Assembly: GCA_017520635.1 (NCBI GenBank)
Contig: JAFXFI010000004.1
Location: 14,857-78,856, forward strand
Origin: Clostridia bacterium
GTDB lineage: Bacteria; Bacillota; Clostridia; Oscillospirales; Acutalibacteraceae
Reading direction: 5' to 3'
DNA length: 64,000 nucleotides
Notes under the pieces: model-generated
Databases searched by the model: none
Seen by the model: only the letters and a program-made list of their open reading frames with translations
What the model was told of the DNA's origin: nothing
Shown: piece by piece, positions 1 through 64,000 of the stretch
How the letters are laid out: each line of letters starts with the position of its first letter
Position numbering within the stretch: the first letter of the stretch is position 1
Translations under genes and position numbers: made by a program

Positions 1-1698
1 TGCCATTCTGACAATGTCACCGTTTCTTTCTAAACCTGTCATGTAAGCGCTTTCTGCAAGGGCTGCACGTAAAGTGTTTGACCGTGCTGCGTATTCTCCG
101 AGGAAAACTTTAATTGCACCACCGTAAATTGTATCAGTCATTTCATCAGGTGAACGTCTGTAATTTTCTTCATCGTAATAATCGGTATTTCTGAGGAACC
201 ATTCAGGTTCTTTATAATAATGCTGGTCAGTTGCGCCTGCAAAATCGTTTATGGTTTTGTCGGGATTTTTTTCAAGCCAATCTTTTGCATATTCGTAAGA
301 GGGGAGATAGTTTGCACCGCCTGTGGCATCAAATGCACCTGAGGAATAAATAAGTTCAAGTTCATCGTACAGTTCGGGATTTTTTTCTTTTGCTTCATTA
401 AATGAATCAAGAAAAGCCTGATATCTTTCGAAATAAACTTCACCCTCGTTTTCGTTACCTATGCAGATGTATTTAAGTTGGAAAGGTTCTTCGTGACCGA
501 GAGAAACTCTCACTTTACCCCATTTTGTATTTTCATCACCACGGCAGAATTCAACGAGGTCATGCATGTCCTGAATGTATCTTTTGAAAAGGTCACTTTC
601 CATATCAATACCGCCCTTGCCTCTCATCTGACAGTAAAGACCGCAGTTCAGAACAGGCACAGGCAATGCACCGATATCTTCGGCAAGTTGGAAATATTCA
701 TAGAATCCAAGACCATAACTCATAAAACAAGGAAGCGGGTCATCTGTTGCAGCAATATTTGTCCACAAGTTTATCCCTTGTTTTCTTGCGGCAACATCAC
801 CGTATTTTCCGTTAAAATAAAGAGGTTCTCCGTTTTCATCAACGCCGATTGAATCTTTCCAGCTGTATGCTGTTTCTTCGTCATATCCCTCAATTACACA
901 ACCTCCGGGGAAACGCAAGAAACGGGGTTTCAGTTCTTCAAGCATTTTGCCCAAATCATTTCTCATTCCGTTTTCACGGTTTTTGAAAGTGTTTTCAGGG
1001 AAAAGTGAAATCATATCAAGACATGCATTCCCTTCAACCAACACTTGCAGAGTAACACCTGTATGTGCATCAACATCGGAAGAAAGTGTAAGCTCATATT
1101 TTTCCCATTCATCAGTAATTTTTTCAATTTTTCCGCTTGAAAATATGTTTCCGTTAACACAAAGATTTATCGTAATTTTTCCGTTGCCTTTTGCGTAAAC
1201 AGAGAAATTGTATTTTGCATCTTTTTCAAGGTTCATTCCGTCAAGGAAGCCTCTGTTGGCAATGCCTGACGGAGTATCTGTTTCATTTGAAATCACTATG
1301 TAATTTGTGTTATTTGCATTAAGACCGTTTTCTTTGTCGCCAACTTTAACTTCAAGAGTAGGATTGCCTACAATATTCCATCCGTAAAGCTGGTCATTTT
1401 CAGCCAGTTCTGTGTATTCAAAAGAACGGTTAACGATTTTTTCTGCGTAAAGACCACCATCTGCAGCGAAGTTGATGTCTTCAAAGAAAATGCCGAAAAG
1501 CAGGTCGCTTATTTGTCTTACTTTTTCAGGAGCATCAATGTCGAGAGTGTAATCAGCAGCAACTGCGTTGTAATCTGTTACGGAATTTGCATCAGGTCTA
1601 TCAGGTTCTGAAGGTGTCTGCGTGGAACAGAAGGACATAAAAAATGTAAGGATTGCCGCCGTTATTCTTTTGAAGAAAGATATAATTTTATACTTCAT
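1..1698 (-). CDS. GH51-type alpha-L-arabinofuranosidase with lipoprotein-like signal peptide; 3' end runs off the left edge of the window (partial)
   Basis: This ORF is missing from the supplied track because it has no stop codon in the window. My manual reverse-strand translation from the ATG at 1698-1696 (AGGAGA 6 nt upstream) gives MKYKIISFFKRITAAILTFFMSFCSTQ... It continues with LFGIFFEDINFAADGGLYAEKIVNRSFE, LRFPGGCVIEG, ICIGNENEG and VFLGEYAA, which are motifs typical of GH51. The frame stays open to position 1. Confidence 0.75.
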   Translation of the reverse strand, partial: MKYKIISFFKRITAAILTFFMSFCSTQTPSEPDRPDANSVTDYNAVAADYTLDIDAPEKVRQISDLLFGIFFEDINFAADGGLYAEKIVNRSFEYTELAENDQLYGWNIVGNPTLEVKVGDKENGLNANNTNYIVISNETDTPSGIANRGFLDGMNLEKDAKYNFSVYAKGNGKITINLCVNGNIFSSGKIEKITDEWEKYELTLSSDVDAHTGVTLQVLVEGNACLDMISLFPENTFKNRENGMRNDLGKMLEELKPRFLRFPGGCVIEGYDEETAYSWKDSIGVDENGEPLYFNGKYGDVAARKQGINLWTNIAATDDPLPCFMSYGLGFYEYFQLAEDIGALPVPVLNCGLYCQMRGKGGIDMESDLFKRYIQDMHDLVEFCRGDENTKWGKVRVSLGHEEPFQLKYICIGNENEGEVYFERYQAFLDSFNEAKEKNPELYDELELIYSSGAFDATGGANYLPSYEYAKDWLEKNPDKTINDFAGATDQHYYKEPEWFLRNTDYYDEENYRRSPDEMTDTIYGGAIKVFLGEYAARSNTLRAALAESAYMTGLERNGDIVRMA

Positions 1699-3031
1699 TT
1701 TGATTCTCCTTTATTAAAAAATCAAGCAAATCTTTTTTTGAATTTCTGATTTCATTTTTCAGAACTTTATCTAAAAGTTTTTCCAGCTTTTCTCCGATTT
1801 CTTTACCTTTATATCCGAGAGAAATCAGATCATTTCCATCAACTGCAAGATCTGAAATGCTGAGACACACATTTTTTTCTTCAAGCTTTTTCAACTCATT
1901 TATATAGTTGTCGCAGAGAGAAATTCTGTCAACCATTTCAGGCGACTGTGCAAGAATGTCAGCACGGGATACTTTATCAAGCAGATATAAAAAATCAAAG
2001 CCGTATTTTGACGCATGTTTTTTTAAGTTCTGCGGTGCATTGTAAAGTCTGTCATCGTGATGGAAAATAAGCTTGGTGACAACCGAAATTGTCTTGTTAT
2101 CATATCGGAGTCTTTTCAGAATTTCATAGGCAATATCTGAACTTACAGGTGCATGACCTTTGAAATGATCCTGACCGTTTTCGTCAGTAGTTTTCATCTG
2201 CGGTTTTGCAATGTCGTGCAGAAGCATTGCAAGACGGACATATTTATTTTTTTCTGAAGCTGCAACGCTTTTCACAATGTGATGCCACACATCGTAAATA
2301 TGGTAAGGGCAAATTTGTTTAACTTCGAAAGCTTCTTTCAGTTCGGGTATGATTTCAAATATTACATCGGAAAAATCGAGGAGTATTCTTTCTGCATCAT
2401 CACCGAGAAGAAGTTTTTCAAGTTCTACTCTTATTCTTTCAGCTGCAATATTATTAAGTAAATGTTTATTTCTTCTTATACTTTCTGCTGTTTCCTTTTC
2501 AATTTCAAAACCGAGTGTGGCAGAAAATCTTATTGCTCTCATAATTCTCAGAGCATCTTCCTGAAATCTCTTGTCGGAGTCACCTACACAACGGATGATT
2601 TTATTTTCTATGTCTTTTACACCACCGAAAAGGTCAACAATGCCGTTGGTTTTATTATAAGCCATTGCATTGACGGTGAAATCCCTTCGTGACAAATCAT
2701 TTTCAATGTTACGTGTGAAATTCACGCTGTCAGGGCGACGGTTGTCAGTATATTCTCCGTCAATACGGAAAGTTGTGATTTCAAGAGGATGTTTGTCTAT
2801 GAGAACGGTAATTGTACCGTGTTTGATGCCCGTAGGAATAGTACGGTAGTTTTTGAAAACCTCAAGAGTTTCTTCAGGTGTGGAGGAAGTTGTCATGTCC
2901 CAGTCGTTTGCAATTTTACCCATAATGCTGTCACGGACGCAACCACCCACAACGAAAGCTTCAAAACCATTACGTTCAAGTTCTTTCATTGCAGTTAATG
3001 CATATTGGGGGATGTTAATTTTAACGGACAT
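1688..3031 (-). CDS. cca: CCA-adding tRNA nucleotidyltransferase with C-terminal HD domain
   Basis: 447 aa ORF. The N-terminus has the GGCVRD nucleotidyltransferase motif and RRDFTVNAMA. An HD-type region (LLHDIAKP) follows. The stop codon overlaps the downstream arabinofuranosidase start by 11 nt. Confidence 0.9.
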   Translation of the reverse strand: MSVKINIPQYALTAMKELERNGFEAFVVGGCVRDSIMGKIANDWDMTTSSTPEETLEVFKNYRTIPTGIKHGTITVLIDKHPLEITTFRIDGEYTDNRRPDSVNFTRNIENDLSRRDFTVNAMAYNKTNGIVDLFGGVKDIENKIIRCVGDSDKRFQEDALRIMRAIRFSATLGFEIEKETAESIRRNKHLLNNIAAERIRVELEKLLLGDDAERILLDFSDVIFEIIPELKEAFEVKQICPYHIYDVWHHIVKSVAASEKNKYVRLAMLLHDIAKPQMKTTDENGQDHFKGHAPVSSDIAYEILKRLRYDNKTISVVTKLIFHHDDRLYNAPQNLKKHASKYGFDFLYLLDKVSRADILAQSPEMVDRISLCDNYINELKKLEEKNVCLSISDLAVDGNDLISLGYKGKEIGEKLEKLLDKVLKNEIRNSKKDLLDFLIKENQNEV

Positions 3032-3117
3032 AAAATTTCTCCAAACATTTTTCTCTTTACAATTTTACCACCAAAGGGTATAATTATCAAGGAAAATATT
3101 TTCAGCGAGGTAATAAT

Positions 3118-3462
3118 ATGAATATACAGATTTACGGAAAACCGAAATGTTTTGACACAAAGAAAGCAGAAAGATATTTTAAAGAACGCAGAATAAAAGT
3201 GCAGATGATCGATATTTCAAAATATCCCATGAGTCAGGGAGAGTTCAGAAATATAAAAACTGCACTTAGAATGAGTTTTGATGAAATGATAGACGAAAAA
3301 TCAAAGCTTTACGAAAGTCTTTTCATTAAATATCTGGCAAATGAAAGTGATAAGGAAGAAAAGATTTTTGAAAATCAGGCAATTTTTAAAACACCGATAG
3401 TCAGAAACGGAAAACAGGCAACAATCGGATATCAGCCTGATGTGTGGAAAAACTGGGAGTAA
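3118..3462 (+). CDS. ArsC/Spx/MgsR-family small redox protein
   Basis: 114 aa. N-terminal IYGKPKCFDTKKAERYF and C-terminal TPIVRNG...IGY match the ArsC-family pattern. GAGGT lies upstream of the ATG. Confidence 0.6.
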   Translation: MNIQIYGKPKCFDTKKAERYFKERRIKVQMIDISKYPMSQGEFRNIKTALRMSFDEMIDEKSKLYESLFIKYLANESDKEEKIFENQAIFKTPIVRNGKQATIGYQPDVWKNWE

Positions 3463-3559
3463 TTTTAATGACGGAGTGAATTGTTTTTCTGCTGATTATT
3501 AGTTCCGATCACTCCGTGGTTAAGGTTTGCTGAATTTTTGATTAAACAAACATTTAAAT

Positions 3560-3717
3560 TTTTGGTCGAGCTTTTTAAAAAGCTCGTGGGGTCAAGGGGC
3601 AAAGCCCTTGTCGCACTCCGCAGAGTGCGACATCTTTATGCACAAAAAGCGCAGGAGGGTAGAAAAACAGTCCTGTGTGACTGTTTTTCGTAGGGAACCC
3701 TCGCCGGGGGTTCCCTG
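3560..3717 (+). repeat. Five-hairpin structured repeat element, copy 1 (candidate ncRNA or MITE-like element)
   Basis: Five consecutive inverted repeats: cgagcttttt/aaaaagctcg, caagggg/cccttg, tcgcactc/gagtgcga, aaaaacagtc/gactgttttt, gggaaccc/gggttccc. The element is near-identical to the reverse complement of 14238-14397. Confidence 0.8.
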
Positions 3718-3748
3718 GAACAGATTAGAAATTGTCGAGGAGATCAGA

Positions 3749-4246
3749 ATGAGTGATTTTGTAAATGTACATTTCCGTAATATGACGGAAAAAGAATTTA
3801 ATGATTTCTCAGAAGAAGAAATCAGAAGTTATGCAGAAGAACTTATAAAATCAGGTTATAGAAAACTGAAAATAACTGCAATGAGAGCATCAAGGAAAGA
3901 ATATGAGGAAACTTTTCCCCAAGGATATCATACTCCGGAAAATTATTTTTATATAATTCAGAACGACAAAAACGAAGACGTGGGAAAAATTTTTTATCAG
4001 ACTCATTATGAGAAAAAGGATGTTGCTTTCATTACGGAATTTGTTATAAATGAAGAATGCAGAAATAAAGGTTATGGTAAAAGTGCATTGAAAAAAATTG
4101 CTGAAGATGCAAGAGAGAAAGGCTACAAAAAAATGGGACTTAATGTTTTTCTGCATAATAATATATCATATCCCATGTACCTGAAAGACGGTTATAAAAT
4201 CGTAGAAAAAATTGATGGCAACGCAATAATGGAAAAAGATTTATAA
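3749..4246 (+). CDS. GNAT-family N-acetyltransferase
   Basis: I placed the start at the ATG at 3749 (GAGGAG 7 nt upstream) rather than the track start at 3608, which reads through the repeat element. The motif-A-like segment is CRNKGYGKSALKKIAEDAREKGYKKMGLNVF. Confidence 0.7.
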   Translation: MSDFVNVHFRNMTEKEFNDFSEEEIRSYAEELIKSGYRKLKITAMRASRKEYEETFPQGYHTPENYFYIIQNDKNEDVGKIFYQTHYEKKDVAFITEFVINEECRNKGYGKSALKKIAEDAREKGYKKMGLNVFLHNNISYPMYLKDGYKIVEKIDGNAIMEKDL

Positions 4247-4248
4247 AT

Positions 4249-4305
4249 AACAACTGCCCGGGATCCTTCGCTTGCGCTCGAGGATGACGGGCAGTTGTTT
4301 TGTAT
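4249..4305. repeat. Conserved-core hairpin repeat, copy a; probably also the terminator between convergent genes
   Basis: The 12 bp stem aacaactgcccg/cgggcagttgtt encloses the core ggatccttcgcttgcgctcgaggatga and is followed by ttttgt. The same core recurs at 33839-33866 (inverted) and 33899-33926. Confidence 0.75.
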
Positions 4306-4324
4306 ATTGATTTTTTGATGTGCA

Positions 4325-5638
4325 TTACATTCTTTGCTTTTTGCGGTAGCAAAGAATGTATCCCATACCTATTGTTAATGATGAGATAATAACAGCAACT
4401 AAAATTGTTGCGGGGAGAATGTCTTCTGCAAGATACCATTTTACCTGTGTGGGGTGGAATCTGATTGACAATTCTTCATCCTCAAAAGAAATTTTCGGTT
4501 TATCACCAACTTCATTTGAAAGGTATTCGTAAATATTTTCAGTTGTTATTACACTGTTTTCAATAAATGTTTGCATTTCTTCTTCTGTGTCAAATTCTTT
4601 GTATTCCCAGTCAATTTCATAAAAATCCTCCATAAGCAATTCGCCGTTCTTTTCGAATGTAATTATTTCAAAGCTTTGAATATCAACAGTTGTTCCTTCG
4701 ATATGATTCAGGCAGTAAATTTCAGTTTTGTTCAATATATGATTTTTTAACTTGTTATAATTGGATTCAGCATTGTCTGCTGTGTAATAATTATAGCTTG
4801 CAAGCTTGAAATCAAAGGCAGAAGAGGATGTAAAGGTTTCAACGCATAGAGAGAAAAAAGGAAAAATAAAGCAACATATGAAAACGATTACTGAAATTAT
4901 TGAAACGGTTTTGATAACCTTTTTCCGATAAGAGATATATTCTTCTTTAAGGTCAGCATCAAAAGAAAACTTTTTTGCGGCTGCTTTGTATATAAACAAA
5001 GACAGAATAAATATTACAAAAGCAACGGATAAAATCCATGGTATAAATAATCCGCAAATCAGATTAACTATAATTGTAAGCAGAGAAAAAATATCAAAAG
5101 CAAACACGGAAATTAAAAATAGTGCAGTTTTCTTTATGTGCTTTTGCTTTACATCTTCTGTAACAGGAGTCTCGGTGTCTGACAGTATATTTTTATAGTT
5201 CATAAACGCGACAAATTCCAATATAGCCGAAGCACCGATTAACAGTAAAGAAAAAATAATTCCTATCGCCATGTGTGAGAGAAAAAGGGCAATAAGCAAC
5301 CCGAAGGTACAGAGAATCAAAGAAACCGAAGACAATGTATAGTATTTATCAGATGAAGTCTTAAAAAGATATAACGCCTGTTTTTCTGATTTTTTGTTAT
5401 TATTTGAGCTATCCTCTTTTTCCGCATTGAGTTTTTCACCTCGTAACAGTTCATCAACTGTGACAGAATAAATTTCTGCAATAACAGGGAGCATTGTAAT
5501 TTCAGGGTATCCTTCGTCACATTCCCATTTGCTGACCGTTTTATTGGAAACATTCAGTTTATCTGCCACTTGTTGTTGGGTAAGACCGTTTGCTTTTCGT
5601 AAAGCTGCCATAAAAGAACCAATAGTTTTCTTTTCCAT
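4325..5638 (-). CDS. XRE-family helix-turn-helix regulator fused to a multi-pass membrane domain and a C-terminal extracytoplasmic domain
   Basis: 437 aa. The N-terminus LRKANGLTQQQVADKLNVSNKTVSKWECDEGYPEITMLPVIAEIYSVTVDELL is a classic HTH_3 domain. Several hydrophobic segments follow. Confidence 0.75.
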   Translation of the reverse strand: MEKKTIGSFMAALRKANGLTQQQVADKLNVSNKTVSKWECDEGYPEITMLPVIAEIYSVTVDELLRGEKLNAEKEDSSNNNKKSEKQALYLFKTSSDKYYTLSSVSLILCTFGLLIALFLSHMAIGIIFSLLLIGASAILEFVAFMNYKNILSDTETPVTEDVKQKHIKKTALFLISVFAFDIFSLLTIIVNLICGLFIPWILSVAFVIFILSLFIYKAAAKKFSFDADLKEEYISYRKKVIKTVSIISVIVFICCFIFPFFSLCVETFTSSSAFDFKLASYNYYTADNAESNYNKLKNHILNKTEIYCLNHIEGTTVDIQSFEIITFEKNGELLMEDFYEIDWEYKEFDTEEEMQTFIENSVITTENIYEYLSNEVGDKPKISFEDEELSIRFHPTQVKWYLAEDILPATILVAVIISSLTIGMGYILCYRKKQRM

Positions 5639-5842
5639 AGAACCACTCCTTTTCTTCTACCTATATTCTCCGATAAACAGAGAAAAAAAGCAACACCTTT
5701 TCAGTAGATTTTGTCTGCGAATCGTGGAATTCCAGAAAAAGTTTGTTTTTAACCAATGTACTGACGAGTATTAAACCAAAGCCTCTCCTTGAAAACGCAA
5801 GGGGAGGTGTCAAAATCTGCGATTTTAGCGGAGGGGATTTTT

Positions 5843-5881
5843 CGTTGAAAAAGCACCTTACAGGGAAACCTGTAAGGTGCT
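5843..5881 (-). terminator. Intrinsic terminator downstream of nifJ
   Basis: The 13 bp stem agcaccttacagg/cctgtaaggtgct has a gaaa loop. On the minus strand it is followed by ttttcaacg. Confidence 0.7.
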
Positions 5882-5913
5882 TAATTGATTTATGCTATTT
5901 AACTTCGCTTGAA

Positions 5914-8900
5914 TTATTCAGCGTCGGGAGCATAGAGAGCCTGAAGACGAACGAGGTGATCGTATCTCTTCATTGCTGTTTCTTCAGCAAGTGAGAAGAG
6001 TTTAGCTGCTCTTTCCGGGAATGCATTAAGAAGAGAAGCATAACGGCTTTCACTCTTAATGAAGTCCTGATAACCTGCTGCGGGAGCTTTGCTGTCAAGG
6101 ATGAAGGGATTCTTGCCTTCTTCTTTGAGTGCGGGGTTGTATCTGAAGAGGTTCCAGTAACCGCAGTCAACAGCCTTCTTCATTTCTGACTGGCAGTTAG
6201 CCATGCCGCCGCCTTTGATACCGTGCATTTCGCATGGTGCGTAGCAGATGATGATTGAAGGTCCGTTGTAAGCTTCAGCTTCTTTGATTGCTTTGAGTGT
6301 CTGGTTGTTGTCAGCACCCATAGCGATCTGTGCAACGTAAACATAACCATAGCTCATAGCGATTTCTGAAAGGCTCTTCTTAGCAACTGCTTTACCGGAA
6401 GCTGCGAACTGTGCAACCTGACCGATGTTAGAAGCCTTAGAAGCCTGACCGCCTGTATTTGAGTAAACTTCTGTATCGAATACCATGATGTTTACATCTT
6501 CGTGAGCAGCAAGAACGTGGTCAACACCGCCGAAGCCGATGTCATAAGCCCAACCGTCGCCACCGAAGATCCAAACTGATTTCTTAGAAAGGAAGTCTTT
6601 GTTTGCAAGGATTGATGAGCAGAGTTCGCAGCCTTCAACTTTTTCAAGTTCTGCTACAAGAGCATCTGTTGCTGCACCGTTCTTTTCACCGTCTGTAACT
6701 GTTGCAAGGTAAGCTTCTGCTGCTGCTTTGAGTTCTGCTGATGCTTTGTCAGAAGCTGCAACTTCTTCAACCTTAGCAATGAGGCTGTCACGGATAGCTT
6801 TCTGTCCGAGGAACATACCGTAACCATGTTCTGCGTTATCTTCAAAGAGTGAGTTTGCCCATGCAGGACCCTGACCCTTAGCATTTGTTGTGTAGGGAGA
6901 TGTTGCTGCAGGACCGCCCCAGATTGATGAACAACCTGTTGCATTTGAGATATACATTCTGTCACCGAAGAGCTGAGTTACAAGGCGAGCATAAGCTGTT
7001 TCTGCACAACCTGCGCATGAGCCTGAGAACTCGAGGAGAGGTTTCTTGTACTGGCTTGCTACAACGTTCATGTTAGCAACTGTTTCTGCTTTTTCTGTAA
7101 CGTTAGCTACACAGTAATCGAATACTTTCTGTTCTGCTTCCTGTGATTCACGAGAAACCATCTTAAGAGAAGCTGTGGGACATACGCCTACGCAAACGCC
7201 GCAACCCATACAATCCATGGGAGAAACTGCAAGTGTGTATGTGTAGTTTGTCTTAACAACGGGCTTGGGAGCTTTCTTCATGTTTGCGGGAGCTGCTGCT
7301 ACTTCTTCTTCACTGAGAGCGAAGGGACGGATTGTAGCGTGAGGACAAACATAAGAACATTTATTACATTTTGCACATTTTGCGGGATCCCATTCAGGAA
7401 CGAGAACTGCAACGCCACGTTTTTCGTAAGCAGCTGCGCCATGTTCAAATGTACCGTCAGCGTGATCCATGAATGCTGAAACGGGAAGTGAATCACCGTC
7501 CATGAGGGCTACGGGTTTCATGATGCCGTCAACCATCTTAACGAGTTTTGCTTCGCCTTCTGATGCTGCAACAGCTGCGTCATCTGTAGCATCTGCCCAA
7601 GCAGCGGGAACATCGATTTTAGCGAATGCTGAAACACCTGCGTCGATAGCGTTGTGGTTCATGTCAACAACATCCTGACCTTTTTTGAGGTAAGATCTTG
7701 TTGCAGCGTCTTTCATATACTGAACAGCTTCTTCGATGGGCATAACCTTTGCAAGAGCAAAGAATGCAGCCTGAAGAATTGTGTTTGTACGTTTGCCCAT
7801 ACCGATTTTTGCAGCAAGGTCAATAGCATTAACAGTGTAAAGCTGAATGTTGTTCTTTGCAATGTAACGTTTGGCTTCTGCAGGCATGTGAGCGTCAAGT
7901 TCTTCTGCTGACCACTGGCAGTTGATAAGGAATACACCGCCGGGTTTAACGTCGTTAACCATCTTGTAACCCTTGATTACATAAGAGGGGTTGTGACAAG
8001 CAACGAAGTCTGCTTTGTTGATATAGTAGGGGCTCTTGATGGGTTTGTCACCGAAACGAAGGTGAGAAACTGTGATACCGCCTGTTTTCTTTGAGTCATA
8101 CTGGAAGTAAGCCTGAACATACTTGTCTGTATGGTCACCGATGATTTTGATTGAGTTCTTGTTGGCACCAACAGTACCGTCACCGCCGAGACCCCAGAAC
8201 TTGCATTCGATTGTACCTTCAGCAGCTGTGTTGGGAGCTTCTTTTTCTTCAAGAGAAAGGTGTGTAACGTCGTCGTTGATACCGATTGTGAACTGTTTCT
8301 TTGAATCTGCTTTTGCAAGTTCATCGTAAACAGCGAAGATGCTTGAGGGAGGTGTGTCTTTTGAACCGAGACCGTAACGGCCGCCGATTACCTGAGCCTG
8401 ACGACCCTGTGCAGCGAGAGCAGCAACAACATCAAGGAAGAGAGGTTCACCGAGTGAGCCGGGTTCTTTAGTTCTGTCAAGAACTGCAATCTTCTTAACT
8501 GTTGAGGGAATAGCTTCAACAAGTTTTTCTGCTGAGAAGGGTCTGTAAAGACGAACCTTAACAAGACCGACTTTTTCACCCTTAGCTGTAAGGTAGTCAA
8601 TAACTTCTTCTGCTACGTCACAGATTGAACCCATAGCAACGATGATATTTTCAGCGTCGGGAGCACCGTAGTAGTTGAAGAGTTTATAGTCTGTACCGAG
8701 TTTTGCGTTAACCTTGTTCATGTATTCTTCTACGATGCCGGGAACAGCTTCATAGTATTCGTTACATGCTTCACGGTGCTGGAAGAAGATGTCACCGTTT
8801 TCATGAGAACCACGCATTACGGGATGTTCGGGGTTGAGAGCACGTTTACGGAATGCGTTAACAGCATCCATATCGCACATTTCTTTAAGGTCTTCGTAAT

Positions 8901-9459
8901 CCCATATAGAAATCTTCTGAAGCTCGTGAGATGTACGGAAACCGTCGAAGAAGTTGATAAAGGGCACACGGCTCTTGATTGTTGCAAGGTGAGCAACAGC
9001 ACCGAGGTCCATAACTTCCTGAGTGTTTGTTTCAGCAAGCATAGCGAAACCTGTCTGACGGCAAGCATATACGTCTGAATGGTCGCCGAAGATGTTGAGA
9101 GCATGTGATGCTACGCAACGAGCTGATACGTGGAAAACTGAGGGAAGAAGTTCACCTGCGATCTTATACATGTTGGGGATCATGAGAAGAAGACCCTGAG
9201 AAGCAGTATAAGTTGTTGTGAGAGCACCTGCATTAAGTGAACCGTGAACTGTACCTGCAGCACCTGCTTCAGACTGCATTTCTGCAACTTTAACTGTTGT
9301 GCCGAAGATGTTTTTCACGCCCTGTGCAGACCACTGGTCAACATAGTCAGCCATGGGGCTTGAGGGAGTGATGGGATAAATACCTGCAACTTCTGTGAAA
9401 GCGTATGACACATAAGCAGCGGCATTGTTACCATCCATTGTCTTGGTTTTTCTTGCCAT
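5914..9459 (-). CDS. nifJ: Pyruvate:ferredoxin (flavodoxin) oxidoreductase, single-polypeptide PFOR
   Basis: 1181 aa. It has the N-terminal MDGNNAAAYVSYAFTEVAGIYPITPSSPMA, two ferredoxin-type CxxCxxCxxxCP motifs (CAKCNKCSYVCP, CMGCGVCVGVCP) and a TPP-binding GGDGWAYDIG motif. Confidence 0.95.
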   Translation of the reverse strand: MARKTKTMDGNNAAAYVSYAFTEVAGIYPITPSSPMADYVDQWSAQGVKNIFGTTVKVAEMQSEAGAAGTVHGSLNAGALTTTYTASQGLLLMIPNMYKIAGELLPSVFHVSARCVASHALNIFGDHSDVYACRQTGFAMLAETNTQEVMDLGAVAHLATIKSRVPFINFFDGFRTSHELQKISIWDYEDLKEMCDMDAVNAFRKRALNPEHPVMRGSHENGDIFFQHREACNEYYEAVPGIVEEYMNKVNAKLGTDYKLFNYYGAPDAENIIVAMGSICDVAEEVIDYLTAKGEKVGLVKVRLYRPFSAEKLVEAIPSTVKKIAVLDRTKEPGSLGEPLFLDVVAALAAQGRQAQVIGGRYGLGSKDTPPSSIFAVYDELAKADSKKQFTIGINDDVTHLSLEEKEAPNTAAEGTIECKFWGLGGDGTVGANKNSIKIIGDHTDKYVQAYFQYDSKKTGGITVSHLRFGDKPIKSPYYINKADFVACHNPSYVIKGYKMVNDVKPGGVFLINCQWSAEELDAHMPAEAKRYIAKNNIQLYTVNAIDLAAKIGMGKRTNTILQAAFFALAKVMPIEEAVQYMKDAATRSYLKKGQDVVDMNHNAIDAGVSAFAKIDVPAAWADATDDAAVAASEGEAKLVKMVDGIMKPVALMDGDSLPVSAFMDHADGTFEHGAAAYEKRGVAVLVPEWDPAKCAKCNKCSYVCPHATIRPFALSEEEVAAAPANMKKAPKPVVKTNYTYTLAVSPMDCMGCGVCVGVCPTASLKMVSRESQEAEQKVFDYCVANVTEKAETVANMNVVASQYKKPLLEFSGSCAGCAETAYARLVTQLFGDRMYISNATGCSSIWGGPAATSPYTTNAKGQGPAWANSLFEDNAEHGYGMFLGQKAIRDSLIAKVEEVAASDKASAELKAAAEAYLATVTDGEKNGAATDALVAELEKVEGCELCSSILANKDFLSKKSVWIFGGDGWAYDIGFGGVDHVLAAHEDVNIMVFDTEVYSNTGGQASKASNIGQVAQFAASGKAVAKKSLSEIAMSYGYVYVAQIAMGADNNQTLKAIKEAEAYNGPSIIICYAPCEMHGIKGGGMANCQSEMKKAVDCGYWNLFRYNPALKEEGKNPFILDSKAPAAGYQDFIKSESRYASLLNAFPERAAKLFSLAEETAMKRYDHLVRLQALYAPDAE

Positions 9460-9531
9460 TATGAATTTCCTCCTTAAATAAAATGGAAAATTGATAACTA
9501 TAAGATATACATATATAATATACCACTCGCA

Positions 9532-9560
9532 ATTATAACACTTTTCTACAAAAAAGTAAA
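9532..9560 (-). promoter_or_regulatory. Candidate sigma-A promoter of nifJ
   Basis: On the minus strand: TTTACT, a 17 nt spacer, then TATAAT. It lies about 70 nt upstream of the nifJ ATG, which has an AAGGAGG RBS. Confidence 0.45.
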
Positions 9561-9601
9561 TAAGAAATTAGAGCATAATTCGTCACTTTTTTTGGATATA
9601 T

Positions 9602-9617
9602 TGACAAATTTTTGTCA
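9602..9617. promoter_or_regulatory. Perfect 7-2-7 palindrome TGACAAA-TT-TTTGTCA in a divergent intergenic region (candidate operator)
   Basis: Read directly from the sequence. It sits between the divergent nifJ and pyruvyl-transferase-operon promoter candidates. Confidence 0.3.
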
Positions 9618-9662
9618 TTGATTATTCTGAAAAGGAAAATAAAACCTTTTCGGAAAGTCTTG

Positions 9663-9691
9663 TTGACTATTTCGTGATAAAATTGTATTAT
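9663..9691 (+). promoter_or_regulatory. Candidate sigma-A promoter of the 9710-14166 operon
   Basis: TTGACT, a 17 nt spacer, then TATTAT with a TG immediately upstream. Confidence 0.5.
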
Positions 9692-9709
9692 TAAAAGGTA
9701 AAAAGGAGA

Positions 9710-12049
9710 GTGGGCATTTTGAAAAAAAGAGTAGGAATTGCAACATTGCACAGCGCCATAAATTACGGTGTTTATCTGCAGGCGTATGCTATGCAGAAAA
9801 AGATTGAAGATTTCGGATATGATGCGGAAATAATTCACTATGTCAAAAGAACGGAAAGTGTACTTGCTTCGGATAAAAAGTCAAAAATCAGAAGACTTCT
9901 CATGCATCCGGTTCAGACAAAGAAAATTATTGACAACAAGATTATGAAATCAGGTAGCAATTTTGCAGGAAGAAGTTTTTCTTTTTCAAAATTTGCTTCA
10001 AAGAATTTTAATCTTACACGACTTTGCAATGATATGGCAGATGCCGAAGAAATCGGCAGAAAATATGATGCAGTTGTCTGCGGAAGTGACCAGATCTGGA
10101 ACCCCGTTCATACTGACTGTAACCCCTACTATTTTCTTCAGTTTGTTCCCCAAGAAAAAAGAATTGCCTATGCTCCCAGTGTTGCCTGTGAAGAAATTCC
10201 TGAAAAATATCTTGAGACTTTCAAGAACTATATTTCCTCTTTCTCCTCAATTTCCGTCAGAGAATCTTCAGGCGCAGAGCTTGTTGAAAAAATTACGGGA
10301 AGAAAATGTGAAAATACAGTTGACCCCACACTTCTCTATGATAAAAATTTCTGGAATGAATTTGCTTTGCCTGAAAGAATTGTGAAAGAACCCTACATTT
10401 TTTGCTATTTCCTCGGTGGTACTGAAATACACAAAGAAGCAATTGACAGAATTGAAAAAGAAACGGGAAAAAAAGTAGTTCTTTCTCCTTTTGATTCTGA
10501 AATAAACAACCTAAAAAAAGGTGAAAAAATTTACGCTGACATTGAGCAATTTTTAACTCTCATAAGAGATGCAGATTTTGTTCTTACAGACTCATTCCAT
10601 GGTGTTGCTTTTTCTGTAAATTTCAGAAAAAGCTTTGCTGCAGTAAAACGTCATGATATTGATGCGGGTAAACATACAAGAGTAAATGATTTTCTCTCGA
10701 AGATTTGCCTTGCAGACAGAATTGTAACAGACGAAAATATAGATGATTTTAATTTTTCTGAAATAAATTATGAAAAGAGCGAAAATATTTTACAGAACTG
10801 GATAAAATCGTCTGAAGATTATTTCAGAAATTCCCTTGAAAAAGTATTGGAAAAAACCGAAAAAGCCGAAAAGAAAAATATTTCTCTTCTGCCTGAAAAC
10901 AGTTGTTATGGTTGCTCTGCCTGTGCGAATGCTTGTCCGAAAAATGCAATAAAAATGAATAAAGATGAGCTTGGATATCTGTATGCAGAAGTTGATGAAG
11001 ATAAGTGTATAAATTGCGGACTTTGCCTTAAAAAATGTGAAGTTTTAAAAGAAAATACTTCACGTAAAAATGATTTTGAAACAGAGTGTTTTGTTGCATG
11101 GATGCGTGATGAAGAAAAAATAAAAATGAGTTCATCGGGCGGTATGTTCTTCGCTCTTGCAGAAAAATTCATTGAAGACGGAGGATATGTTGCAGGTGCA
11201 GTTTACACAGATGATTTCAGAGGTGTAAAAACAATTGTCACCAATGATATTGAAGAAGTAAAAAAAATGAGAGGCTCAAAATATTTCCAGAGTGATAAAG
11301 GAAATGTTTTCTCTGAAACGAAAAATCTTCTGGAAAAAGGTGAAAAAGTTTTCTTCAGTGCCTCTCCCTGTGAGTGCGGAGCTTTGAGCGCTTTTCTCGG
11401 AAAAGATTATGAAAATCTTGTAACAATGAGTTACATCTGTCACGGTCCGTCAGCGCCTGCAGTTCTCAGTAAATACATTGATGAAATTGAAAAAGAATAC
11501 GGAAGTTCAGTTATATCTTTCACAACAAGATACAAAAAAGACGGAAAGCATCTTCCCCTTTATCTCAGGGCAACATTTGAAAACGGAAATGAAAAGCTTG
11601 AAGAATATGCACCGTCAGAACTCGCCAGAATTTTCATGAGTGGCTGTGCTATGAGAAACTCTTGTCTCAATTGCAAATTCAAGAGTCTGCCACCTTTCTC
11701 AGATATCTACGTAGGTGATGCAGGAGGAAAATATTATCCCGTTGATAAGTTCAATGTGTCAGGTACATCATGCGTTTTTGTTTCAAGTGAAAAAGGAAAA
11801 ACTTTACTTGAAAGTATTAAGGATAGAATTTATGTAAACGATGCAGACGTTGACAAAATGATTCAGAGCAGAAACAATATTCTCTTTGCATCAAAAGCGC
11901 CCACATTTAAAAAATCAGAAGAATTCAGAACAAATTTCAAAGAGTTTGGTGTGAGTCAGACTGCAAATAAAATGTTTCCGAGACCTTCAAAGAAAAAACT
12001 TATGATAGGTAAGGTAAAAGCAATTATCAAAAAGATAATTATGAGGTGA
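9710..12049 (+). CDS. Fusion protein: polysaccharide pyruvyl-transferase-family domain (N-terminal) plus 2x[4Fe-4S] ferredoxin and coenzyme F420 hydrogenase/dehydrogenase beta-subunit-like (FrhB/FdhB-like) domain (C-terminal)
   Basis: The N-terminus GIATLHSAINYGVYLQAYAMQ...CGSDQIWNP...LTDSFHGVAFS is pyruvyl-transferase-like. The middle has CYGCSACANACP and CINCGLCLKKCE. The C-terminus SSSGGMFFALAEKFIEDGGYVAGAVY...GSKYFQS is FrhB-like. The track start is GTG at 9710, but TTG at 9719 has better spacing from AGGAGA (9704-9709). Confidence 0.7.
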   Translation: MGILKKRVGIATLHSAINYGVYLQAYAMQKKIEDFGYDAEIIHYVKRTESVLASDKKSKIRRLLMHPVQTKKIIDNKIMKSGSNFAGRSFSFSKFASKNFNLTRLCNDMADAEEIGRKYDAVVCGSDQIWNPVHTDCNPYYFLQFVPQEKRIAYAPSVACEEIPEKYLETFKNYISSFSSISVRESSGAELVEKITGRKCENTVDPTLLYDKNFWNEFALPERIVKEPYIFCYFLGGTEIHKEAIDRIEKETGKKVVLSPFDSEINNLKKGEKIYADIEQFLTLIRDADFVLTDSFHGVAFSVNFRKSFAAVKRHDIDAGKHTRVNDFLSKICLADRIVTDENIDDFNFSEINYEKSENILQNWIKSSEDYFRNSLEKVLEKTEKAEKKNISLLPENSCYGCSACANACPKNAIKMNKDELGYLYAEVDEDKCINCGLCLKKCEVLKENTSRKNDFETECFVAWMRDEEKIKMSSSGGMFFALAEKFIEDGGYVAGAVYTDDFRGVKTIVTNDIEEVKKMRGSKYFQSDKGNVFSETKNLLEKGEKVFFSASPCECGALSAFLGKDYENLVTMSYICHGPSAPAVLSKYIDEIEKEYGSSVISFTTRYKKDGKHLPLYLRATFENGNEKLEEYAPSELARIFMSGCAMRNSCLNCKFKSLPPFSDIYVGDAGGKYYPVDKFNVSGTSCVFVSSEKGKTLLESIKDRIYVNDADVDKMIQSRNNILFASKAPTFKKSEEFRTNFKEFGVSQTANKMFPRPSKKKLMIGKVKAIIKKIIMR

Positions 12050-12053
12050 GAAA

Positions 12054-13700
12054 ATGGGTGAAAAAATAAAAAAGCTCATAGGTGTTGAAGGTGATTTCAA
12101 AACTACAATTCTGCCTATGATAAATTACAGCTATGCCAACATGTACATGGGCGGTGCAGGATATATTATCGGAATGTATTTCACCGTTTTCCTGACTGAC
12201 GTTGTAAACCTTTCTCTCAATCAGGCAGGTATTGTTGTCATGATTGCAACAATCTGGGATGCAATAACTGACCCTATAATGGGAATTATTACTGACCGTA
12301 CACGTTCAAAGACGGGAAAACACAGACGATATCTCTTGTGGGGTATTCCCGTTATGGCTGTGTCATACATACTTCTGTGGAATTCATTCGGACTTAACGG
12401 AATTGAAAATCCCACCAAGACAATGATTTATTTTGTACTTGTCTATATGCTTTACAAAACGGCATATACAATAATCGGCGTTCCTCATACAGCAATGTTA
12501 CCGGAACTTGCTCCTGAATACAATCTGAGAACACAGTATAATTCAGTAGGATATCTTTTCAATTCAGCCGGTATGGTTCCTGCATTCGGAATTGTTGTTG
12601 TTATACTTTCACTTTTCGGTTCAAATGACAACATAACTTCTGAGTCTAAAAAGCCTTTCCTTGTAATAGGTATTGTACTTGCAATTTTCTTTTCAATTGC
12701 AGTTTTTCTTACCTATTCAAAAACAAGAGAAAAAAGTTCTCTTGATATCAAAAACGAAAAACTTGATATTCCTTACATCATAAGAGAATATGTACTTGTT
12801 TTTAAAAACAAATCTTTCAGACAGTATTTCTTTATGAGTCTTGCTTATCAGTTCTCAACAGGATTTTATGCAAACTCAAAGGTTTACTACATAAAATATC
12901 TTGCAAATCAATACAGCAAGTATGCTCTTTTCAATGCAGTCGCAGGTGTTGCGGAAGCGGGTGCATTCCCCCTTAACTATGCACTTACAATGAAACACGG
13001 CAAGAAAAAATGCGGAAATATTGTAACTCCTCTTATGGTTGCAGGTCTTGCAATCGGACTTATTATGCAACCGGGCGGTTCTTTCCTCTGGGTAGCGCTT
13101 ATGATGGTGAGTATGCTCCTTTATCCTTTCGGAATGTCAGGACTTGGCTTTGTTTCGACAAATATTTTTCCGGACCTGACTGACGTTGATGAGCTTATCA
13201 CAGGCAGAAGACGTGAGGGTGTTATTTCTACTTTCAGCACACTTATCAAGAAAAGCATCAGTGGTGTTATGGCTGCACTTGTTGGTTTTACACTTCAGGG
13301 CTTTGGTCTTGTGACAGGAGATACTGTTTCAAAATATGAAGAAGCAACAGGAAATCTTTTCGCACAGACTGACAGTGCTGTATGGGGTGTAAGAATCTGT
13401 GTTGCAGTAATCCCCATTGTGGCAGCAATAATTGCTCTCATACTTCTTAAAAATTTCAAAATGACAAAAGATGACCATACAATGATTCGCGCTGCAGTTG
13501 CAACGAAGAAAAAATACGGTAGTGTAACTCTGACAGAAGATGAGAAAAAACGTATTGAGCTTATTTCAGGACAGAAGCTTGAAAACACATGGCTCGGTCA
13601 GAATAATACGGAAGAACATTTCCTTGAAACAAACGAAAAAGGTGAATATATAATTCTTATTGAAATGAAGAAAGAGAAGGAGGTACTTGAGAATGGTTGA
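12054..13700 (+). CDS. GPH-family (glycoside-pentoside-hexuronide) cation symporter of the MFS superfamily, with a long hydrophilic C-terminal tail
   Basis: 548 aa. The signature DAITDPIMGIITDRTRSKTGKHRRYLLWG is present. I read about 12 hydrophobic segments, followed by a charged tail of about 80 aa. Confidence 0.75.
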   Translation: MGEKIKKLIGVEGDFKTTILPMINYSYANMYMGGAGYIIGMYFTVFLTDVVNLSLNQAGIVVMIATIWDAITDPIMGIITDRTRSKTGKHRRYLLWGIPVMAVSYILLWNSFGLNGIENPTKTMIYFVLVYMLYKTAYTIIGVPHTAMLPELAPEYNLRTQYNSVGYLFNSAGMVPAFGIVVVILSLFGSNDNITSESKKPFLVIGIVLAIFFSIAVFLTYSKTREKSSLDIKNEKLDIPYIIREYVLVFKNKSFRQYFFMSLAYQFSTGFYANSKVYYIKYLANQYSKYALFNAVAGVAEAGAFPLNYALTMKHGKKKCGNIVTPLMVAGLAIGLIMQPGGSFLWVALMMVSMLLYPFGMSGLGFVSTNIFPDLTDVDELITGRRREGVISTFSTLIKKSISGVMAALVGFTLQGFGLVTGDTVSKYEEATGNLFAQTDSAVWGVRICVAVIPIVAAIIALILLKNFKMTKDDHTMIRAAVATKKKYGSVTLTEDEKKRIELISGQKLENTWLGQNNTEEHFLETNEKGEYIILIEMKKEKEVLENG

Positions 13701-14166
13701 TATAAAAAAAGATAAACCTGAGCTTAAAACAAATAAGTTTTTTGATTTTCTTTTTTATCTTATTCAATGGACATGGGGACTTCCCGTGAATATTGTGGGC
13801 GGTATTGCCTTTTTAATCTGTACAAAAATAAAGAAACGCTGTTTCCAGCGTTTCGGTTATTCTTATATAGTTTATCTTCCGTGGAAATCAGGCGGACTCT
13901 CATTGGGACTTTTCATATTCATGAAAGATGTTCCCGAAAATAAAAAGTGGACTTATAACACACGTATTCACGAATACGGTCACACATGGCAATGTCTTCT
14001 TCTGGGACCTCTTTATTATATTGTAATTGCAATTCCTTCAATGATATGGTGTAACTTGTTTGCAAACTACAGAAAGAAAAATAACATTTCTTATTATAAG
14101 GTTTACTGCGAAAGCTGGGCAAATGCCTGGGGACAAAAAGGCAGTAAATTGAAAATGGATATTTAA
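13693..14166 (+). CDS. Small membrane protein with an HExxH (HEYGH) motif; putative zincin-like protein of unknown function
   Basis: ATG at 13693 lies 8 nt after GAAGGAGGT and overlaps the transporter stop by 8 nt. Hydrophobic segments flank RIHEYGHTWQ. Confidence 0.4.
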   Translation: MVDIKKDKPELKTNKFFDFLFYLIQWTWGLPVNIVGGIAFLICTKIKKRCFQRFGYSYIVYLPWKSGGLSLGLFIFMKDVPENKKWTYNTRIHEYGHTWQCLLLGPLYYIVIAIPSMIWCNLFANYRKKNNISYYKVYCESWANAWGQKGSKLKMDI

Positions 14167-14171
14167 ATGTA

Positions 14172-14205
14172 AAAAGAGCACGGTCAGATGACTGTGCTCT
14201 TTTGA
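14172..14205 (+). terminator. Intrinsic terminator ending the 9710-14166 operon
   Basis: The stem agagcacggtc/gactgtgctct (one G-T pair) is followed by tttt. Confidence 0.6.
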
Positions 14206-14237
14206 TGAATTAATTCAAAAAACAGAAACAGAGCATT

Positions 14238-14397
14238 CAGGGAACCCCTGGCGAGGGTTCCCTACGAAAAACAGTCACACCGGACTGTTTTTCTACCCTC
14301 CTGCGCTTTTGTACGCATTAAGAGTTTCGCATTCTGCGGAATGCGACAAGGGCTTTGCCCCTTGACCCCACAAACTTTTGAAAAAGTTTGACCAAAA
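14238..14397 (-). repeat. Five-hairpin structured repeat element, copy 2 (inverted relative to copy 1)
   Basis: Its reverse complement aligns with 3560-3717. By my count the 45 nt block from gtggggtcaagg to gcga has 2 mismatches and the 69 nt block from gcgcaggagg to ggttccctg has 2 mismatches. Differences within stems are compensatory. Confidence 0.8.
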
Positions 14398-14440
14398 CTT
14401 TCAAAGTTAAATATAAAACAGAACAAGTAGAAAAAGTCAT

Positions 14441-14473
14441 ACAAAACGGGAGTCGCTCCGACTCCCGTTTTGT
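14441..14473 (-). terminator. Intrinsic terminator downstream of glyQS
   Basis: The stem acaaaacgggagtc/gactcccgttttgt is followed on the minus strand by a T-run. Confidence 0.75.
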
Positions 14474-14485
14474 ATCATTTAAAAA

Positions 14486-15865
14486 TTAAAACTTAATTTT
14501 ATCTTCAATGTATGCTGCAACTTCGTCAATGGGAAGTCTTACCTGTTCCATTGAATCTCTTTCTCTGACTGTTACACAATTGTCTTCGAGAGAATCGAAG
14601 TCAAATGTTACACAGTAGGGAGTACCGATTTCATCTTCACGGCGGTATCTCTTACCGATTGAACCTGTTTCGTCAAAGTCTGTCATAAAGTGCTTGTTGA
14701 GTTTTTCATAAACCTTGAGAGCATCTTCTGAAAGCTTCTTTGAAAGAGGAAGAACTGCTGCCTTGTAAGGAGCAACTGCAGGACTGAGGTGAAGAACAAC
14801 ACGTGTGTCGTTCTTTTCTGCATCAATAACTTCTTCGTCATAAGCTTCGCAGAGAAGTGCAAGAACAGTTCTGTCAAGACCGTATGTAGATTCAATAATA
14901 TAGGGAATATATCTTTCGTTTGTTTCGGGATCAAGGTAGTCAATTCTCTGACCGCTGTATTCCTGATGTCTTGTAAGGTCGAAGTCTGTTCTGTTGTGAG
15001 TACCATTGATTTCGCCCCAACCAAAAGGGAAAAGGAATTCGATGTCACATGCAGCCTTTGCATAGTGAGCAAGCTTTTCGTGATCGTGGTAACGGAGATT
15101 TTCTTCCTTGATACCAAGGTCTTTGTAGTACTGCATGCCGTATTCCTTGAAGTAATCATAAAGGTCGTTGTCAGTTCCTTCTTTACAGAATGTCTGGAAT
15201 TCCATCTGTTCAAATTCAATTGTTCTGAAAGTGAAGTTACCGGGAGTGATTTCGTTACGGAAAGCTTTACCGATCTGACCGATGCTGAAGGGAAGCTTTG
15301 CTCTCATTGTACGCTGTACGTTGAGGAAGTTTACATATTCACCCTGAGCGTTTTCGGGACGAAGGTAGATAACGCTCTTTGAATCGTTTGTAACACCGCG
15401 GAAAGTCTGGAACATAAGGTTGAATTCACGGATGTCTGTGAAATTGTGCTTACCGCAGTTGGGACAGGGGATTGAGTGAGCCTTGATGTACTCAAACATT
15501 TCTTCTTTTGTCATGCCGTCTGCATGAGCGTTTTCATCAAAGTCGTCAATAAGGTTATCTGCTCTGTGACGCATTTTACATTCTTTACAGTCAAGAAGAG
15601 GGTCCGAGAAGCTTGCAACGTGACCGCTTGCTTCCCATACTCTGGGATGCATGAGGATGTCAGCGTCAACTTCGTAGCTGTTCTTTCTTTCCTGAATAAA
15701 TCTTTTTCTCCATGTGTCCTTTACGTTGTTCTTGAGTCTTGCACCGAGAGGACCGTAGTCCCATGTGTTTGCAAGACCACCGTAGATTTCACTGCCGGGG
15801 AAGATGAAGCCTCTGCCTTTGCAGAGAGCAACTACTTTTTCCATAGTTTTTTCTGTGTTCTTCAT
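14486..15865 (-). CDS. glyQS: Glycine--tRNA ligase, homodimeric class II type
   Basis: [34 protein letters not shown] is the typical GlyRS N-terminus. I placed the start at the ATG at 15865 (AAGGAG 10 nt upstream) rather than the track start at 15904. Confidence 0.92.
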
Positions 15866-15887
15866 AATCTGTATACTCCTTAAAATA

Positions 15888-16601
15888 TTAAACAGTTTTA
15901 ACAATATCGCCTGTTATTGAGTTTTCGGTCAGCATGTTGATAACTTTCTGATAAACGGCAATATGTGTGGAAGAAATATATTTGTCAATGTGCATGCTTC
16001 CGAAAAACCAGCAACGGAATTCGCATGACTGACTCAGCTCTTCAAGATAGGTGTTAAGACCTGTGATACGTGCAGATTCTGTATCCTGCAGAAGAAGAAG
16101 TCCCTTGATTTTTGCGGGAGGTTCATGGGAAAGAATGAAGTCAACGCTGAAATCTCTTTCCTGAAGTCTCTTTGCGCCGTCAATAAGCTCCTGCCTTATA
16201 GGGGTTTCGTCGCTTGACCATGTGTCTTTTTCGTATCTTAAATCAATATCGGGGCTTTCACCGCCACCCATTACGAAAATGCTTTTTCCTTCAAAATCGT
16301 AAATCTGCCCTCGCTGAAGATAATAGATGTTGTTGCTTATTTTTCTTGCGAGACCGCCTTTGTATGTGCCTAATTTATATTCTTTGAGAAGGTCAAAGTT
16401 TTCGTGCGTTCCGTCAATGAAACAGATGGTATATTTTTTTGAAGACAACTTTTTCAGATTTCTTTTTTCCTTCAGACTGTTATCCCAGATAAATCCGAAG
16501 TCTCCGCATACAAAAAGAGTGTCGCCCTTTTTCAGCTTTTTCAACTCTTTTGCGGAAAATCTGTTTATGTTGCCGTGGGTATCTCCCGTTACATACAGCA
16601 A
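15888..16601 (-). CDS. Calcineurin-like metallophosphoesterase
   Basis: Motifs present are [17 protein letters not shown] and DGTHENF. The probable start is TTG at 16601, 7 nt after AGGAGG; the track start is GTG at 16619. Confidence 0.75.
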
Positions 16602-16643
16602 ACAAAAACCTCCTGTCACGATGTAAAATAATTGAAAATTAAC

Positions 16644-16672
16644 TTGATATACGAAAAGAATTAATATATAAT
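16644..16672 (+). promoter_or_regulatory. Candidate sigma-A promoter of the carboxypeptidase gene
   Basis: TTGATA, a 17 nt spacer, then TATAAT. Confidence 0.45.
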
Positions 16673-16717
16673 AATTGTTATAATAATGTATTATACAACA
16701 ATATAGGTGAATTGTCT

Positions 16718-18034
16718 ATGAAAAAAACAGTAATTTTTTTATTAACTTCAATAATTTTTCTGTCTATATTAACTCCGATGACATGTTTTGCGGAGTATAA
16801 TGACTCTCTCGACATACGTGCTGACATAGCCTGTATGATTTGTATGGATAACGATGAGGCGATTTTCAATAAAAACTATAACAAGAAAACTGCCCCTGCA
16901 AGTCTTACAAAAATCATGACAGCCCTTGTTGCCCTGGAAAAGTGTGAGGACCTGACAGTTCCTGTTACAATTTCACAGTATGCAATTGACTCTCTTGTGG
17001 GAACAGACTCATCAACTGCAGGACTTGTGCCCGGAGAAAGGGTTACGATGTATGACCTTCTCAACTGTCTTATGGTAAAAAGTGCCAACGAAGCTGCAAT
17101 TGCAATTGCAGAGTACGTTGGCGGTTCAGTACCTGCATTCCTTGATATGATGAATCAGAAGGCAAAGGAACTTGGATGCACAAGCACAAAATATGCCAAC
17201 GTTCACGGTCTTGATCAGGAGGGACACTATACAACGGCACATGACCTTTACTTAATCTGTAAAGAGGCAATGTCAAATCCTGTATTTGAAAAAATTGTGG
17301 GCCAGACAAGCTACACAATGCCCGAAACAAACATGAATGAGGAAAGAATACTTCCTGCTACAAACTTCATGATAAATTCAAACTATTCTGACTGTTATCT
17401 GCCTTATGTTACAGGCATCAAAACAGGTACAACTGATGATGCAGGCAGATGTATTATAACAAAGGCAAGTAAAAACGGTTATAATTACATTGCAATTATC
17501 ATGGGTGCAGATATTAAAGACGCGGTGATCGGTGAAGTTGCGGAAAACATTGCCTTCATCGAGTGTAAAAAAATGATTGACTGGACTTTTTCTAACATAA
17601 GATACAAGGTTGTTGCAGAAGAAAACGAAATCATTACCGTAGTTGACGTAAAATATTCATGGGCAGCTGATACCCTTGAACTTATTCCGTCAAAGGATGT
17701 TGCGGCTCTTGTCCCTTCAAGCCTTGATGCATCAAGCGTGTACATTCAACCTAATACAGATACACCTGAGGTTATAAAAGCACCTGTCAAAAAAGGTGAA
17801 AAGGTAGGCACGGCAACAGTTTTTTATGCCGGGAAAGAGATTGCAACAGTTGACCTTGTTGCATCAAAAACAGTAAGCCGAAGTCTGATTCTTACCATTG
17901 GCGGTGCAATTGAATCGGCATGGAACAGTGTGGTGGGAAAAATTATTTTTATTCTTCTTATTCTTCTCGGTGCAGGCTACGGCGGTTTTGTAATCTACAC
18001 AAACCAAAAAAACGGTAAACGCAGAAGAAAATGA
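16718..18034 (+). CDS. D-alanyl-D-alanine carboxypeptidase (PBP5-type serine peptidase) with a C-terminal membrane anchor
   Basis: SxxK (ASLTKIMT), SxN (KSANEAA) and KTG (IKTGTT) motifs are present. It has a signal peptide and a C-terminal hydrophobic segment. ATG at 16718 is preferred over TTG at 16712. Confidence 0.85.
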   Translation: MKKTVIFLLTSIIFLSILTPMTCFAEYNDSLDIRADIACMICMDNDEAIFNKNYNKKTAPASLTKIMTALVALEKCEDLTVPVTISQYAIDSLVGTDSSTAGLVPGERVTMYDLLNCLMVKSANEAAIAIAEYVGGSVPAFLDMMNQKAKELGCTSTKYANVHGLDQEGHYTTAHDLYLICKEAMSNPVFEKIVGQTSYTMPETNMNEERILPATNFMINSNYSDCYLPYVTGIKTGTTDDAGRCIITKASKNGYNYIAIIMGADIKDAVIGEVAENIAFIECKKMIDWTFSNIRYKVVAEENEIITVVDVKYSWAADTLELIPSKDVAALVPSSLDASSVYIQPNTDTPEVIKAPVKKGEKVGTATVFYAGKEIATVDLVASKTVSRSLILTIGGAIESAWNSVVGKIIFILLILLGAGYGGFVIYTNQKNGKRRRK

Positions 18035-18123
18035 AAAAATTAACTATTGAAAAATAAAATCATATATGATATTATTTTATATGGATTAATGTCTATATTC
18101 CAAAAGTAAAGGAGATATTCGAA

Positions 18124-20193
18124 ATGAGCAAGAAATTACTTAAAGTTATTTCTGTTATTCTTGCAATTGTTATGGTTACTTCAACCTTCACAGTTGTAAT
18201 GGCAGCAGAAGACACAACAGTGAACGCACCCGTAGCAGAAGATACAACTGTTACTGATGCAAAAGAAACAGTATCAGGTGCAATTGATGTAATTCAGAGT
18301 GTTGTTAACCTTGACACAGAAACCTTTGCATCAATCAAGACACTTCTTCTTGATTACCTCAACGGTTTCAGCAACCGTCATGCACAGCCTGAAAACCAGT
18401 GGATAGTCACTCTCAACGGCAAAGAAATGGATGTTCTTTCTTTCAGTGGCTTCACAGAGGCAATTCTCAACATCAGCACAACTCAGGAACTTAAATATGT
18501 TGCACTTTCAGTTGTTGAAAGCCTTGCACATAAAATCCTCGGTGCACTTGCAGATACTCTTTCTGATCCTTCTTATTTCCAGGATGAAAAGAACTATAAG
18601 AGTGAAAATTTCTACGCAGGTACAGAAAAGTTCCTTGACAAGCCTGCTGAAAATGCAAAATGGCAGCTCGGTTATGCAAACGCAAGCCTTGTTCCTTCAG
18701 ACTGGCAGACAAAGGATTACTATCTCGGCGGTTACATTGACATCAATAACGGTTTCTCAAATAAAGTTGAATCAATCGTTGATGATATGAAGATCAGAAT
18801 TGTTGCTATGGATGACTCTTCAGACAGAGGCGTTTCAATTTTTGCAACAATTGACTCAATCGGTGTTTCAAACCTTTATATCAGACAGATCCGTGCAGAA
18901 GTTGCAAAAATCGCTGCGGAAAAGAAAATCAAGCTGGCAAGCGTTAACGTTGCTGCAACACACACACACAGCGGTATTGATACACAGGGTCTCTGGACTA
19001 ATCTTTTCCCCAAACTTCTCGGAAACCTTGCAAAGGGCTGGACAGGTCTCGGCTCACTTGAAAAGGGCGTTGACGAAGATTATATGAAGTTTGTTGTTAA
19101 AGTATCAGCAGAGGCAATGGGTAAAGCACTTGACGACATGAAACCCGGCTCACTTACATACTCAAAGAAAGATATCGGTGACGGTTATTTCAACAATAAG
19201 AACCGTGATTCAGCAACATCAAAGGACAACACAGTAACACGTCTTATCTTTACTCCCGATGATGCCCAGGCAACACCTACAATCATTGCAAACATGGCAG
19301 GTCATCCTGACGTTGCAGGTCTTCCTACAGATGACGGTAAGGGTACAGGCCGTGAGCTTTGCGGTGAATATGTTTATTACATTGAAAAATTCCTCAACGG
19401 ATACAGAAATGAAAATGTAGCAGTAAATGAAGGTGCAAACGGCTATAACTTCTATTTCATTAACGGTGCTATTGCAGGTATCTACATGGGAAGAGGTCTT
19501 TCAGGTGACAGCGTTCCCACAGTACACCGTTACGAAGAGTCAATCCGTTATGGTACAGAAATCGGCAGAATTCTTCTTGCTCTCAACATGACAGAAGAGG
19601 AAATTCTTGCAAACGATAACATTTCAGGTAAGTCAATTATTGATGCTGAAATCGAAAAATACGGTCTTCAGAACAGCTATACAATCTGGTATGAAGGTTG
19701 GACACCTGTTGAAGAAATTGAACTTGATCCCATTCTCAACGTAAGAGTCAAGGAAATCAGAATCCCCGTAACAAATAACTTTATCAAGCTTGCAGGCCGT
19801 GCAAACCTTGTTTCATACAACATTCTCAGGACAGAAAAAGGCACATATGAGGTTGTTTCAGAAACAGGTTATGTTGAAATCGGTCAGATGATGAAGTCTG
19901 TTATGGCTCCCGGCGAAATCGTAACAGATATTATCTACGGCGGAGGCTCAATTACAGCAGAAGGCTCATTCTCATGTCAGGACTATCAGTACAAATCAGC
20001 ATGTGAAATCTTTGGAGATAAAGAGCTTACAGCGTTCGGTCTTTGTAACGATGCTCTCGGTTACATTGTTCCCGACAACGACTATTGTCTTATCAGCTAC
20101 CATGAGCTTATTTCTCTCGGCAAATATGCAGCTTCTTCAATCTCAGCTGCTTACGTTGAAATTGCAAAGGAAGTCAATGCTCCGGCAGCATAA
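18124..20193 (+). CDS. Secreted protein resembling the neutral/alkaline (non-lysosomal) ceramidase N-terminal domain
   Basis: 689 aa with a signal peptide. The segment VNVAATHTHSGIDTQG, preceded by IRIVAMDD...VSIFATIDSIG, matches my recollection of the ceramidase_alk pattern. Confidence 0.4.
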   Translation: MSKKLLKVISVILAIVMVTSTFTVVMAAEDTTVNAPVAEDTTVTDAKETVSGAIDVIQSVVNLDTETFASIKTLLLDYLNGFSNRHAQPENQWIVTLNGKEMDVLSFSGFTEAILNISTTQELKYVALSVVESLAHKILGALADTLSDPSYFQDEKNYKSENFYAGTEKFLDKPAENAKWQLGYANASLVPSDWQTKDYYLGGYIDINNGFSNKVESIVDDMKIRIVAMDDSSDRGVSIFATIDSIGVSNLYIRQIRAEVAKIAAEKKIKLASVNVAATHTHSGIDTQGLWTNLFPKLLGNLAKGWTGLGSLEKGVDEDYMKFVVKVSAEAMGKALDDMKPGSLTYSKKDIGDGYFNNKNRDSATSKDNTVTRLIFTPDDAQATPTIIANMAGHPDVAGLPTDDGKGTGRELCGEYVYYIEKFLNGYRNENVAVNEGANGYNFYFINGAIAGIYMGRGLSGDSVPTVHRYEESIRYGTEIGRILLALNMTEEEILANDNISGKSIIDAEIEKYGLQNSYTIWYEGWTPVEEIELDPILNVRVKEIRIPVTNNFIKLAGRANLVSYNILRTEKGTYEVVSETGYVEIGQMMKSVMAPGEIVTDIIYGGGSITAEGSFSCQDYQYKSACEIFGDKELTAFGLCNDALGYIVPDNDYCLISYHELISLGKYAASSISAAYVEIAKEVNAPAA

Positions 20194-20220
20194 AATAAAT
20201 TTATTTAAAACGTGGTTATT

Positions 20221-21354
20221 ATGAAAATAAGCAAAACTGCTTTCAGACTTCTCAGTCTGTTGATGACTTTCGTTCTGATAATCAGCATATCCGGTTTGTC
20301 TGCCTTCGCGGCAGATGAATCGGATTATGTTGCCGAATTCAGAATTGAAACGGACAAGTCATCGCCTCGGAAGGATGAGGATATAGAAGTAAGTGTTTTT
20401 CTGAAAACTAACTACTATATCTGTACAATGTCACTTGCCATACTCTATGACAGTGAAATGCTGTCTTTACAGAACACAAGTTCCAGTCTTTCATCATTCC
20501 TTACCTTTGAAGGTTCAATGGCGGATACTTATATAACTAACGGCAATTGGAAAAGTCCGTCAAACTTTTATTTAAAAAGAAATTCAAATCCCTCATTCTG
20601 GTCACGGGATGATATTATGAATAAGTATAAGATTGTTTATGCTACATGGTCAGCAGACACGTCTATTTCTTCCGAGCTTGTTTTAATGAGTGAAGAAGAA
20701 AAGGTTCTTTCTTTTACCGTAAAAGCAAACGAAGATATTGAAGATTTATCCGAACTCATTTTTATGAGCAATGATTTTCAAAAGACTCAGACAGCACCTC
20801 AGGGTATTTTCTTTGTAGGAAGATCAACCACAGAAGAATATTCAATAAGCTCCATGGTAACATCAGGACAGACACTTATTTACCACGGTGTTGATCCTAC
20901 GAAAAAAGAACCGGAAGCCAAGGTCAGCTTTTCTGCAAAAGAAAGTACTGCTACAATTATTGATAAAGAACTTGGTCTTATCTACGGTCTTGAAGAAGGT
21001 ATTTACGACCTTGAGGACTTTGTCGAATATGAGGGCGGCACACTTGAATACATTGAATCTGAAAACGGATTCGGTACAGGTTCGGTTGTTAATTTTATTG
21101 TTGACGGTGAAATTTACGAATCATATACAATAATAATTTTCGGAGACCTTACAGGTGACGGAGTTATTGACACTTACGATACGGTGATGATGGCATCAAT
21201 TGTCAATTACGATATAGAATTTGAAGAAAAATCACCTGTTTCAATTGCAGGAGATATTTCCAACAATGATGATATTACCGATACCTATGACCTGGTTTAC
21301 CTTTACCGTGTCGTAAACGGTGACAGCGAACTTCCTCAGACGATGGAAATTTAA
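20221..21354 (+). CDS. Secreted cohesin-like domain, X module and C-terminal dockerin (adaptor-scaffoldin-like)
   Basis: It has a signal peptide. The cohesin-like segment is DIEVSVFLKTNYYICTMSLAILYDSEML. The two dockerin Ca-binding repeats are GDLTGDGVIDTYD and GDISNNDDITDTYD. The track ORF starts at GTG 20212. Confidence 0.65.
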   Translation: MKISKTAFRLLSLLMTFVLIISISGLSAFAADESDYVAEFRIETDKSSPRKDEDIEVSVFLKTNYYICTMSLAILYDSEMLSLQNTSSSLSSFLTFEGSMADTYITNGNWKSPSNFYLKRNSNPSFWSRDDIMNKYKIVYATWSADTSISSELVLMSEEEKVLSFTVKANEDIEDLSELIFMSNDFQKTQTAPQGIFFVGRSTTEEYSISSMVTSGQTLIYHGVDPTKKEPEAKVSFSAKESTATIIDKELGLIYGLEEGIYDLEDFVEYEGGTLEYIESENGFGTGSVVNFIVDGEIYESYTIIIFGDLTGDGVIDTYDTVMMASIVNYDIEFEEKSPVSIAGDISNNDDITDTYDLVYLYRVVNGDSELPQTMEI

Positions 21355-21382
21355 AAAATACAACAAAAAGGAGTGATTTTCA

Positions 21383-22378
21383 GTGAAGAAAACTTTTTGT
21401 AAAGTAATTTCAGTTCTTATGCTGATTACAATGCTTTTTGCAACAGGCATTGCAGGAATAACTTCATTTGCAGCTTCTGAAGCAGATTACGTTGCAACTT
21501 TCAGCATCAAAACAGATAAAACTTCTCTTGCAAAGGGAGAAGATGTGGTTGTAAGCGTAAATCTTAAAACAAATTATTATATCTACTCAATGGAACTTCC
21601 CGTAATTTATGACGGTGATGCTTTCGAAGTACAGAATACAAGTCCCACAAGTCTCAAGTCTTTCCTTACCTTCAAAGGCAAGCTTGCTTCTGCTTATGTG
21701 ACTAACGGTAACTGGAAAAGCCCTGCTAATTTCTATACAAACCGTAATTCAAACACAGAATACTGGTCACAGAAAAAGGTTATGGACAGATATAAAATTG
21801 CCTTTGCTTCATGGTCAGCAAATACTCAGCTTAATGACGGTAAAGCTGTAAAACTGTCAAGTGAAGAAACAATTGTTTCTTTTGTTCTTAAAGCAAAAAA
21901 AGATATCAAGGATATTTCAGGTCTTATTTTCCTCAGTAATGATTTCAAGAAAACACCTGATTTTTCCGGTGGCAGATGGTTCTGCGGAAGAAGTACGAAA
22001 GAAAAGATTGATGTTAACAATTATGTCGCAGTCGGTCAGACTCTGAAATATACAGGTTCTGTTCCTGAAAAAGAAGAAATTAAGGAAGAAGAGAACGACA
22101 GCATTGTTGCAATCAATTATAAAGGCACAGCAAGTCTTAAAGACAACCTTAATTCAACAATCCTCAAGGACTACAAGCTTACATGGTCTTCGGCAGACTC
22201 TTCAATTGTAACTGTTGATGAGGACGGTAACATTTATGGTGCAAAAGCCGGTACAACTACAGTTACTGCTGCATCAAAAGACGGTAAGTTTGAAAAGGAT
22301 TTTGAAGTAACAGTTAACTATTCATTCTTCCAGTGGATTATAATTATTGTTCTTTTTGGTTGGATTTGGTACATTTAA
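21383..22378 (+). CDS. Cohesin-like domain, Big_2 (bacterial Ig-like) domain and C-terminal transmembrane anchor
   Basis: The N-terminal roughly 180 aa is clearly paralogous to the preceding gene (shared NGNWKSP.NFY, RNSN and YKI..A.WSA motifs). LTWSSADSSIVTVDEDGNIYGAKAGTTTVTA is Big_2-like. The C-terminus FFQWIIIIVLFGWIWYI is hydrophobic. The start is GTG, 9 nt after AGGAG. Confidence 0.6.
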   Translation: MKKTFCKVISVLMLITMLFATGIAGITSFAASEADYVATFSIKTDKTSLAKGEDVVVSVNLKTNYYIYSMELPVIYDGDAFEVQNTSPTSLKSFLTFKGKLASAYVTNGNWKSPANFYTNRNSNTEYWSQKKVMDRYKIAFASWSANTQLNDGKAVKLSSEETIVSFVLKAKKDIKDISGLIFLSNDFKKTPDFSGGRWFCGRSTKEKIDVNNYVAVGQTLKYTGSVPEKEEIKEEENDSIVAINYKGTASLKDNLNSTILKDYKLTWSSADSSIVTVDEDGNIYGAKAGTTTVTAASKDGKFEKDFEVTVNYSFFQWIIIIVLFGWIWYI

Positions 22379-22392
22379 ATTTAACTGAACAC

Positions 22393-22428
22393 AATCAGGT
22401 ATTTCTTCGGAATTACCTGATTTTTTTA
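22393..22428 (+). terminator. Intrinsic terminator
   Basis: The stem aatcaggta/tacctgatt is followed by a run of seven T. Confidence 0.7.
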
Positions 22429-22475
22429 TTCCCATATTTTAAAGATTGTTAAAAGTTTAATTAATGGAAAAACCA

Positions 22476-22504
22476 TTGAAATTCAATTAAAAATATTGTA
22501 GAAT
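22476..22504 (+). promoter_or_regulatory. Candidate sigma-A promoter of the apbE-rnf operon
   Basis: TTGAAA, a 17 nt spacer, then TAGAAT. Confidence 0.45.
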
Positions 22505-22534
22505 AATAGTAATTATGGGGAGGTGCGGTAAATT

Positions 22535-23551
22535 TTGAAGGATAAGAAAAAAATGACTGTCATAATTGCCGTATCAGCCGCTTTCCTTATTGTAGCAGCA
22601 GTGATTTTTGATGTTATTTCAAGTAAAACAGAAATCGAAAAAACAGATTTTGCAATGGGTGCGGTGATTTCTCAGAAAATTACAGGCAGAAACGCAGAAG
22701 AAACTGCAGATGAAATTATTTCTTCAATTAAAGAAAGAGAAAATGCAATTTCATGGCGAATTGAAAATTCAGAAATTGCTCTTCTCAATAAAAATAAAAA
22801 AGCAGAGGTTTCAGATGAAACACTTTCTGTACTGACTGAGCTTCTTGATGTATGTCAAAAAAGCAGGGGTGCAGTTGACCTGACAATCGGAAATCTTACA
22901 GGTCTTTGGAATATCGGTTCTGAGAATTTTGTTGTTCCCGAAAAAGACGAAATTTCAGAAACGCTTGATGCCGTTTCCTGGGAAGAAGTTGAAATAAAAG
23001 GTAACATTGTCACTCTCGGTGAAAATCAGAAAATTGACTTAGGCTTTGCGGGAAAAGGACTTGCATGTGACGATGCAAAAAAAATTCTTGATGCAAGTGA
23101 CATTTCCGAAGCAATAATCAATGTTGGCGGTAGCCTCTGTCTTTACGGAAAAAATGATTTTACTGTAGGTGTGAGAAATCCGTTAGGTGATGTAAACGAT
23201 TACATGGTAGTTATCACAATTAGTGAGGGATTTGTTTCTACATCAGGAAATTACGAGCGAGTTTCGGAATTCGGCGGTGAAAAGTATCACCACATTCTTT
23301 CAACAGAGACGGGATATCCTGTTGAAAATGATTTGCTTTCAGTAACTGTTGTATGTAATTCAGGTCTTCTCAGTGATGCTCTTTCAACTGCATGTTATTG
23401 TCTCGGTTATGAAAAAAGTCTTGAACTTCTCGAAGAATATGATGCTGAAGCTGTATTTATCTTTGATTCAAAAACAGTAAAGGTCACGGAGGGTTTAAAA
23501 GACAGAACAGAAATAAAAAATGATGAGTTTGAATTATGGAAAGAAAACTGA
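22535..23551 (+). CDS. apbE: FAD:protein FMN transferase (ApbE family)
   Basis: 338 aa with an N-terminal membrane anchor. DLGFAGKGLACD, VSTSGNYER and KYHHIL segments are typical of ApbE. The start is TTG, 9 nt after GGAGGTG. Confidence 0.8.
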   Translation: MKDKKKMTVIIAVSAAFLIVAAVIFDVISSKTEIEKTDFAMGAVISQKITGRNAEETADEIISSIKERENAISWRIENSEIALLNKNKKAEVSDETLSVLTELLDVCQKSRGAVDLTIGNLTGLWNIGSENFVVPEKDEISETLDAVSWEEVEIKGNIVTLGENQKIDLGFAGKGLACDDAKKILDASDISEAIINVGGSLCLYGKNDFTVGVRNPLGDVNDYMVVITISEGFVSTSGNYERVSEFGGEKYHHILSTETGYPVENDLLSVTVVCNSGLLSDALSTACYCLGYEKSLELLEEYDAEAVFIFDSKTVKVTEGLKDRTEIKNDEFELWKEN

Positions 23552-23916
23552 TTACAAAAAATGACATTCTGTTGATTGTTGTTATAATCCTTATAATCGG
23601 TGCAGGTTTTCTCTTAAAAAGCTTTTCTTCTTCTCAGCTTGTAGCGGAAGTTTATTATGACGGAAAAATTGTGGAAACTGTGAATCTTACCGAAAAGGAA
23701 GAAAAGAAAATTATTACGGGTGAAAATGATTCCGTTGTGGTTGTGGCAGAAGACGGAAAAATTTACTTTGAAAAATCTGACTGTCCCGACAAGGTTTGCA
23801 TTAAAAGTGGTGAACTCCATCAGAATGGTGACTTTGCTTCCTGTCTTCCTGAAAAAGTTGTTATAAAAGTTTCGGGTGCGAAAAAAGGCAATGAACCCGA
23901 TGCTATAGTTTATTAG
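23536..23916 (+). CDS. NusG domain II-containing membrane-anchored protein
   Basis: 126 aa with an N-terminal TM segment. CPDKVCIKSGEL...ASCLPEKVVIKV matches the NusG_II family signature as I recall it. It overlaps the apbE 3' end by 16 nt. Confidence 0.65.
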   Translation: MERKLITKNDILLIVVIILIIGAGFLLKSFSSSQLVAEVYYDGKIVETVNLTEKEEKKIITGENDSVVVVAEDGKIYFEKSDCPDKVCIKSGELHQNGDFASCLPEKVVIKVSGAKKGNEPDAIVY

Positions 23917-23923
23917 GTGATAT

Positions 23924-24442
23924 ATGAAAACAAAAACACAGAAAATTGCACTTTCGGGGATTTTAGGTGCACAGGCACTTGCACTTTCTTTTATTGAAAA
24001 TCTTCTGCCTGCAATGCCTTTTCTTCCTCCGGGAGTCAAGCTCGGTTTATCAAATATTGTAACTATGTTCACAGCAGGTACAATGGGTTTTTTTCCTGCA
24101 CTTGCAGTGACTCTTATAAAATCACTTTTTGTTCTTCTCACAAGAGGTGTTACCGCATTTTTCATGAGCTTTGGCGGGGGTTTTTTGAGCACAGTTGCAA
24201 TGTGTCTGATGATAAAATTAGTAAAAGATAAATCGGGCTTTGTGGGCGTGGCAGTAGTTTCTGCAATTTGTCATAACATAGGACAACTTGCAGTATCAAT
24301 AATTGTAACAAAAACAACAGCATTTGTTTATTATGCACCCGTACTTCTTCTCAGCGGAGTTGTAATGGGGATAATTACAGGCATAATCCTGAAAGCAGTT
24401 ATGCCACTCCTGATGAAACAATCAAAGTTTTTTATTAAATAA
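23924..24442 (+). CDS. Gx transporter family protein (formerly annotated heptaprenyl diphosphate synthase component I)
   Basis: A 172 aa polytopic membrane protein. The N-terminus is ALSGILGAQALALSFIENLLP...PGVKLGLSNIVTM. Confidence 0.6.
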   Translation: MKTKTQKIALSGILGAQALALSFIENLLPAMPFLPPGVKLGLSNIVTMFTAGTMGFFPALAVTLIKSLFVLLTRGVTAFFMSFGGGFLSTVAMCLMIKLVKDKSGFVGVAVVSAICHNIGQLAVSIIVTKTTAFVYYAPVLLLSGVVMGIITGIILKAVMPLLMKQSKFFIK

Positions 24443-24478
24443 TTATATATTGTATTTTTATAGAAAGGATGAGGTCTA

Positions 24479-25825
24479 ATGAGTTTTAAAAGACCTGAGG
24501 GTGTTCTCAAGGCAGTAAAACAGGTAAGAGGCGGCGTTCACGTTTCTCACCACAAAAATACTGCTGAGATGGAAGTAGTCAGAATGGCTCCCCCTTCAAA
24601 AATTGTGTTGCCAATGCAGCAGCACATCGGTGCACCTTGTGAACCGACAGTAAAAGTCGGTGACATTGTGTCTGTAGGACAGGTAGTAGGTGACACAGAT
24701 AAATTTGTTTCTGCACCTATTCACTCCTCAATTTCAGGTAAGGTTGTTGCAGTAGGGGATGTAAGCCTTCCCAGTGGTGTTGTAACAAAAGGTGTTACAA
24801 TTGAATCTGACGGAGAAATGCGTCAGTACGAGGGCATTACTCCTCCCGTTATTGAAACACGTGAAGATTTTATCAAGGCAGTCAGAGCATCCGGTCTTGT
24901 AGGTCTCGGTGGCGCAGGTTTCCCAACACATGTAAAGCTTGCTTTCCCCAAGGAGAAAAACATCGACACTCTTGTTATCAATGCTGCTGAATGTGAACCT
25001 TATATTACTGTTGACTATCGTGAATGTCTTGAAAATTCAAAGAACATCATCGGCGGTATTCAGCTTCTTCAGAAATGGCTTGAAATTCCCAACGTAATTA
25101 TTGCTATTGAAGACAATAAGCCTCAGGCTTTCAAGGCACTTCAGGAGATTGCAGGTGAGTTTAAAGTTAAAGATAACGTAAAACTTATGACTCTTAAATC
25201 AGTTTATCCTCAGGGTGCTGAAAAGATGATGGTTCAGTCAGCAACAGGCAGACGTGTTCCTCCGGGAAAGCTTCCTGCTGACGTAGGTTGTATTGTTATG
25301 AACGTTGCCAGTGCTGCATTTATCGGAAGATACATGAGAACAGGCAGACCTCTTGTCAGTCGTTCAATGACTGTTGATGGTTCAGCAATTGCAGAACCCA
25401 AGAACGTACGCGTTCCTATCGGTACAAGCATTGCGGAAATTATTGATTTCTGCGGCGGTTTCAAAGCAGAACCCGGAAAAATTCTTTCAGGCGGTCCTAT
25501 GATGGGTATGGCAGTTTTCTCAACAGATGTTCCCATGATAAAAAGCAACAACGCTATTCTTGCTTTTGCTGAGGGTGACGCTGAACTTAAAAAAGAACGT
25601 GATTGTATCCGTTGCGGCAGATGTGCACAGGCTTGTCCGATGAGCCTTATGCCAACTCTCATTGAGAGATACGCAAAAATCGGTGATGTAGACAGTCTTA
25701 ACAAAGTCGGAATTAACGTATGCATGGAATGCGGAAGCTGTGCTTATTCATGCCCTGCAGGCAAACCTCTTGTTCAGTACATGCGTCTTGCAAAATCAGT
25801 AGTAAGGGAGGCAGCAAAGAAATGA
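24479..25825 (+). CDS. rnfC: Rnf electron transport complex subunit C
   Basis: 448 aa. It has GLVGLGGAGFPTHVKL and two CxxCxxCxxxCP motifs (CIRCGRCAQACP, CMECGSCAYSCP). Confidence 0.92.
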   Translation: MSFKRPEGVLKAVKQVRGGVHVSHHKNTAEMEVVRMAPPSKIVLPMQQHIGAPCEPTVKVGDIVSVGQVVGDTDKFVSAPIHSSISGKVVAVGDVSLPSGVVTKGVTIESDGEMRQYEGITPPVIETREDFIKAVRASGLVGLGGAGFPTHVKLAFPKEKNIDTLVINAAECEPYITVDYRECLENSKNIIGGIQLLQKWLEIPNVIIAIEDNKPQAFKALQEIAGEFKVKDNVKLMTLKSVYPQGAEKMMVQSATGRRVPPGKLPADVGCIVMNVASAAFIGRYMRTGRPLVSRSMTVDGSAIAEPKNVRVPIGTSIAEIIDFCGGFKAEPGKILSGGPMMGMAVFSTDVPMIKSNNAILAFAEGDAELKKERDCIRCGRCAQACPMSLMPTLIERYAKIGDVDSLNKVGINVCMECGSCAYSCPAGKPLVQYMRLAKSVVREAAKK

Positions 25826-26829
25826 GTCTTGACAAAAAACTTCTGGTCAGTGCATCACCGCATGACCACTCAAAAGATACGGTCACAAGAATTATGCTTG
25901 ATGTTGTAATTGCTCTTGTTCCGTCACTTATTGCCGCTACTTTCCTTTTTGGTTACAGAACTCTTATTGTATCGGCTGTTTCAGTAGGCGCATGTGTTCT
26001 TGTTGAATACATTTCACGTATTGTGATGAAAAGACATCAGACAGTAGGCGACCTCAGCGCAATTGTAACAGGTCTCCTTATTGCATTCAACGTTCCTGTT
26101 TCAATGCCTTTATGGATGGTTGTACTCGGTGACATTCTTGCAATTGTAGTTGTTAAGCAGATGTTCGGCGGTATCGGTATGAACTTTGTAAACCCTGCAC
26201 TTGCAGCAAGAATTATGCTTATCGCATCCTTCCCTACAGAAATGGGTAAATGGAATGCTCCTTTCTCGTGGAAAACAGAAACAATCACAACAGCTTCTCC
26301 TCTTAATGCAATCAAAGAGATTTACAGAAGCGGTGAAATTACATCAGAGTCTTTTGACGGACTTCCGTCACTTCTTGATATGTTCCTTGGTAAACGCGCA
26401 GGTTCTCTCGGTGAAGTTTGCGCAATTGCTCTTGTAATAGGACTCATCTATCTTCTTGTAAGAAGAGTTATCAAACTTACAATACCTCTTGCTTATGTAG
26501 GTTCATTTGCAGTAATTATGTTTATTGCAGGCGGTTTTAACCTTACTTTCCTTGCTTATGAAATTCTTGCAGGCGGTCTTCTTCTCGGTGCAATTTTTAT
26601 GGCAACTGACTACACAACTTCACCTATCAACTTCAAAGGACAGATAATTTTCGGTATCGGTTGTGGTGTGCTTACAGCACTTATCAGACTTTTCGGTAAT
26701 CTTCCCGAAGGTGTTTCATTTGCAATTATTATCATGAACATACTTGTTCCTCATATTGAAAATCTTACAACTCCTAAGCCTTTCGGTACAGTGAAGGAAA
26801 AGAAGAAAAAGGAGGCTGAAGCAAAATGA
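25822..26829 (+). CDS. rnfD: Rnf complex subunit D
   Basis: ATG at 25822 forms an ATGA overlap with the rnfC stop. It is a polytopic membrane protein with VSASPH near the N-terminus and a FMATDYTTSP flavinylation-region motif. Confidence 0.9.
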   Translation: MSLDKKLLVSASPHDHSKDTVTRIMLDVVIALVPSLIAATFLFGYRTLIVSAVSVGACVLVEYISRIVMKRHQTVGDLSAIVTGLLIAFNVPVSMPLWMVVLGDILAIVVVKQMFGGIGMNFVNPALAARIMLIASFPTEMGKWNAPFSWKTETITTASPLNAIKEIYRSGEITSESFDGLPSLLDMFLGKRAGSLGEVCAIALVIGLIYLLVRRVIKLTIPLAYVGSFAVIMFIAGGFNLTFLAYEILAGGLLLGAIFMATDYTTSPINFKGQIIFGIGCGVLTALIRLFGNLPEGVSFAIIIMNILVPHIENLTTPKPFGTVKEKKKKEAEAK

Positions 26830-27389
26830 AAAAATTCAGTTTCAAAGAAATCGCAGTTCCTGCAATAACTCTTTTCCTTATCGCAGCAATATGTACTGCA
26901 ATCCTTGCAGTAACAGATTCGGTGACAGCTCCGAAAATTGCTGAGAATAATGCTCAGACGGAAATTGCCGCAAGACAGCTTGTTTTTAAAGATGCAAAAG
27001 CTTTCTCAGATGTGAAAACAGTTGAAGAAGCATCTTATGTTGAAGCCCTTGACGAAACAGGAACCGTAATCGGTTATGTTTTCACAACTTCATCAAAGGG
27101 CTATGGCGGTGAAATCAAAATTATGACCGGTATCGGTGCTGACGGTAAAGTTACGGGAATGGAAATTCTCGCGATTGAAGAAACAGCCGGTCTTGGTATG
27201 AACGCGAAAAAAGATGATTTCAAAAATCAGTATGTTTCAAATACAGGTGATTTTACAGTTGTAAAATCAGATGCAGGAGAAAATGAAATTCAGGCACTTA
27301 CAGGTGCTACGATTACTTCTCAGGCAGTAACAGATGCCGTAAACAATGCGGTTGAAATTTTCAGAACAGTAGAAGGAGGGGATAAATAA
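26826..27389 (+). CDS. rnfG: Rnf complex subunit G (FMN-binding)
   Basis: 187 aa with an N-terminal anchor. It carries the FMN-binding TGATITSQAV motif. Confidence 0.9.
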   Translation: MKKFSFKEIAVPAITLFLIAAICTAILAVTDSVTAPKIAENNAQTEIAARQLVFKDAKAFSDVKTVEEASYVEALDETGTVIGYVFTTSSKGYGGEIKIMTGIGADGKVTGMEILAIEETAGLGMNAKKDDFKNQYVSNTGDFTVVKSDAGENEIQALTGATITSQAVTDAVNNAVEIFRTVEGGDK

Positions 27390-28102
27390 TGGCAGAGAAA
27401 AAATCTCTCATGAAAGAACTGACCAAAGGTTTTCTTGATGAAAACCCCGTTCTCAGGTTAGTTCTCGGTACTTGTCCCACTCTTGCGGTTTCAACATCAG
27501 TTGAAAGTGCAATCGGTATGGGTCTTGCGGCTTCAATTGTTCTTATTTGTTCAAACGTTGTAATTTCCGCATTGAGAAAGGTTATACCTTCAAAGGTAAG
27601 AATTCCTGCTTACATTGTGGTTATTGCTTCATTTGTTACAATTGTTCAGATGCTTGTAAAAGCATTTGCACCATCTCTTGACGAACAGCTTGGTGTTTAT
27701 CTTCCTCTTATAGTTGTTAACTGTATCATTCTGGGCAGAGCTGAAGCTTTTGCAGGTAAAAACAGTGTATTGGCTTCAGCAGTTGACGGTGTAGGAATGG
27801 GTGTAGGATTTACAATTGCGTTGTTCCTTATGGGATTTATCAGAGAGTTCTTTGGCACAGGTACAATTACAATAAGCCTTATCAACGGTGGTCAGCCCTT
27901 GTGGAATTCAGTATTTGGTGAAAATCCCATTCTTATCTTTATTCTTGCTCCCGGCGGTTTCTTTGTTTTCGGTATGCTCATTATGCTCGCAAACAAAATT
28001 GCTGAGAAAAAGGGCAAGGAAAAAGCACAACTTCATTCATGCAAAGCATGTCCTATGTTTGCAACATGTACTGCTCAGGAAAAGGAGGAGTGTGACAGAT
28101 GA
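27389..28102 (+). CDS. rnfE: Rnf complex subunit E
   Basis: 237 aa membrane protein. NPVLRLVLGTCPTLAVS is typical of RnfE/RnfA. Confidence 0.88.
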   Translation: MAEKKSLMKELTKGFLDENPVLRLVLGTCPTLAVSTSVESAIGMGLAASIVLICSNVVISALRKVIPSKVRIPAYIVVIASFVTIVQMLVKAFAPSLDEQLGVYLPLIVVNCIILGRAEAFAGKNSVLASAVDGVGMGVGFTIALFLMGFIREFFGTGTITISLINGGQPLWNSVFGENPILIFILAPGGFFVFGMLIMLANKIAEKKGKEKAQLHSCKACPMFATCTAQEKEECDR

Positions 28103-28695
28103 GTACTTTAAAACCTTTACTTGCAATTCTGCTTACTGCGATTCTTACACAGAACTTTGTTCTTGCTAAATTCCTCGGTATCTGCCCCTTCCTTGGTGTT
28201 TCGAAGAAAACAAAAACTGCTACAGGTATGAGCCTTGCAGTTATCTTCGTTATGGTTCTTTCAACAGCCGTAACATTTCCCATTAACAATCTTCTTGTAA
28301 AGCATAACCTCGAATATCTTCAGACTATTGTGTTTATTCTCGTTATTGCGGCACTTGTTCAGCTTGTTGAAATTGTGTTGAAGAAGTATATGCCTCCTCT
28401 TTACAATTCTCTCGGCATCTATCTTCCGCTTATCACAACAAACTGTGCAGTTCTCGGTGTTGTACTTCTCAACATCGACAATGGCTACGGCTTTGCACAG
28501 TCAATGATAAATTCACTTGGTGCAGGTATCGGTTTCCTGGTTGCTATGGTTATGTTCTCAGGTGTCCGCGAAAGAATGGAATCAAGCGACATTCCCGAAA
28601 GTCTTAAAGGTCTGCCCATAACTCTTGTTGCTGCAGCTCTTGTTTCAATGTCATTCCTGGGCTTTGCAGGACTTGTAGAAAACATTTTCGCTTAA
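28099..28695 (+). CDS. rnfA: Rnf complex subunit A
   Basis: 198 aa membrane protein. It contains NFVLAKFLGICPFLGVS. Confidence 0.88.
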   Translation: MSTLKPLLAILLTAILTQNFVLAKFLGICPFLGVSKKTKTATGMSLAVIFVMVLSTAVTFPINNLLVKHNLEYLQTIVFILVIAALVQLVEIVLKKYMPPLYNSLGIYLPLITTNCAVLGVVLLNIDNGYGFAQSMINSLGAGIGFLVAMVMFSGVRERMESSDIPESLKGLPITLVAAALVSMSFLGFAGLVENIFA

Positions 28696-28708
28696 AGGAG
28701 GTAGCAGA

Positions 28709-29512
28709 ATGAGTCCCATAGTTATTGCAATTATTATTGTTGCCTCAATAGGTCTTATCGCAGGTCTCGGTCTTGCAATTGCTTCAATTGTTATGGCTGT
28801 GCCCGTCGATGAAAAAGCTGAAAAAATCAGAGAATGTCTTCCCGGTGCAAACTGTGGTGCATGTGGTTTTTCAGGATGCGACGGTTATGCTGCTGCACTT
28901 TCAAAGGGTGAAACAACAGAGACAAACCTCTGTTCTCCCGGAGGAAGTGATGTTTCAGCACAGATTGCTGAAATCACAGGTCTTGCAGCAGGTTCAGTTG
29001 ACCCGAAAGCAGCAATTGTTCTTTGTCAGGGAAGCTGCGGAAACTGCGATACAAAGCTTGATTACGAAGGTGTCAAGAGTTGTAAAATGGCTGAACAGCT
29101 TTTCGGCGGTCCTAAAAAATGTCAGTACGGTTGTATCGGTTTCGGTGACTGTATTGAAGCGTGTCCTTATGATGCAATTAAAATTTGTGACGGTGTTGCG
29201 AGAATTGACCCCACAATGTGCCGTGCATGCGGTATGTGTATTAAAACCTGTCCCAAGCATCTTATTGAGCTTATGCCTGTTCACCAGGAAAAAGCAGCAG
29301 TTCTTTGTAAGAATGGCGATAAAGGTGCAATGACAAGAAAAGAATGTAAAACAGGTTGTATCGGTTGCATGAAATGTGCAAAAACTTGTGAATTCGGTGC
29401 AGTTACTGTTGAAGGAAACCGTGCACATGTTGACTATGACAAATGTACAGGCTGCGGTAAATGTACAGAAGTCTGCCCTGTTAAGTGTATTGCACTTATT
29501 AATCTCGGCTGA
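28709..29512 (+). CDS. rnfB: Rnf complex subunit B (polyferredoxin)
   Basis: It has an N-terminal TM segment, LPGANCGACGFSGCDGYA, and several CxxCxxCxxxCP motifs. Confidence 0.9.
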   Translation: MSPIVIAIIIVASIGLIAGLGLAIASIVMAVPVDEKAEKIRECLPGANCGACGFSGCDGYAAALSKGETTETNLCSPGGSDVSAQIAEITGLAAGSVDPKAAIVLCQGSCGNCDTKLDYEGVKSCKMAEQLFGGPKKCQYGCIGFGDCIEACPYDAIKICDGVARIDPTMCRACGMCIKTCPKHLIELMPVHQEKAAVLCKNGDKGAMTRKECKTGCIGCMKCAKTCEFGAVTVEGNRAHVDYDKCTGCGKCTEVCPVKCIALINLG

Positions 29513-30159
29513 TGTATAAGTGTGTTATTTTTGACCTTGACGGAACGCTTCTTGATACACTTGAGGATTTGGCTGACAGCGTAAACATGATGCTTGAAAA
29601 ATTCTCATGTCCTCAGAGAAGTCTTGAAGAAATAAGACAATTTGTCGGCAACGGTATGAGAAAGCTTGTGGAAAGAAGTGTTCCCGAAAGCTTTGACAAA
29701 AACAAGCGGGACTCTGCTTATGAATTTTTCAGAGAAGCTTACAGAAAAAACATGCAGAACAAAACACAACCATATAATGGTATTGCAGAGTGTCTTGAAG
29801 AATTAAACAATCTCGGTATAAAAATCGCAGTCACATCAAATAAAAACGATGATGCGGTAAAAAATCTTTGTAAAGAATATTTCGGTGAACTTATTACTAT
29901 TGCCGTTGGTGTGAGAGAGGGTATACCATCAAAACCTCATCCTGAAATGGTAAACAAAGTTATTGATGAGATGTGTTTTGAAAAAAGCGACTGCATTTTT
30001 GTAGGTGATTCGGAAACGGATATCAGAACTGCAAAAAACGCAGGACTTACATCTGTAGGTGTTTTATGGGGATTCCGTGACAGAGAAATTCTGGAAAAAG
30101 AAAATGCAGATTATATAATTTCTCATCCGTCAGAGTTAACAGGCATTGTTGCAGAATAA
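29512..30159 (+). CDS. HAD-superfamily hydrolase (phosphoglycolate phosphatase-like)
   Basis: It has the VIFDLDGTLLDT motif I, a TSNK motif II region and a GDSETDI motif. Its ATG overlaps the rnfB stop by 1 nt. Confidence 0.75.
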   Translation: MYKCVIFDLDGTLLDTLEDLADSVNMMLEKFSCPQRSLEEIRQFVGNGMRKLVERSVPESFDKNKRDSAYEFFREAYRKNMQNKTQPYNGIAECLEELNNLGIKIAVTSNKNDDAVKNLCKEYFGELITIAVGVREGIPSKPHPEMVNKVIDEMCFEKSDCIFVGDSETDIRTAKNAGLTSVGVLWGFRDREILEKENADYIISHPSELTGIVAE

Positions 30160-30259
30160 TTTTTAATGTTTTATAATCAATATTCTATTGACAAAAAGTC
30201 AAATTTATAGTAGATTTATAACAATCATAAATATAATTTTTGAAAGGGGAACAAAACCA

Positions 30260-31216
30260 ATGAAAAAGATTTTAGCAATGCTCATGGCAGTTCTCATGCT
30301 CGTATCATTCGCAGCATGTGGCGGCAACAACAATGAAGAAGAAACAACAACAAATCCTGAAGTTGTAACAGATGCTCCTGTTAATTCAGAAGGTGAAGAA
30401 GTAACAGATGCTCCTGAAGTAGAAAACGAAACAGAAGCTGAAGAAGTTACTGAAGAAGGCGAAACAGAAGCTGAAGAAGCTACTGAAGAAGGCGAAACAG
30501 AAGCTGAAGAAGAAACAAAGAAAGAAGACAAACCTGCAGACAAACCCGCAAAGGTAGAAAAACTTACAGCTGATAAACTTGCAAGTCTTATGAACTCAGC
30601 AACAAAAGCTGTTGTTTCAAATGGTAGCTACAGCTACAACAGAGTTTGTGCTTTCGTTCCCGGAAAGGGTATTGATGTTGGTGACAAAACAGCAACATTG
30701 AACAAGCTTATCGGTATGGTTGCTGACGACGCAAATCTTGACAGCGTTGTTGGCGGATTTATCGGAATCGGTACAAAGCAGGGTACAATGCCGAAGGATA
30801 AGGATTCTCTTAAGGATAACTACGAGATTAAAGCTACTGCTCTCAAGGGCTCCGACATCCAGAATCTTAAAGAGGCAAATGGTGTTTACTCCTTTACAAT
30901 TGCTAATGCAACAGACCCCCAGAAGGATAACAAAACTCCCGTATCAAGATTCACTAACGATTTCATCACACACAAAGAAGTTGTTGATGGTATCGCAGAT
31001 GCTCTTGGCGGACTTGCTAACCTGCTTACAGTTAACAGCACAAAGGTTAATTACAAATCAATTGAAGTTGAAGTAACTGTTAAAGACGGAAAAATTACAA
31101 ACATTGCATATTCATATACATTTGATGCTGTTCTTAATCTTAAGGCATTAGGCGTTAAGATTGATGGTACAGGTACAGCAACAACAAACGGTGAATTTTC
31201 AAATATCAAATATTAA
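30260..31216 (+). CDS. Lipoprotein with an acidic Glu/Thr-rich repeat linker and a C-terminal domain of unknown function
   Basis: ATG at 30260. The lipobox is LVSFAACGG. The tandem repeat is EAEEVTEEGET/EAEEATEEGET. The track ORF starts upstream at 30188. Confidence 0.6.
   Translation: MKKILAMLMAVLMLVSFAACGGNNNEEETTTNPEVVTDAPVNSEGEEVTDAPEVENETEAEEVTEEGETEAEEATEEGETEAEEETKKEDKPADKPAKVEKLTADKLASLMNSATKAVVSNGSYSYNRVCAFVPGKGIDVGDKTATLNKLIGMVADDANLDSVVGGFIGIGTKQGTMPKDKDSLKDNYEIKATALKGSDIQNLKEANGVYSFTIANATDPQKDNKTPVSRFTNDFITHKEVVDGIADALGGLANLLTVNSTKVNYKSIEVEVTVKDGKITNIAYSYTFDAVLNLKALGVKIDGTGTATTNGEFSNIKY
30281..30535 (+). repeat. 255 nt segment near-identical to 31456-31710; contains about 2.5 tandem copies of a 33 nt unit
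   Basis: A direct by-eye comparison shows only a handful of substitutions across 255 nt. The flanking coding sequence is diverged. Confidence 0.85.
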
Positions 31217-31234
31217 TTAGGTGTTTAATCTGAT

Positions 31235-31275
31235 TTACAGGGTTGTTGCATTGCAACAGCCCTGTAATATTTTTA
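31235..31275 (+). terminator. Intrinsic terminator
   Basis: The 16 bp stem ttacagggttgttgca/tgcaacagccctgtaa is followed by tattttt. Confidence 0.75.
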
Positions 31276-31295
31276 AAAACTAAAAGAATTTTTAA

Positions 31296-31415
31296 AAACA
31301 CTTGATTTTTTGTGATTTTTTTGTTACCATGATATGGTACGGAATATGATTATAAAGAAAAATATCCGACAAGTACAGCTGACGTGAAGAAAACAAAACG
31401 TTAGTAAAACAAAAA
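31296..31415 (+). promoter_or_regulatory. Duplicated promoter/leader module, copy A (TTGATT-17-TACCAT plus about 90 nt of leader)
   Basis: It aligns with 32499-32612. The stretch aaacacttgattttttgt.atttttttgttac.at is shared between the two, as are ggaatatga and a later block, acgtgagtaaaacaaaaa in copy B and acgttagtaaaacaaaaa in copy A. Confidence 0.55.
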
Positions 31416-31434
31416 TTTAAAGGAGAAAATTATT

Positions 31435-32373
31435 ATGAAGAAATTACTTGCACTTCTCATGGCAGTTCTCATGCTCGTATCATTCGCAGCATGCGGCGGC
31501 AACAACAATGAAGAAGAAACAACAACAAATCCCGAAGTTGTAACAGATGCTCCTGTTAATTCAGATGGTGAAGAAGTAACAGATGCTCCTGAACCTGAAA
31601 ACGAAACAGAGGCTGAAGAAGTTACTGAAGAAGGCGAAACAGAAGCTGAAGAAGCTACTGAAGAAGGCGAAACAGAAGCTGAAGAAGAAACAAAGAAAGA
31701 AGACAAACCTTCTAAAGAACCCGCAACAAAGAAACCCGCTAAAGAAGAAGGCGCAAAGCCCGTTTCACAGTGGTCAAAGCAGGAAATTCTTGATTACTAT
31801 AACAAAGCAGTTGTAGCAACAGACAAAAAAGCTCCTCAGGGACAGTCAGTTATGAAACTCGGTAACAACGGTTCAATCACAGCAGATGGTGCTATCGGCG
31901 GTCTCCTTAAAGTTGCATCTCCCATTATCAAATCTGCTCTTGAAAGAAACTCATCTCCCACAACTAATATTCCCGGTTACGGCGAAATCAAGATGTCTGA
32001 CCTTAAATCAATCAAGGCTACAGAAAAGAACGGTGTTATCACAGTTGAAATCGTTTCTAAGGAACAGACAGACGGTCCTTCAGCAGACGGTTCAGCAGGT
32101 CCTGTAGGTCGTGTTCTTGGTACTCTTGGTGATATTGAAGGTGCACTTAAAGAACTCAGTGCTGAAATTTCACGCGGTAGAGAAACAGTTTCTCTTACTT
32201 ACACAGATGTAACAGTTAAAGCTAACATTGATGCAAAAACAGGTATCATCACAAGTGGTACATGGCACTATCTTGTAAACATTCTTGTCAAGGATGCAGA
32301 TATCAAAATCAGCATCATCAGTGCTGCAATCAAGAACCTTAAAGCAGTGGTTGACTACACAGTTACATTCTAA
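31435..32373 (+). CDS. Lipoprotein paralog with the same acidic N-terminal linker and a different C-terminal domain of unknown function
   Basis: The lipobox is LVSFAACGG. The first roughly 90 aa are almost identical to the 30260 gene product, and the remainder is diverged. Confidence 0.6.
   Translation: MKKLLALLMAVLMLVSFAACGGNNNEEETTTNPEVVTDAPVNSDGEEVTDAPEPENETEAEEVTEEGETEAEEATEEGETEAEEETKKEDKPSKEPATKKPAKEEGAKPVSQWSKQEILDYYNKAVVATDKKAPQGQSVMKLGNNGSITADGAIGGLLKVASPIIKSALERNSSPTTNIPGYGEIKMSDLKSIKATEKNGVITVEIVSKEQTDGPSADGSAGPVGRVLGTLGDIEGALKELSAEISRGRETVSLTYTDVTVKANIDAKTGIITSGTWHYLVNILVKDADIKISIISAAIKNLKAVVDYTVTF
31456..31710 (+). repeat. 255 nt segment near-identical to 30281-30535
   Basis: See the entry for 30281-30535. 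Confidence 0.85.
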
Positions 32374-32389
32374 TAATTCTTAATAAATT

Positions 32390-32422
32390 AAGACTATATC
32401 CGAAAGGGTATAGTCTTTTTTG
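32390..32422 (+). terminator. Intrinsic terminator
   Basis: The stem aagactata/tatagtctt, with inner pairing, is followed by tttttg. Confidence 0.7.
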
Positions 32423-32498
32423 TATGTATATTTTTGTCATAATACCACATATTGTGTAAATTCGGAAACAAAAAATTAAAAAATGTTAACTTTTCATT

Positions 32499-32612
32499 AA
32501 ACACTTGATTTTTTGTAATTTTTTTGTTACTATTATAGGGCATGGAATATGACTAAAAACTATGGAAGTATTATAAGCGTGGAGGGAAACGAAACGTGAG
32601 TAAAACAAAAAG
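32499..32612 (+). promoter_or_regulatory. Duplicated promoter/leader module, copy B (TTGATT-17-TACTAT plus leader, running into the first codons of the SpoIID-like gene)
   Basis: It aligns with 31296-31415. In this copy the module includes a GGAGG RBS and the GTG start at 32596. Confidence 0.55.
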
Positions 32613-33681
32613 AAGTTTAAGTGTGCTTTTAGCTGTCCTTATATTTGCTTTGAGTTTAAGCATTGTAAATGTTTTTGCTGCGACAACGGGTGATGTAAAC
32701 GGTGACGGCAATGTAACTGTCAGTGATGTAATGATAGTGTTCAATCACATTTCCGGTAAAGATGAATTATCTGAAGAAGAGCTTAAAAAAGCTGATGTGA
32801 ACAAGGACGGCAACATAAACGTTGCTGACGCAATGAAAATTTATAATATTATCCTCGGCAAAGAAGACGGAGAAAAAGCCGAAGGTAAATTTGTAATCAC
32901 AACTTACGGTTGGGGTCACGATATCGGTATGAGCCAGAACGGTGCAAATCTTTATGCCAAAAATGACGGTGCAGACTATAAATGGATTTTAGACCACTAT
33001 TTCCCCGGCACAACACTTGTAGAAAGTGATGAAAATGCTCCCGAGAAAGTAAAATACAACGGCAAAGAGTATGAAATGAGAGACTATCTTGCAGCTTCTC
33101 TTTATGCTGAAATGGGTCCGTCTTTCCACAAGGAAGCACTTAAAGCGCAGTGTATTGCAATTTATACATACGGTAAATATCACAACAACTTCGGTATAAA
33201 TTTTGTTGCCAATGATCATGCACTGAAAACAGACGTGAAGAATGCTGACAAGAGTAATGTTATATATGACATTGTTGATGAAGTAATGGGACAGTATCTC
33301 ACATATGAAGGTAAAATTGCACTGTCTGTTTATTCAGCAACTTCAGCAGGCACAACTGCAAAATGCTCAGATATCTGGGTTCAGGATCTTCCTTATCTTA
33401 CACGTGTTGAAAGTAAATATGACTATACAGCACCCGGTTATGAGAAACAGGTAACATATACTGAGGAAGAAATGAAGTATAAGCTTGAAAATATTTTCGG
33501 TATAACACTTTCTTCAGACCCCGAAAGCTGGATTGAGATTATTTCTCATGACAAAGCAGTTAATGAAAATATCGGACATGCTCTTTCTGTTTCAATTGAC
33601 GGACAGAAAACAGTAAAGGGTGCAAGACTTTATGAAAAACTGGGTCTTCGTTCACCTTGCTACACCGTTGAATATATTTAA
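32596..33681 (+). CDS. Secreted protein with an N-terminal dockerin and a SpoIID/LytB-like domain
   Basis: It has a signal peptide. The dockerin repeats are GDVNGDGNVTVSDVMIVFNHI and ADVNKDGNINVADAMKIYNII. GWGHDIGMSQNGANLYA and YSATSAGTT resemble SpoIID/LytB-domain motifs. Confidence 0.7.
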   Translation: MSKTKRSLSVLLAVLIFALSLSIVNVFAATTGDVNGDGNVTVSDVMIVFNHISGKDELSEEELKKADVNKDGNINVADAMKIYNIILGKEDGEKAEGKFVITTYGWGHDIGMSQNGANLYAKNDGADYKWILDHYFPGTTLVESDENAPEKVKYNGKEYEMRDYLAASLYAEMGPSFHKEALKAQCIAIYTYGKYHNNFGINFVANDHALKTDVKNADKSNVIYDIVDEVMGQYLTYEGKIALSVYSATSAGTTAKCSDIWVQDLPYLTRVESKYDYTAPGYEKQVTYTEEEMKYKLENIFGITLSSDPESWIEIISHDKAVNENIGHALSVSIDGQKTVKGARLYEKLGLRSPCYTVEYI

Positions 33682-33748
33682 AAATTTATAGGGGCTGTAA
33701 AAAAATAATCTTTAAAAAGCCAATGAGAACAGGTGCTTGAATAAAGTT

Positions 33749-33792
33749 AAATGCATCAGAAGTTTTAAATTTAAACTTCTGATGCATTTTTT
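33749..33792 (+). terminator. Intrinsic terminator
   Basis: The 17 bp stem aaatgcatcagaagttt/aaacttctgatgcattt is followed by a T-run. Confidence 0.8.
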
Positions 33793-33826
33793 ACGTTTTC
33801 TCTTTATAAAATATAATTTACCACAA

Positions 33827-33878
33827 CAATTCCAAACGCGTCATTCTCGAGCGAAGCGAAGAATCTCGTTTGGAATTG
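33827..33878. repeat. Conserved-core hairpin repeat, copy b (core inverted)
   Basis: The stem caattccaaacg/cgtttggaattg encloses cgtcattctcgagcgaagcgaagaatct. Confidence 0.75.
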
Positions 33879-33887
33879 GTTCATGTG

Positions 33888-33939
33888 TTGCCATTTTGAG
33901 ATCCTTCGCTTACGCTCAAGGATGACAACAAAATGGCAA
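33888..33939. repeat. Conserved-core hairpin repeat, copy c
   Basis: The stem ttgccattttg/caaaatggcaa encloses agatccttcgcttacgctcaaggatgac. Confidence 0.75.
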
Positions 33940-34061
33940 GGTGGGTTACATATAAAATAAAATTTGTTTTTTACAGCTCCTTTTCTTTTTAAAACTCATT
34001 GAAAAAGTAATACAAGTGTGTTAAAATATTTCCGTAAATAAAAAGCAAGGAGAAATGGAAA

Positions 34062-34643
34062 ATGGCACAGCTTAAAATGTATTGGAAAAGACAACAGCCT
34101 CAGCCCATCGTACTTCCCGAAGGCTTTACTGTTTCTAACTATAAAGATGAAAGTGACATCCCTGCATGGATTGAAATCTGCAAAAACGGTCTTGTAGGCG
34201 AAGATGCAACAGAAAAGAATTTTCAGGATGCTATATTCGGTTGTGATGACCTTATCCCTGAAAAAGACCTTTTCTTCATTGATTACAACGGAGAACACGT
34301 TGCAACAACTGCAGTAATCTATCATCCCGATAAAAACATGGGTCATGTTCACATGGTATCAGTCAGAAGCGATATGAGAGGCAAAGGTCTCGGTAACGTG
34401 CTTAATCAGATTGCTGTAAATAAGCTTTATAACGACGGTTGTGATTACGCTTTCCTTACAACAGATGAATGGAGAAAGGCTGCAGTAAAGAGTTATCTTT
34501 CTTACGGCTTCCAGCCTGTTGAATATGATGAAGGCATGTATGACCGTTGGGTTGCTGTTATGAAAGAATACGGCATTAAAGAGCTTGAAATGCTCAAGGA
34601 AGAAGACGCAAGTCATCATTGCTTTATTAAATTGGAGGACTAA
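34062..34643 (+). CDS. GNAT-family N-acetyltransferase
   Basis: 193 aa. VSVRSDMRGKGLGNVLNQIAVNKL is a GNAT motif A. A candidate promoter TTGAAA-17-TAAAAT lies at 33999-34027. Confidence 0.7.
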   Translation: MAQLKMYWKRQQPQPIVLPEGFTVSNYKDESDIPAWIEICKNGLVGEDATEKNFQDAIFGCDDLIPEKDLFFIDYNGEHVATTAVIYHPDKNMGHVHMVSVRSDMRGKGLGNVLNQIAVNKLYNDGCDYAFLTTDEWRKAAVKSYLSYGFQPVEYDEGMYDRWVAVMKEYGIKELEMLKEEDASHHCFIKLED

Positions 34644-34646
34644 AAA

Positions 34647-35768
34647 ATGAGCAAGAAAATCAAAGTCGGTATTGTAGGTGCGAGAGGCAAATGTATGATT
34701 ATGGGCCTGCAGAATTGCGAAAATGTTGAAATCACAGCAATCTGCGACCTTGATGAAGATGTTCTTAAGGAAATTTCCGAAAAGTATAACATCCCCAATA
34801 CATACAGAATTTATGACGATATGCTTGAAAGTGATATTGATGCTGTTATCGTTGCAACTCCCATGCAGTACCATGTAATGCAGACTCTTGCTGCTCTTGA
34901 AGCAGGCAAGCATGTTATGAGTGAAGTTACTGCAGGTGTTACAATGGATGAGCTCCATTGGCTTGTTGAAGCTGTTGAAAAAAGCGGCAAAGTATATATG
35001 ATGGCAGAAAACTACTGCTATTCACCTCAGGCTCAGATGATAAGAAACATGTCTGAGGCAGGTCTTTTCGGACAGCTTTACTATGCAGAGGGTGAATATC
35101 TTCACGATATCAAAGATCTTGCAGTTTACAAAAACGGCAAGACTTCATGGAGAACTTATTGGCAGTTAGGCACAAGAGGATGCTTCTATCCCACACATTC
35201 ACTTGGCCCTGTTATGAAATGCTTCCCTGCAGGTAAGAGAATTACATCTGTTTCTTCCTTCGGTACAGGCAGCTTTACTGCACCTCAGTTCCATCAGGAC
35301 GATACAACAGTTACAATGTGCACTCTTGATGGTGGTGAACTTGTAAAAGTGCGTGTTGACTGTATTTCAAACAGACCTCATAAAATGAACTATTATCTTC
35401 TTCAGGGTACAAACGGTGCTTATGAAGCTCCCAGAGGTATGGATGAACAGCACAAGGTTCATATTATGCCTGAGGGCGCAGAATATGGTTACAAACAGGA
35501 ATGGACACCTCTTAAGGAATATGAGGGACTCTATCTTCCCGAAAGATACAAAACTGCAACAGAAGAACAGAGAAAAACAGGTCACGAGGGCGGAGATTTC
35601 TTTATCGTTAAAGATTTCATTGACGCTATCGCTAACGGTACAAAGCCTTATATTGACGTTTACGATGCAGCTGAATGGAGTGCAGTAGCTCTTCTTTCAA
35701 ATATTTCTGTTCAGAACGGCGGTAAGGCTATGGATATGCCTAATTTCAGAAAAAATCAGAAAGTATAA
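34647..35768 (+). CDS. Gfo/Idh/MocA-family NAD(P)-dependent oxidoreductase
   Basis: The N-terminal Rossmann segment is KVGIVGARGKCMIMGL. The EKP-like region is replaced by SEVTAG. Its length and the C-terminal alpha/beta domain are typical of the family. Confidence 0.65.
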   Translation: MSKKIKVGIVGARGKCMIMGLQNCENVEITAICDLDEDVLKEISEKYNIPNTYRIYDDMLESDIDAVIVATPMQYHVMQTLAALEAGKHVMSEVTAGVTMDELHWLVEAVEKSGKVYMMAENYCYSPQAQMIRNMSEAGLFGQLYYAEGEYLHDIKDLAVYKNGKTSWRTYWQLGTRGCFYPTHSLGPVMKCFPAGKRITSVSSFGTGSFTAPQFHQDDTTVTMCTLDGGELVKVRVDCISNRPHKMNYYLLQGTNGAYEAPRGMDEQHKVHIMPEGAEYGYKQEWTPLKEYEGLYLPERYKTATEEQRKTGHEGGDFFIVKDFIDAIANGTKPYIDVYDAAEWSAVALLSNISVQNGGKAMDMPNFRKNQKV

Positions 35769-35840
35769 CAAAGGTTATTTTGTGTATATTGACTTTTGTA
35801 TATATTTGGATTAAGATATTGTTATAATAATTAAATCGGA

Positions 35841-35896
35841 GGGAAAACTGACAACTCGAAAAGTTTTTAGGTTGTGGGTTTTCCTTTTGTTTATTT
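35841..35896 (+). terminator. Terminator-like hairpin located between a promoter-like sequence and glpK (candidate leader attenuator, or the terminator of the upstream gene)
   Basis: ggaaaac(t) pairs with (g)gttttcc, and the inner acaac pairs with gttgt. The hairpin is followed by ttttgtttattt. A candidate promoter TTGACT-17-TAAGAT lies at 35789-35817. Confidence 0.5.
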
Positions 35897-35910
35897 CAGG
35901 AGGATAGCAC

Positions 35911-37413
35911 ATGGAAAAGTATATTCTCTCCCTTGACCAGGGAACAACAAGTTCAAGGGCTGTTGTCTTTGATAAGTTTGGCAGAATTGCAGCAAAATCG
36001 CAGAAAGAATTTAATCAGATTTATCCTGATTCAGGTTGGGTAGAGCATGACCCTATGGAAATTCTTTACAGTCAGTTCAACTCGATCACTCAGCTTTTTG
36101 CTCAGTCTGATATTGATGCATCTCAGATTGCTGCAATCGGTATTACAAATCAGCGTGAAACTACAATTGTCTGGGATAAAAATACAGGCAAACCTGTTTA
36201 TAACGCTATTGTCTGGCAGTGCAGAAGAACTGCAAAAATGTGTGAAGAATTAAAGGCTCGCGGACTTGAAGATTATGTGAAAGAAAAAACAGGTCTTCTT
36301 ATAGACGCATATTTCTCAGGAACAAAAATCAAATGGATTCTCGATAATGTTCCCGGCACAAGAGAAGCTGCAGAAAAAGGCGATCTTCTTTTCGGTACAG
36401 TTGATACATGGCTTATCTGGAAGCTGACAGGCGTTCACGTTACTGACTATTCAAACGCTTCAAGAACAATGCTTTTTGATGTTGATAAGCTTTGCTGGGA
36501 TGAAAAGCTCTGCAAGGAGCTTGAAGTTCCAATGTGCATGTTGCCTGAAGTGAGACCTTCAAGTGAAATTTACGGTTATGTTTCAGAGGGAATTTTAGGT
36601 CTTGAAGATTTAGCAGGTGTTCCCGTTGCAAGTTCAATCGGTGACCAGCCTGCGGCGCTTTACGGTCAGGCTTGTTTCAGTAAAGGCCAGGCTAAAAATA
36701 CTTACGGTACAGGTTGTTTCCTTCTCATGAACACGGGAGATACGAGAGTACGTTCAAAAAATAATCTTGTTTCAGGTGTTGCATGGGGAATCGGTGATAA
36801 AGTTACATATTCTATTGAGGGTAGTGCATTCAATGCAGGTTCAGTTATCAAATGGCTTCGTGATGAAGTAAGACTTATTGATACGGCACCCCGTGTTGAC
36901 GAACTTGCAGAAAGCGTTGACAATGCAAACGGAGTTTATTTTGTTCCTGCTTTCACAGGTCTTGGTGCTCCCTATTGGGATATGTATGCAAGAGGCTGTA
37001 TGATGGGTCTTACACGTGGTGCCAACAGAGCACATATTGCACGTGCCTGTCTTGAAAGTATTGCTTTTCAGATGACAGATTTACTTGAAGCAATGAACGC
37101 AGACTCAGGTATTGAGCTTTCATCTCTCAGAGTTGACGGCGGTGCATCTGTAAGTAATATTATGATGCAGATTCAGTCGGATATGATAAGAACGCCTGTT
37201 GACCGACCCAAAATGGTTGAAACAACTGCTCTCGGTGCTGCATTCCTTGCAGGTCTTGCAGTAGGCTTCTGGAAGGATGAAACAGAGCTTTCATCTCTCA
37301 GAGAGGTTGACAGAATATTTACTCCTGAAATGGATATGGAAAGCCGTGATAAATTATATTCAGGCTGGAAAAAAGCGGTTAAACGCTCCATGGATTGGGA
37401 AGAACATGAATAA
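35911..37413 (+). CDS. glpK: Glycerol kinase
   Basis: 500 aa. [32 protein letters not shown] and the C-terminal [16 protein letters not shown] are canonical GlpK segments. Confidence 0.95.
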
Positions 37414-37440
37414 GGAAAATATTTAAAGGAGATATAAAAC

Positions 37441-38550
37441 ATGGGAAAAGTAATTCTTGATTGGAAAACAGCAGAAGCATTTATTACTGATGCTTTCGTA
37501 GGTGCAGGTGTTCCCCGTGAGGATGCAGAAATCTGTACAGACATTCTTCTTGAATCAGACAGAAGAGGTATTGAATCACACGGTTGTAACAGATTCAAGC
37601 CTATCTATATTGACAGAATTAACTGGGGTATTCAGAATCCCGTAACAAACTTTGAAATTATCAAAGAAACACCTACAACTGCAGTTGTTGACGGTCACGA
37701 CGGTATGGGACAGGTTATCGGTCACAAGGCTATGTCACTTGCTATCAAAAAGGCTAAAGAATATGGTATGGGAATGGTTGTTGTACGTAATTCATGTCAC
37801 TACGGTATTGCAGGCTATTACACAACAATGGCAACTAAAGCAGGTTGTATCGGTATGACAGGTACAAACGCACGTCCCTCAGTTGCACCAACTCACGGTG
37901 TTGAAGGTATGTTCGGTACAAACCCCTTCACAATCGGTGTTCCTACAGATGAAGAATTCGATTTCAACTTTGACTGTGCAACGTCAATTACACAGAACGG
38001 TAAAGTTGAATATTACGAAAGAATTGGTGAAGAGGTTCACCCCGGTACAATTATCGGTCTTGACGGTGAGCCTGTTGAAGGAGATGCAGGAGTAGCACTC
38101 AAGAAAATCCGTAATGGTACAGCAGCACTTACAACTCTCGGCGGTATCGGTGAAGCTCTGGGCGGTTACAAAGGCTATGGATTTGCACTTGCAGTTGAAT
38201 TCTTCTCATCAGTTCTTCAGGATGGTGACTACGGTAAATCACTTGACGGTGTAGGCGAAAATGGAGAAAAAGTTCCCTATCATCTCGGTCATTTCTTCAT
38301 TGCAATTGATACAGACCACTTCCTTGGTGAAGAACTCTGCAGAAAGAAAGCAGGAGATATTATCCGTACAATCCGTGCTTCAAAGAAAGTGCCCGGTCAG
38401 GACAGAATCTATACTGCAGGTGAAAAGGAATACGAAATCTGGCAGCAGAGAAAAGATTCAGGTGTGCCGATTAACGAATCAGTTCAGAAAGAAATGTCAA
38501 AAGTCCGTGACGATTTAGGTCTCGACTACAAATTCCCCTGGGAGGACTAA
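37441..38550 (+). CDS. Ldh_2-family (malate/L-lactate/ureidoglycolate dehydrogenase type 2) oxidoreductase
   Basis: 369 aa. RGIESHGCNRFKPIYIDRI and NSCHYGIAGYY are typical of the Ldh_2 family. Confidence 0.7.
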   Translation: MGKVILDWKTAEAFITDAFVGAGVPREDAEICTDILLESDRRGIESHGCNRFKPIYIDRINWGIQNPVTNFEIIKETPTTAVVDGHDGMGQVIGHKAMSLAIKKAKEYGMGMVVVRNSCHYGIAGYYTTMATKAGCIGMTGTNARPSVAPTHGVEGMFGTNPFTIGVPTDEEFDFNFDCATSITQNGKVEYYERIGEEVHPGTIIGLDGEPVEGDAGVALKKIRNGTAALTTLGGIGEALGGYKGYGFALAVEFFSSVLQDGDYGKSLDGVGENGEKVPYHLGHFFIAIDTDHFLGEELCRKKAGDIIRTIRASKKVPGQDRIYTAGEKEYEIWQQRKDSGVPINESVQKEMSKVRDDLGLDYKFPWED

Positions 38551-38555
38551 TTACA

Positions 38556-39734
38556 ATGGATTACGCAAAAAAAGCCCTTGAATGTCATTACGAGTGGCAG
38601 GGCAAAATTGAAGTAAATGCAAGAGCAAAAGTGAATGACAAGGAGTCTCTCTCACTTGCATACACTCCCGGTGTTGCACAGCCTTGCCTTGAAATAAATA
38701 AAGATTATTTGAAAAGCTATGAGCTTACACGCCGTCACAACCTTGTTGCGGTTATCACAGACGGTACTGCAGTTTTAGGTCTCGGTGATATCGGACCTGA
38801 AGCGGGTATGCCCGTTATGGAAGGTAAATGCGTTCTTTTCAAAGAATTTGCAGGAGTTGATGCATTCCCTCTCTGCATCCGTTCAAAGGATGTTGATGAA
38901 ATTGTTAACACAATTGCACTTCTTGCAGGTTCATTCGGCGGTATAAACCTTGAAGATATCGCAGCACCCCGTTGCTTCGAAATTGAAAGAAAACTGAAAG
39001 AAAGAGAAGATGTTGATATTCCCGTTTTTCACGATGACCAGCACGGTACTGCTATTGTCTGCTCAGCGGCACTTATGAATGCACTTAAATGTGTAGGCAA
39101 AAAAATTGAAGATGCAACTGTTGTTATTAACGGTGCAGGTTCAGCTGGTATTGCAATCGGAAAGCTTTTCCTTCAGCTCGGAATCGGAAAACTTATCATG
39201 TGCGACCGTTTCGGTATTGTGTGTAAAGGAAAAGAGGGCATGACTTCTGCACAGGAAGAAATGGCTGAAATTTCAAACAAAGATAACATTGACGGCACAC
39301 TTGCAGATGCACTCAAAGGTGCAGACGTTCTTGTTGGTGTTTCAGCACCTGGATGTGTTTCTCAGGATATGATTAAATCAATGGCAAAGGATGCAATTGT
39401 TATGGCAATGGCAAATCCTGTTCCTGAAATTATGCCTGATGAAGCAAAGGCTGCCGGTGCTGCAGTTGTCGGTACAGGCAGAAGCGACTATCCTAACCAG
39501 ATTAACAATGTTCTTGCATTCCCCGGAATTTTCCGCGGTGCACTCGATGTAAGAGCAAGTGACATCAACGAAGAAATGAAAATTGCCGCAGCAAAGGCAA
39601 TTGCTTCTCTCGTTTCAGATGAAGAGCTTTGTCCTGAATATATTATTCCCAAAGCGTTTGATGAAAGAGTGGGCAAAACTGTTGCTGCCGCAGTTGCAGA
39701 AGCAGCGCGTCAGACAGGCGTAGCTCGTATCTGA
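38556..39734 (+). CDS. NAD(P)-dependent malic enzyme (short, MaeB N-terminal type)
   Basis: 392 aa. It has LSLAYTPGVA, VITDGTAVLGLGDIGP, FGGINLEDI, HDDQHGTAIV and NGAGSAG motifs. Confidence 0.9.
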   Translation: MDYAKKALECHYEWQGKIEVNARAKVNDKESLSLAYTPGVAQPCLEINKDYLKSYELTRRHNLVAVITDGTAVLGLGDIGPEAGMPVMEGKCVLFKEFAGVDAFPLCIRSKDVDEIVNTIALLAGSFGGINLEDIAAPRCFEIERKLKEREDVDIPVFHDDQHGTAIVCSAALMNALKCVGKKIEDATVVINGAGSAGIAIGKLFLQLGIGKLIMCDRFGIVCKGKEGMTSAQEEMAEISNKDNIDGTLADALKGADVLVGVSAPGCVSQDMIKSMAKDAIVMAMANPVPEIMPDEAKAAGAAVVGTGRSDYPNQINNVLAFPGIFRGALDVRASDINEEMKIAAAKAIASLVSDEELCPEYIIPKAFDERVGKTVAAAVAEAARQTGVARI

Positions 39735-39748
39735 CTTAAAATGTGTTT

Positions 39749-40162
39749 ATGAAAAGATTGGATTTTCTGCAGTCGATAGTAAGACTTTTTTCGTTTAAAA
39801 CAATTGCAGATGACTGTGGCAATGAATATGTTGTTTTCGGTGACAGTGGAATTACAATGTCAGACCTAAAAAACATATCAGACAGAACTGAATTTGAAGC
39901 ACTTGAAAATCATGTTCATCTGCTTGATAAGATAACGAAAAAAGAGTTTGAAATTTCAGATGAGATTTCAAAAGTTTTAGGAACAACAGTCCTGAATTGT
40001 TTAAGACAAAAATATTCTGATAAGCATTTTTTCGTTTATGTTTCAGTTGATCTGAAAGATTCTATGATTATCCGTTTCCATCAGAAATGGGAAAACGAAG
40101 AGCCGTACTATAACTCTGATGATTTCGGAAAAAATACAAAGCTGTTCATGTTTTACGAATAA
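39749..40162 (+). CDS. Hypothetical cytoplasmic protein
   Basis: An ORF with coding-like composition and no motif I recognise. ATG at 39749 lies in frame with the track start, GTG at 39743. Confidence 0.35.
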   Translation: MKRLDFLQSIVRLFSFKTIADDCGNEYVVFGDSGITMSDLKNISDRTEFEALENHVHLLDKITKKEFEISDEISKVLGTTVLNCLRQKYSDKHFFVYVSVDLKDSMIIRFHQKWENEEPYYNSDDFGKNTKLFMFYE

Positions 40163-40173
40163 TGCAAAAATTT

Positions 40174-40205
40174 ACTCCCTGAGAACATTAAAATTCTCAG
40201 GGAGT
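40174..40205. terminator. Bidirectional intrinsic terminator between convergent genes
   Basis: The 12 bp stem actccctgagaa/ttctcagggagt is flanked by A/T runs. Confidence 0.7.
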
Positions 40206-40209
40206 TTCT

Positions 40210-40473
40210 TTATCTCATTATGAAATATAAAAGGACAATCTGCACTATCAGAATTGCAGGTATTCCGAATTTAAATGCGGGTTTCTTTGTCTTGTGTCTG
40301 AAAGTGTACATTCCGAGTATTGCGCCCACAGAACCGCCGATAATTGACAACAGAAACAATACCTTTTCAGGGGTTCTCCGTTTGTCTTTAACGGCTTTCA
40401 GTTTATCAATTCCGAAAACTGCAAATGTGATTATACTGATAAGTGCAACATAAATTATAAAAATCTTTTCCAT
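40210..40473 (-). CDS. DUF1294-family small membrane protein
   Basis: 87 aa. FGIDKLKA...RRTPEKVLFLLSIIGGSVGAILGMYTFRHKTKKPAFKF matches the DUF1294 pattern as I recall it. Confidence 0.6.
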   Translation of the reverse strand: MEKIFIIYVALISIITFAVFGIDKLKAVKDKRRTPEKVLFLLSIIGGSVGAILGMYTFRHKTKKPAFKFGIPAILIVQIVLLYFIMR

Positions 40474-43022
40474 TACTGTTTCACTTCAAATTTGTATTCT
40501 GTGAAAGGATCTTTTGCTTCGTAAACAAAGCTGAATGAATATGTACCGTCATCATTGTAGTAAACAGAATATCCGTCATATCCGTTTGAAGAAGCAAGGC
40601 TTACTTTTTCACCGTTCATAAAAATTTCGGGACATTCAAGACCTGCAAAGCCGTCAATTCTTACTGCGATATTATTTCTGCCACCTTTGATTGAGAATTC
40701 AGCCTCATTATTTTCTGCAATAACTGTAGGAACGAATTTGTCTTCTTTTACTGAGCCTTTACTTGCAGCAACTGTAACGGGATTAAGGGCACTGTCCTCA
40801 CGGACTGTAAGCACCTGAGCATCAGTTTCTTCATAGCCTACGCCCCAGGGAAGAAGAACGAGAGTCAGTTTGATTGAGTCGCCTGATTTGAAAGAAACTT
40901 TTTTTGCGTCAAGAGTGAGAGCTCCTTCAGATTCTTCAGTCGTTGATTCTTCTCTGAAAGCAAGGGGGATATCAGCTTTTTCACCACCGATAATTATTTC
41001 ACTGTCACGTACAATAAGTCCGAAGTTACAAGCAAAACGTGCTTCAATCTCATGCTCTGCATCTTTTGACACATCAAAGAAACTGAAATAAGGTGAGTCT
41101 GAACCGAGAGTGTAATATTTCTTTGCTATAGTTTTTTCAACATCTGTTACGACAATATTATTGTTTTCGTCAAGATAACCTGCTTTGTCAAATTTTGCTG
41201 ACCTGCCGTTAAAATTGAAAAGGTCAAAATCTCTTCTGAAGTTTGCAAAATCCACATCTCTGAGGAAGTTGATTTCAACTTCATAGTATGTCCTGTTTTC
41301 ATCTGTCTGTGGGAATTCTACATGACGGAGTGTATATTCATAGGAACCGCAGTCAGAAACAAATCTTTCTTCGATGTCTGAATAAGTCTGACCTACTGAT
41401 GCAATATTCCCGTGCAGATATTCGCTCAGAACAGTTTTCTTATCAAAAATTCCTAAAGCCTTGGGAGTATAATTTACAAATTCGAGAATACCGACTGAGT
41501 TGAACTGAGGCTGTTCAGACCACATGTTACCGCTTCTTGTTCTGAAATCGGGGAGAAGCCAACCGTCTTTATTGCCTACAAAATAAGGTGCAATGCAGTT
41601 CGTTTCGGTTGCACCTGTTGAAAGGTGATAGTAAGAAACGTGGAACTCAATTGATGAAAGCTGTTTGAGAGGGAATTTACCCCAGTTCTGATAAAGGTTT
41701 AAAAGAGTGAAAGAAAGAGTTTCATCTGCTTTAATTGAAACGGGGAAGAAGCTGTCACCGTACTGATAGTCTTTAACGCTGTAGAAAGGTTCACCGCCGT
41801 CACCCTGGAAGTTTTTGCAGACTTCAACATCAATGGGAACAAGTGTATTTGTGTCGTCGAGAATTGCACCTGCTTCAAGGCAACCGTTAGTGCCGAACAT
41901 TCTGATATAAAAAGCTCTGTCTTTATCATCAGATGTGATTGTGATAGGTGCTTTGAACTGCCATTCGGGGTTGTTGTAAGCAGTTGTGAAATCTGTGCCG
42001 TTCATTGTGAACAGATAACAGCCTCTGAGAGCATCATAGCCGAGGAATCTTGCACCTGAATCATTGGCTTCTACAGTAATACCTGAAAGAGGATTTCTTT
42101 CAAGATACGCTTCTTTTTCAATTCCCTCAAAGGAATGGGTTTTGTCTGTGTAAATTCTTGTACCGAAAGTTACGTTGTTGAGAGGTGATGTGCCTGTTTC
42201 GTCATGCTTGTTGATACCTGTACCGGGTGTGTAATTCGCAATGAATTTAAGCACGTAGTAACCGTCTTCAAGAGAAAGTACAGTATTTTTCACAGAGCCG
42301 TCACAAGGTGTAATAAAGCCTACAACACCAACATTTTTAATGTCAAATGCAACATAGTGAAGTGAGGGTGTTTCGCCTGTTGTATCAGGATAAACACCGC
42401 CGTTATCCTTTGCTATGAAGGAAGAAACTTTGTCGGCAGGTATTTTTATGATGCTGCCGAATTCTTTGAGAGACGTTGTTTCTTCACAAGCGAAAAGAGT
42501 TGACTGATTGTAAAGTCTGTCCCCGTAAAGGTGATAAGTTTTGTCAACCTTAAAATCCTTTGATTTTCCGTCAAAATCTCTTACGTGACAATCGTAATAA
42601 TAAAGACCAAGTCTTATTATGTTTACTCTGCCCATATCTGATGAATCGGAAGAATAATATGTTTTACCGTCTGCATCAACAAAATATGTGTCAAAAGAAT
42701 CTGCAATATAGATATTGCCATCAGGGTCTGTGAGAGTTGCAGAGTTTTTCTTTGTGAGAGAGTGAGTTAAAATCATGTTACTGTTTTTAAATTCAAAAGC
42801 AGTTCTCTCAGGGCTTGTGTAATTTGCCTGAGCCTGATTTTTAACTTTGTTTGCAAATTTTATTGACTGAGCCATATTTGTGTGATCATCAATATTATTT
42901 ACAATTTCTGTTTCTTTGTTTTCCTCTTTTGCAATTTCACCGAAATCTCCGTAGCTTACTCCGCAGAAAATAAACTGGAAAAATGCAAGAACGGTTGCAA
43001 GAATTTTTGTGATAGAGTCCAT
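40473..43022 (-). CDS. Large (849 aa) secreted or membrane-anchored protein of unknown function
   Basis: It is a long uninterrupted ORF with an N-terminal hydrophobic segment (ILATVLAFFQFIFCGVSYG). I recognise no catalytic motif. Its stop forms a TAATG overlap with the DUF1294 start. Confidence 0.5.
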   Translation of the reverse strand: MDSITKILATVLAFFQFIFCGVSYGDFGEIAKEENKETEIVNNIDDHTNMAQSIKFANKVKNQAQANYTSPERTAFEFKNSNMILTHSLTKKNSATLTDPDGNIYIADSFDTYFVDADGKTYYSSDSSDMGRVNIIRLGLYYYDCHVRDFDGKSKDFKVDKTYHLYGDRLYNQSTLFACEETTSLKEFGSIIKIPADKVSSFIAKDNGGVYPDTTGETPSLHYVAFDIKNVGVVGFITPCDGSVKNTVLSLEDGYYVLKFIANYTPGTGINKHDETGTSPLNNVTFGTRIYTDKTHSFEGIEKEAYLERNPLSGITVEANDSGARFLGYDALRGCYLFTMNGTDFTTAYNNPEWQFKAPITITSDDKDRAFYIRMFGTNGCLEAGAILDDTNTLVPIDVEVCKNFQGDGGEPFYSVKDYQYGDSFFPVSIKADETLSFTLLNLYQNWGKFPLKQLSSIEFHVSYYHLSTGATETNCIAPYFVGNKDGWLLPDFRTRSGNMWSEQPQFNSVGILEFVNYTPKALGIFDKKTVLSEYLHGNIASVGQTYSDIEERFVSDCGSYEYTLRHVEFPQTDENRTYYEVEINFLRDVDFANFRRDFDLFNFNGRSAKFDKAGYLDENNNIVVTDVEKTIAKKYYTLGSDSPYFSFFDVSKDAEHEIEARFACNFGLIVRDSEIIIGGEKADIPLAFREESTTEESEGALTLDAKKVSFKSGDSIKLTLVLLPWGVGYEETDAQVLTVREDSALNPVTVAASKGSVKEDKFVPTVIAENNEAEFSIKGGRNNIAVRIDGFAGLECPEIFMNGEKVSLASSNGYDGYSVYYNDDGTYSFSFVYEAKDPFTEYKFEVKQ

Positions 43023-43164
43023 AAAAACACCTCTTTCTGTTTTATGGAAATATTTTAATACAATATGGAAGTAATGTCAAACTAAAAGTTGAAAACGGAT
43101 GTAATTATATTGACAGACAAAAATGGTAAATGTATAATTGTTTTACAAAACAAGGAGACGGAAT

Positions 43165-43605
43165 ATGAAAAAGATAATAAAAACATTTTTAAAAATAATT
43201 TTCGCAGTTTTAATAATTTGTATTGTTATTGGTGTAATAGACTTTTTTATGAGTGACGATACATTTCATACTGTTGTGACAGAAATTCATAAAGGTTGTT
43301 ATATTGAATGTCTGGATGATTACATGCAGAGCATTTATTATTATCCTGACGGAGATGAAACAAGAGAGCGAAAATATATTGTTGAAGAATGGGAAGCAGT
43401 TAAAAAATATGCAACAGACGGAAAAGAAGTTGTAGCTTTTCATTGTGTTTACAACATGTCTGATGAAGACGAAAAAAATAAACTTGTAATTTGTAATACA
43501 ACAATAGGAGAGAAGGTTGTGTTTGTCACAGAAGAAGCCTTAACAGAATTTTGCAAGAAAGAAAAGATTATTTTATCTGAATGGAAGAAACCACACTGTG
43601 AGTAA
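43165..43605 (+). CDS. Hypothetical N-terminally anchored small protein
   Basis: ATG at 43165 follows AAGGAGA. The TM segment is FLKIIFAVLIICIVIGVIDFF. No known motif. Confidence 0.4.
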   Translation: MKKIIKTFLKIIFAVLIICIVIGVIDFFMSDDTFHTVVTEIHKGCYIECLDDYMQSIYYYPDGDETRERKYIVEEWEAVKKYATDGKEVVAFHCVYNMSDEDEKNKLVICNTTIGEKVVFVTEEALTEFCKKEKIILSEWKKPHCE

Positions 43606-43614
43606 GGTGATATT

Positions 43615-44076
43615 ATGAAAAAATTTATTATAGCTTTAGTTGCTTTACTTCTCGTTGCAGTAGTGTCGTTTTGTATACATGATGTAATGTTTTATAATGC
43701 ATGGCCTGAGCTTAAAGATTTGCCGAGGTTCAGGAGCAAGGAGATATATTCAGTAGATAATTTTACTGACTGTACAGATTATGCAAAATTTACTTACAGA
43801 AATGTGTCAGATGAAGACCTGGAAAATGCGAAGTCTTTCAAAAAAACAGATAAAGAAAAAATGGATGAAATCCTGAATTACATCACTGAATATAAGTCTT
43901 TTATCAACAACATAAATGGTATGGATGAAGTGAAAAATGCCTATGATTTTGACAAAGCGGTTGTAAATGAGAGTGACTATTACCGTATGATAAAAAATGG
44001 TGATGGCTTTATTATTGCATTGTATTATTTTGATATGGAATCACAAATTCTTTATTATTTTCACTATTGTGCATAA
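43615..44076 (+). CDS. Hypothetical N-terminally anchored small protein
   Basis: It has a signal/anchor sequence, FIIALVALLLVAVVSFCI. No known motif. Confidence 0.4.
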   Translation: MKKFIIALVALLLVAVVSFCIHDVMFYNAWPELKDLPRFRSKEIYSVDNFTDCTDYAKFTYRNVSDEDLENAKSFKKTDKEKMDEILNYITEYKSFINNINGMDEVKNAYDFDKAVVNESDYYRMIKNGDGFIIALYYFDMESQILYYFHYCA

Positions 44077-44148
44077 ATTAACTTGTTTTTCTTTGCTACG
44101 GGTGATACAATAACTGTAACAAATTAAAATTTAAAGAGGTAGATTTAT

Positions 44149-45456
44149 ATGCATAAAAAATTAGCTCCTACTCCTCCTATGGGATGGAACAGCTGGGACT
44201 GTTACGGTGCGGCTGTAAATGAAGAACAATTTCTTGCCAATGCTGATTATATGGCAGAGAATCTTAAGGATTATGGTTGGGAGTACGTTGTCTGTGATAT
44301 TCAGTGGTCAGAGCCTACTGCAGACAGTTTTTACTATCATTATTTTGCTCCCCTTTGCATGGATGAATATTCACGCCTTATTCCCTCAGTTGAACGTTTT
44401 CCCTCATCTGCAGACGGAAAAGGCTTCAAGCCTATTGCCGATTACATACATTCTCTCGGTCTTAAATTCGGTATTCATATTATGAGAGGTATTCCCCGTC
44501 AGGCAGCACATCAGAATACTCCGATCAAGTGCGAAGGTGTTACTGCAAGGGATATTGCACATCCATCATCTATCTGCAAATGGAATCCTGATATGTATGG
44601 TCTTGATACAGACAGAAAAGGTGCTCAGGAATATTACGACTCAATCTTTGAACTTTATGCTTCATGGGGTGTGGATTACATCAAGTGCGATGATATTGCC
44701 AACACAGAAATTTTTCCTCATAATCCCTATTCTGCAAGAAAAGAAATTGAAATGCTGAGAAAAGCCATTGACAAATGCGGAAGAGATATGGTTCTCAGTC
44801 TTTCTCCCGGTCCTGCACCTGTAAGTGAGCACGAACACCTTGCAGCTCATGCAAATCTCTGGAGAATGACAGGTGATTTTTGGGATGAATGGGATAAACT
44901 CCATGCGATGTTTGAGCGTTGTTACGCATGGCAGGAGTATGTTCAGCCGGGGGCCTGGCCTGATTGCGATATGCTGCCAATAGGCAGAATTCAGAAAACT
45001 GAAAAACTTCCCCAATACAGAAACAGATATACACGCTTTACTCACGATGAGCAGATAACAATGATGACTCTCTGGGGTATCTTCCGTTCACCTCTTATGA
45101 TGGGTGGCGAAATGCGTGAAAACGATGAATTCACACTTTCACTTCTTCAGAACAGAGAGCTTATTGATATGCTTAAAAATTCAAGCGGTGCAAGACAGTT
45201 CAAACGTGAAGAAACAGACGGAAAAGGTGAAATTATCTGGACATCCAACGGTGAAAACTGTAAGTATGTTGCTCTTTTCAACACCGATGATGCAGAAAGA
45301 GAAATCAGCTTTGATATTACCGATATTTCAATCGGTGGCGTTAAATACAGCGTGTGGGATATGTGGTCTCACGAAGAATATACAGTAACAGAAGACGTAT
45401 TTTCTGCCAAAGTTAATTCACACGGTGCAAGACTTTTTAAAATAAAAATCAAATAA
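44149..45456 (+). CDS. GH27-type alpha-galactosidase, no signal peptide
   Basis: It has PPMGWNSWDCYG near the N-terminus and a DYIKCDD nucleophile region. 435 aa. Confidence 0.8.
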   Translation: MHKKLAPTPPMGWNSWDCYGAAVNEEQFLANADYMAENLKDYGWEYVVCDIQWSEPTADSFYYHYFAPLCMDEYSRLIPSVERFPSSADGKGFKPIADYIHSLGLKFGIHIMRGIPRQAAHQNTPIKCEGVTARDIAHPSSICKWNPDMYGLDTDRKGAQEYYDSIFELYASWGVDYIKCDDIANTEIFPHNPYSARKEIEMLRKAIDKCGRDMVLSLSPGPAPVSEHEHLAAHANLWRMTGDFWDEWDKLHAMFERCYAWQEYVQPGAWPDCDMLPIGRIQKTEKLPQYRNRYTRFTHDEQITMMTLWGIFRSPLMMGGEMRENDEFTLSLLQNRELIDMLKNSSGARQFKREETDGKGEIIWTSNGENCKYVALFNTDDAEREISFDITDISIGGVKYSVWDMWSHEEYTVTEDVFSAKVNSHGARLFKIKIK

Positions 45457-45473
45457 TACTTTATAAAAGAACA

Positions 45474-45502
45474 AAAATCCTCTCCGTTTCGAGAGGATTT
45501 TT
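45474..45502. terminator. Bidirectional intrinsic terminator between convergent genes
   Basis: The stem aaaatcctctc/gagaggatttt. Confidence 0.7.
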
Positions 45503-45505
45503 CGC

Positions 45506-46597
45506 TTAAATAATTTCGGATAAAATTGTATTGGAAAGAAGAAAGCCTTGTCTTGTGAAATATAAATTTTCTCCGTCAAAATTCATCAGTTTCATGGAAA
45601 TAAATTTCACGGAATTTTTAAGTAATTTTTGAAAATTTTCTTCACCGAATTTTTCTGAAATTTCTTTTCCTGAAACACCTTTTGTAAGCCTTAATTTAAG
45701 CATAGCAAATTCTTCGAAATCTCCACCGTCACCATCAGGAATATATGCGGTTGGATTTTTCAGATATTCTTCAAAATTTCTTTCGTGATAAAATCTTTTT
45801 CCGTCAAGAAAAGAGTGTGCCGCAGGACCGAGTCCTAAATATTCTTCTGAATTCCAATATTTTAAGTTGTGTTTACTTTCAAAATCTTGCTTTGAAAAAT
45901 TTGAAATTTCATACTGATTAAAACCGTTGTTTTCAAGGTAGTCACAGACGAACTCATACATATCGCAGACAGTATCTTCATCAGGAAGAGGAAGTGTATC
46001 GCGTCTTCTGTAAAAAAGCGTGTTTTCTTCAATTTTCAGAATGTACGCACTGATATGTTTTGCCCCTGAATTAATTGCAAAATCAAGCGTTTTACAGAGA
46101 GTTTCAAGTGTCTGTTCGGGCACACCCAACATTACGTCAAGTGAAATATTTTCTATGCCGTATTTATGACAAAGTTCAATTGAGTTTTTTATTTTTTCTC
46201 TGTCTGAATGTCTGCCTAAAAATTTTCTTTCTTCATCAACTGCAGACTGAAGTCCCATGGAAATTCTGTTAACACCTACAGAAGAAAGAACTTTAATTAA
46301 ATCTTCATCACAGCTTGAGGGGTTGACTTCAACCGTAATTTCTCCATCATTGAAACTAAAATTTTTCTTCGCAGCTTCGATGACTTTTTTTAATCTTTCG
46401 TTACCGAAAACAGATGGAGTTCCTCCGCCTAAATAAATTGTATCAGCAGAAATATTTTTATGAAAAAGTATTTCTTTTATAAGTGCTTCAAGATAGAGGT
46501 CTTTCTTTTCTTCTGTCCCTCTCATGGAATAGAAATCACAGTAAGGACATTTTGTCTGACAGAAAGGGATGTGAATGTAAATTCCTTTTTTCATCAT
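45506..46597 (-). CDS. hemW: Radical SAM heme chaperone HemW (coproporphyrinogen III oxidase-like)
   Basis: IYIHIPFCQTKCPYCDF carries the CxxxCxxC motif. The 363 aa length is typical. Confidence 0.85.
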   Translation of the reverse strand: MMKKGIYIHIPFCQTKCPYCDFYSMRGTEEKKDLYLEALIKEILFHKNISADTIYLGGGTPSVFGNERLKKVIEAAKKNFSFNDGEITVEVNPSSCDEDLIKVLSSVGVNRISMGLQSAVDEERKFLGRHSDREKIKNSIELCHKYGIENISLDVMLGVPEQTLETLCKTLDFAINSGAKHISAYILKIEENTLFYRRRDTLPLPDEDTVCDMYEFVCDYLENNGFNQYEISNFSKQDFESKHNLKYWNSEEYLGLGPAAHSFLDGKRFYHERNFEEYLKNPTAYIPDGDGGDFEEFAMLKLRLTKGVSGKEISEKFGEENFQKLLKNSVKFISMKLMNFDGENLYFTRQGFLLSNTILSEII

Positions 46598-48296
46598 GAG
46601 AGTTTAATGCCTTTTATCTTCTGATTGCGAAGACCGAGAACGAGCATATCGTTGTAAATTGCGGGAGAAGCTTCAATGAGACTTCCGGGAGTGATTTTTC
46701 TGATAAGCTCACCTGTTTTTGCATCAAGCATAACAAGTTCACCTGAAACGTCAGCGTTGATTACAACACTTGCACCGTCTTCACCTGTTACAACAACGGG
46801 AGATGACCATGTGTAGTTAGTGCCGTCATAGTACCAGACCTGTTCTCCTGTATCTTTTCTGAGTGCAGCAATACCGCCACGGTATTGATTTGGGAAATGT
46901 GCAAGTGGAACATATATTAAATCTGTACAGTCGTTTTTGCCAAGGGCAATTGTACCCTGTACACCACCTGATGTATCGGGAACTGTAGAGCAGTTAAAGT
47001 TCTGCTGCCATACAATTTCACCTGTTTCAGCATCAATTTTGAAAACGGGGATATCACCTCTGCCATTCACCTGAGTCCAATGCAGTGATGTTGAAATGTA
47101 GATATAAACTTTATCGCCCTCTTTTTCAAGAACGGGGGAACAGTTTGTATCATCAATAACATCCTGCATCCAGATAACCTCAAGTGTTGTCATGTTGATG
47201 CAGTAGAGATAACCGCCGTTATCGGCGATGTACATATATTCTCCGTAAATTACCGCACTTGTTTCAAAGCCGTACCAATAAGTTGTAGCATTACTTCTTG
47301 CAGTTGAAACTTTGAGTTTAATAGGTTCTTCGGGATTGATTGTAAGAGTACCGGCTTCTTTATCAAAATTTGAGTTGAGTCTTATTGTGTAGATAAGACC
47401 GTTTTCACAAGGGTACACGAGTGTATCTGTACTTGCACATACAAGAGGAGATGAGTCAAAAGCCCCCCATGTTCTGTGAGCAATGTCGTCAGAGCCGTTA
47501 TATTCTTTCATGACAGAACAGTCAAGAAGATTAATTATGAACATTTTCGGTGAATCGCCCGAAGGGTTGTAGTCACCTGCGCCGACGTACATGATGGGAT
47601 AGCCTCTGGGGTCAAGAGCACCGGCACCCTTGAATGTGTAACCAAGGCTGAGTGAGTCTCTTGTGAATTTACCGTCTTCAAGGTCGATGAAGTAGATTGT
47701 ACCTGACATAGTAGCATAAATTACTTCAACAAGCTCTTCCTTGGCTTTCTTTTCTTCAAACATGTTCATGTGCTGTCTTGTTTCTTTGTCCCATTTTACA
47801 ATAAGTGGCTGACCTGTCCAACCGCTACCTGTCCATTCAGGATAGCCTGAGCCTGAGGGAAGAGAACCTGTTTCAACCTGCCATGTATCTTCAAAAGCTT
47901 TATTTTCAAGCTTTGCTGTTCCGAAAACTGCACTGTCACGGAAATTGTTTCCGCGGAAAGTGATAATTCCGTCAAGGGCAGAATAGTTGTTTTCAGTTCC
48001 GAAATAAAAGCCGGAAAGTGAGTATCTGTCGATTTTTGTGTTGCCTGAATAAATCTCTGTCTGAAGACCGAATTTTTCAGGGTCTGTATTTTCTGTTGCA
48101 TGAGGTGTGAACATGGCAGCCTCTTCAGGTAAAGTTACATCCTCGGATTCTGTATTCTGAACAGAGTTTGTGTCTGATGAAAGCTCTGTTTCCATTTCCG
48201 AAAGACTTCCTCTGTGTTCAAGAAAACTGAAAGAAGCAAACACTACTGCAACGACTGCAATAAGTGAACAGATTATAACTCCTGTATTTTTTTTCA
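46594..48296 (-). CDS. Membrane-anchored PQQ-like beta-propeller repeat protein
   Basis: I placed the start at the ATG at 48296 because the track ORF extends upstream through the glnA terminator and into glnA. It has an N-terminal TM segment (GVIICSLIAVVAVVFASF). Repeated G(E/T)..W segments are present (GEIVWQQNF, LEVIWMQDV, GEQVWYYDG, GELIRKI). Confidence 0.6.
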
Positions 48297-48310
48297 TTTG
48301 TCTCAACTCC

Positions 48311-48350
48311 AAAAAAGCAGCCGTGGTTTGGGTGTCACCCTTCAGGCTGC
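48311..48350 (-). terminator. Intrinsic terminator downstream of glnA
   Basis: On the minus strand gcagcc pairs with ggctgc, with inner pairing, followed by tttttt. Confidence 0.55.
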
Positions 48351-48358
48351 CTAAAATT

Positions 48359-49678
48359 TTAGTATTTGATAAGATAGTTGTTGATTTCCCACTGAGAAAC
48401 CATGATGCTGTATTCACGCCATTCAGCTTTTTTACCTTCAATATATTTTTCGAAAACGTGCTCTCCCACTGTTTCACGTACAAAGGGGTCGCGGATGCTT
48501 TCTCTGATAGCTTCTTCAAGGGACTTGGGAAGCATTTCAATGTTGTTTTCTCTGAGTTCTTCTTCGGACATATCGTAAAGGTTATCGTAAATGGGCGCAA
48601 CGGGTTTAAGCTTTCTTTTTATACCGTCAAGACCCGCAGCAAGGCAGAGAGCCATTTCGAGATAAGGGTTGCATGAGGGGTCGGGACTTCTCAGCTCAAC
48701 ACGTGTTGCATTGCCTCTTGCTGAGGGGATTCTGAGAAGACTGCTTCTGTTACTTACACTCCATGAAATATAAACAGGTGCTTCATAACCGGGAACAAGA
48801 CGTTTATATGAGTTTACAAGGGGATTTGCAAAGCTTGTGATGCCCTTGATATGTTCCATGATGCCTGCAATGAAAGCATAAGCATCTTCGCTTAAACCAA
48901 GTTCATCATCAGGATTGTAGAAAGCGTTTTTACCGTTCTTAAAGAGAGACATGTTTGTGTGCATACCTGAACCGCAGATACCGAAAACAGGCTTCGGCAT
49001 GAATGTTGCGTGGAGGCCGTGTTTTTCTGCAATTGTTTTAACAACGTATTTGAAAGTTACAACGTCATCTGCAACGTGGAGAACTTCACCGAAACGGAAG
49101 CCGATTTCATGCTGACCGTCAGCACATTCATGGTGAGCTGCTTCAATTTCAAAGCCGATTTTCTCAAGAGCAAGACAGATGTCACGACGGCAGTTTTCAC
49201 CAAGGTCAATAGGACCTAAGTCAAAGTAACCTGCTTTGTCAGCCGTTTTTGTTGTGGGGTTGCCGTTTTCATCGCGTTTGAAAAGAAAGAATTCGCATTC
49301 GGGACCTACGTTGAAGCTGTAGCCCATGTCCTCTGCTTCCTTGATAACCTTTTTAAGAATATTTCTGGGGTCACCCATGAAAGGAGTACCGTCAGTTGAA
49401 TAAACATCGCAGATCATCCTTGCTGTATCGGGACACCAGGGAAAAACTGCAAATGTATCCATGTCGGGCTTAAGATACATGTCAGACTCATCAATTCTGA
49501 CAAATCCTTCGATTGAAGAACCATCAAACATGCAACCTCCGTCAAGTGCTTTTTCAAGCTGTTTTACTGTGATTGCAACGTTTTTCGGTGTGCCGAAAAC
49601 ATCTGTGAACTGAAGCCTTACAAACTCAACGTTTTTTTCTTTTGCAATGCTGAGTATATCCTCTTTAGTATAACCCAT
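48359..49678 (-). CDS. glnA: Glutamine synthetase, type I
   Basis: 439 aa. It has [25 protein letters not shown] and [10 protein letters not shown], and the C-terminal region is typical of GSI. Confidence 0.95.
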
Positions 49679-49714
49679 AAAAACATTCTCCTCTTGCCGT
49701 ATTTACATTTACTA

Positions 49715-49742
49715 ATTATATCACAAGGTCGGATTTTGTCAA
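49715..49742 (-). promoter_or_regulatory. Candidate sigma-A promoter of glnA
   Basis: On the minus strand: TTGACA, a 16 nt spacer, then TATAAT with an upstream TG (extended -10). Confidence 0.55.
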
Positions 49743-49839
49743 TTAACAAAAGTGCAGTTAAAATTTCATTTATTATAAGATTATTAGTTACTATTACATA
49801 TAATTCACAAAATTATAAGAAATTTTGTAATATAAACAC

Positions 49840-49868
49840 TTTAAAATTATATCAATGTGTGATATAAT
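49840..49868 (+). promoter_or_regulatory. Candidate sigma-A promoter of the mreBCD operon
   Basis: TTTAAA, a 17 nt spacer, then TATAAT with a TGn extended -10. Confidence 0.45.
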
Positions 49869-49950
49869 GTTTTGATGAATACTCATTTTGGGACAGTATG
49901 TAAAAGATTAACAAAATAAATTCTAAAGAAAAGAGAAAAGGAGAACAGAT

Positions 49951-50940
49951 ATGTTATTTACTCAGGAAGTGGGAATAGACCTCGGAACAGCGAATACACT
50001 TGTTTTCGTTAAGGGAAAAGGAATTGTAATAAGAGAGCCTTCTGTTGTGGCAGTTGATGAACGTTCAAATCCGCCTAAGGTTGTTGCAGTAGGTACAGAA
50101 GCAAAAGAAATGATCGGCAGAACTCCGGGCTCAATTGTGGCAGTACGTCCTCTTAAAGACGGCGTTATTGCTGACTTTGATATTACTTCTGACATGCTCA
50201 AGGAGTTTATCCGCCGTGCAATAAGCGGTTCACCTTTCTCAAGAGCAAAGGTAAGAATCTGCATTCCCTCAGGTGTTACAAGCGTTGAAAGACGTGCTGT
50301 TCATGACGCTGCAAGAAGTGCAGGCGCAAAATACGTAAGCCTTATTGAAGAGCCTATGGCAGCAGCAATCGGTGCAGGTCTTCCGGTAAGAGAAGCAAAG
50401 GGCAGTCTTGTTGTTGATATCGGCGGCGGTACTGCAGAGGTTGCGGTAATTTCTCTCGGTGACATTGTAACCTCACGTTCTGCAAGATGTGCAGGTGACA
50501 AGCTTGATGAAGCAATTATTGCTCACATCAGAAAAAAATATAACGTGCTTATCGGTGAAAGAACTGCAGAAGAAATCAAAGTCACAATCGGTTCAGCCTA
50601 TCCCTATGAAAACGAGGGTACAATGACAGTAAAGGGCAGAAGTCAGATTGACGGTCTTCCCAAGCTTATTGAAATTTCAGCAGACGAAATCCGTGAAGCT
50701 CTTGCAGATTCTGTCAGCCTTATTGTTGAAGCAATCCGTTCAACTCTTGAAAAAACACCTCCCGAGCTTGCATCAGACATTATTGATACCGGCATTATGC
50801 TTACAGGTGGCGGTGCACTTCTCAGAGGCCTTGATAAGCTTATAGCGATTGAAACAAAAATGCCTGTTCACATTGCGGAAAATCCTCTTGACTGTGTTGT
50901 GAACGGTACGGGTATGAGCCTTGAATCAAACGCTCTTTAA
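49951..50940 (+). CDS. mreB: Rod shape-determining protein MreB
   Basis: [12 protein letters not shown] and [13 protein letters not shown] are actin-fold motifs. 329 aa. Confidence 0.95.
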
Positions 50941-50974
50941 TGCTCTTTAATTAAATCCGAAAGGAACAAAAACC

Positions 50975-51829
50975 ATGGGAGAATTTTTTAAAAGTAAAAA
51001 ATTCAAAATACTTGCCTGTGTAGTGGCAGCCCTTCTTGCGGGTACTGTTTTTTCGGTAATTTCACATAACGGGTCATCTCCCGTTGCATCTGTTCTGAGT
51101 GCAGCTTTTTCTCCTGTTGAAAAGTTCTCCTCTTTCATGGCAGAAAAGACAAAAGGGTTTACTATGCATTTTCGTTCAGCAGCAACTTACGCAGACAGAG
51201 TGAAAGAACTTGAAGAAGAGGTTGAAAAATATCAGCTTCAGCTTGTGGAATACGAACAGACAAAGCAGAAGCTTGCAGTTTATGAAGAATTTCTTGATGT
51301 AAAAGAGGAAAATCCCGATTTTGAATTTGAGGATGCTTCAATCATAGCAAGAGATTCTGCTGATATGTATTATTCTTTTGTTATCGCAAAGGGTTCAACT
51401 GCAGGAATCAAAGTAAACGATCCTGTAATTTACGGAAAATATCTCGTAGGTGTTGTTTCAAGTGTGAAGCTTAACACGGCAGTTGTAAAAACAGTTCTTG
51501 ACCCGGAAGTAAATGCAGGCGCTTATGATGTTCAGAGCCGTGAATACGGTTATGTTACAACAACAAACGAACTTTCCTATAAAGGCAGATGCATGTTACC
51601 GGGTCTTGAAAAAACAACTTCAATTACGAGCGGTTCAGTTATCTGCACATCAGGTATCGGCGGAATTTATCCCAAAGACCTGATTATCGGAACGGTAGAA
51701 GAGGTTCTCAATGATACACGTACGGTATCTGTGTATGCGGTTATTAATCCCGGTGTGGAAATTGCAGACCTTCAGGATGTTTTTGTTATAAAAAGCTTTG
51801 ACGGACAGGGAATTACAACAACTGATTAA
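50975..51829 (+). CDS. mreC: Rod shape-determining protein MreC
   Basis: It has an N-terminal anchor, a coiled-coil segment (ELEEEVEKYQLQLVEYEQ) and a C-terminal GIGGIYPKDLIIG motif. It sits directly after mreB. Confidence 0.85.
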   Translation: MGEFFKSKKFKILACVVAALLAGTVFSVISHNGSSPVASVLSAAFSPVEKFSSFMAEKTKGFTMHFRSAATYADRVKELEEEVEKYQLQLVEYEQTKQKLAVYEEFLDVKEENPDFEFEDASIIARDSADMYYSFVIAKGSTAGIKVNDPVIYGKYLVGVVSSVKLNTAVVKTVLDPEVNAGAYDVQSREYGYVTTTNELSYKGRCMLPGLEKTTSITSGSVICTSGIGGIYPKDLIIGTVEEVLNDTRTVSVYAVINPGVEIADLQDVFVIKSFDGQGITTTD

Positions 51830-51851
51830 TAAACAAAGGCGGTGAGTGACA

Positions 51852-52364
51852 ATGATTAAAGAAAATCTTCCCATTTATATAAAACGCTTTATTCTGGGAT
51901 TAATCATTGTTATTGCTGCACTTCTTCAGAATACTCCCGGAGTAATGCCTCAGATGTTTTCGGCAAACGCAATGCTTCTGATTCCCGTATGTGTTTCAAT
52001 TGCAATGTTTGAAAATGAAATTGTCAGTCTTGTTTTCGGTCTCGTTGCAGGACTTCTGTGGGATTTTACAGCGCCCGAGGGATATTTTTTCCATTCTATC
52101 GTTTTGTGTATTGCTGCTTTTTTTGTTTCAATGCTTGTCAGAAGACGAGTGAGAAATACGCTTTTCGGCTCAATGGTTCTTACTTTTGCAACAGTATTTC
52201 TGCACAACACGGTTTACTGGATTTTATTTGTTCTTATTCCTCAGTCTCAGGGTGCAGGAGGAGTATATTTCAGATTCTATTTCCCTTCATGTATATACAC
52301 GGTTCTTGTGGGAATTGTAATTTATCTCATAATAAGACCTGTTGAAAAAACATTCAGAGTATAG
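51852..52364 (+). CDS. mreD: Rod shape-determining protein MreD
   Basis: A small polytopic membrane protein located after mreC. ATG at 51852 is preferred over GTG at 51846. Confidence 0.7.
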   Translation: MIKENLPIYIKRFILGLIIVIAALLQNTPGVMPQMFSANAMLLIPVCVSIAMFENEIVSLVFGLVAGLLWDFTAPEGYFFHSIVLCIAAFFVSMLVRRRVRNTLFGSMVLTFATVFLHNTVYWILFVLIPQSQGAGGVYFRFYFPSCIYTVLVGIVIYLIIRPVEKTFRV

Positions 52365-52400
52365 CCTGAGAAAATTATTTTGTCAAAGGAGGTGTCACGG

Positions 52401-54452
52401 GTGCGTAAACTCAACAACAGAGACCTTGCGGTAATGGGAATTTTTGCTTTTATATTTTTTATTTTCATAATCAGATTCGGTTATTTTCAGATTGTTCATG
52501 CAGACGATTATGTAAACGCAGGAAAAAATGTTTCATCACGCTCAGTTACCGTCAAATCCACCCGAGGCGAAATTCTTGACAGAAACGGCTATCCCTTTGT
52601 GACAAACAGACAGGGTAATGCAGTTATTTTTGATGCTTCAAATAATTTTCCGACTTATGAAAATCAGAAGGAAAGAAATAAAATTATTCTCAAGCTCATT
52701 AAATTTTTTGAAAGCGCAGGGGAAGAATGGAACGATAATCTCCCCATAAAGGTTGACAAAAAAGGCAATGCTGTTTTTGAAGAAGACCGTGAAGATGATA
52801 TAGCAGTAATGAAAAGCAGGGACATGCTTAACCTTAACAGCTATGCTACTGCAGAAAACTGCCTTGATGCTCTTATTGAAAGATACAGTCTTCAGGAATA
52901 TTCAAAAAAAGATGCATGCAGAATTGCCTCAGTCTGTTATGAAATGCTTCTCAAAAGCTTCAATTCATCAAACCCTTATACTTTTGCTGACGATGTTTCG
53001 GACAAGCTTGTGTCTATCATAAAAGAGAACAGCGTATTTCTGCCCGGTGTTGAAATTGAAATCACAACTTACCGTGAATACACCGACGGTACAATTGCAC
53101 CGCATATTATCGGCATGACAGGTGTTATCAGTGCAGAAGAATATGCCGACAGAAAAGATACTTACGGAATGACCGATATTATCGGTAAAAACGGCATCGA
53201 GCTTGCCATGGAAAGTTATCTCAAAGGCAAAAACGGTGTGAAAACTTATTACAGCGATGCTTCAGGTGAAACACGTGTTGAATATACGGTAAATCCTGAG
53301 CAGGGAAACAATATTATACTGACTCTTGACTATAATCTGCAGAAAATTACTCAGAAGGCAGTAAAGGATTGCGCCGAATCAATGGAAGGAAATCCTTTAC
53401 CTCCTGCAGGTTCTGCAGTTGTTTTAAAGGTTGATACAGGTGAAGTTCTTGCAGCAGCAACTTATCCCAGTTATAACGTTGAAAGCTACAATAAAAATTA
53501 CGAAAAACTTGCAAAAAATACTTCAGCACCTCTCTGGAACAGAGCTTTTCTCAGCACATATACTCCCGGCTCAACAATGAAACCGGCCATTGCAATTGCA
53601 GGTCTTGAAGAGAGTGCAATCAATGAAGAAGACGGAACCTATTGTGACAGCACTTACACGTACCGCGACATTACTCTCGGATGTACAAATGCCCACGGTT
53701 TTACAAATGTTGTTACCGCTATTTACCACTCATGTAATATTTTCTTCTATGACCTTGGTGATAAGCTGGGTATTTCAACAATGAATGAATACAGAAAAAA
53801 CCTTGGCTTTGCACAGAAAACCGGTATTGAAATTGAAGAAGCTATAGGAACACTTGACAGTCCCTCATACAGACAGACTCTCGGTCAGGAATGGTATCCC
53901 GGCTTCACACTTCAGTCTGCTATCGGTAACGCAGGTGACCAGGCAACTCCAATTCAGCTTGCCAATTATTGTGCTACAATCGCAAACGGCGGAACAAGAT
54001 ATAAATGTACTCTTATCAAGTCGATAAAATCCTATGATTATTCCACCACAATTCTTGAGAACGATCCTGTTGTAGTCAAAGAAACAGGTATTTCAAATTC
54101 AACACTTAAGTATGTTCAGGAGGGTATGCTGAAGGTAGGTACAATCGGCTTTTGTCAATACGCTTTCAGTTCACTTCCCATTGATGCAGCAGCAAAAACA
54201 GGTACATCTCAGGTTGAAAAAATAATCAACGGTAAGAAACAGATATGTAACAACGGTTTCCTTATCACTTATGCACCTTATGATGACCCTGAAATTGCAA
54301 TATGTATCGCTCTTGAAGGTGCTTCTTCAGGTGCGGCGGTAGCGCCTGTTGCAAGAGACATTTATGCTTATTATTTCAATGAAGATAAAGATGAAAACAA
54401 CAACGTGTCTATGGACGAAGATACACAGACAAGCGGAGATTTAATTCAATAA
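52401..54452 (+). CDS. mrdA: Penicillin-binding protein 2 (elongation transpeptidase)
   Basis: It has SxxK (GSTMKP), SxN (HSCN) and KTG (AKTGTS) motifs and an N-terminal anchor. GTG at 52401 lies 6 nt after AAGGAGGTG; the track start is TTG at 52380. Confidence 0.85.
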   Translation: MRKLNNRDLAVMGIFAFIFFIFIIRFGYFQIVHADDYVNAGKNVSSRSVTVKSTRGEILDRNGYPFVTNRQGNAVIFDASNNFPTYENQKERNKIILKLIKFFESAGEEWNDNLPIKVDKKGNAVFEEDREDDIAVMKSRDMLNLNSYATAENCLDALIERYSLQEYSKKDACRIASVCYEMLLKSFNSSNPYTFADDVSDKLVSIIKENSVFLPGVEIEITTYREYTDGTIAPHIIGMTGVISAEEYADRKDTYGMTDIIGKNGIELAMESYLKGKNGVKTYYSDASGETRVEYTVNPEQGNNIILTLDYNLQKITQKAVKDCAESMEGNPLPPAGSAVVLKVDTGEVLAAATYPSYNVESYNKNYEKLAKNTSAPLWNRAFLSTYTPGSTMKPAIAIAGLEESAINEEDGTYCDSTYTYRDITLGCTNAHGFTNVVTAIYHSCNIFFYDLGDKLGISTMNEYRKNLGFAQKTGIEIEEAIGTLDSPSYRQTLGQEWYPGFTLQSAIGNAGDQATPIQLANYCATIANGGTRYKCTLIKSIKSYDYSTTILENDPVVVKETGISNSTLKYVQEGMLKVGTIGFCQYAFSSLPIDAAAKTGTSQVEKIINGKKQICNNGFLITYAPYDDPEIAICIALEGASSGAAVAPVARDIYAYYFNEDKDENNNVSMDEDTQTSGDLIQ

Positions 54453-54465
54453 GGAGATTTTTCAC

Positions 54466-55404
54466 ATGGGTATTTTCAAAAAATTCAGCATGGGTCTGAA
54501 GAAAACAAGAGAAAGCATGGCAGGTGCAATTGAAAACATGCTTCACAGCTACAAGGATATTGACGAGGAATTGTATGAGGACCTTGAAGAAATTCTTGTT
54601 ATGGGTGACGTAGGTGTTGTAACTGCAGGAGAGATTGTTGAAAAACTCCGCGACAGAGTTAAACAGAAAAATATCGGAACACCTGCAAAGGTAAAAGAAC
54701 AGATTAAAGATATTGTTGCAGAAATGCTCAAGGGTGAAGAAGAAATGAGTCTTATTACTCAGCCCTCAGTTATCCTTGTTATCGGTGTTAATGGTGTTGG
54801 TAAAACAACAACAATCGGCAAAATGGCTTCGATGTATAAAGCTCAGGGCAAAAAGGTTATTCTCGGTGCAGCAGATACTTTCAGAGCAGCAGCTATTGAG
54901 CAGCTTGAAGTATGGGCAGAACGTGCAGGTGTTGACATTGTAAAACATAAAGAAGGCGCAGACCCTGCAGCAGTTGTTTACGATACAATTCAGGCAGGTA
55001 TTGCGAGAAATGCAGATATTATTATCTGCGATACTGCAGGCAGACTTCATAACAAGAAAAACCTTATGGATGAGCTTGCAAAAATTTACAGAGTTATTGA
55101 TAAAGAGCTTCCTTATTCTGACCGTGAAAGTCTTCTTGTTCTTGATGCAACAACAGGTCAGAACGCAGTTAATCAGGCAAGAGAATTTAAAAACGTTGCA
55201 GAAATTACAGGCATTGTTCTTACAAAGCTTGACGGTACTGCACGTGGCGGTGTTGTTCTTGCAATTAAAAATGACCTTCGTGTTCCTGTTAAATTTGTAG
55301 GCGTTGGTGAACAGATTGATGACCTTCAGCCCTTCAGTCCCTCAGCTTTTGCAGAAGGACTTTTCGAAGCAGAAGTGAAACACGAAGAAGATGACGAGGA
55401 ATAA
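54466..55404 (+). CDS. ftsY: Signal recognition particle receptor FtsY
   Basis: It has GVNGVGKTTTIGK, DTAGR and TKLDGTARGG motifs. Confidence 0.92.
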   Translation: MGIFKKFSMGLKKTRESMAGAIENMLHSYKDIDEELYEDLEEILVMGDVGVVTAGEIVEKLRDRVKQKNIGTPAKVKEQIKDIVAEMLKGEEEMSLITQPSVILVIGVNGVGKTTTIGKMASMYKAQGKKVILGAADTFRAAAIEQLEVWAERAGVDIVKHKEGADPAAVVYDTIQAGIARNADIIICDTAGRLHNKKNLMDELAKIYRVIDKELPYSDRESLLVLDATTGQNAVNQAREFKNVAEITGIVLTKLDGTARGGVVLAIKNDLRVPVKFVGVGEQIDDLQPFSPSAFAEGLFEAEVKHEEDDEE

Positions 55405-55407
55405 TTT

Positions 55408-55992
55408 ATGGATTTCCTGATTGCTACTCATAACAGAAAAAAACAGGCTGAAATGCAGAGAGTTTTAGAACCTCTGGGAATCAGCGTTAAAACTGCAGAG
55501 GACCTTGGTATTACTCTTACTGAAGTTGAAGAAAATGGAACAACTTTTCATGAAAATGCAAAAATCAAGGCACTTGCAGGATGTAAAGAAAGCGGACTTC
55601 CCTGTATTGCTGATGATTCGGGACTTTGTGTTGATTATCTTGACGGAGCACCGGGGATTTACTCTGCAAGATACTCAGGGGGAGACGATAAACAAAACAA
55701 CATCAAGCTTCTCTCAGCGCTTGAGGGAGTGGAAAAAGAAAAAAGAACAGCATATTTCGCTTGCAGTATTTCCTGCTGTTTCCCTGACGGCAGAGAAATT
55801 TCAGCAGAGGGAAAGTGTTTCGGATATATTGGTTTTGAAGAACAGGGCAATGGCGGTTTCGGTTACGACCCGTTGTTTATTACAGAAAAAGGCTGTTTCG
55901 GTATGCTCAGTGCAGAAGAAAAAGATGAAATAAGCCATAGAGGAAACGCTCTGAGATTATTTAAAGAAAAATTACAGATGGAGAAATTATAA
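55408..55992 (+). CDS. rdgB: RdgB/HAM1-family non-canonical purine NTP pyrophosphatase
   Basis: It has ATHNRKK, ADDSGLCVDYLDGAPGIYSARY, FGYDPLF and SHRGNAL motifs. Confidence 0.88.
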   Translation: MDFLIATHNRKKQAEMQRVLEPLGISVKTAEDLGITLTEVEENGTTFHENAKIKALAGCKESGLPCIADDSGLCVDYLDGAPGIYSARYSGGDDKQNNIKLLSALEGVEKEKRTAYFACSISCCFPDGREISAEGKCFGYIGFEEQGNGGFGYDPLFITEKGCFGMLSAEEKDEISHRGNALRLFKEKLQMEKL

Positions 55993-56333
55993 TGACAAGT
56001 AAAGAAAGAGCAAATTTAAGAGCACAGGCAAACTCAATTGAAGTTTTGTATCAGATAGGCAAAGGCGGTATCAATGACGCATTTATTGAACAGACAAAAG
56101 CCGCACTCAAAAAAAGAGAACTTATCAAACTCAAGGTTCTTCTTGAATCTTCTCCTGTAACTCCCAGAGAAGCAGCAGATGAAATTGCAGAAAAAACAGA
56201 ATCCGAAGTAGTTCAGGTTATTGGCGGATGTATGGTTTTCTACAAATACAATCCTGAACTTCACAAGGACGAAAAGAAAAAAACAGTATCAAAAGCAAAA
56301 AGACTTTCAGATATCAAAGGTAAAAGAAGATGA
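55992..56333 (+). CDS. yhbY: YhbY-type (CRM domain) ribosome assembly RNA-binding protein
   Basis: It has LRAQANSIEVLYQIGKGGIND and ELIKLKVL segments. It sits before nadD, as in other Firmicutes. Confidence 0.8.
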   Translation: MTSKERANLRAQANSIEVLYQIGKGGINDAFIEQTKAALKKRELIKLKVLLESSPVTPREAADEIAEKTESEVVQVIGGCMVFYKYNPELHKDEKKKTVSKAKRLSDIKGKRR

Positions 56334-56914
56334 AAACAGGTCTTTTCGGAGGAACATTCAATCCTGTTCACAACGGGCATGTAAATCTTGTAAAAAATTT
56401 CAAAGACGAACTGAAGCTTGACAGAGTTTTTGTAATTCCCACGGCAGTACCTCCTCACAAAGAGGCTGAAGGTCTTGTTTCAAGTGAAGACAGACTGGAA
56501 ATGTGCAGACTTGCGTTTGAAAATATTGCAGAAGTAAGTGATGTTGAAATTGCAAGAGGTGGAAGAAGCTATACTGTAGAAACTCTTGAAGAGCTGAAAA
56601 GAATTTACAAAGATGATGAATTTTATTTTCTTGTGGGTTCGGATATGCTTCTCTCTTTCAAGCGTTGGTACAGATGGGAAGATATTCTCACCATGTGTAC
56701 TCTTTGTGCAACAGACAGAGACGCTGAAAAAACTTGTATGGATGCGGACGAAGAGCTTTTTGACAGAATAATTTTCTGCGATTTCCCGAAAACTGTTATC
56801 AGTTCGAGCATGGTGCGTGAAAAACTTTTTTTAGGCCAAAGTGTAGAAGAACTTGTTCCCCGTGAAGTTGAAAAATATATCAGAGAAAAAGGTTTATACA
56901 ATGTGTGTGACTGA
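56330..56914 (+). CDS. nadD: Nicotinate-nucleotide adenylyltransferase
   Basis: GLFGGTFNPVHNGH carries the (H/T)xGH motif. It also has an ISSS.VR motif. Confidence 0.9.
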   Translation: MKTGLFGGTFNPVHNGHVNLVKNFKDELKLDRVFVIPTAVPPHKEAEGLVSSEDRLEMCRLAFENIAEVSDVEIARGGRSYTVETLEELKRIYKDDEFYFLVGSDMLLSFKRWYRWEDILTMCTLCATDRDAEKTCMDADEELFDRIIFCDFPKTVISSSMVREKLFLGQSVEELVPREVEKYIREKGLYNVCD

Positions 56915-57491
56915 AAGAAATGAAGAATTTAAAAGTCTTATAAAGGGAAAACTTAAAGAGAGTCGTTTTATCCACTCACTTAATGTGGCTGACAGCGCAA
57001 AGGAACTTGCACTTCTTTACGGTTGTGATGAAGAAAAGGCATATACTGCAGGACTTCTTCATGATGTAATGAAAAATGCAAGTGAAGAAGAACAACTTCT
57101 TGTGATAAACAAAGCGGGATGGCAGTTAACAGATTGCGAAAAAGCCAATAATAAACTGTGGCATGCAATTGCAGGTGCGGCTTTTATGAAAACAGAACTC
57201 GGCATTGAAGATAACACCCTGATTGAGGCTGTAAGATATCACACAACTGCAAGAAAAAACATGTCAGTTCTTGAAAAGGTAATTTATGTTGCAGACTTTG
57301 TTTCTGCAGACAGAAATTATCCCGAAGTAGAAGAAGTAAGAGAAGCATCAAAACAGTCTCTCGAAAAAGCAATGATGCTGGGACTTGAATTCTGTATTCA
57401 GGAAATTGCAAAAAGAAGACAGATTCTTCATCCCGACAGCGTAGATGCATATAATGAAATAATTCTCAACAATTATCCTCAGGAGGTTTAA
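56901..57491 (+). CDS. yqeK: HD-domain bis(5'-nucleosyl)-tetraphosphatase YqeK
   Basis: It has RFIHSLNVAD and GLLHDVMK (HD) motifs. ATG at 56901 overlaps nadD by 14 nt. Confidence 0.8.
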   Translation: MCVTERNEEFKSLIKGKLKESRFIHSLNVADSAKELALLYGCDEEKAYTAGLLHDVMKNASEEEQLLVINKAGWQLTDCEKANNKLWHAIAGAAFMKTELGIEDNTLIEAVRYHTTARKNMSVLEKVIYVADFVSADRNYPEVEEVREASKQSLEKAMMLGLEFCIQEIAKRRQILHPDSVDAYNEIILNNYPQEV

Positions 57492-57493
57492 AT

Positions 57494-57844
57494 ATGAAAT
57501 ACGAAGAACTTATAAAAAACATCGTGAAAGTTCTTGATGAAAAGAAAGCAGAAGATATTAAAGTAATTGAAACTGCAGAGCTTACAATTGTTGCAGATTG
57601 CTTTATAGTTGTAAGCGGTACATCAAGCACTCACGTAAGAGCACTTGAAGGTGAAGTTGAAGATGCACTTTCAAAGCTGGGCGAAGAACCTCAGCACATT
57701 GAGGGAAGAGCAACAGGCTGGATTCTCATGGATTACGGTACAGTTGTTGTTCACATTTTTGACAGACAGAGCCGTGAATACTATAATATAGAAAGACTCT
57801 GGCAGGATGCAAATATCAGAACTGCAGAAGAAATTCTTGGTTAA
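57494..57844 (+). CDS. rsfS: Ribosome silencing factor RsfS
   Basis: 116 aa. It contains KAEDIKVIE..., DCFIVVSGTSSTHVRAL, GWILMDYGTVVVHIF and YNIERLW. Confidence 0.88.
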   Translation: MKYEELIKNIVKVLDEKKAEDIKVIETAELTIVADCFIVVSGTSSTHVRALEGEVEDALSKLGEEPQHIEGRATGWILMDYGTVVVHIFDRQSREYYNIERLWQDANIRTAEEILG

Positions 57845-57874
57845 TTTAAGATTTAAATTAGGAGTTGAAATAAA

Positions 57875-60280
57875 ATGAACTACGATTTTAAAGCCGCTGA
57901 AAAGAAGTGGCAGGACAAGTGGGAAGAAACAGGAGTTTTCAATGCTGAAGATAATTCAGAAAAGAAAAAGTTCTACGCTCTTGTAGAATTCCCTTACCCC
58001 AGTGGTGCAGGAATGCATGTAGGACACATCAAAGCATATTCAGGTCTTGAAGTTGTGTCAAGAAAACGCAGAAAAGAAGGCTACAATGTTCTTTTCCCTA
58101 TCGGATTTGACGCATACGGTCTTCCTACTGAAAACTATGCTATCAAAACAGGTATTCATCCAAGACAGGTTACTGATGATAACATTGCAAAATTCACTTC
58201 ACAGCTCAAACGTGTAGGCTTCTCTTTTGACTGGAACAGAGTTATTGATACTACAGAGGAAGGCTACTATAAATGGACACAGTGGATTTTCCTTAAAATG
58301 TTTGAAAATGGTCTTGCTTTCAGAGACAAAACTCTCGTAAACTACTGTCCCTCATGTAAGGTTGTTCTTTCAAACGAAGATTCGCAGGGCGGTAAATGTG
58401 ACATCTGCCACAACGATATCGTTCAGAAATCAAAGGACGTATGGTACTTAAGAATTACTGAATATGCAGATAAGCTCCTTGAAGGTCTTGAGGAAGTTGA
58501 TTATCTTCCCAATGTCAAGCTTCAACAGGAAAACTGGATCGGTAAATCAACAGGTGCTTTTGTTAACTTCAAAGTGAAAAACACAGAAGAAACTCTCAGA
58601 ATTTACACAACACGTCCCGACACACTTTTCGGTGTAACATTCATGGTTATGGCACCTGAACATCCTATGCTTGACCAGTATAAAGATAGGATTTCTAACT
58701 TTAGTGAAGTTGAAAACTACAGAACAGAATGTGCAAAGAAAACTGAATTCGAAAGAACTCAGCTTGTAAAGGATAAAACAGGTGTACGTCTCGACGGTTT
58801 TGTCGGTATTAATCCTGTAAACGGAAAAGAAATTCCCATTTTCATTTCTGACTATGTTATGATGGGTTACGGTACAGGCGCAATTATGGCTGTTCCTGCA
58901 CATGACCAGAGAGACTATGATTTTGCAAAGAAATTCGGCATTGACATTATTGAAGTTATCAAAGGCGGAGATATTGAAAAAGAAGCTTACACAGGTGACG
59001 GCGAAATGGTGAACTCAGATTACCTTAATGGTTACACAGATAAGAAATCATCAATCGCACGTGTACTTGAAGAGCTTGAAAAGCAGGGAATCGGTGAAAA
59101 AGGTGTTCAGTATAAAATGAAAGACTGGGCATTCAACCGTCAGCGTTATTGGGGTGAACCTATTCCTATCGTTCATTGTCCTAAGTGCGGAATGGTACCC
59201 GTTCCCTACGAAGAGCTTCCTCTTCTTCTTCCCAAGGTTGAAAACTTTGAACCCGGTTCAGACGGCGAAAGCCCCCTTGCAAAAATCGACTCTTTCGTAA
59301 ACTGCACTTGTCCTAAGTGCGGTGGCAAAGCAAAGAGAGAAACAGACACAATGCCTCAGTGGGCAGGTTCATCATGGTATTTCCTCAGATACATAGACCC
59401 CAAAAATACAGAGTGCTTTGCAGATATGGAAAAGCTTAAATACTGGGGACAGGTTGACTGGTACAACGGCGGTATGGAACACGTAACACGTCATCTTATC
59501 TATTCAAGATTCTGGCATAAATTCCTCTATGATATTGGTGCAGTTCCTACATCAGAACCCTATGCAAAGAGAACTGCTCAGGGACTTATCCTGGGACCTG
59601 ACGGAGTTAAGATGTCAAAATCAAGAGGCAATGTTATTGACCCCAACGATGTTGTTGACTCGTTCGGTGCAGACGTTCTCAGAACCTACGTTCTCTTCAT
59701 GGGTGACTATGAAAAAGCAGCACCCTGGTCAGAGGACAGCGTAAGAGGCTGTAAGAGATTTATCGACAGAGTATGGAATCTCCAGACAATTCTTGCTGAC
59801 GGAGACGAATATTCAGAAAAACTTGAGGTTGCTTTCAATAAAACAATCAAGAAGGTTTCAAGTGACATTGAAGCTCTTAAATATAACACAGCAATCGCAG
59901 CACTCATGACACTTCTCAATGATATTTATGATGCAGGTTCAGTTACAAAAAAAGAACTTTCAACATTCATTTCTCTTCTCAATCCATTTGCACCTCATAT
60001 CACAGAGGAACTCAACGAAGTTCTCGGCAACAAAGAACTTCTTGCAGTAAGTGAATGGCCCTCATACGACGAGGCAAAATGTGTTGATGCAACAATCGAA
60101 ATCGTTGTTCAGATTAACGGCAAGGTAAGAACAAAGATGAACATTCCTGCTGAAATCTCAAATGAAGATGCAATCGCACTTGCAAAAGAAGACGAGAGAA
60201 TCAAAGAAGCAATTGACGGAAAAACAATCGTAAAAGAACTTTACGTCAAAGGCAGACTTGTAAATATTGTTGTAAAATAA
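57875..60280 (+). CDS. leuS: Leucine--tRNA ligase
   Basis: 801 aa with a HIGH-type motif (HVGH) and KMSKS. Confidence 0.95.
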   Translation: MNYDFKAAEKKWQDKWEETGVFNAEDNSEKKKFYALVEFPYPSGAGMHVGHIKAYSGLEVVSRKRRKEGYNVLFPIGFDAYGLPTENYAIKTGIHPRQVTDDNIAKFTSQLKRVGFSFDWNRVIDTTEEGYYKWTQWIFLKMFENGLAFRDKTLVNYCPSCKVVLSNEDSQGGKCDICHNDIVQKSKDVWYLRITEYADKLLEGLEEVDYLPNVKLQQENWIGKSTGAFVNFKVKNTEETLRIYTTRPDTLFGVTFMVMAPEHPMLDQYKDRISNFSEVENYRTECAKKTEFERTQLVKDKTGVRLDGFVGINPVNGKEIPIFISDYVMMGYGTGAIMAVPAHDQRDYDFAKKFGIDIIEVIKGGDIEKEAYTGDGEMVNSDYLNGYTDKKSSIARVLEELEKQGIGEKGVQYKMKDWAFNRQRYWGEPIPIVHCPKCGMVPVPYEELPLLLPKVENFEPGSDGESPLAKIDSFVNCTCPKCGGKAKRETDTMPQWAGSSWYFLRYIDPKNTECFADMEKLKYWGQVDWYNGGMEHVTRHLIYSRFWHKFLYDIGAVPTSEPYAKRTAQGLILGPDGVKMSKSRGNVIDPNDVVDSFGADVLRTYVLFMGDYEKAAPWSEDSVRGCKRFIDRVWNLQTILADGDEYSEKLEVAFNKTIKKVSSDIEALKYNTAIAALMTLLNDIYDAGSVTKKELSTFISLLNPFAPHITEELNEVLGNKELLAVSEWPSYDEAKCVDATIEIVVQINGKVRTKMNIPAEISNEDAIALAKEDERIKEAIDGKTIVKELYVKGRLVNIVVK

Positions 60281-60290
60281 GTTAAATGAG

Positions 60291-60326
60291 AAAAACCTCT
60301 TTTGCAAGCGCAAAAGAGGTTTTTTG
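60291..60326. terminator. Bidirectional intrinsic terminator after leuS
   Basis: The stem cctcttttgc/gcaaaagagg is flanked by an A-run and a T-run. Confidence 0.8.
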
Positions 60327-60337
60327 TCGTATAAAGT

Positions 60338-60874
60338 TTATTTTTCCGTATAACTTATTCTTCTCAGCTCTGCATCAACAACCAGCATATCTTCATAGTT
60401 TGATGCAATTCTGTCTCTGAAGACAAGCTTTGTTGCCCAGGGATGATTTCTGATAAAAACTGTAAGTGTATGTATGCCGTTATCAGATGATGAAATCATC
60501 GTGTCTTCGAGCTGTGAGAATGAAAACAAATCGCAGTTTTCATTTACATATCTCGGAACATCACCATAGCTTTCTCTTGCACCGCCGAGAGTTATGCAGA
60601 AAAGTTTTCTCTCGGTGTCAACAAAAAGCGTAGGTCTGAATCCGAAATATGAGTCCGGATTAAATTCGTTTTTTAGCTTTTCAATATTATTTTTTCTTTC
60701 GTTAATATGCTTTATGGCATCGCTGAGACTGTATTTTACCGTATCGTGCCAGTTTGAACTCAGTTCACCTGAGCAGTCACTACATAATTCACCGTCGGTA
60801 AAACGCTTTCCTTTATTGAAAGCACCAATTTTTTTATCACAAAAAGCACATCTTTTCTTTTTAAATAAACCCAT
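60338..60874 (-). CDS. Hypothetical protein with an N-terminal zinc-ribbon (CxxC...CxxC), possibly DUF4428-like
   Basis: The N-terminus is KRCAFCDKKIG...GELCSDCSGEL. The rest is unrecognised. Confidence 0.35.
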   Translation of the reverse strand: MGLFKKKRCAFCDKKIGAFNKGKRFTDGELCSDCSGELSSNWHDTVKYSLSDAIKHINERKNNIEKLKNEFNPDSYFGFRPTLFVDTERKLFCITLGGARESYGDVPRYVNENCDLFSFSQLEDTMISSSDNGIHTLTVFIRNHPWATKLVFRDRIASNYEDMLVVDAELRRISYTEK

Positions 60875-60910
60875 CTTATTTCTCCGTATTTTTCCATACT
60901 ATATATAGCA

Positions 60911-60940
60911 AAAACCTGCCGTTTATTTACGGCAGGTTTA
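60911..60940 (-). terminator. Intrinsic terminator downstream of the 60952-61785 gene
   Basis: The stem aaacctgccg/cggcaggttt. Confidence 0.65.
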
Positions 60941-60951
60941 ACGGTTAGTTT

Positions 60952-61785
60952 TTATTTTGCTTCGCAATAGCTGAGTCTTACGTCAGACATTTTTGCTTCG
61001 CCGTCTTCTGTTACATAGTCTTCGTTAGCAACGAAATCACAGAAACCTGTTTCAACACCTGCATAGTAGTTACCCATTTCTGAGAACTGACCGAGAGTGA
61101 TGTTTTCGATAAGTGTGATGTAATAAACATGCCAGTTTGTAACAATTGTGCCGTAATCTTCAATCTTAGCACCGTCAATAACTTTAGCCTTGGGAGCAAC
61201 TTCCTTCACACCTTCAGCAAAAGCAGCTGCATATTCATCGTTTTCTTCTGTAAGAGGAATGTTTGTGTTACCGAGTTTTGCTGCAGCGGCAACACCTGCA
61301 AGCTTGTAGACTTGAGTGTAGTCAGGATAGAAGCAGTGGAAGTTTGCAGTGTTTTCAAATTCCTTAGTGCTGTCAAGGCAAACAAAGATGATTTCCTTGT
61401 AGTCAGCGTTATTAGCGAATTCATAAGCAAACTTTGTGAAAGCTTCATCTGTTGAAAGAACAACGTTACAACCGCTTTCTTTAACACATGAAATAATCTG
61501 ATCTCTGATCTTCTGTTCGTTATCAACGGGAACTTTGTTTTTGATAATAGTACCTGCAATGCCGTATGTACCCCACATTGTGTCGATAGCCTGATGCTGA
61601 ATAAATGATTCTGAGTCTTCTCTTTCATAATCGTCAGCGTAGAGAATACCGATACGGATGTCGCCTGCTTCAACACCTGAAAGTGCAGGAGTGAGAGGAG
61701 CATCTTCAATAAGGTCGCATGAAGAAAGTGAAAGAACGATAAGTGCTGCCATTAAGATTGCGATAAGTTTTTTGAATTTTTTCAT
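60952..61785 (-). CDS. Lipoprotein, possibly a BMP/PnrA-like periplasmic-binding-fold protein
   Basis: ATG at 61785 follows GGAGGT. The lipobox is LSLSSCD. The alternating pattern IRIGILY...CNVVLSTDEAF...IIFVCLD suggests a PBP type I fold. The family assignment is weak. Confidence 0.35.
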   Translation of the reverse strand: MKKFKKLIAILMAALIVLSLSSCDLIEDAPLTPALSGVEAGDIRIGILYADDYEREDSESFIQHQAIDTMWGTYGIAGTIIKNKVPVDNEQKIRDQIISCVKESGCNVVLSTDEAFTKFAYEFANNADYKEIIFVCLDSTKEFENTANFHCFYPDYTQVYKLAGVAAAAKLGNTNIPLTEENDEYAAAFAEGVKEVAPKAKVIDGAKIEDYGTIVTNWHVYYITLIENITLGQFSEMGNYYAGVETGFCDFVANEDYVTEDGEAKMSDVRLSYCEAK

Positions 61786-61989
61786 AAGAGATTTACCTCC
61801 GTTACTTGGGCAATATCTGTTAAACGCCCACATAATAATAATAGTATATATTAATTTGCCGAATATTGCAATAGTATTTGCAAAAATTATTTATAAGCAC
61901 AAAACGACATTTTTTGTTTATTTTCATATAAAGCGCATTAATATTTCGCGGAAATTAATAAATTTTAATATAATTTTTGCGAAAAACTA

Positions 61990-62018
61990 TTTACATCTCG
62001 TAAGGTTTGTGGTAAAAT
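61990..62018 (+). promoter_or_regulatory. Candidate sigma-A promoter of the second cohesin/dockerin cassette
   Basis: TTTACA, a 17 nt spacer, then TAAAAT with a TGn extended -10. Confidence 0.5.
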
Positions 62019-62080
62019 CCCTATTGTAGAATAAGATAAGAGTGTAATTATCTGCATTTTAGGAGAAAGGTCTGCGTAGA

Positions 62081-63151
62081 ATGAAAAAGTCCAAAAAGCC
62101 ACTTGCTCTTCTCCTTTCTGTGGTGATGCTCCTCGGCGTGTTCGTTGTTACAACATCTGCGGAGGACGCAGTTGTTAAGGGAGAAACAGCAGACGGAGTT
62201 TCAAATGTAACAATAATAACCAGTGCTGACACAGTAAAAGCAGGTGATGTAATCACAGTGGCAGTTAATGTCGCTACAGATTATAATTCAACCAATATGC
62301 GTTGGCCGGTTCTTTTTTCGAGTTCCTTTTTTGAGTTTGTAGAAGGTTCCGAAGCTTTTACAGAAGATTTGCTGAAACTTAATGGCCGTACAACTGCGGT
62401 TACAGATTCAATTGACAGCAAGAACTTTACTGCTGAATATACACCTGAAAATTACAGATGTGTGCTGATTCAATGGTCAGGCATTACTCCCTATAATAAT
62501 CCCGAGGGAGCAGATATCTTTACTTTTGAACTTAAAGTAAGAGATGAAGTTGTAATGGGTATGTCGGGTGACATCGTGATAGGTAATGAGGAAAGCTTTT
62601 ATACTCAGATGATCAAACCGGGTGTTGAAGAACCCTCTTTCAGCGATCTTGTTCAGGGAAATATTACATTTAACTGTACAAATGCCCATGTTGCTTTCCC
62701 GGTTCCCGGACTTGCACCTGTTGAAGGTACAAGCACTGTTGTTGATAAGGAAAACAATCTCATCAGGGGTATCGGCTTCAATGTTGTCGATGATATTGAT
62801 GACTATGCGTATTCAGTAGGTTGTGATGAGGTAATAATAGAACCTTCCAAGGATAACATAATGGGCACGGGCACAACTGTTACCCTTATATATGAAGGTG
62901 AAGTTTACGATACATATACAATTATTATTGCAGGTGATGTGAACGGTGACGGAATCGTCGATGCGATAGACTATCTTCTTCTTGATCTCATGGAAGCGTC
63001 TGAAGTGATGCTTTCGGGTGCTGAAAAACTTGCAGCTGACCTTGACGGTGACAGTGAGGTTACTTCGAGTGATAAAATTGCTCTCGACTCAAATCTGATT
63101 TTTGAAGGCGAAATAGACCAGGCAACAGGAAAATATGTTGCAAATAACTAA
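62081..63151 (+). CDS. Secreted cohesin-like domain, X module and C-terminal dockerin
   Basis: It has a signal peptide. The cohesin-like segment is GDVITVAVNVATDYNSTNMRWPVLFSSSFFEFVEG. The X module ends in YTIIIAGD. The dockerin repeats are GDVNGDGIVDAIDY and ADLDGDSEVTSSD. The architecture is the same as the 20221 gene. Confidence 0.65.
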   Translation: MKKSKKPLALLLSVVMLLGVFVVTTSAEDAVVKGETADGVSNVTIITSADTVKAGDVITVAVNVATDYNSTNMRWPVLFSSSFFEFVEGSEAFTEDLLKLNGRTTAVTDSIDSKNFTAEYTPENYRCVLIQWSGITPYNNPEGADIFTFELKVRDEVVMGMSGDIVIGNEESFYTQMIKPGVEEPSFSDLVQGNITFNCTNAHVAFPVPGLAPVEGTSTVVDKENNLIRGIGFNVVDDIDDYAYSVGCDEVIIEPSKDNIMGTGTTVTLIYEGEVYDTYTIIIAGDVNGDGIVDAIDYLLLDLMEASEVMLSGAEKLAADLDGDSEVTSSDKIALDSNLIFEGEIDQATGKYVANN

Positions 63152-63229
63152 GTGGTGTTTTTCTCGGAAGAGAATTGAATATAAAGTATTATATCAAATA
63201 CCAAATTTACCATTAGGAGGTAAAAAACA

Positions 63230-64000
63230 ATGGCAAAAAAAGTTCTCAGCATTGCACTTGCGTTGCTCATGATTTTCAACGTATTTGCAGTAGCAGTATC
63301 TGCAGCAAGCGATCAGGCAACTGTTACTCTTGCAGTAGATGACAAAAACCCCCAGCCCGGAGATACAGTTAACGTTACAGTATCTCTCGCAACAACTTAT
63401 AAAGTGTTTGCTCTTCAGATGATGGTGGCATACGACAGCACTTATTATGAAGTTGTAGGCGATGCAACAGGTCTTCTTTCCGGTAACGGAGCTAAATTCA
63501 CAAGCGTTGTTGATTCAGCATCACTTGTTAATGCAGCAGAAGGCGTAAACGGTTACGATGCAAAATTCGATCTTCTCAGAATCGGATATACTTGGTTGCC
63601 CAGTGAAGGCGCAACAGATGCTGTAGCATTCGATAATGAAACAGCTATTGCATCCTTCAAGCTCAAGGTTAAAGCTGATGCTCCTACAGACGGCAAAGGC
63701 GTAATCAAAGTTGATCCTGCTTTTATTCCCGCAGGTGCAACTCCCTCATTCGATTCAAGAATTGCTACATACGTAGGTAAAGGTACAACTACTATTGCTG
63801 ATTCAGTAGTAAACGGTAAGCTTTACGGCAATCCTATCAATGTTGACGACGCTATCTTTGCAGGTTGCGTTGATCACGAAGCAGGCGAACCTGTTCAGGA
63901 AAACGTTGTTCCCGCACAGCCCGGTAAAGACGGTTCTTACGATGAAGTAATTTACTGTAAACACTGTGGTTTTGAAATGAGCCGTGAGCAGAAAATAATT
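63230..64000 (+). CDS. Secreted cohesin-like protein, 3' end beyond the window (partial)
   Basis: This ORF is not in the track because it has no stop in the window. ATG at 63230 lies 9 nt after AGGAGG. My manual translation gives MAKKVLSIALALLMIFNVFAVAVSAASDQATVTLAVDDKNPQPGDTVNVTVSLATTYKVFALQMMVAYDSTYYEVVG... The frame is open to 64000. Confidence 0.6.
   Translation, partial: MAKKVLSIALALLMIFNVFAVAVSAASDQATVTLAVDDKNPQPGDTVNVTVSLATTYKVFALQMMVAYDSTYYEVVGDATGLLSGNGAKFTSVVDSASLVNAAEGVNGYDAKFDLLRIGYTWLPSEGATDAVAFDNETAIASFKLKVKADAPTDGKGVIKVDPAFIPAGATPSFDSRIATYVGKGTTTIADSVVNGKLYGNPINVDDAIFAGCVDHEAGEPVQENVVPAQPGKDGSYDEVIYCKHCGFEMSREQKII

Follow-up and report, generated by a model that had tools for sequence, protein, structure and literature searches.

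A window of 64,000 nt, the whole stretch of DNA analysed here, contains one hairpin-rich intergenic sequence twice, once on each strand, and the question raised by this locus is what kind of element such a sequence represents, and what has kept its structure intact. On the best reading, both are members of a hitherto undescribed repeat family of the Acutalibacteraceae (gut Clostridia), whose copies are non-coding, modular, rich in hairpins, and located between genes.

Two Inverted Copies of One Element

Across the whole window, a single element of about 170 nt was found in two copies, at 3550–3717 on the forward and at 14238–14407 on the reverse strand; a third copy was not seen anywhere in the 64,000 nt. 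The repeat search of the window returned them as two inverted-repeat pairs, 3549–3630/14327–14408 (82 nt, 88%) and 3645–3717/14238–14310 (73 nt, 97%). Pairwise alignment recovered the near-identical blocks described in the initial annotation, one of 45 nt and one of about 70 nt with 2 mismatches each, together with the divergent spacer between them, whose length differs by 2 nt between the copies. Three conserved sub-blocks each match exactly twice in the window (at most 3 mismatches), with 0.00–0.02 matches expected from shuffles. The recurrence of 3560–3717 as a reverse complement at 14238–14397, as first proposed, is real, but the 5′ edge lies at about 3550 and not at 3560, as the conserved leader ACAT[AT]TAAAG begins there. 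The element is non-coding because indels of 1–3 nt separate its copies, in line with the earlier view that no peptide is conserved. Both copies fold far more stably than shuffled sequence, with energies of −74.8 kcal/mol for copy 1 (z = −5.9) and −70.9 kcal/mol for copy 2 (z = −5.7), the opposite strand of copy 1 reaching z = −7.5, and covariance model R1 scores the two copies at 208 and 196 bits, respectively. The features of both sites are as follows.

3118–3462, forward: ArsC-family gene (Pfam PF03960), upstream of copy 1
3550–3717, forward: copy 1, flanked by the ArsC-family and GNAT genes; leader, five hairpins and conserved linker
3567–3586, forward: hairpin H1 of copy 1, CGAGCTTT-TTAA-AAAGCTCG (minimum-free-energy fold)
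3593–3610, forward: H2 of copy 1, CAAGGG-GCAAAG-CCCTTG (fold)
3611–3630, forward: H3 of copy 1, TCGCACTC-CGCA-GAGTGCGA (fold)
3648–3662, forward: linker of copy 1, AGCGCAGGAGGGTAG, with the Shine–Dalgarno-like GGAGG; same letters in copy 2
3662–3689, forward: H4 of copy 1, GAAAAACAGTC-CTGTGT-GACTGTTTTTC; A-tract, stem, U-tract (fold)
3691–3717, forward: H5 of copy 1, GC-rich terminal hairpin TAGGGAACCCTC-GCC-GGGGGTTCCCTG, with GTAG directly before it (fold)
3749–4246, forward: GNAT acetyltransferase gene (Pfam PF00583), its ATG 31 nt after copy 1
14238–14407, reverse: copy 2, whole element, lying 31 nt past the terminator stem of glyQS
14371–14390, reverse: H1 of copy 2, CAAACTTT-TTCA-AAAGTTTG (read from sequence and alignment)
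14347–14364, reverse: H2 of copy 2 (fold)
14327–14346, reverse: H3 of copy 2, TCGCATTC-CGCA-GAATGCGA (alignment and fold)
14293–14307, reverse: linker of copy 2, AGCGCAGGAGGGTAG (alignment and sub-block match)
14266–14293, reverse: H4 of copy 2, terminator-like (fold)
14238–14264, reverse: H5 of copy 2 (fold)
14439–14475, reverse: the intrinsic terminator belonging to glyQS, which precedes copy 2 (terminator scan)
14486–15865, reverse: glyQS (glycine-tRNA ligase), upstream of copy 2

In the minimum-free-energy fold of copy 2, the H1 stretch is paired differently.

Compensated Stems and Conserved Single-Stranded Parts

Between the window copies, H1 changes from CGAGC.../...GCTCG in copy 1 to CAAAC.../...GTTTG in copy 2, i.e., two compensated pairs, and H3 from TCGCACTC/GAGTGCGA to TCGCATTC/GAATGCGA, one compensated pair; the remaining differences are confined to loops or the spacer. 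Compensatory changes also run through the family alignments, which bears out the early suggestion that base-pairing is what is conserved. A covariance model of the family copies, by which that suggestion was to be checked, finds double substitutions at 47 of the 55 pairs. Among 140 distinct copies the modelled pairs are kept in 96.0% of the cells, versus 84.7% in shuffles and only 39–54% in the control with slid partners, and the observed value was reached by none of 500 shuffles. The five stems are maintained by compensatory Watson–Crick substitutions to a degree that relatedness does not account for, and would act either as RNA or as single-stranded DNA.

In a structure-blind MAFFT alignment, H1, H3, H4, and H5 are 98–99.9% paired. 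Across the family, H1 has four covarying pairs with 99% of cells paired, H3 four to seven covarying pairs with 98.5–99.8%, and H5 96–98% of cells paired. The stems fall into few discrete compensated haplotypes: H2 occurs in two major forms, CAAGGG/CCCTTG and CCAAAGG/CCTTTGG, and H4 has the variant CATTCC/GGAATG in the Pseudoruminococcus massiliensis subfamily. A sixth, central helix is predicted between H3 and H4, but it is weakly supported (86–89% paired, with many A·G and A·C cells). The unpaired parts are conserved as well, with the CGCA loop of H3 near-invariant family-wide and the linker AGCGCAGGAGGGTAG unchanged in every high-scoring copy, although the patterns used for searching account for part of this invariance.

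Strong covariation combined with sequence-conserved loops and linker would fit a family of trans-acting small-RNA genes of about 170 nt each, in which the primary or processed product would bind C/U-rich RNA, the anti-Shine–Dalgarno end of 16S rRNA or an RNA-binding protein through the GGAGG linker and the loops. Multicopy small-RNA families have precedent, with Qrr, csRNAs, and LhrC as known cases. We consider such a gene family improbable here; one point against it is that G·U pairs are nearly absent at variable stem positions. This strict Watson–Crick compensation with hardly any G·U speaks instead for a purely DNA-level element devoid of an RNA role, whose single-stranded hairpins would be recognised by an enzyme of the HUH/Y1 type, following the logic of REP/RAYT or of the IS200/IS605 "PATEs", or by another DNA-binding factor. 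An excess of G·U over A·C had at one stage served to infer the functional strand and was withdrawn, since no asymmetry of this kind is left in H1–H5 after copies are collapsed to haplotypes; the apparent excess is due to two fixed U·G pairs in H5 and the poorly supported central helix.

Distribution of the Family

Further copies of the element were found by pattern scans of Acutalibacteraceae genomes and metagenomes, which show it to be multicopy and dispersed. Representative MAGs related to the window organism have one to three exact-pattern matches each; the scans yielded 9 true copies in 5 MAGs and, in metagenomes, more than 120 matches. P. massiliensis hosts the high-copy subfamily: genomes of this type carry tens of copies, with at least 10 on the 465-kb contig QZMK01000006.1 of one such genome, where the element is also built into mosaics with other hairpin modules. 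Eight copies reside on one 688-kb contig, and four within 6 kb at locus L055.

A comparison with Rfam had been advised at the outset, and no described RNA family was matched. With Rfam 15 at the gathering threshold there was no hit in the window or in L055; in E-value mode, applied to the copy 1 region and to a full 258-nt unit from locus L108, the best hit was Plasmid_RNAIII with 26 bits against a threshold of 60, the rest being at chance level. BLAST against phage and plasmid collections gave no match to the element, and a gapped-pattern scan of viral contigs found none, so that nothing points to a phage or plasmid origin. The mosaic at L055 holds no tRNA or tmRNA. Literature searches with sequence strings and with organism and repeat terms found no description of the family.

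With several hairpins in a scaffold of about 170 nt, variable flanks, and dispersed copies, the element recalls a guide-type or transposon-end RNA separated from its protein gene, such as a TnpB/IscB omega RNA, a bridge RNA or a retron ncRNA. We give this almost no credence, since the element matches neither HEARO nor IS605-orfB nor any other Rfam family, and no nuclease, recombinase or reverse-transcriptase gene is enriched among 965 ORFs beside its copies. Moreover, several independent copies share a 3′ flank module, and the flanks are therefore not variable guides.

Modularity, Gain and Loss

The element is built from separable parts. In some copies the 5′ half (H1–H3) is joined to alternative 3′ halves, and at L048 the 3′ half (linker–H4–H5) stands alone; at L055 the element forms mosaics with other hairpin modules in alternating orientation. 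Extra small hairpins are present inside the H1 and H2 loops of some copies, and others are truncated. Interchangeable modules in different orders, as looked for in a BOX-like repeat, are accordingly found.

Presence and absence vary between close relatives. At L108:7103–7360, a 258-nt unit is missing from four otherwise collinear loci, and comparison with these four empty sites shows no target-site duplication (junctions AATTAAAAG joined to TACAAG..., and ...CCAACAT joined to CAAAGC). A second polymorphism distinguishes L019 from L074. The two polymorphisms indicate dispersal like that of a miniature mobile element. In these two delimited insertions, the only two cases available, the flanks differ on either strand and have no common target. 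Copy 2 was found only in contigs of the window species; sister species with 96–97% identical GlyRS have no element after glyQS, although their synteny also breaks at this site, so that the presence is lineage-specific and the site is not a clean empty one.

The family is short, non-coding, multicopy, intergenic, and polymorphic between close relatives, as MITEs are. Terminal inverted repeats are absent from the window copies, as is a target-site duplication, so that two classical hallmarks of MITEs are missing. A subset of P. massiliensis copies has an inverted end motif of about 16 nt, AGTTCGAT...ATCGAACT, which is absent from the cleanly delimited L108 unit; a search of about 1.2 Mb of loci for an autonomous element bounded by this motif gave nothing convincing. 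Clustering and Pfam assignment of 965 neighbouring ORFs showed no enriched class of enzyme, only housekeeping genes, and an IS200-type HUH/Y1 motif (H-u-H...Y-x-x-N-Q) was not present in 1.18 Mb of locus sequence, which is a weak, motif-only test.

GTAG stands directly 5′ of H4 (GGTAG-AAAAAC...) and of H5 (CGTAG-GGAACCC...) in nearly all copies, and also precedes many other hairpin modules at L055. Since GTAG is the tag of RAYT-cleaved REPs (PMC3733652), it lends some weight to the DNA-level alternative, together with insertion lacking target-site duplication or terminal inverted repeats, an orientation that is random relative to transcription, and mosaic clusters resembling BIMEs. On the other side, the Y1 motif search of 1.18 Mb was negative and nothing is enriched near the copies, the delimited insertions share no target sequence, the k-mer enrichment of GTAG beside hairpins is dominated by H5 itself and carries no independent signal, and the published occurrences of GTAG REPs are in Proteobacteria, Cyanobacteria, Chloroflexi, and the PVC group, with none reported for Firmicutes (PMC3733652). 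Furthermore, the conservation of single orthologous copies above the level of synonymous sites (see below) is hard to explain by transposase recognition alone. Taken together, we hold an exclusively DNA-level element to be unlikely.

Neighbouring Genes, Promoters and Termination

Copies of the family are always intergenic, and their neighbours are ordinary housekeeping genes. Both window copies had been described as following a gene's own terminator; this is correct for copy 2, which follows that of glyQS (14475–14439), but not for copy 1, as the hairpin after the ArsC-family gene has no U-tract and did not register in the terminator scan. The gene on the far side of copy 2 converges on it. 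A constant orientation relative to the neighbouring genes, which the two window copies had suggested, is not a property of the family: in the high-copy subfamily orientation is random. All four orientation classes occur, and among P. massiliensis-type copies between about a quarter and a third run antisense to both neighbouring genes; the gene positions behind these orientation statistics are crude ORF calls.

A promoter scan found no promoter, including none of the sigma-70 type, upstream of copy 1 or copy 2, and inspection of 89 aligned 5′ flanks revealed no conserved −35/−10 pair. The conserved "ATTAAAAG" makes a poor −10 box. In two loci, L007 and L002, the element directly adjoins the stop codon of the gene before it. 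All of this weighs against small-RNA genes, as does the internal position of the terminator-like H4: H5 comes after it, and this last hairpin has no U-tract behind it. Neither the own promoter nor the defined 3′ end of a small-RNA gene was found, and modular shuffling, half copies, mosaics, and insertion polymorphism are atypical for such genes. In their favour, copies antisense to both neighbours could be expressed in sense only from an own promoter, and orthologous loci are under purifying selection. With regard to the original alternative of a small RNA or a structured miniature mobile element, dispersal, mosaics, truncated copies, and polymorphisms uphold the mobile part, whereas a small-RNA gene is at odds with the lack of a promoter.

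H4 had been taken for an intrinsic terminator, which is plausible from its A5 tract, 5–6-bp core stem and U5 tract, but the scan did not call it. The core stem of 5–6 bp includes three G–C pairs; stem and U5 tract are conserved across copies, and the arrangement of A-tract, stem, and U-tract is terminator-like on both strands. At two loci, a downstream gene begins 27–31 nt after the element, so that termination there cannot be complete.

With its resemblance to a terminator expression platform, H4 might serve a cis-regulatory leader or attenuator, i.e., a riboswitch or protein-binding leader, in the control of the downstream gene. Copy 1 lies 31 nt before the GNAT start and the L002-type copy 27 nt before the start codon of rnhB, both co-oriented and conserved across species. 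Nevertheless, this is a most unlikely function for the family: copy 2 and many others have no co-oriented downstream gene, the downstream genes are mutually unrelated, so that the consistent place upstream of one gene class that marks riboswitches and leaders is not seen, and the conserved H5 comes after the putative terminator. No covarying antiterminator pairing was found, the central helix being poorly supported; pairing of the leader GUUUU with the A-tract of H4 was tried as an antiterminator and discarded, as it comprises only 4–5 bp and shows no covariation.

Selection on Orthologous Copies and Probable Role

The arrangement of ArsC-family gene, element and GNAT gene is orthologous at L003 and L007. 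At this site, the element is 91.9% identical, compared with 70–73.5% at third codon positions (Fisher p = 1e-7), and at the rbgA/rnhB site it is 96.3% identical, compared with 60–62% at synonymous sites. Overall, orthologous copies are 92–96% identical between species, while synonymous sites are at 60–73%, and an identity so far above that of synonymous sites argues for selection in place. At two conserved loci, the element fills the gap between co-directional genes, starting 1–12 nt after the stop codon and ending 27–31 nt before the ATG, and must therefore be transcribed through. It can be noted that the two lines of evidence differ in direction, polymorphisms pointing to mobility and orthologous conservation to selection.

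The explanation toward which we lean, at slightly better than even confidence, is a structured intergenic repeat of the BOX/REP/MITE kind that spread as a non-autonomous mobile unit and whose fixed copies were kept as transcript punctuation. In such a scheme, the enzyme for spreading would be supplied in trans, and fixed copies, including both in the window, would be retained because they are useful. Transcript punctuation is probably the role of the element. Co-transcribed with its neighbours, the string of stable hairpins would block 3′-exonucleases, and H4 (A5, stem, U5) would give partial, orientation-independent termination. Copy 1 would thereby determine how strongly the ArsC-family gene is expressed relative to the GNAT gene, and copy 2 would shield glyQS against the gene that converges on it. 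The mobile part of this explanation has against it that no transposase or other enzyme is linked to the element, besides the missing terminal inverted repeats and target-site duplication; the punctuation part has against it the short core stem of H4 that the terminator scan left uncalled.

Also against punctuation, the conservation of loops and single-stranded linker exceeds what a terminator or stabiliser needs, which suggests a specific partner. Along these lines, the core could be a multicopy regulatory RNA class of gut Clostridia that is released from polycistronic or read-through transcripts, its Shine–Dalgarno-like linker AGCGCAGGAGGGUAG and loops binding the anti-Shine–Dalgarno end of the 30S subunit or an RNA-binding protein, with the MITE-like spread in P. 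massiliensis as a vehicle only. This proposal, to which we assign a low probability, is based on loops and linker being conserved beyond hairpin stability, and on the difference in identity between orthologous copies and synonymous sites. Should linker and loops prove to have a specific binding partner, the family would open the way to a new RNA–protein or DNA–protein system.

Relation to Known Repeat Families

In well-studied bacteria, structured intergenic repeats such as REP, BOX, and Correia influence how operons are expressed and how genomes rearrange, and they matter for strain typing. To our knowledge, there are hardly any comparable descriptions for the Oscillospirales of the gut, which are abundant but largely uncultured. 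As the present family is mobile-like in one lineage and conserved under selection in another, the question of selfish versus domesticated repeats becomes testable, P. massiliensis being cultivable. Its recognition should also help annotation, since metagenome screens would otherwise take a strongly structured sequence of about 170 nt between housekeeping genes for a small-RNA gene, a terminator or a candidate riboswitch. The family is closer in kind to the established BOX and REP repeats than to a novel type of system.

BOX elements consist of boxA, boxB repeated n times, and boxC. Those of Streptococcus pneumoniae are grouped with RUP and SPRITE as small interspersed repeats (PMC3049150). Like them, the Acutalibacteraceae element is a small, non-coding interspersed repeat of Gram-positive bacteria, composed of interchangeable hairpin-forming modules, intergenic and without an own transposase. 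This likeness is one of organisation. In contrast to BOX, the element has five defined hairpins and a conserved G-rich linker, is present in very low copy in the window lineage, and has orthologous copies under clear purifying selection.

MITEs are short, non-autonomous, multicopy, and intergenic, and can carry terminators and fold as RNA. They include Correia, ERIC, and bcr1 of the Bacillus cereus group (PMC3184786). The present element is of the same sort, including presence or absence between strains, and may likewise carry a terminator, the putative H4, and fold as RNA; it differs in that terminal inverted repeats and a target-site duplication are lacking both in the window copies and in the L108 insertion. 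PATEs are miniature derivatives of IS200/IS605 with one subterminal hairpin at each end. IS200/IS605 itself belongs to the HUH superfamily (PMC6006769). The element shares with PATEs the lack of terminal inverted repeats and of target-site duplication as well as hairpins that would act single-stranded; it differs by its five hairpins and by having no conserved target tetranucleotide at its two insertion sites, and the HUH/Y1 motif search of 1.18 Mb uncovered no TnpA gene.

REPs are single palindromes of 20–40 nt in hundreds of copies, unlike the present unit of about 170–260 nt with five different hairpins, and a motif search of 1.18 Mb of locus sequence found no RAYT gene for the latter. The similarities to REPs, BIMEs, and REPINs (PMC3116915, PMC3733652) comprise GC-rich hairpins, some of them preceded by GTAG, compensated stems, intergenic location without target-site duplication, the proposed roles in termination and mRNA stabilisation, and the mosaic clusters of alternating orientation, as seen at L055.

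The two copies in the window and their neighbours

Both copies of the element lie in ordinary gene surroundings, which comprise the following features.

3118-3462, plus strand: ArsC-family gene, upstream of copy 1
3550-3717, plus strand: copy 1
3749-4246, plus strand: GNAT acetyltransferase gene, downstream of copy 1
13687-14166, plus strand: unannotated ORF converging on copy 2
14238-14407, minus strand: copy 2, after glyQS on the same strand
14439-14475, minus strand: intrinsic terminator of glyQS, before copy 2
14486-15865, minus strand: glyQS

A repeat search matched 3549-3717 (plus) with 14238-14408 in reverse complement; the two arms span 82 nt (88% identity) and 73 nt (97%). Pairwise alignment recovered the near-identical blocks reported in the initial annotation (45 nt and about 70 nt, each with 2 differences), the 2-nt difference in length of the spacer between them, and the paired stem changes, two pairs in hairpin H1 and one in H3, all other differences falling in loops or spacer. 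The element starts at about 3550 with the conserved leader ACAT[AT]TAAAG. With up to 3 mismatches allowed, each of three conserved sub-blocks has exactly two occurrences in the 64-kb window, where shuffles expect 0.00-0.02, and a covariance model search of the 64 kb found no third copy. The predicted folds have energies of -74.8 and -70.9 kcal/mol (z = -5.9 and -5.7 against shuffled sequence), with z = -7.5 for the opposite strand of copy 1. The five-hairpin repeat with conserved pairing, as originally proposed, is thus confirmed.

Copy 1 and both its neighbouring genes are on the plus strand. The claim that each copy follows its gene's own terminator holds for glyQS (14475-14439, minus), but the hairpin after the ArsC-family gene lacks a U-tract. 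Between the stop codon of the ArsC-family gene and copy 1 lies an 86-nt block (3463-3548) with a hairpin (gacggagtga...tcactccgt); the block is also found at the related locus L003 and is missing from L007, where the element starts 1 nt past the stop, and it contains TTAGTTCCGAT, similar to the 5' leader motif AGTTCGAT of the Pseudoruminococcus massiliensis subfamily. No mobile or phage-like genes adjoin the window copies, and a promoter scan gave no sigma-70-type promoter upstream of either copy on its own strand.

The Rfam check proposed in the initial annotation placed the element in no family: Rfam 15 yielded no match in the whole window at gathering thresholds, and around copy 1 in E-value mode only chance-level hits, the top one being Plasmid_RNAIII (26 bits against a threshold of 60). 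An orphan guide-type RNA, for which there is likewise no supporting gene, is therefore most improbable. Similar DNA was absent from phage collections, plasmid collections and viral contigs, and literature text searches, by element sequence or by repeats in the host clade, found no description.

Distribution and copy number

An exact 20-mer from the linker and H4 retrieved nine true copies and one chance match from species-representative genomes, the former spread over five MAGs (1-3 each) labelled Acutalibacteraceae, Oscillospiraceae or Clostridia. At two of these loci, L003 and L007, the element is orthologous to copy 1 and has the same two genes beside it (ArsC-family and GNAT); L002, L004 and L010 are mutually orthologous and carry the element after a GTPase gene resembling rbgA/ylqF and before rnhB (RNase HII). 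In metagenome contigs a slightly shifted 20-mer gave more than 120 stretches, many on the same long contigs. Among the matches listed there are at least 10 copies on QZMK01000006.1 (465 kb), at least 8 on VOFK01003700.1 (688 kb), at least 5 on QZMK01000034.1 (236 kb) and at least 4 within 6 kb at the locus L055. Housekeeping proteins at two such loci (L071, L063) are labelled P. massiliensis, family Acutalibacteraceae, and the density there is at least roughly one exact-pattern copy per 45-85 kb. Since there are 1-3 copies per MAG against many per long contig, the family is low-copy in the window lineage and denser in P. massiliensis. With a covariance model built from 11 copies, the first 100 sources yielded about 95 full-length copies scoring 120-214 bits; related modules formed a second tier (16-77 bits).

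Conservation of stems, loops and linker

When 140 distinct sequences are aligned to the model, standard pairs fill 96.0% of the pair cells, a value reached by none of 500 column shuffles (84.7% paired) and far from the 39-54% obtained when partners are slid by 1-3 columns; double-sided changes occur in 47 of the 55 pairs. In a separate alignment of 73 high-scoring copies, made independently with MAFFT, H1, H3, H4 and H5 are 98-99.9% paired, the lower figure for H2 reflecting only different gapping of its two length variants. After haplotype collapse the stems resolve into few discrete, fully Watson-Crick variants (CACT/AGTG, CTCT/AGAG and CCGT/ACGG in H3; CAAGGG/CCCTTG and CCAAAGG/CCTTTGG in H2; CAGTC/GACTG and CATTCC/GGAATG in H4), which are recombined among copies. 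This pattern implies at least about 15 independent double substitutions, with broken pairs nearly absent. A predicted central helix is weak (86-89% paired, many A.G and A.C cells). Conserved in sequence are the H3 loop (CGCA), the H2 and H5 loops and the linker AGCGCAGGAGGGTAG; the invariance of the linker is partly imposed by the search patterns, and it is also present in secondary copies of the same loci, outside pattern selection. Selection thus acts on pairing in the five stems and on loop and linker sequence.

The raw excess of G.U over A.C pairs does not identify the functional strand: after haplotype collapse, what is left of it comes from the doubtful central helix and from two U.G pairs fixed at the H5 ends, and within H1-H4 both variants are equally rare. 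Stem changes exclusively from one Watson-Crick pair to another would fit either DNA pairing or a need for folding in transcripts of both orientations.

Selection at orthologous sites

At the ArsC-GNAT locus the element is 91.9% (147/160) identical between window and L007, as against 70-73.5% at third codon positions of the flanking genes and 58% in the spacer after the element (Fisher p = 1e-7); the corresponding values for L003 are 98.1% and, at third positions, 81-92% (p = 6e-5). The second locus behaves alike: the copy filling the gap between the GTPase gene and rnhB (L002:4506-4666, L004:4832-4992, also L010) is 96.3% (155/161) identical between L002 and L004, with 60-62% at third positions. 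A dead selfish insertion decaying neutrally would not keep such identity; purifying selection acts on the orthologous copies.

The element occupies the gap between co-directional genes at both loci, beginning 1-12 nt past the stop codon (L007 and L002) and ending 27-31 nt before the ATG (12 nt and 27 nt at the rbgA-rnhB locus), with no internal promoter seen. Sense transcription must therefore run through it, and termination at H4 must be incomplete there. A cis-regulatory leader would suit these two loci; copy 2 and the family at large do not fit it, and it is very unlikely.

Modules, mosaics, gain and loss

In contigs of the P. massiliensis type, additional semi-conserved modules adjoin the core. 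Among them are a leader on the 5' side (TTAAYATRAGTTCGATAAAAATTA or TTAGCTAAC...AAGACAnTTA) and, on the 3' side, a module that ends in ...ATCGAACTCATGTTAA. The core also takes part in dense mosaics, together with other hairpin modules lying in either orientation. The 5' half (H1-H3) is joined to differing 3' halves, and the 3' half stands alone at locus L048. Small hairpins are inserted in the H1 or H2 loops of some copies, hence nested insertions occur inside the element. A mini-hairpin of about 21 nt, CACCAGCTTTGCTGGTG, distinguishes strains at one locus (in the H1 loop in L040:9176-9355, L083 and L091; not in L037, L042 and L069), and a 13-nt hairpin sits in the H2 loop of L028, L045 and L086.

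All-vs-all locus comparison revealed a clean 258-nt insertion including the core (L108:7103-7360) that is missing from four otherwise collinear loci and has neither target-site duplication nor evident terminal inverted repeat. At L019 a 364-nt unit replaces 29 leader-like nt of L074. Copy 2 is carried by same-species contigs (L131-L133) and is missing after glyQS in the sister species (GlyRS 96-97% identical), in which a GH16 gene comes after glyQS and its own terminator. The terminator is kept with or without copy 2 (window 14439-14475, minus; L141:3880-3915), and the synteny break 3' of glyQS is the exact position of copy 2.

All copies are intergenic. For 89 unique copies and crude ORF calls, 23 sense and 20 antisense copies lie between co-directional genes, 16 between convergent and 9 between divergent ones, without orientation bias (all binomial p > 0.1). 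Neighbouring genes are ordinary housekeeping genes, with no transposase, nuclease or other protein family enriched. Trans-acting small RNAs, one of the two interpretations offered initially, could explain the conserved linker and loops and the copies antisense to both neighbours; but no promoter was found, H4 lies inside the element, modules are shuffled and G.U variation is scarce, so they are less well supported than the other, a structured miniature mobile element, and are unlikely. To the latter, conservation of the window-lineage copies under selection adds a twist. A purely DNA-level hairpin recognised by an HUH/Y1-type enzyme is likewise unlikely: it would agree with insertion without target-site duplication, the GTAG tags ahead of H4 and H5 and the BIME-like mosaics, but no such gene was seen, a motif search of 1.18 Mb of locus sequence gave no IS200-type HUH/Y match, GTAG REPs are without report from Firmicutes (PMC3733652), and conservation in place is hard to account for.

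Classification and possible role

The element represents a family, undescribed so far, of non-coding intergenic repeats that are modular and rich in hairpins. Its copies are dispersed both inside single Acutalibacteraceae genomes and across different ones, with strain-level gain and loss beside long-term retention of some copies. The element may have spread as a non-autonomous unit with an enzyme supplied in trans. Retained copies would serve as transcript punctuation, H4 acting as a leaky, orientation-independent terminator and the stable hairpin stack, above all GC-rich H5, as 3'-exonuclease blocks that could set relative expression across gene boundaries. REP and BIME elements have been described as exonuclease-blocking hairpins with this effect. 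The classification is held with fair confidence and the punctuation mechanism with low to moderate confidence; taken together they are somewhat favoured. In its working the element is closest to REP/BIME/REPIN repeats (PMC3116915, PMC3733652) and to BOX elements of pneumococci (PMC3049150). Like MITEs it is short, non-coding, multicopy, intergenic and polymorphic, but it lacks terminal inverted repeats and target-site duplication, the two classical features open to testing. It belongs among known structured intergenic repeats and is not a separate kind of system; its interest, with little surprise for the specialist, lies in a well-supported, undescribed family from an understudied clade whose function is testable.

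Other repeats

L055:1-6400 is densely packed with short hairpin modules of at least six kinds, which form a mosaic in both orientations; many consist of GTAG followed by a GC-rich hairpin. Small ORFs lie among them (Lin1244-like, a weak PIN-like match, a phage tail-terminator-like protein), and the stretch is followed downstream by Uma2 and DUF3644 nuclease-like genes and a tyrosine integrase. The window also contains tandem units of about 1.2 kb (30260-32611) sharing 292 nt at 93%; upstream blocks of 84 nt and 30 nt are conserved as well. The units are probably paralogous genes in tandem that have a common leader or promoter. Between the near-identical genomes of L010 and L002, a 182-nt insertion just upstream of a gene start (L010:2091-2272; L002 about 6546-6555) consists of short hairpins in a different array, each hairpin with ATATCAC or ATTTCAC at its end; it may be another mobile hairpin-array family of the same clade.

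Follow-up and report, generated by a model that had tools for sequence, protein, structure and literature searches.

Positions 9710-14166 (+) of the window, the whole 64-kb stretch of DNA from a gut Clostridia bacterium that was analysed here, hold a compact three-gene operon with a terminator at its end (Table 1). The open reading frames, at 9710-12049, 12054-13700 and 13687-14166 (all +), encode a fusion of a pyruvyl transferase to an FrhB-like Fe-S protein, a GPH-type sugar symporter and a small membrane protein with an HExxH motif; their coordinates, compactness and terminator bear out the single operon proposed in the first-pass annotation. A PFOR gene is the divergent neighbour of the fusion gene, and the 250-bp gap between the two contains the best placed of the candidate promoters. 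The terminator had been missed by a simple terminator scan because its loop is short. The same arrangement was present in at least seven independent gut metagenome runs, each with at least 91% of the sampled words, and is therefore not an assembly artefact. Together with PFOR, RnfCDGEAB provides for ferredoxin metabolism within the window.

Table 1. Features of the operon and its flanks, in positions of the window
Feature	Position	Strand	Evidence
Further promoter candidates	9491-9519 and 9601-9628		Consensus scan, pattern match only
σ70-like promoter candidate, best placed	9663..9691	+	TTGACT-17-TATTAT; consensus scan, pattern match only
Fusion gene: (enol)pyruvyl transferase, 2x[4Fe-4S] and FrhB-like reductase	9710..12049	+	ORF starts GTG 9710, 779 aa
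PS_pyruv_trans domain, aa 18-314, GT-B fold	9761..10651	+	Pfam E 5e-31
Ferredoxin-like 2x[4Fe-4S] insert (Fer4 dicluster), aa 396-445	10895..11044	+	CxxCxxCxxxC twice
FrhB_FdhB_N and FrhB_FdhB_C reductase module, aa 460-713	11087..11848	+	Pfam, Foldseek
Fusion-symporter junction, ATTATGA followed by GGTGAGAAAATG	12040..12056	+	Fusion stop, 4 nt, symporter ATG
GPH/MFS_2-type sugar:cation symporter (predicted), 548 aa, core aa 25-471	12054..13700	+	Pfam MFS_2 E 6e-66
Conserved C-terminal cytoplasmic tail of symporter, aa 471-548 (~78 aa)	13464..13697	+	Tail comparison
157-aa membrane protein, gluzincin-like signature	13693..14166	+	HEYGH nt 13969-13983; E140 nt 14110-14112
Intrinsic terminator after operon	14172..14203	+	Inverted repeat, 14-bp stem then TTTT; RNAfold -21.6 kcal/mol

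The 779-residue length first given for the fusion protein is that of the reading frame, but translation probably begins at TTG 9719, which lies behind a GGAGAG ribosome-binding site and yields 776 residues, a length shared with many homologs. Pfam confirmed the transferase and FrhB-like domains with their boundaries, as well as the Fer4 dicluster. PS_pyruv_trans (PF04230) scored 109 bits against a cutoff of 25.3 and covered profile positions 1-278 of 280, and the family invariants of the transferase half are GSDQxW (125-130), SxRE (182-185), DPT (205-207), SFH (295-297) and R324. All eight cysteines of the 2x[4Fe-4S] insert are invariant across 92 homologs. In the reductase module, FrhB_FdhB_N (PF04422; aa 460-528, E 3e-9) scored 37.5 bits against a cutoff of 22 and FrhB_FdhB_C (PF04432; aa 545-713, E 5e-15) 56 bits against 23.3; SSSGG (474-478) and SKY (523-525) are conserved there, and C554, C577, C652 and C655 are invariant in the 92 sequences. 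The catalytic-looking invariants of the fused family are all intact in the protein encoded here. Its AlphaFold2 model (pLDDT 92.4, pTM 0.89) matched, in Foldseek searches, GT-B enzymes including the yeast pyruvyltransferase Pvg1p (5ax7, E 4e-6) with the N-terminal half and F420-reducing subunits, the sulfite reductase Fsr, HCAR and FrhB (E 1e-14 to 1e-10) with the C-terminal half. The score against the CsaB model TIGR03609, 26.7 bits, is far under the equivalog cutoff of 213, and the MurA and MurB families were absent among the matches listed for the fusion (all 16 from Pfam and the best 25 of 60 from NCBIfam).

Comparison with homologs showed that the fusion is not the rarity for which it had been taken. 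A search returned 745 matches, nearly all of the top 120 having the same architecture, and fused homologs number in the hundreds. Those about 30-36% identical almost always lie inside Wzx/Wzy-type polysaccharide loci, with members at 31-36% identity placed between GT, Wzy and Wzx genes. A survey of 80 homolog loci found polysaccharide markers at 67, and 12 of the 14 fused forms in it adjoin polysaccharide-assembly genes (Wzx, Wzy, GT or priming transferase). Judged by sequence, the PS_pyruv_trans/FrhB fusion is thus a common type and the argument for novelty is weak; in itself the window adds little beyond one more family member, a largely ordinary finding. The ortholog clade of the window protein, at least 40% identical internally and at most 34% to the remaining homologs, was never seen in a polysaccharide locus. 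The first-pass annotation had correctly noted that the operon has no glycosyltransferase, Wzx, Wzy or priming transferase, and a Pfam scan of the 39 larger window ORFs, which make up most of the 64 kb, found none either; by the same scan the operon does not classify as a Wzx/Wzy-type EPS/CPS locus, as distant fused homologs do. The annotation had also named an outcome that would count against its reading, namely fusions uniformly inside EPS loci and a local rearrangement here, and the combined results came close to it but fell short, because the nearest clade lies outside polysaccharide loci. Orthologs at 67%, 54%, 45% and 43% identity have neither transporter nor glycosidase alongside the fusion, and one 54% ortholog shares its operon with an MBOAT O-acyltransferase, suggesting a role in envelope glycan modification.

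We propose that the fusion acts in the cytoplasm as a bifunctional enzyme, first transferring enolpyruvate and then reducing the adduct to leave a lactyl ether on an envelope glycan, and that the symporter module is separate from it; we give this proposal an even chance of being correct. The GT-B-fold N-terminal half would move the enolpyruvyl group of phosphoenolpyruvate to a sugar hydroxyl, and the C-terminal half, predicted to combine the ferredoxin-like 2x[4Fe-4S] insert with an FrhB-type flavin/[4Fe-4S] module, would reduce the C=C bond of the enol ether. This reduction would take the place of ketal closure by a second hydroxyl, giving a 1-carboxyethyl (lactyl) ether by the logic of MurA followed by MurB. 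Reduced ferredoxin would be the most likely electron donor, PFOR being the divergent neighbour and an Rnf complex lying in the window, and the substrate would most likely be a cell-envelope glycan, or a nucleotide- or lipid-linked precursor of one, made elsewhere in the genome.

Each half of the proposed enzyme has characterised relatives from which the whole departs. The N-terminal half resembles the PF04230 transferases (CsaB, WcaK and Pvg1p) in its full HMM span, invariant motifs and Pvg1p GT-B fold, and the CsaB gene likewise stands apart from glycan-assembly genes; unlike them, the fusion covalently carries a three-cluster Fe-S/flavin reductase module and is predicted to form a lactyl ether rather than a ketal. 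Similarly, both Pfam domains, the fold and the four invariant cluster cysteines are shared with FrhB/FdhB reductases (FrhB, FpoF, Fsr and plant HCAR), whereas the fusion has no hydrogenase or dehydrogenase partner and is joined to a sugar-modifying transferase. HCAR-type members of the FrhB family take ferredoxin rather than F420 as donor and reduce carbon substituents, BciB of the FrhB/FdhB family is a ferredoxin-dependent divinyl reductase and, as far as we are aware, F420 is not expected in Clostridia. MurA and MurB, which make the lactyl ether of muramic acid from UDP-GlcNAc, share the proposed two-step chemistry and product type, a likeness in reaction logic only (MurA: PMC6801904), with MurB being of the NADPH/FAD type in contrast to the Fe-S/FrhB-type reductase found here.

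Alternatively, the fusion could be an ordinary ketal-forming polysaccharide pyruvyltransferase whose Fe-S/FrhB half senses or regulates redox or reduces another position of the sugar. This would fit the strong PS_pyruv_trans match with every family motif in place, the fact that most characterised members of the polysaccharide pyruvyltransferase family make ketals (PMC6801904) and the outcome of our literature search, in which no biochemical paper on the FrhB partner of pyruvyltransferases was found. We nevertheless consider it distinctly unlikely, since the FrhB-family relatives are catalytic reductases and since the survey contained pairings in either order as well as repeated fusion (30 Pyr>Frh and 16 Frh>Pyr adjacencies, 14 fusions), which argues for consecutive steps on one substrate. 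Further evidence against simple ketal formation comes from Klebsiella types that pair a transferase with a reductase and carry lactyl groups but no pyruvate.

Among Klebsiella K types, Pan 2015 reported pyruvyltransferase genes in four that are unpyruvylated (K8, K22, K37 and K66), and in the supplement to that paper the partner of the transferase is a 'nitroreductase' for K22 and K37 (wclZ) and a 'coenzyme F420 hydrogenase' for K66 (wcqF with HG203). In the Klebsiella K-antigen table, O-lactyl sugars are given for K66, K22 and K37 only, and O-lactyl in K22 is also supported by the title of the K22 structure paper. The three O-lactyl types are thus those in which a pyruvyltransferase gene has a reductase gene as its partner, which provides correlative support for the lactyl reading, the likeness to the window fusion being one of annotation. 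Comparable indications come from glucolactilic acid, which E. coli O164 lost via a frameshift in one gene, for whose synthesis in S. boydii 17 a paper announces 'two new genes' in its title and which has been proposed as the 234-Da sugar of Campylobacter with a pyruvyl transferase gene in their pgl operons. On the basis of annotation and glycan structure, the genes for glucolactilic acid in S. boydii 17 and E. coli O124 would belong to the same class of lactyl loci. These proteobacterial loci hold separate genes within Wzx/Wzy loci, in contrast to the gene described here, which is fused and lies on a Clostridia chromosome outside a glycan locus.

Several observations weigh against the lactyl reading. 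An FrhB-type partner is found only in K66, K22 and K37 having another type of reductase; the K8 pyruvyltransferase gene, present without pyruvate, is left unexplained; and both the annotations and the glycan structures come from other phyla. Because the clade lies outside polysaccharide loci, its substrate could differ from that of the surveyed homologs, and no envelope-glycan locus was identified as the target. Finally, in the genus-level group the genes for the fusion, GH43, the PNPOx-like protein, the symporter and the small protein are packed with overlapping stop and start codons, a usual sign of related function.

If the lactyl reading is correct, the very common combination of a pyruvyl transferase gene and an 'F420 hydrogenase beta-like' gene, which occurs in capsule loci of gut Firmicutes, in Bacteroidetes-type loci and in some Enterobacteria, would gain a function, the synthesis of lactyl (1-carboxyethyl) ethers, and would represent a second route to muramic-acid-like chemistry. 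Genome-based prediction of surface glycans would improve accordingly, with lactyl rather than pyruvate called wherever the reductase is present.

The second part of the operon comprises the symporter and the small membrane protein. The symporter scored 223 bits against PF13347 (MFS_2, cutoff 27) but fell under the NCBIfam cutoffs for GPH (TIGR00792; 202 bits, cutoff 231) and MelB (173 bits, cutoff 456). Its C-terminal tail is present as first described but is not the oddity it had seemed: without a Pfam match or known family, it shares 61-63% identity with the tails of transporters that match the core at only 58%, and is a conserved domain. The translational coupling and HEYGH motif of the small protein also stood, with its start corrected to ATG 13693, which lies behind a GGAGG ribosome-binding site and overlaps the end of the symporter gene by 8 nt. 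Across 60 diverse homologs H93, E94, H97 and E140 do not vary, and two hydrophobic segments accompany a predicted order of beta-sheet, active-site helix and Glu helix. Neither this protein nor the 60 homologs had a Pfam or NCBIfam match, and no structural match was significant, the weak top Foldseek matches (best E 0.5) being zinc peptidases. Minigluzincins are soluble minimal gluzincin metallopeptidases; the small protein resembles minimal gluzincins (M48/M56-like) in its HExxH motif, downstream invariant Glu and predicted helix order, and differs from them in its two hydrophobic segments, its genetic tie to a transporter and its lack of a significant family match.

A translationally coupled gene for an HExxH membrane protein invariably comes after that of the transporter, and conservation is high in both the tail and the small protein. 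Elsewhere the pair occurs without the fusion, beside M29/Metallophos and UxuB/UxaA-like genes or an M20 peptidase; from these sequence contexts, the symporter and HExxH protein are an autonomous conserved module. The same contexts bear on another idea, in which the fusion modifies a glycolipid or lipid-linked sugar and the symporter-like protein serves as the exporter or flippase of the product. Adjacency and co-transcription are what the operon itself offers for this idea, while eukaryotic MFS_2 relatives move lipids and Bacillus csaA-csaB, a flippase and pyruvyltransferase pair, gives a parallel. We regard it as extremely improbable, given that hexuronate-catabolic and peptidase genes beside the module, like the cytoplasmic glycosidase of sister genomes, fit import, that the symporter-like protein matches MelB and other GPH sugar symporters best and that fusion orthologs outside the genus have no transporter.

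Analysis of eight sister genomes revealed a further gene at this locus. In seven, a cytoplasmic GH43 gene directly follows the fusion; in six it separates the fusion from the symporter, the stop and start codons overlapping, and in four a PNPOx-like flavoprotein gene is also present there, the overlaps joining fusion to GH43 and GH43 to the PNPOx-like gene. The GH43 proteins have no signal peptide and are closest to exo-1,5-alpha-L-arabinofuranosidases, such that the glycoside imported by the symporter module would in these genomes probably be an arabino-oligosaccharide cut by the adjacent enzyme. Bacillus similarly pairs a xyloside transporter with a GH43 enzyme. With its MFS_2/GPH core and, in sister genomes, GH43 directly upstream, the symporter resembles the GPH symporter and cytoplasmic glycosidase cassettes (MelB), from which its conserved 78-aa C-terminal domain, HExxH partner and score under the NCBIfam GPH cutoff distinguish it. 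As far as gene order can tell, the link to sugar uptake is real within the genus.

In line with the first-pass annotation, which favoured modification or catabolism of an imported glycoside over surface polymer synthesis, the operon could be a single pathway for an imported, possibly pyruvylated or carboxyethylated, glycoside, in which the symporter imports, GH43 (where present) trims and the fusion modifies the sugar or, running in reverse, strips its acidic substituent to give pyruvate or PEP. The tight operon in eight related genomes, the cytoplasmic GH43, the retention of fusion and GH43 followed by a terminator in one genome (L005) that lacks the symporter, and the clade's absence from polysaccharide loci are consistent with such a pathway. 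However, we consider it unlikely, if with an appreciable chance of being right. The linkage of fusion and symporter is limited to one genus-level group at 80-100% identity, and neither a transporter nor a glycosidase accompanies the fusion in orthologs at 43-67% identity; of the 80 homolog loci in the survey, not one contained GPH, GH43 or the small HExxH protein; the symporter pair travels with unrelated genes; and the pathway would be incomplete here, as the window and one sister genome (L010) have no GH43. In addition, regenerating an enol ether by oxidation of a lactyl ether requires a high-potential acceptor, which general biochemistry makes unlikely in a ferredoxin-based fermenter, and we know of no reverse pyruvyl transferase and of no pyruvylated or lactylated arabinan.

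The junction between fusion and symporter bears on how this neighbourhood arose. Compared with the junctions of L003, L009 and L006 and with synteny, it looks like the scar of a precise, recent deletion of GH43 between two ATGA microhomologies. The direct contact between the two genes in the window would then be due to the loss of the gene between them and need not reflect a shared pathway, and the window would be an example of a misleading operon neighbourhood produced by a small deletion. Under our proposal of a lactyl ether-forming fusion, the transcription unit would have been assembled from two independent modules, the fusion and a GPH-type symporter with conserved tail and obligatorily co-encoded zincin-like partner. 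The earlier suggestion that importer and pyruvyl enzyme form a functional pair is thus upheld in the genus-level GH43 linkage and undercut by the autonomy of the symporter module, the apparent deletion at the junction and the transporter-less orthologs.

A more specific form of the pairing, in which the orphan fusion clade was recruited, in this lineage of Acutalibacteraceae, from glycan biosynthesis to a cytoplasmic pathway for imported acidic glycosides, with the symporter and zincin-like partner importing, GH43 trimming and the fusion, together with the PNPOx-like flavoprotein, adding or removing a three-carbon acid, seems to us very unlikely; if true, it would be the first use of this enzyme pair in catabolism or salvage. 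A smaller novelty is more likely to hold than this catabolic recruitment: the GPH symporter with its tail and the mini-gluzincin in the membrane would make up an undescribed kind of transport unit, in which the two proteins are obligate partners. This module constitutes an unannotated family with at least 1,614 cluster representatives and merits a name.

Three plus-strand genes form the locus, flanked by a divergent gene for pyruvate:ferredoxin oxidoreductase (PFOR) and a convergent gene for glycyl-tRNA ligase (glyS, GlyRS), in a window of ~38% G+C (see table). The gap between the stop codon of the fusion and the start of the transporter is 4 nt, and the small protein, whose ATG at 13693 is preceded by a GGAGG site, overlaps the transporter stop by 8 nt. 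The fusion probably starts at TTG 9719, giving 776 aa, a length common to many homologs. Promoter-like hexamers were found by pattern matching within the 250-bp gap upstream, and a 14-bp hairpin followed by a T-run (14172-14203, −21.6 kcal/mol) lies downstream. Gene spacing and the terminator support a single operon and are the features from which we infer co-transcription; no RNA run matched the locus. Because an Rfam scan of the whole window matched no family, no known riboswitch or leader precedes the operon. The open reading frames and domains described in the first-pass annotation were present as claimed, and the observation was confirmed by at least seven independent metagenome runs, in each of which at least 91% of the words sampled from the stretch occurred; contigs matching the fusion exactly were all shorter than 4 kb. 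Gut metagenomes, from human and deer among others, yielded the genomes in which close relatives of the locus were found; these belong to Acutalibacteraceae and other Clostridia.

Coordinates of the operon, its flanking genes and related loci
Feature	Location	Strand	Remarks
PFOR gene, divergent, one flank of the operon	window 5914-9459	minus	
Fusion ORF, first gene	window 9710-12049	plus	
MFS_2/GPH-type transporter, second gene	window 12054-13700	plus	Pfam E 6e-66; NCBIfam GPH 202 bits (cutoff 231)
Small protein ORF, third gene	window 13687-14166	plus	HEYGH; no Pfam match (E up to 10), no NCBIfam match (E up to 0.01)
glyS (GlyRS) gene, convergent, other flank of the operon	window 14486-15904	minus	
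Transporter and small-protein module	window 12054-14166		
Transporter and small-protein module	L020 6349-8504		
Transporter and small-protein module	L023 6350-8498		
Inserted genes between small protein and GlyRS	L007 16114-21106		
Inserted genes between small protein and GlyRS	L008 10442-13543		
Inserted genes between small protein and GlyRS	L009 15617-18932		

The convergent intergenic region (14167-14485) contains several strong hairpins, none matched by Rfam. Two of these are back-to-back terminators, that of the operon and that of glyS on the opposite strand (14434-14480), with further palindromes between them (e.g. 14266-14293).

Pfam delimited four parts in the fusion, in agreement with the domain composition first read from the sequence: a PS_pyruv_trans domain (aa 18-314, E 5e-31), a ferredoxin-like insert with 2x[4Fe-4S] (aa 396-445), FrhB_FdhB_N (aa 460-528) and FrhB_FdhB_C (aa 545-713). 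Alignments of 22 and 92 fused proteins revealed invariant or nearly invariant transferase motifs (GSDQxW, SxRE, DPT, SFH and R324), eight ferredoxin-type Cys, and the FrhB motifs SSSGG and SKY with four further Cys, all of which are retained in the window protein. In a confident AlphaFold2 model (pLDDT 92.4, pTM 0.89), the N-terminal half resembled GT-B enzymes, including the yeast pyruvyltransferase Pvg1p, and the C-terminal half resembled F420-reducing subunits, Fsr, HCAR and FrhB (Foldseek E 1e-14 to 1e-10).

The first-pass annotation had regarded the fused form as unusual, a view that did not survive a search of 5.8 billion proteins, which returned 745 matches at E <1e-5, the best 120 of which were essentially all 740-810 aa long with both Pfam domains. 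At 36% and 31% identity, fused homologs (one of them from Faecalicatena contorta) lie inside textbook polysaccharide loci with a priming transferase, glycosyltransferases, Wzy and Wzx, as well as separate transferase and FrhB-like genes. Among 80 loci kept from an alignment-based scan of metagenome contigs, 67 carried at least one Wzx, Wzy, glycosyltransferase, priming-transferase or LytR marker. Since the ORFs were labeled with HMMs built iteratively from seeds in just two annotated loci, the 13 marker-free loci mostly reflect short contigs or families that the labels missed, not genuine exceptions. The fused form occurred in 14 loci, with markers in 12 and nucleotide-sugar genes in a thirteenth; split pairs were arranged as Pyr>Frh (30), Frh>Pyr (16) or Pyr-Wzx-Frh (9). 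None of the 80 loci contained a GPH transporter, GH43 or small-protein gene. The fusion is a new member of a large, known, functionally uncharacterized family.

Comparison with the closest relatives also changed the interpretation of the contact between fusion and transporter. In seven of the eight (L003-L009), the fusion is followed by a gene of 324-326 aa whose ATG overlaps the fusion stop and which encodes a Glyco_hydro_43 protein (GH43; E 2e-45) without a signal peptide; among solved structures it comes closest to exo-1,5-alpha-L-arabinofuranosidases and a clostridial 'beta-xylosidase'. In four relatives, a gene for a 160-aa Pyridox_ox_2 flavoprotein also precedes the transporter, and in L005 the fusion and GH43 are followed by a terminator, without transporter or small protein. 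In L003, the closest relative (94%), the fusion/GH43 boundary at 2900-2915 reads ATTATGAAATGAGT and the GH43/transporter boundary at 3885-3905 reads GGATGAGGTGAAGAAATGGGC. The window junction at 12040-12056, ATTATGAGGTGAGAAAATGGGT, exactly fits the remnant expected from a putative deletion of the 981-bp GH43 gene between two ATGA microhomologies, an event that would alter only the last residue of the fusion. The eighth relative, L010, also lacks GH43 and has a different junction, indicating that the gene was lost at least twice or by another route. The neighborhood that drew attention to this operon arose largely because genes were lost locally at a variable site.

The interval between the small protein and GlyRS, ~320 bp in the window, holds 3-5 kb of unrelated genes in L007-L009, including those for a GH3-type acyl-acid amido synthetase, a MATE-like transporter (by eye), and GH28-like and lipase-like proteins. 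The inserts differ among the three genomes, marking the site as a hotspot of variable gene content. In L007 and L008, the small protein is followed by a 465-aa gene that was labeled 'Wzx', which we rejected as a sign of a polysaccharide locus: the label is a weak MOP-superfamily assignment by a local HMM, and it is this protein that was judged MATE-like.

The transporter, a tail-bearing GPH symporter of about 550 aa, and the translationally coupled small protein, a membrane protein of 157-167 aa with HExxH...E, are a conserved two-gene module of their own in Clostridia. In other Clostridia, a 549-550-aa MFS_2 gene precedes a translationally coupled 165-167-aa homolog of the small protein, with neighbors either for an M29 peptidase, a Metallophos protein and hexuronate-type enzymes of the mannitol-dehydrogenase and altronate-dehydratase families, or for an M20 peptidase; the fusion gene is absent from these loci. 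The C-terminal tail of the transporter, singled out earlier as unusual, is indeed present (78 aa) but is not peculiar to the window, being 61-63% identical in these other transporters versus 58% for the core; it forms a conserved domain. That the transporter serves as a flippase we consider very improbable.

Searches with the small protein found 442 homolog clusters (E up to 1e-3), of which the best 120 listed were 67-88% identical, a range in which the fusion has far fewer clusters, and at least 1,614 relatives (E up to 1e-3) in a library clustered at 50% identity. Neither Pfam nor NCBIfam has a model for this family. Across 60 diverse relatives, H93, E94, G96, H97, Q100, E140 and a few other residues were invariant, and none of the 60 homologs was assigned a Pfam family. 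The protein has hydrophobic segments at ~aa 26-46 and 99-125, and in its model (pLDDT 93.5) a pair of N-terminal helices is followed by a sheet of four strands, a long HEYGH helix and an E140-bearing helix, an order of elements that is zincin-like. A Foldseek search of this model against the PDB gave nothing significant, the weak best matches being zinc peptidases. The contig of one distant homolog, P0281, was only 1.6 kb and its context uninformative.

Within the fusion family, the window protein belongs to a clade (P0001-P0032) whose members share at least 40% identity with one another and at most 34% with all other homologs. Proteins of 80-94% identity occupy the same site adjoining PFOR in eight genomes (L003-L010), and a 67% ortholog stands alone beside PFOR. 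One 54% ortholog is monocistronic; another is the final gene of an operon (L018 299-6038) with genes for a 340-aa protein (weak GDSL match), an MBOAT O-acyltransferase and an aldose-1-epimerase-like protein, a hint that the substrate of the clade is an envelope glycan also subject to O-acylation. The 43-45% orthologs (L014, L104) are flanked by a Big_2 protein and a YukD/zinc-ribbon protein. We rejected PFOR adjacency as strong functional evidence, since it holds at 67-100% identity and fails at 54% and 45%.

The first-pass annotation had proposed that the enzyme pair acts on an imported glycoside. In keeping with such a pathway, the genes form a tight five-gene operon in the genus, and no polysaccharide-assembly locus was found among the contexts of the 43-94% orthologs. 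However, the transporter partner is confined to a genus-level group within the ortholog clade, the transporter module exists independently of the fusion, GH43 has been lost in the window itself, and running the reduction in reverse would be energetically unfavorable in a fermenter, so that we regard this pathway as unlikely.

Published data on lactyl sugars suggest a different function. According to Pan et al. (2015), pyruvyltransferase genes are present in four Klebsiella K types with capsules that lack pyruvylation (K8, K22, K37 and K66), and the supplement of that paper places a 'nitroreductase' homology group next to the transferase in K22 and K37 and a 'coenzyme F420 hydrogenase' next to it in K66. 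In a K-antigen composition table from another review, the sole O-lactyl sugars are beta-Glc-O-lac (K66) and beta-GlcA-O-lac (K22, K37), and the title of the K22 structure paper names 4-O-[(S)-1-carboxyethyl]-GlcA. In these tables, transferase and reductase genes show a clear correlation with lactyl sugars. E. coli O164 differs from O124 in having lost glucolactilic acid, the result of a single-gene frameshift, a 2006 title announces 'two new genes' for the synthesis of glucolactilic acid in S. boydii 17, and Campylobacter with a pyruvyl transferase gene in pgl operons contain a 234-Da sugar (162 + 72) for which the identity glucolactilic acid has been proposed. Our literature search found no paper that biochemically coupled FrhB-like proteins with pyruvyl transferases or characterized the FrhB-like partner.

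We propose, as the simplest chemistry, that the transferase half would form an enolpyruvyl ether from PEP and that the FrhB/Fe-S half would then reduce the enol-ether C=C to a lactyl ether, by analogy with the reaction order of MurA and MurB. Ferredoxin-using reducers of carbon substituents exist in the FrhB family, HCAR being among the structural matches of the fusion. Because the window encodes both PFOR and a complete Rnf complex, we infer reduced ferredoxin to be the obvious donor. We see about an even chance that the fusion decorates an envelope glycan with a lactyl ether or a related group, a role that need not involve the transporter. That it is a simple ketal transferase whose redox domain is accessory appears to us quite unlikely. 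The analysis is most useful for giving the transferase-reductase pair a testable function and for recognizing the unannotated module of transporter and mini-zincin.

Several other features of the window were observed. An ApbE flavin transferase gene precedes the RnfCDGEAB operon (22535-29512), which together with PFOR indicates ferredoxin-centered energy metabolism. Upstream of PFOR, a minus-strand gene (4325-5638) encodes a 437-aa protein, 80% identical in L007, with an N-terminal HTH_3 domain (RstR/DicA-like) and a long uncharacterized C-terminal part. Three large ORFs had no Pfam match: 18124-20193 (689 aa), 20212-21354 (380 aa) and 40473-43022 (849 aa, minus strand). The 689-aa ORF, also lacking an NCBIfam match, is kept in relatives, at 75-79% identity, beside the DacA-like gene. 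At 21383-22378 follows a gene for a Big_2 protein, like those flanking the L014 and L104 fusions. A type I dockerin and a SpoIID domain occur together in one protein at 32596-33681, an unusual pairing that suggests cellulosome-style anchoring of a cell-wall-remodeling protein. Four genes on the same strand (34647-39734), for a GFO_IDH_MocA/GH109_C-like oxidoreductase, an FGGY sugar kinase, an Ldh_2-family dehydrogenase and malic enzyme, may form a sugar or sugar-acid utilization cluster, and an alpha-galactosidase (Melibiase_2) gene lies at 44149-45456.
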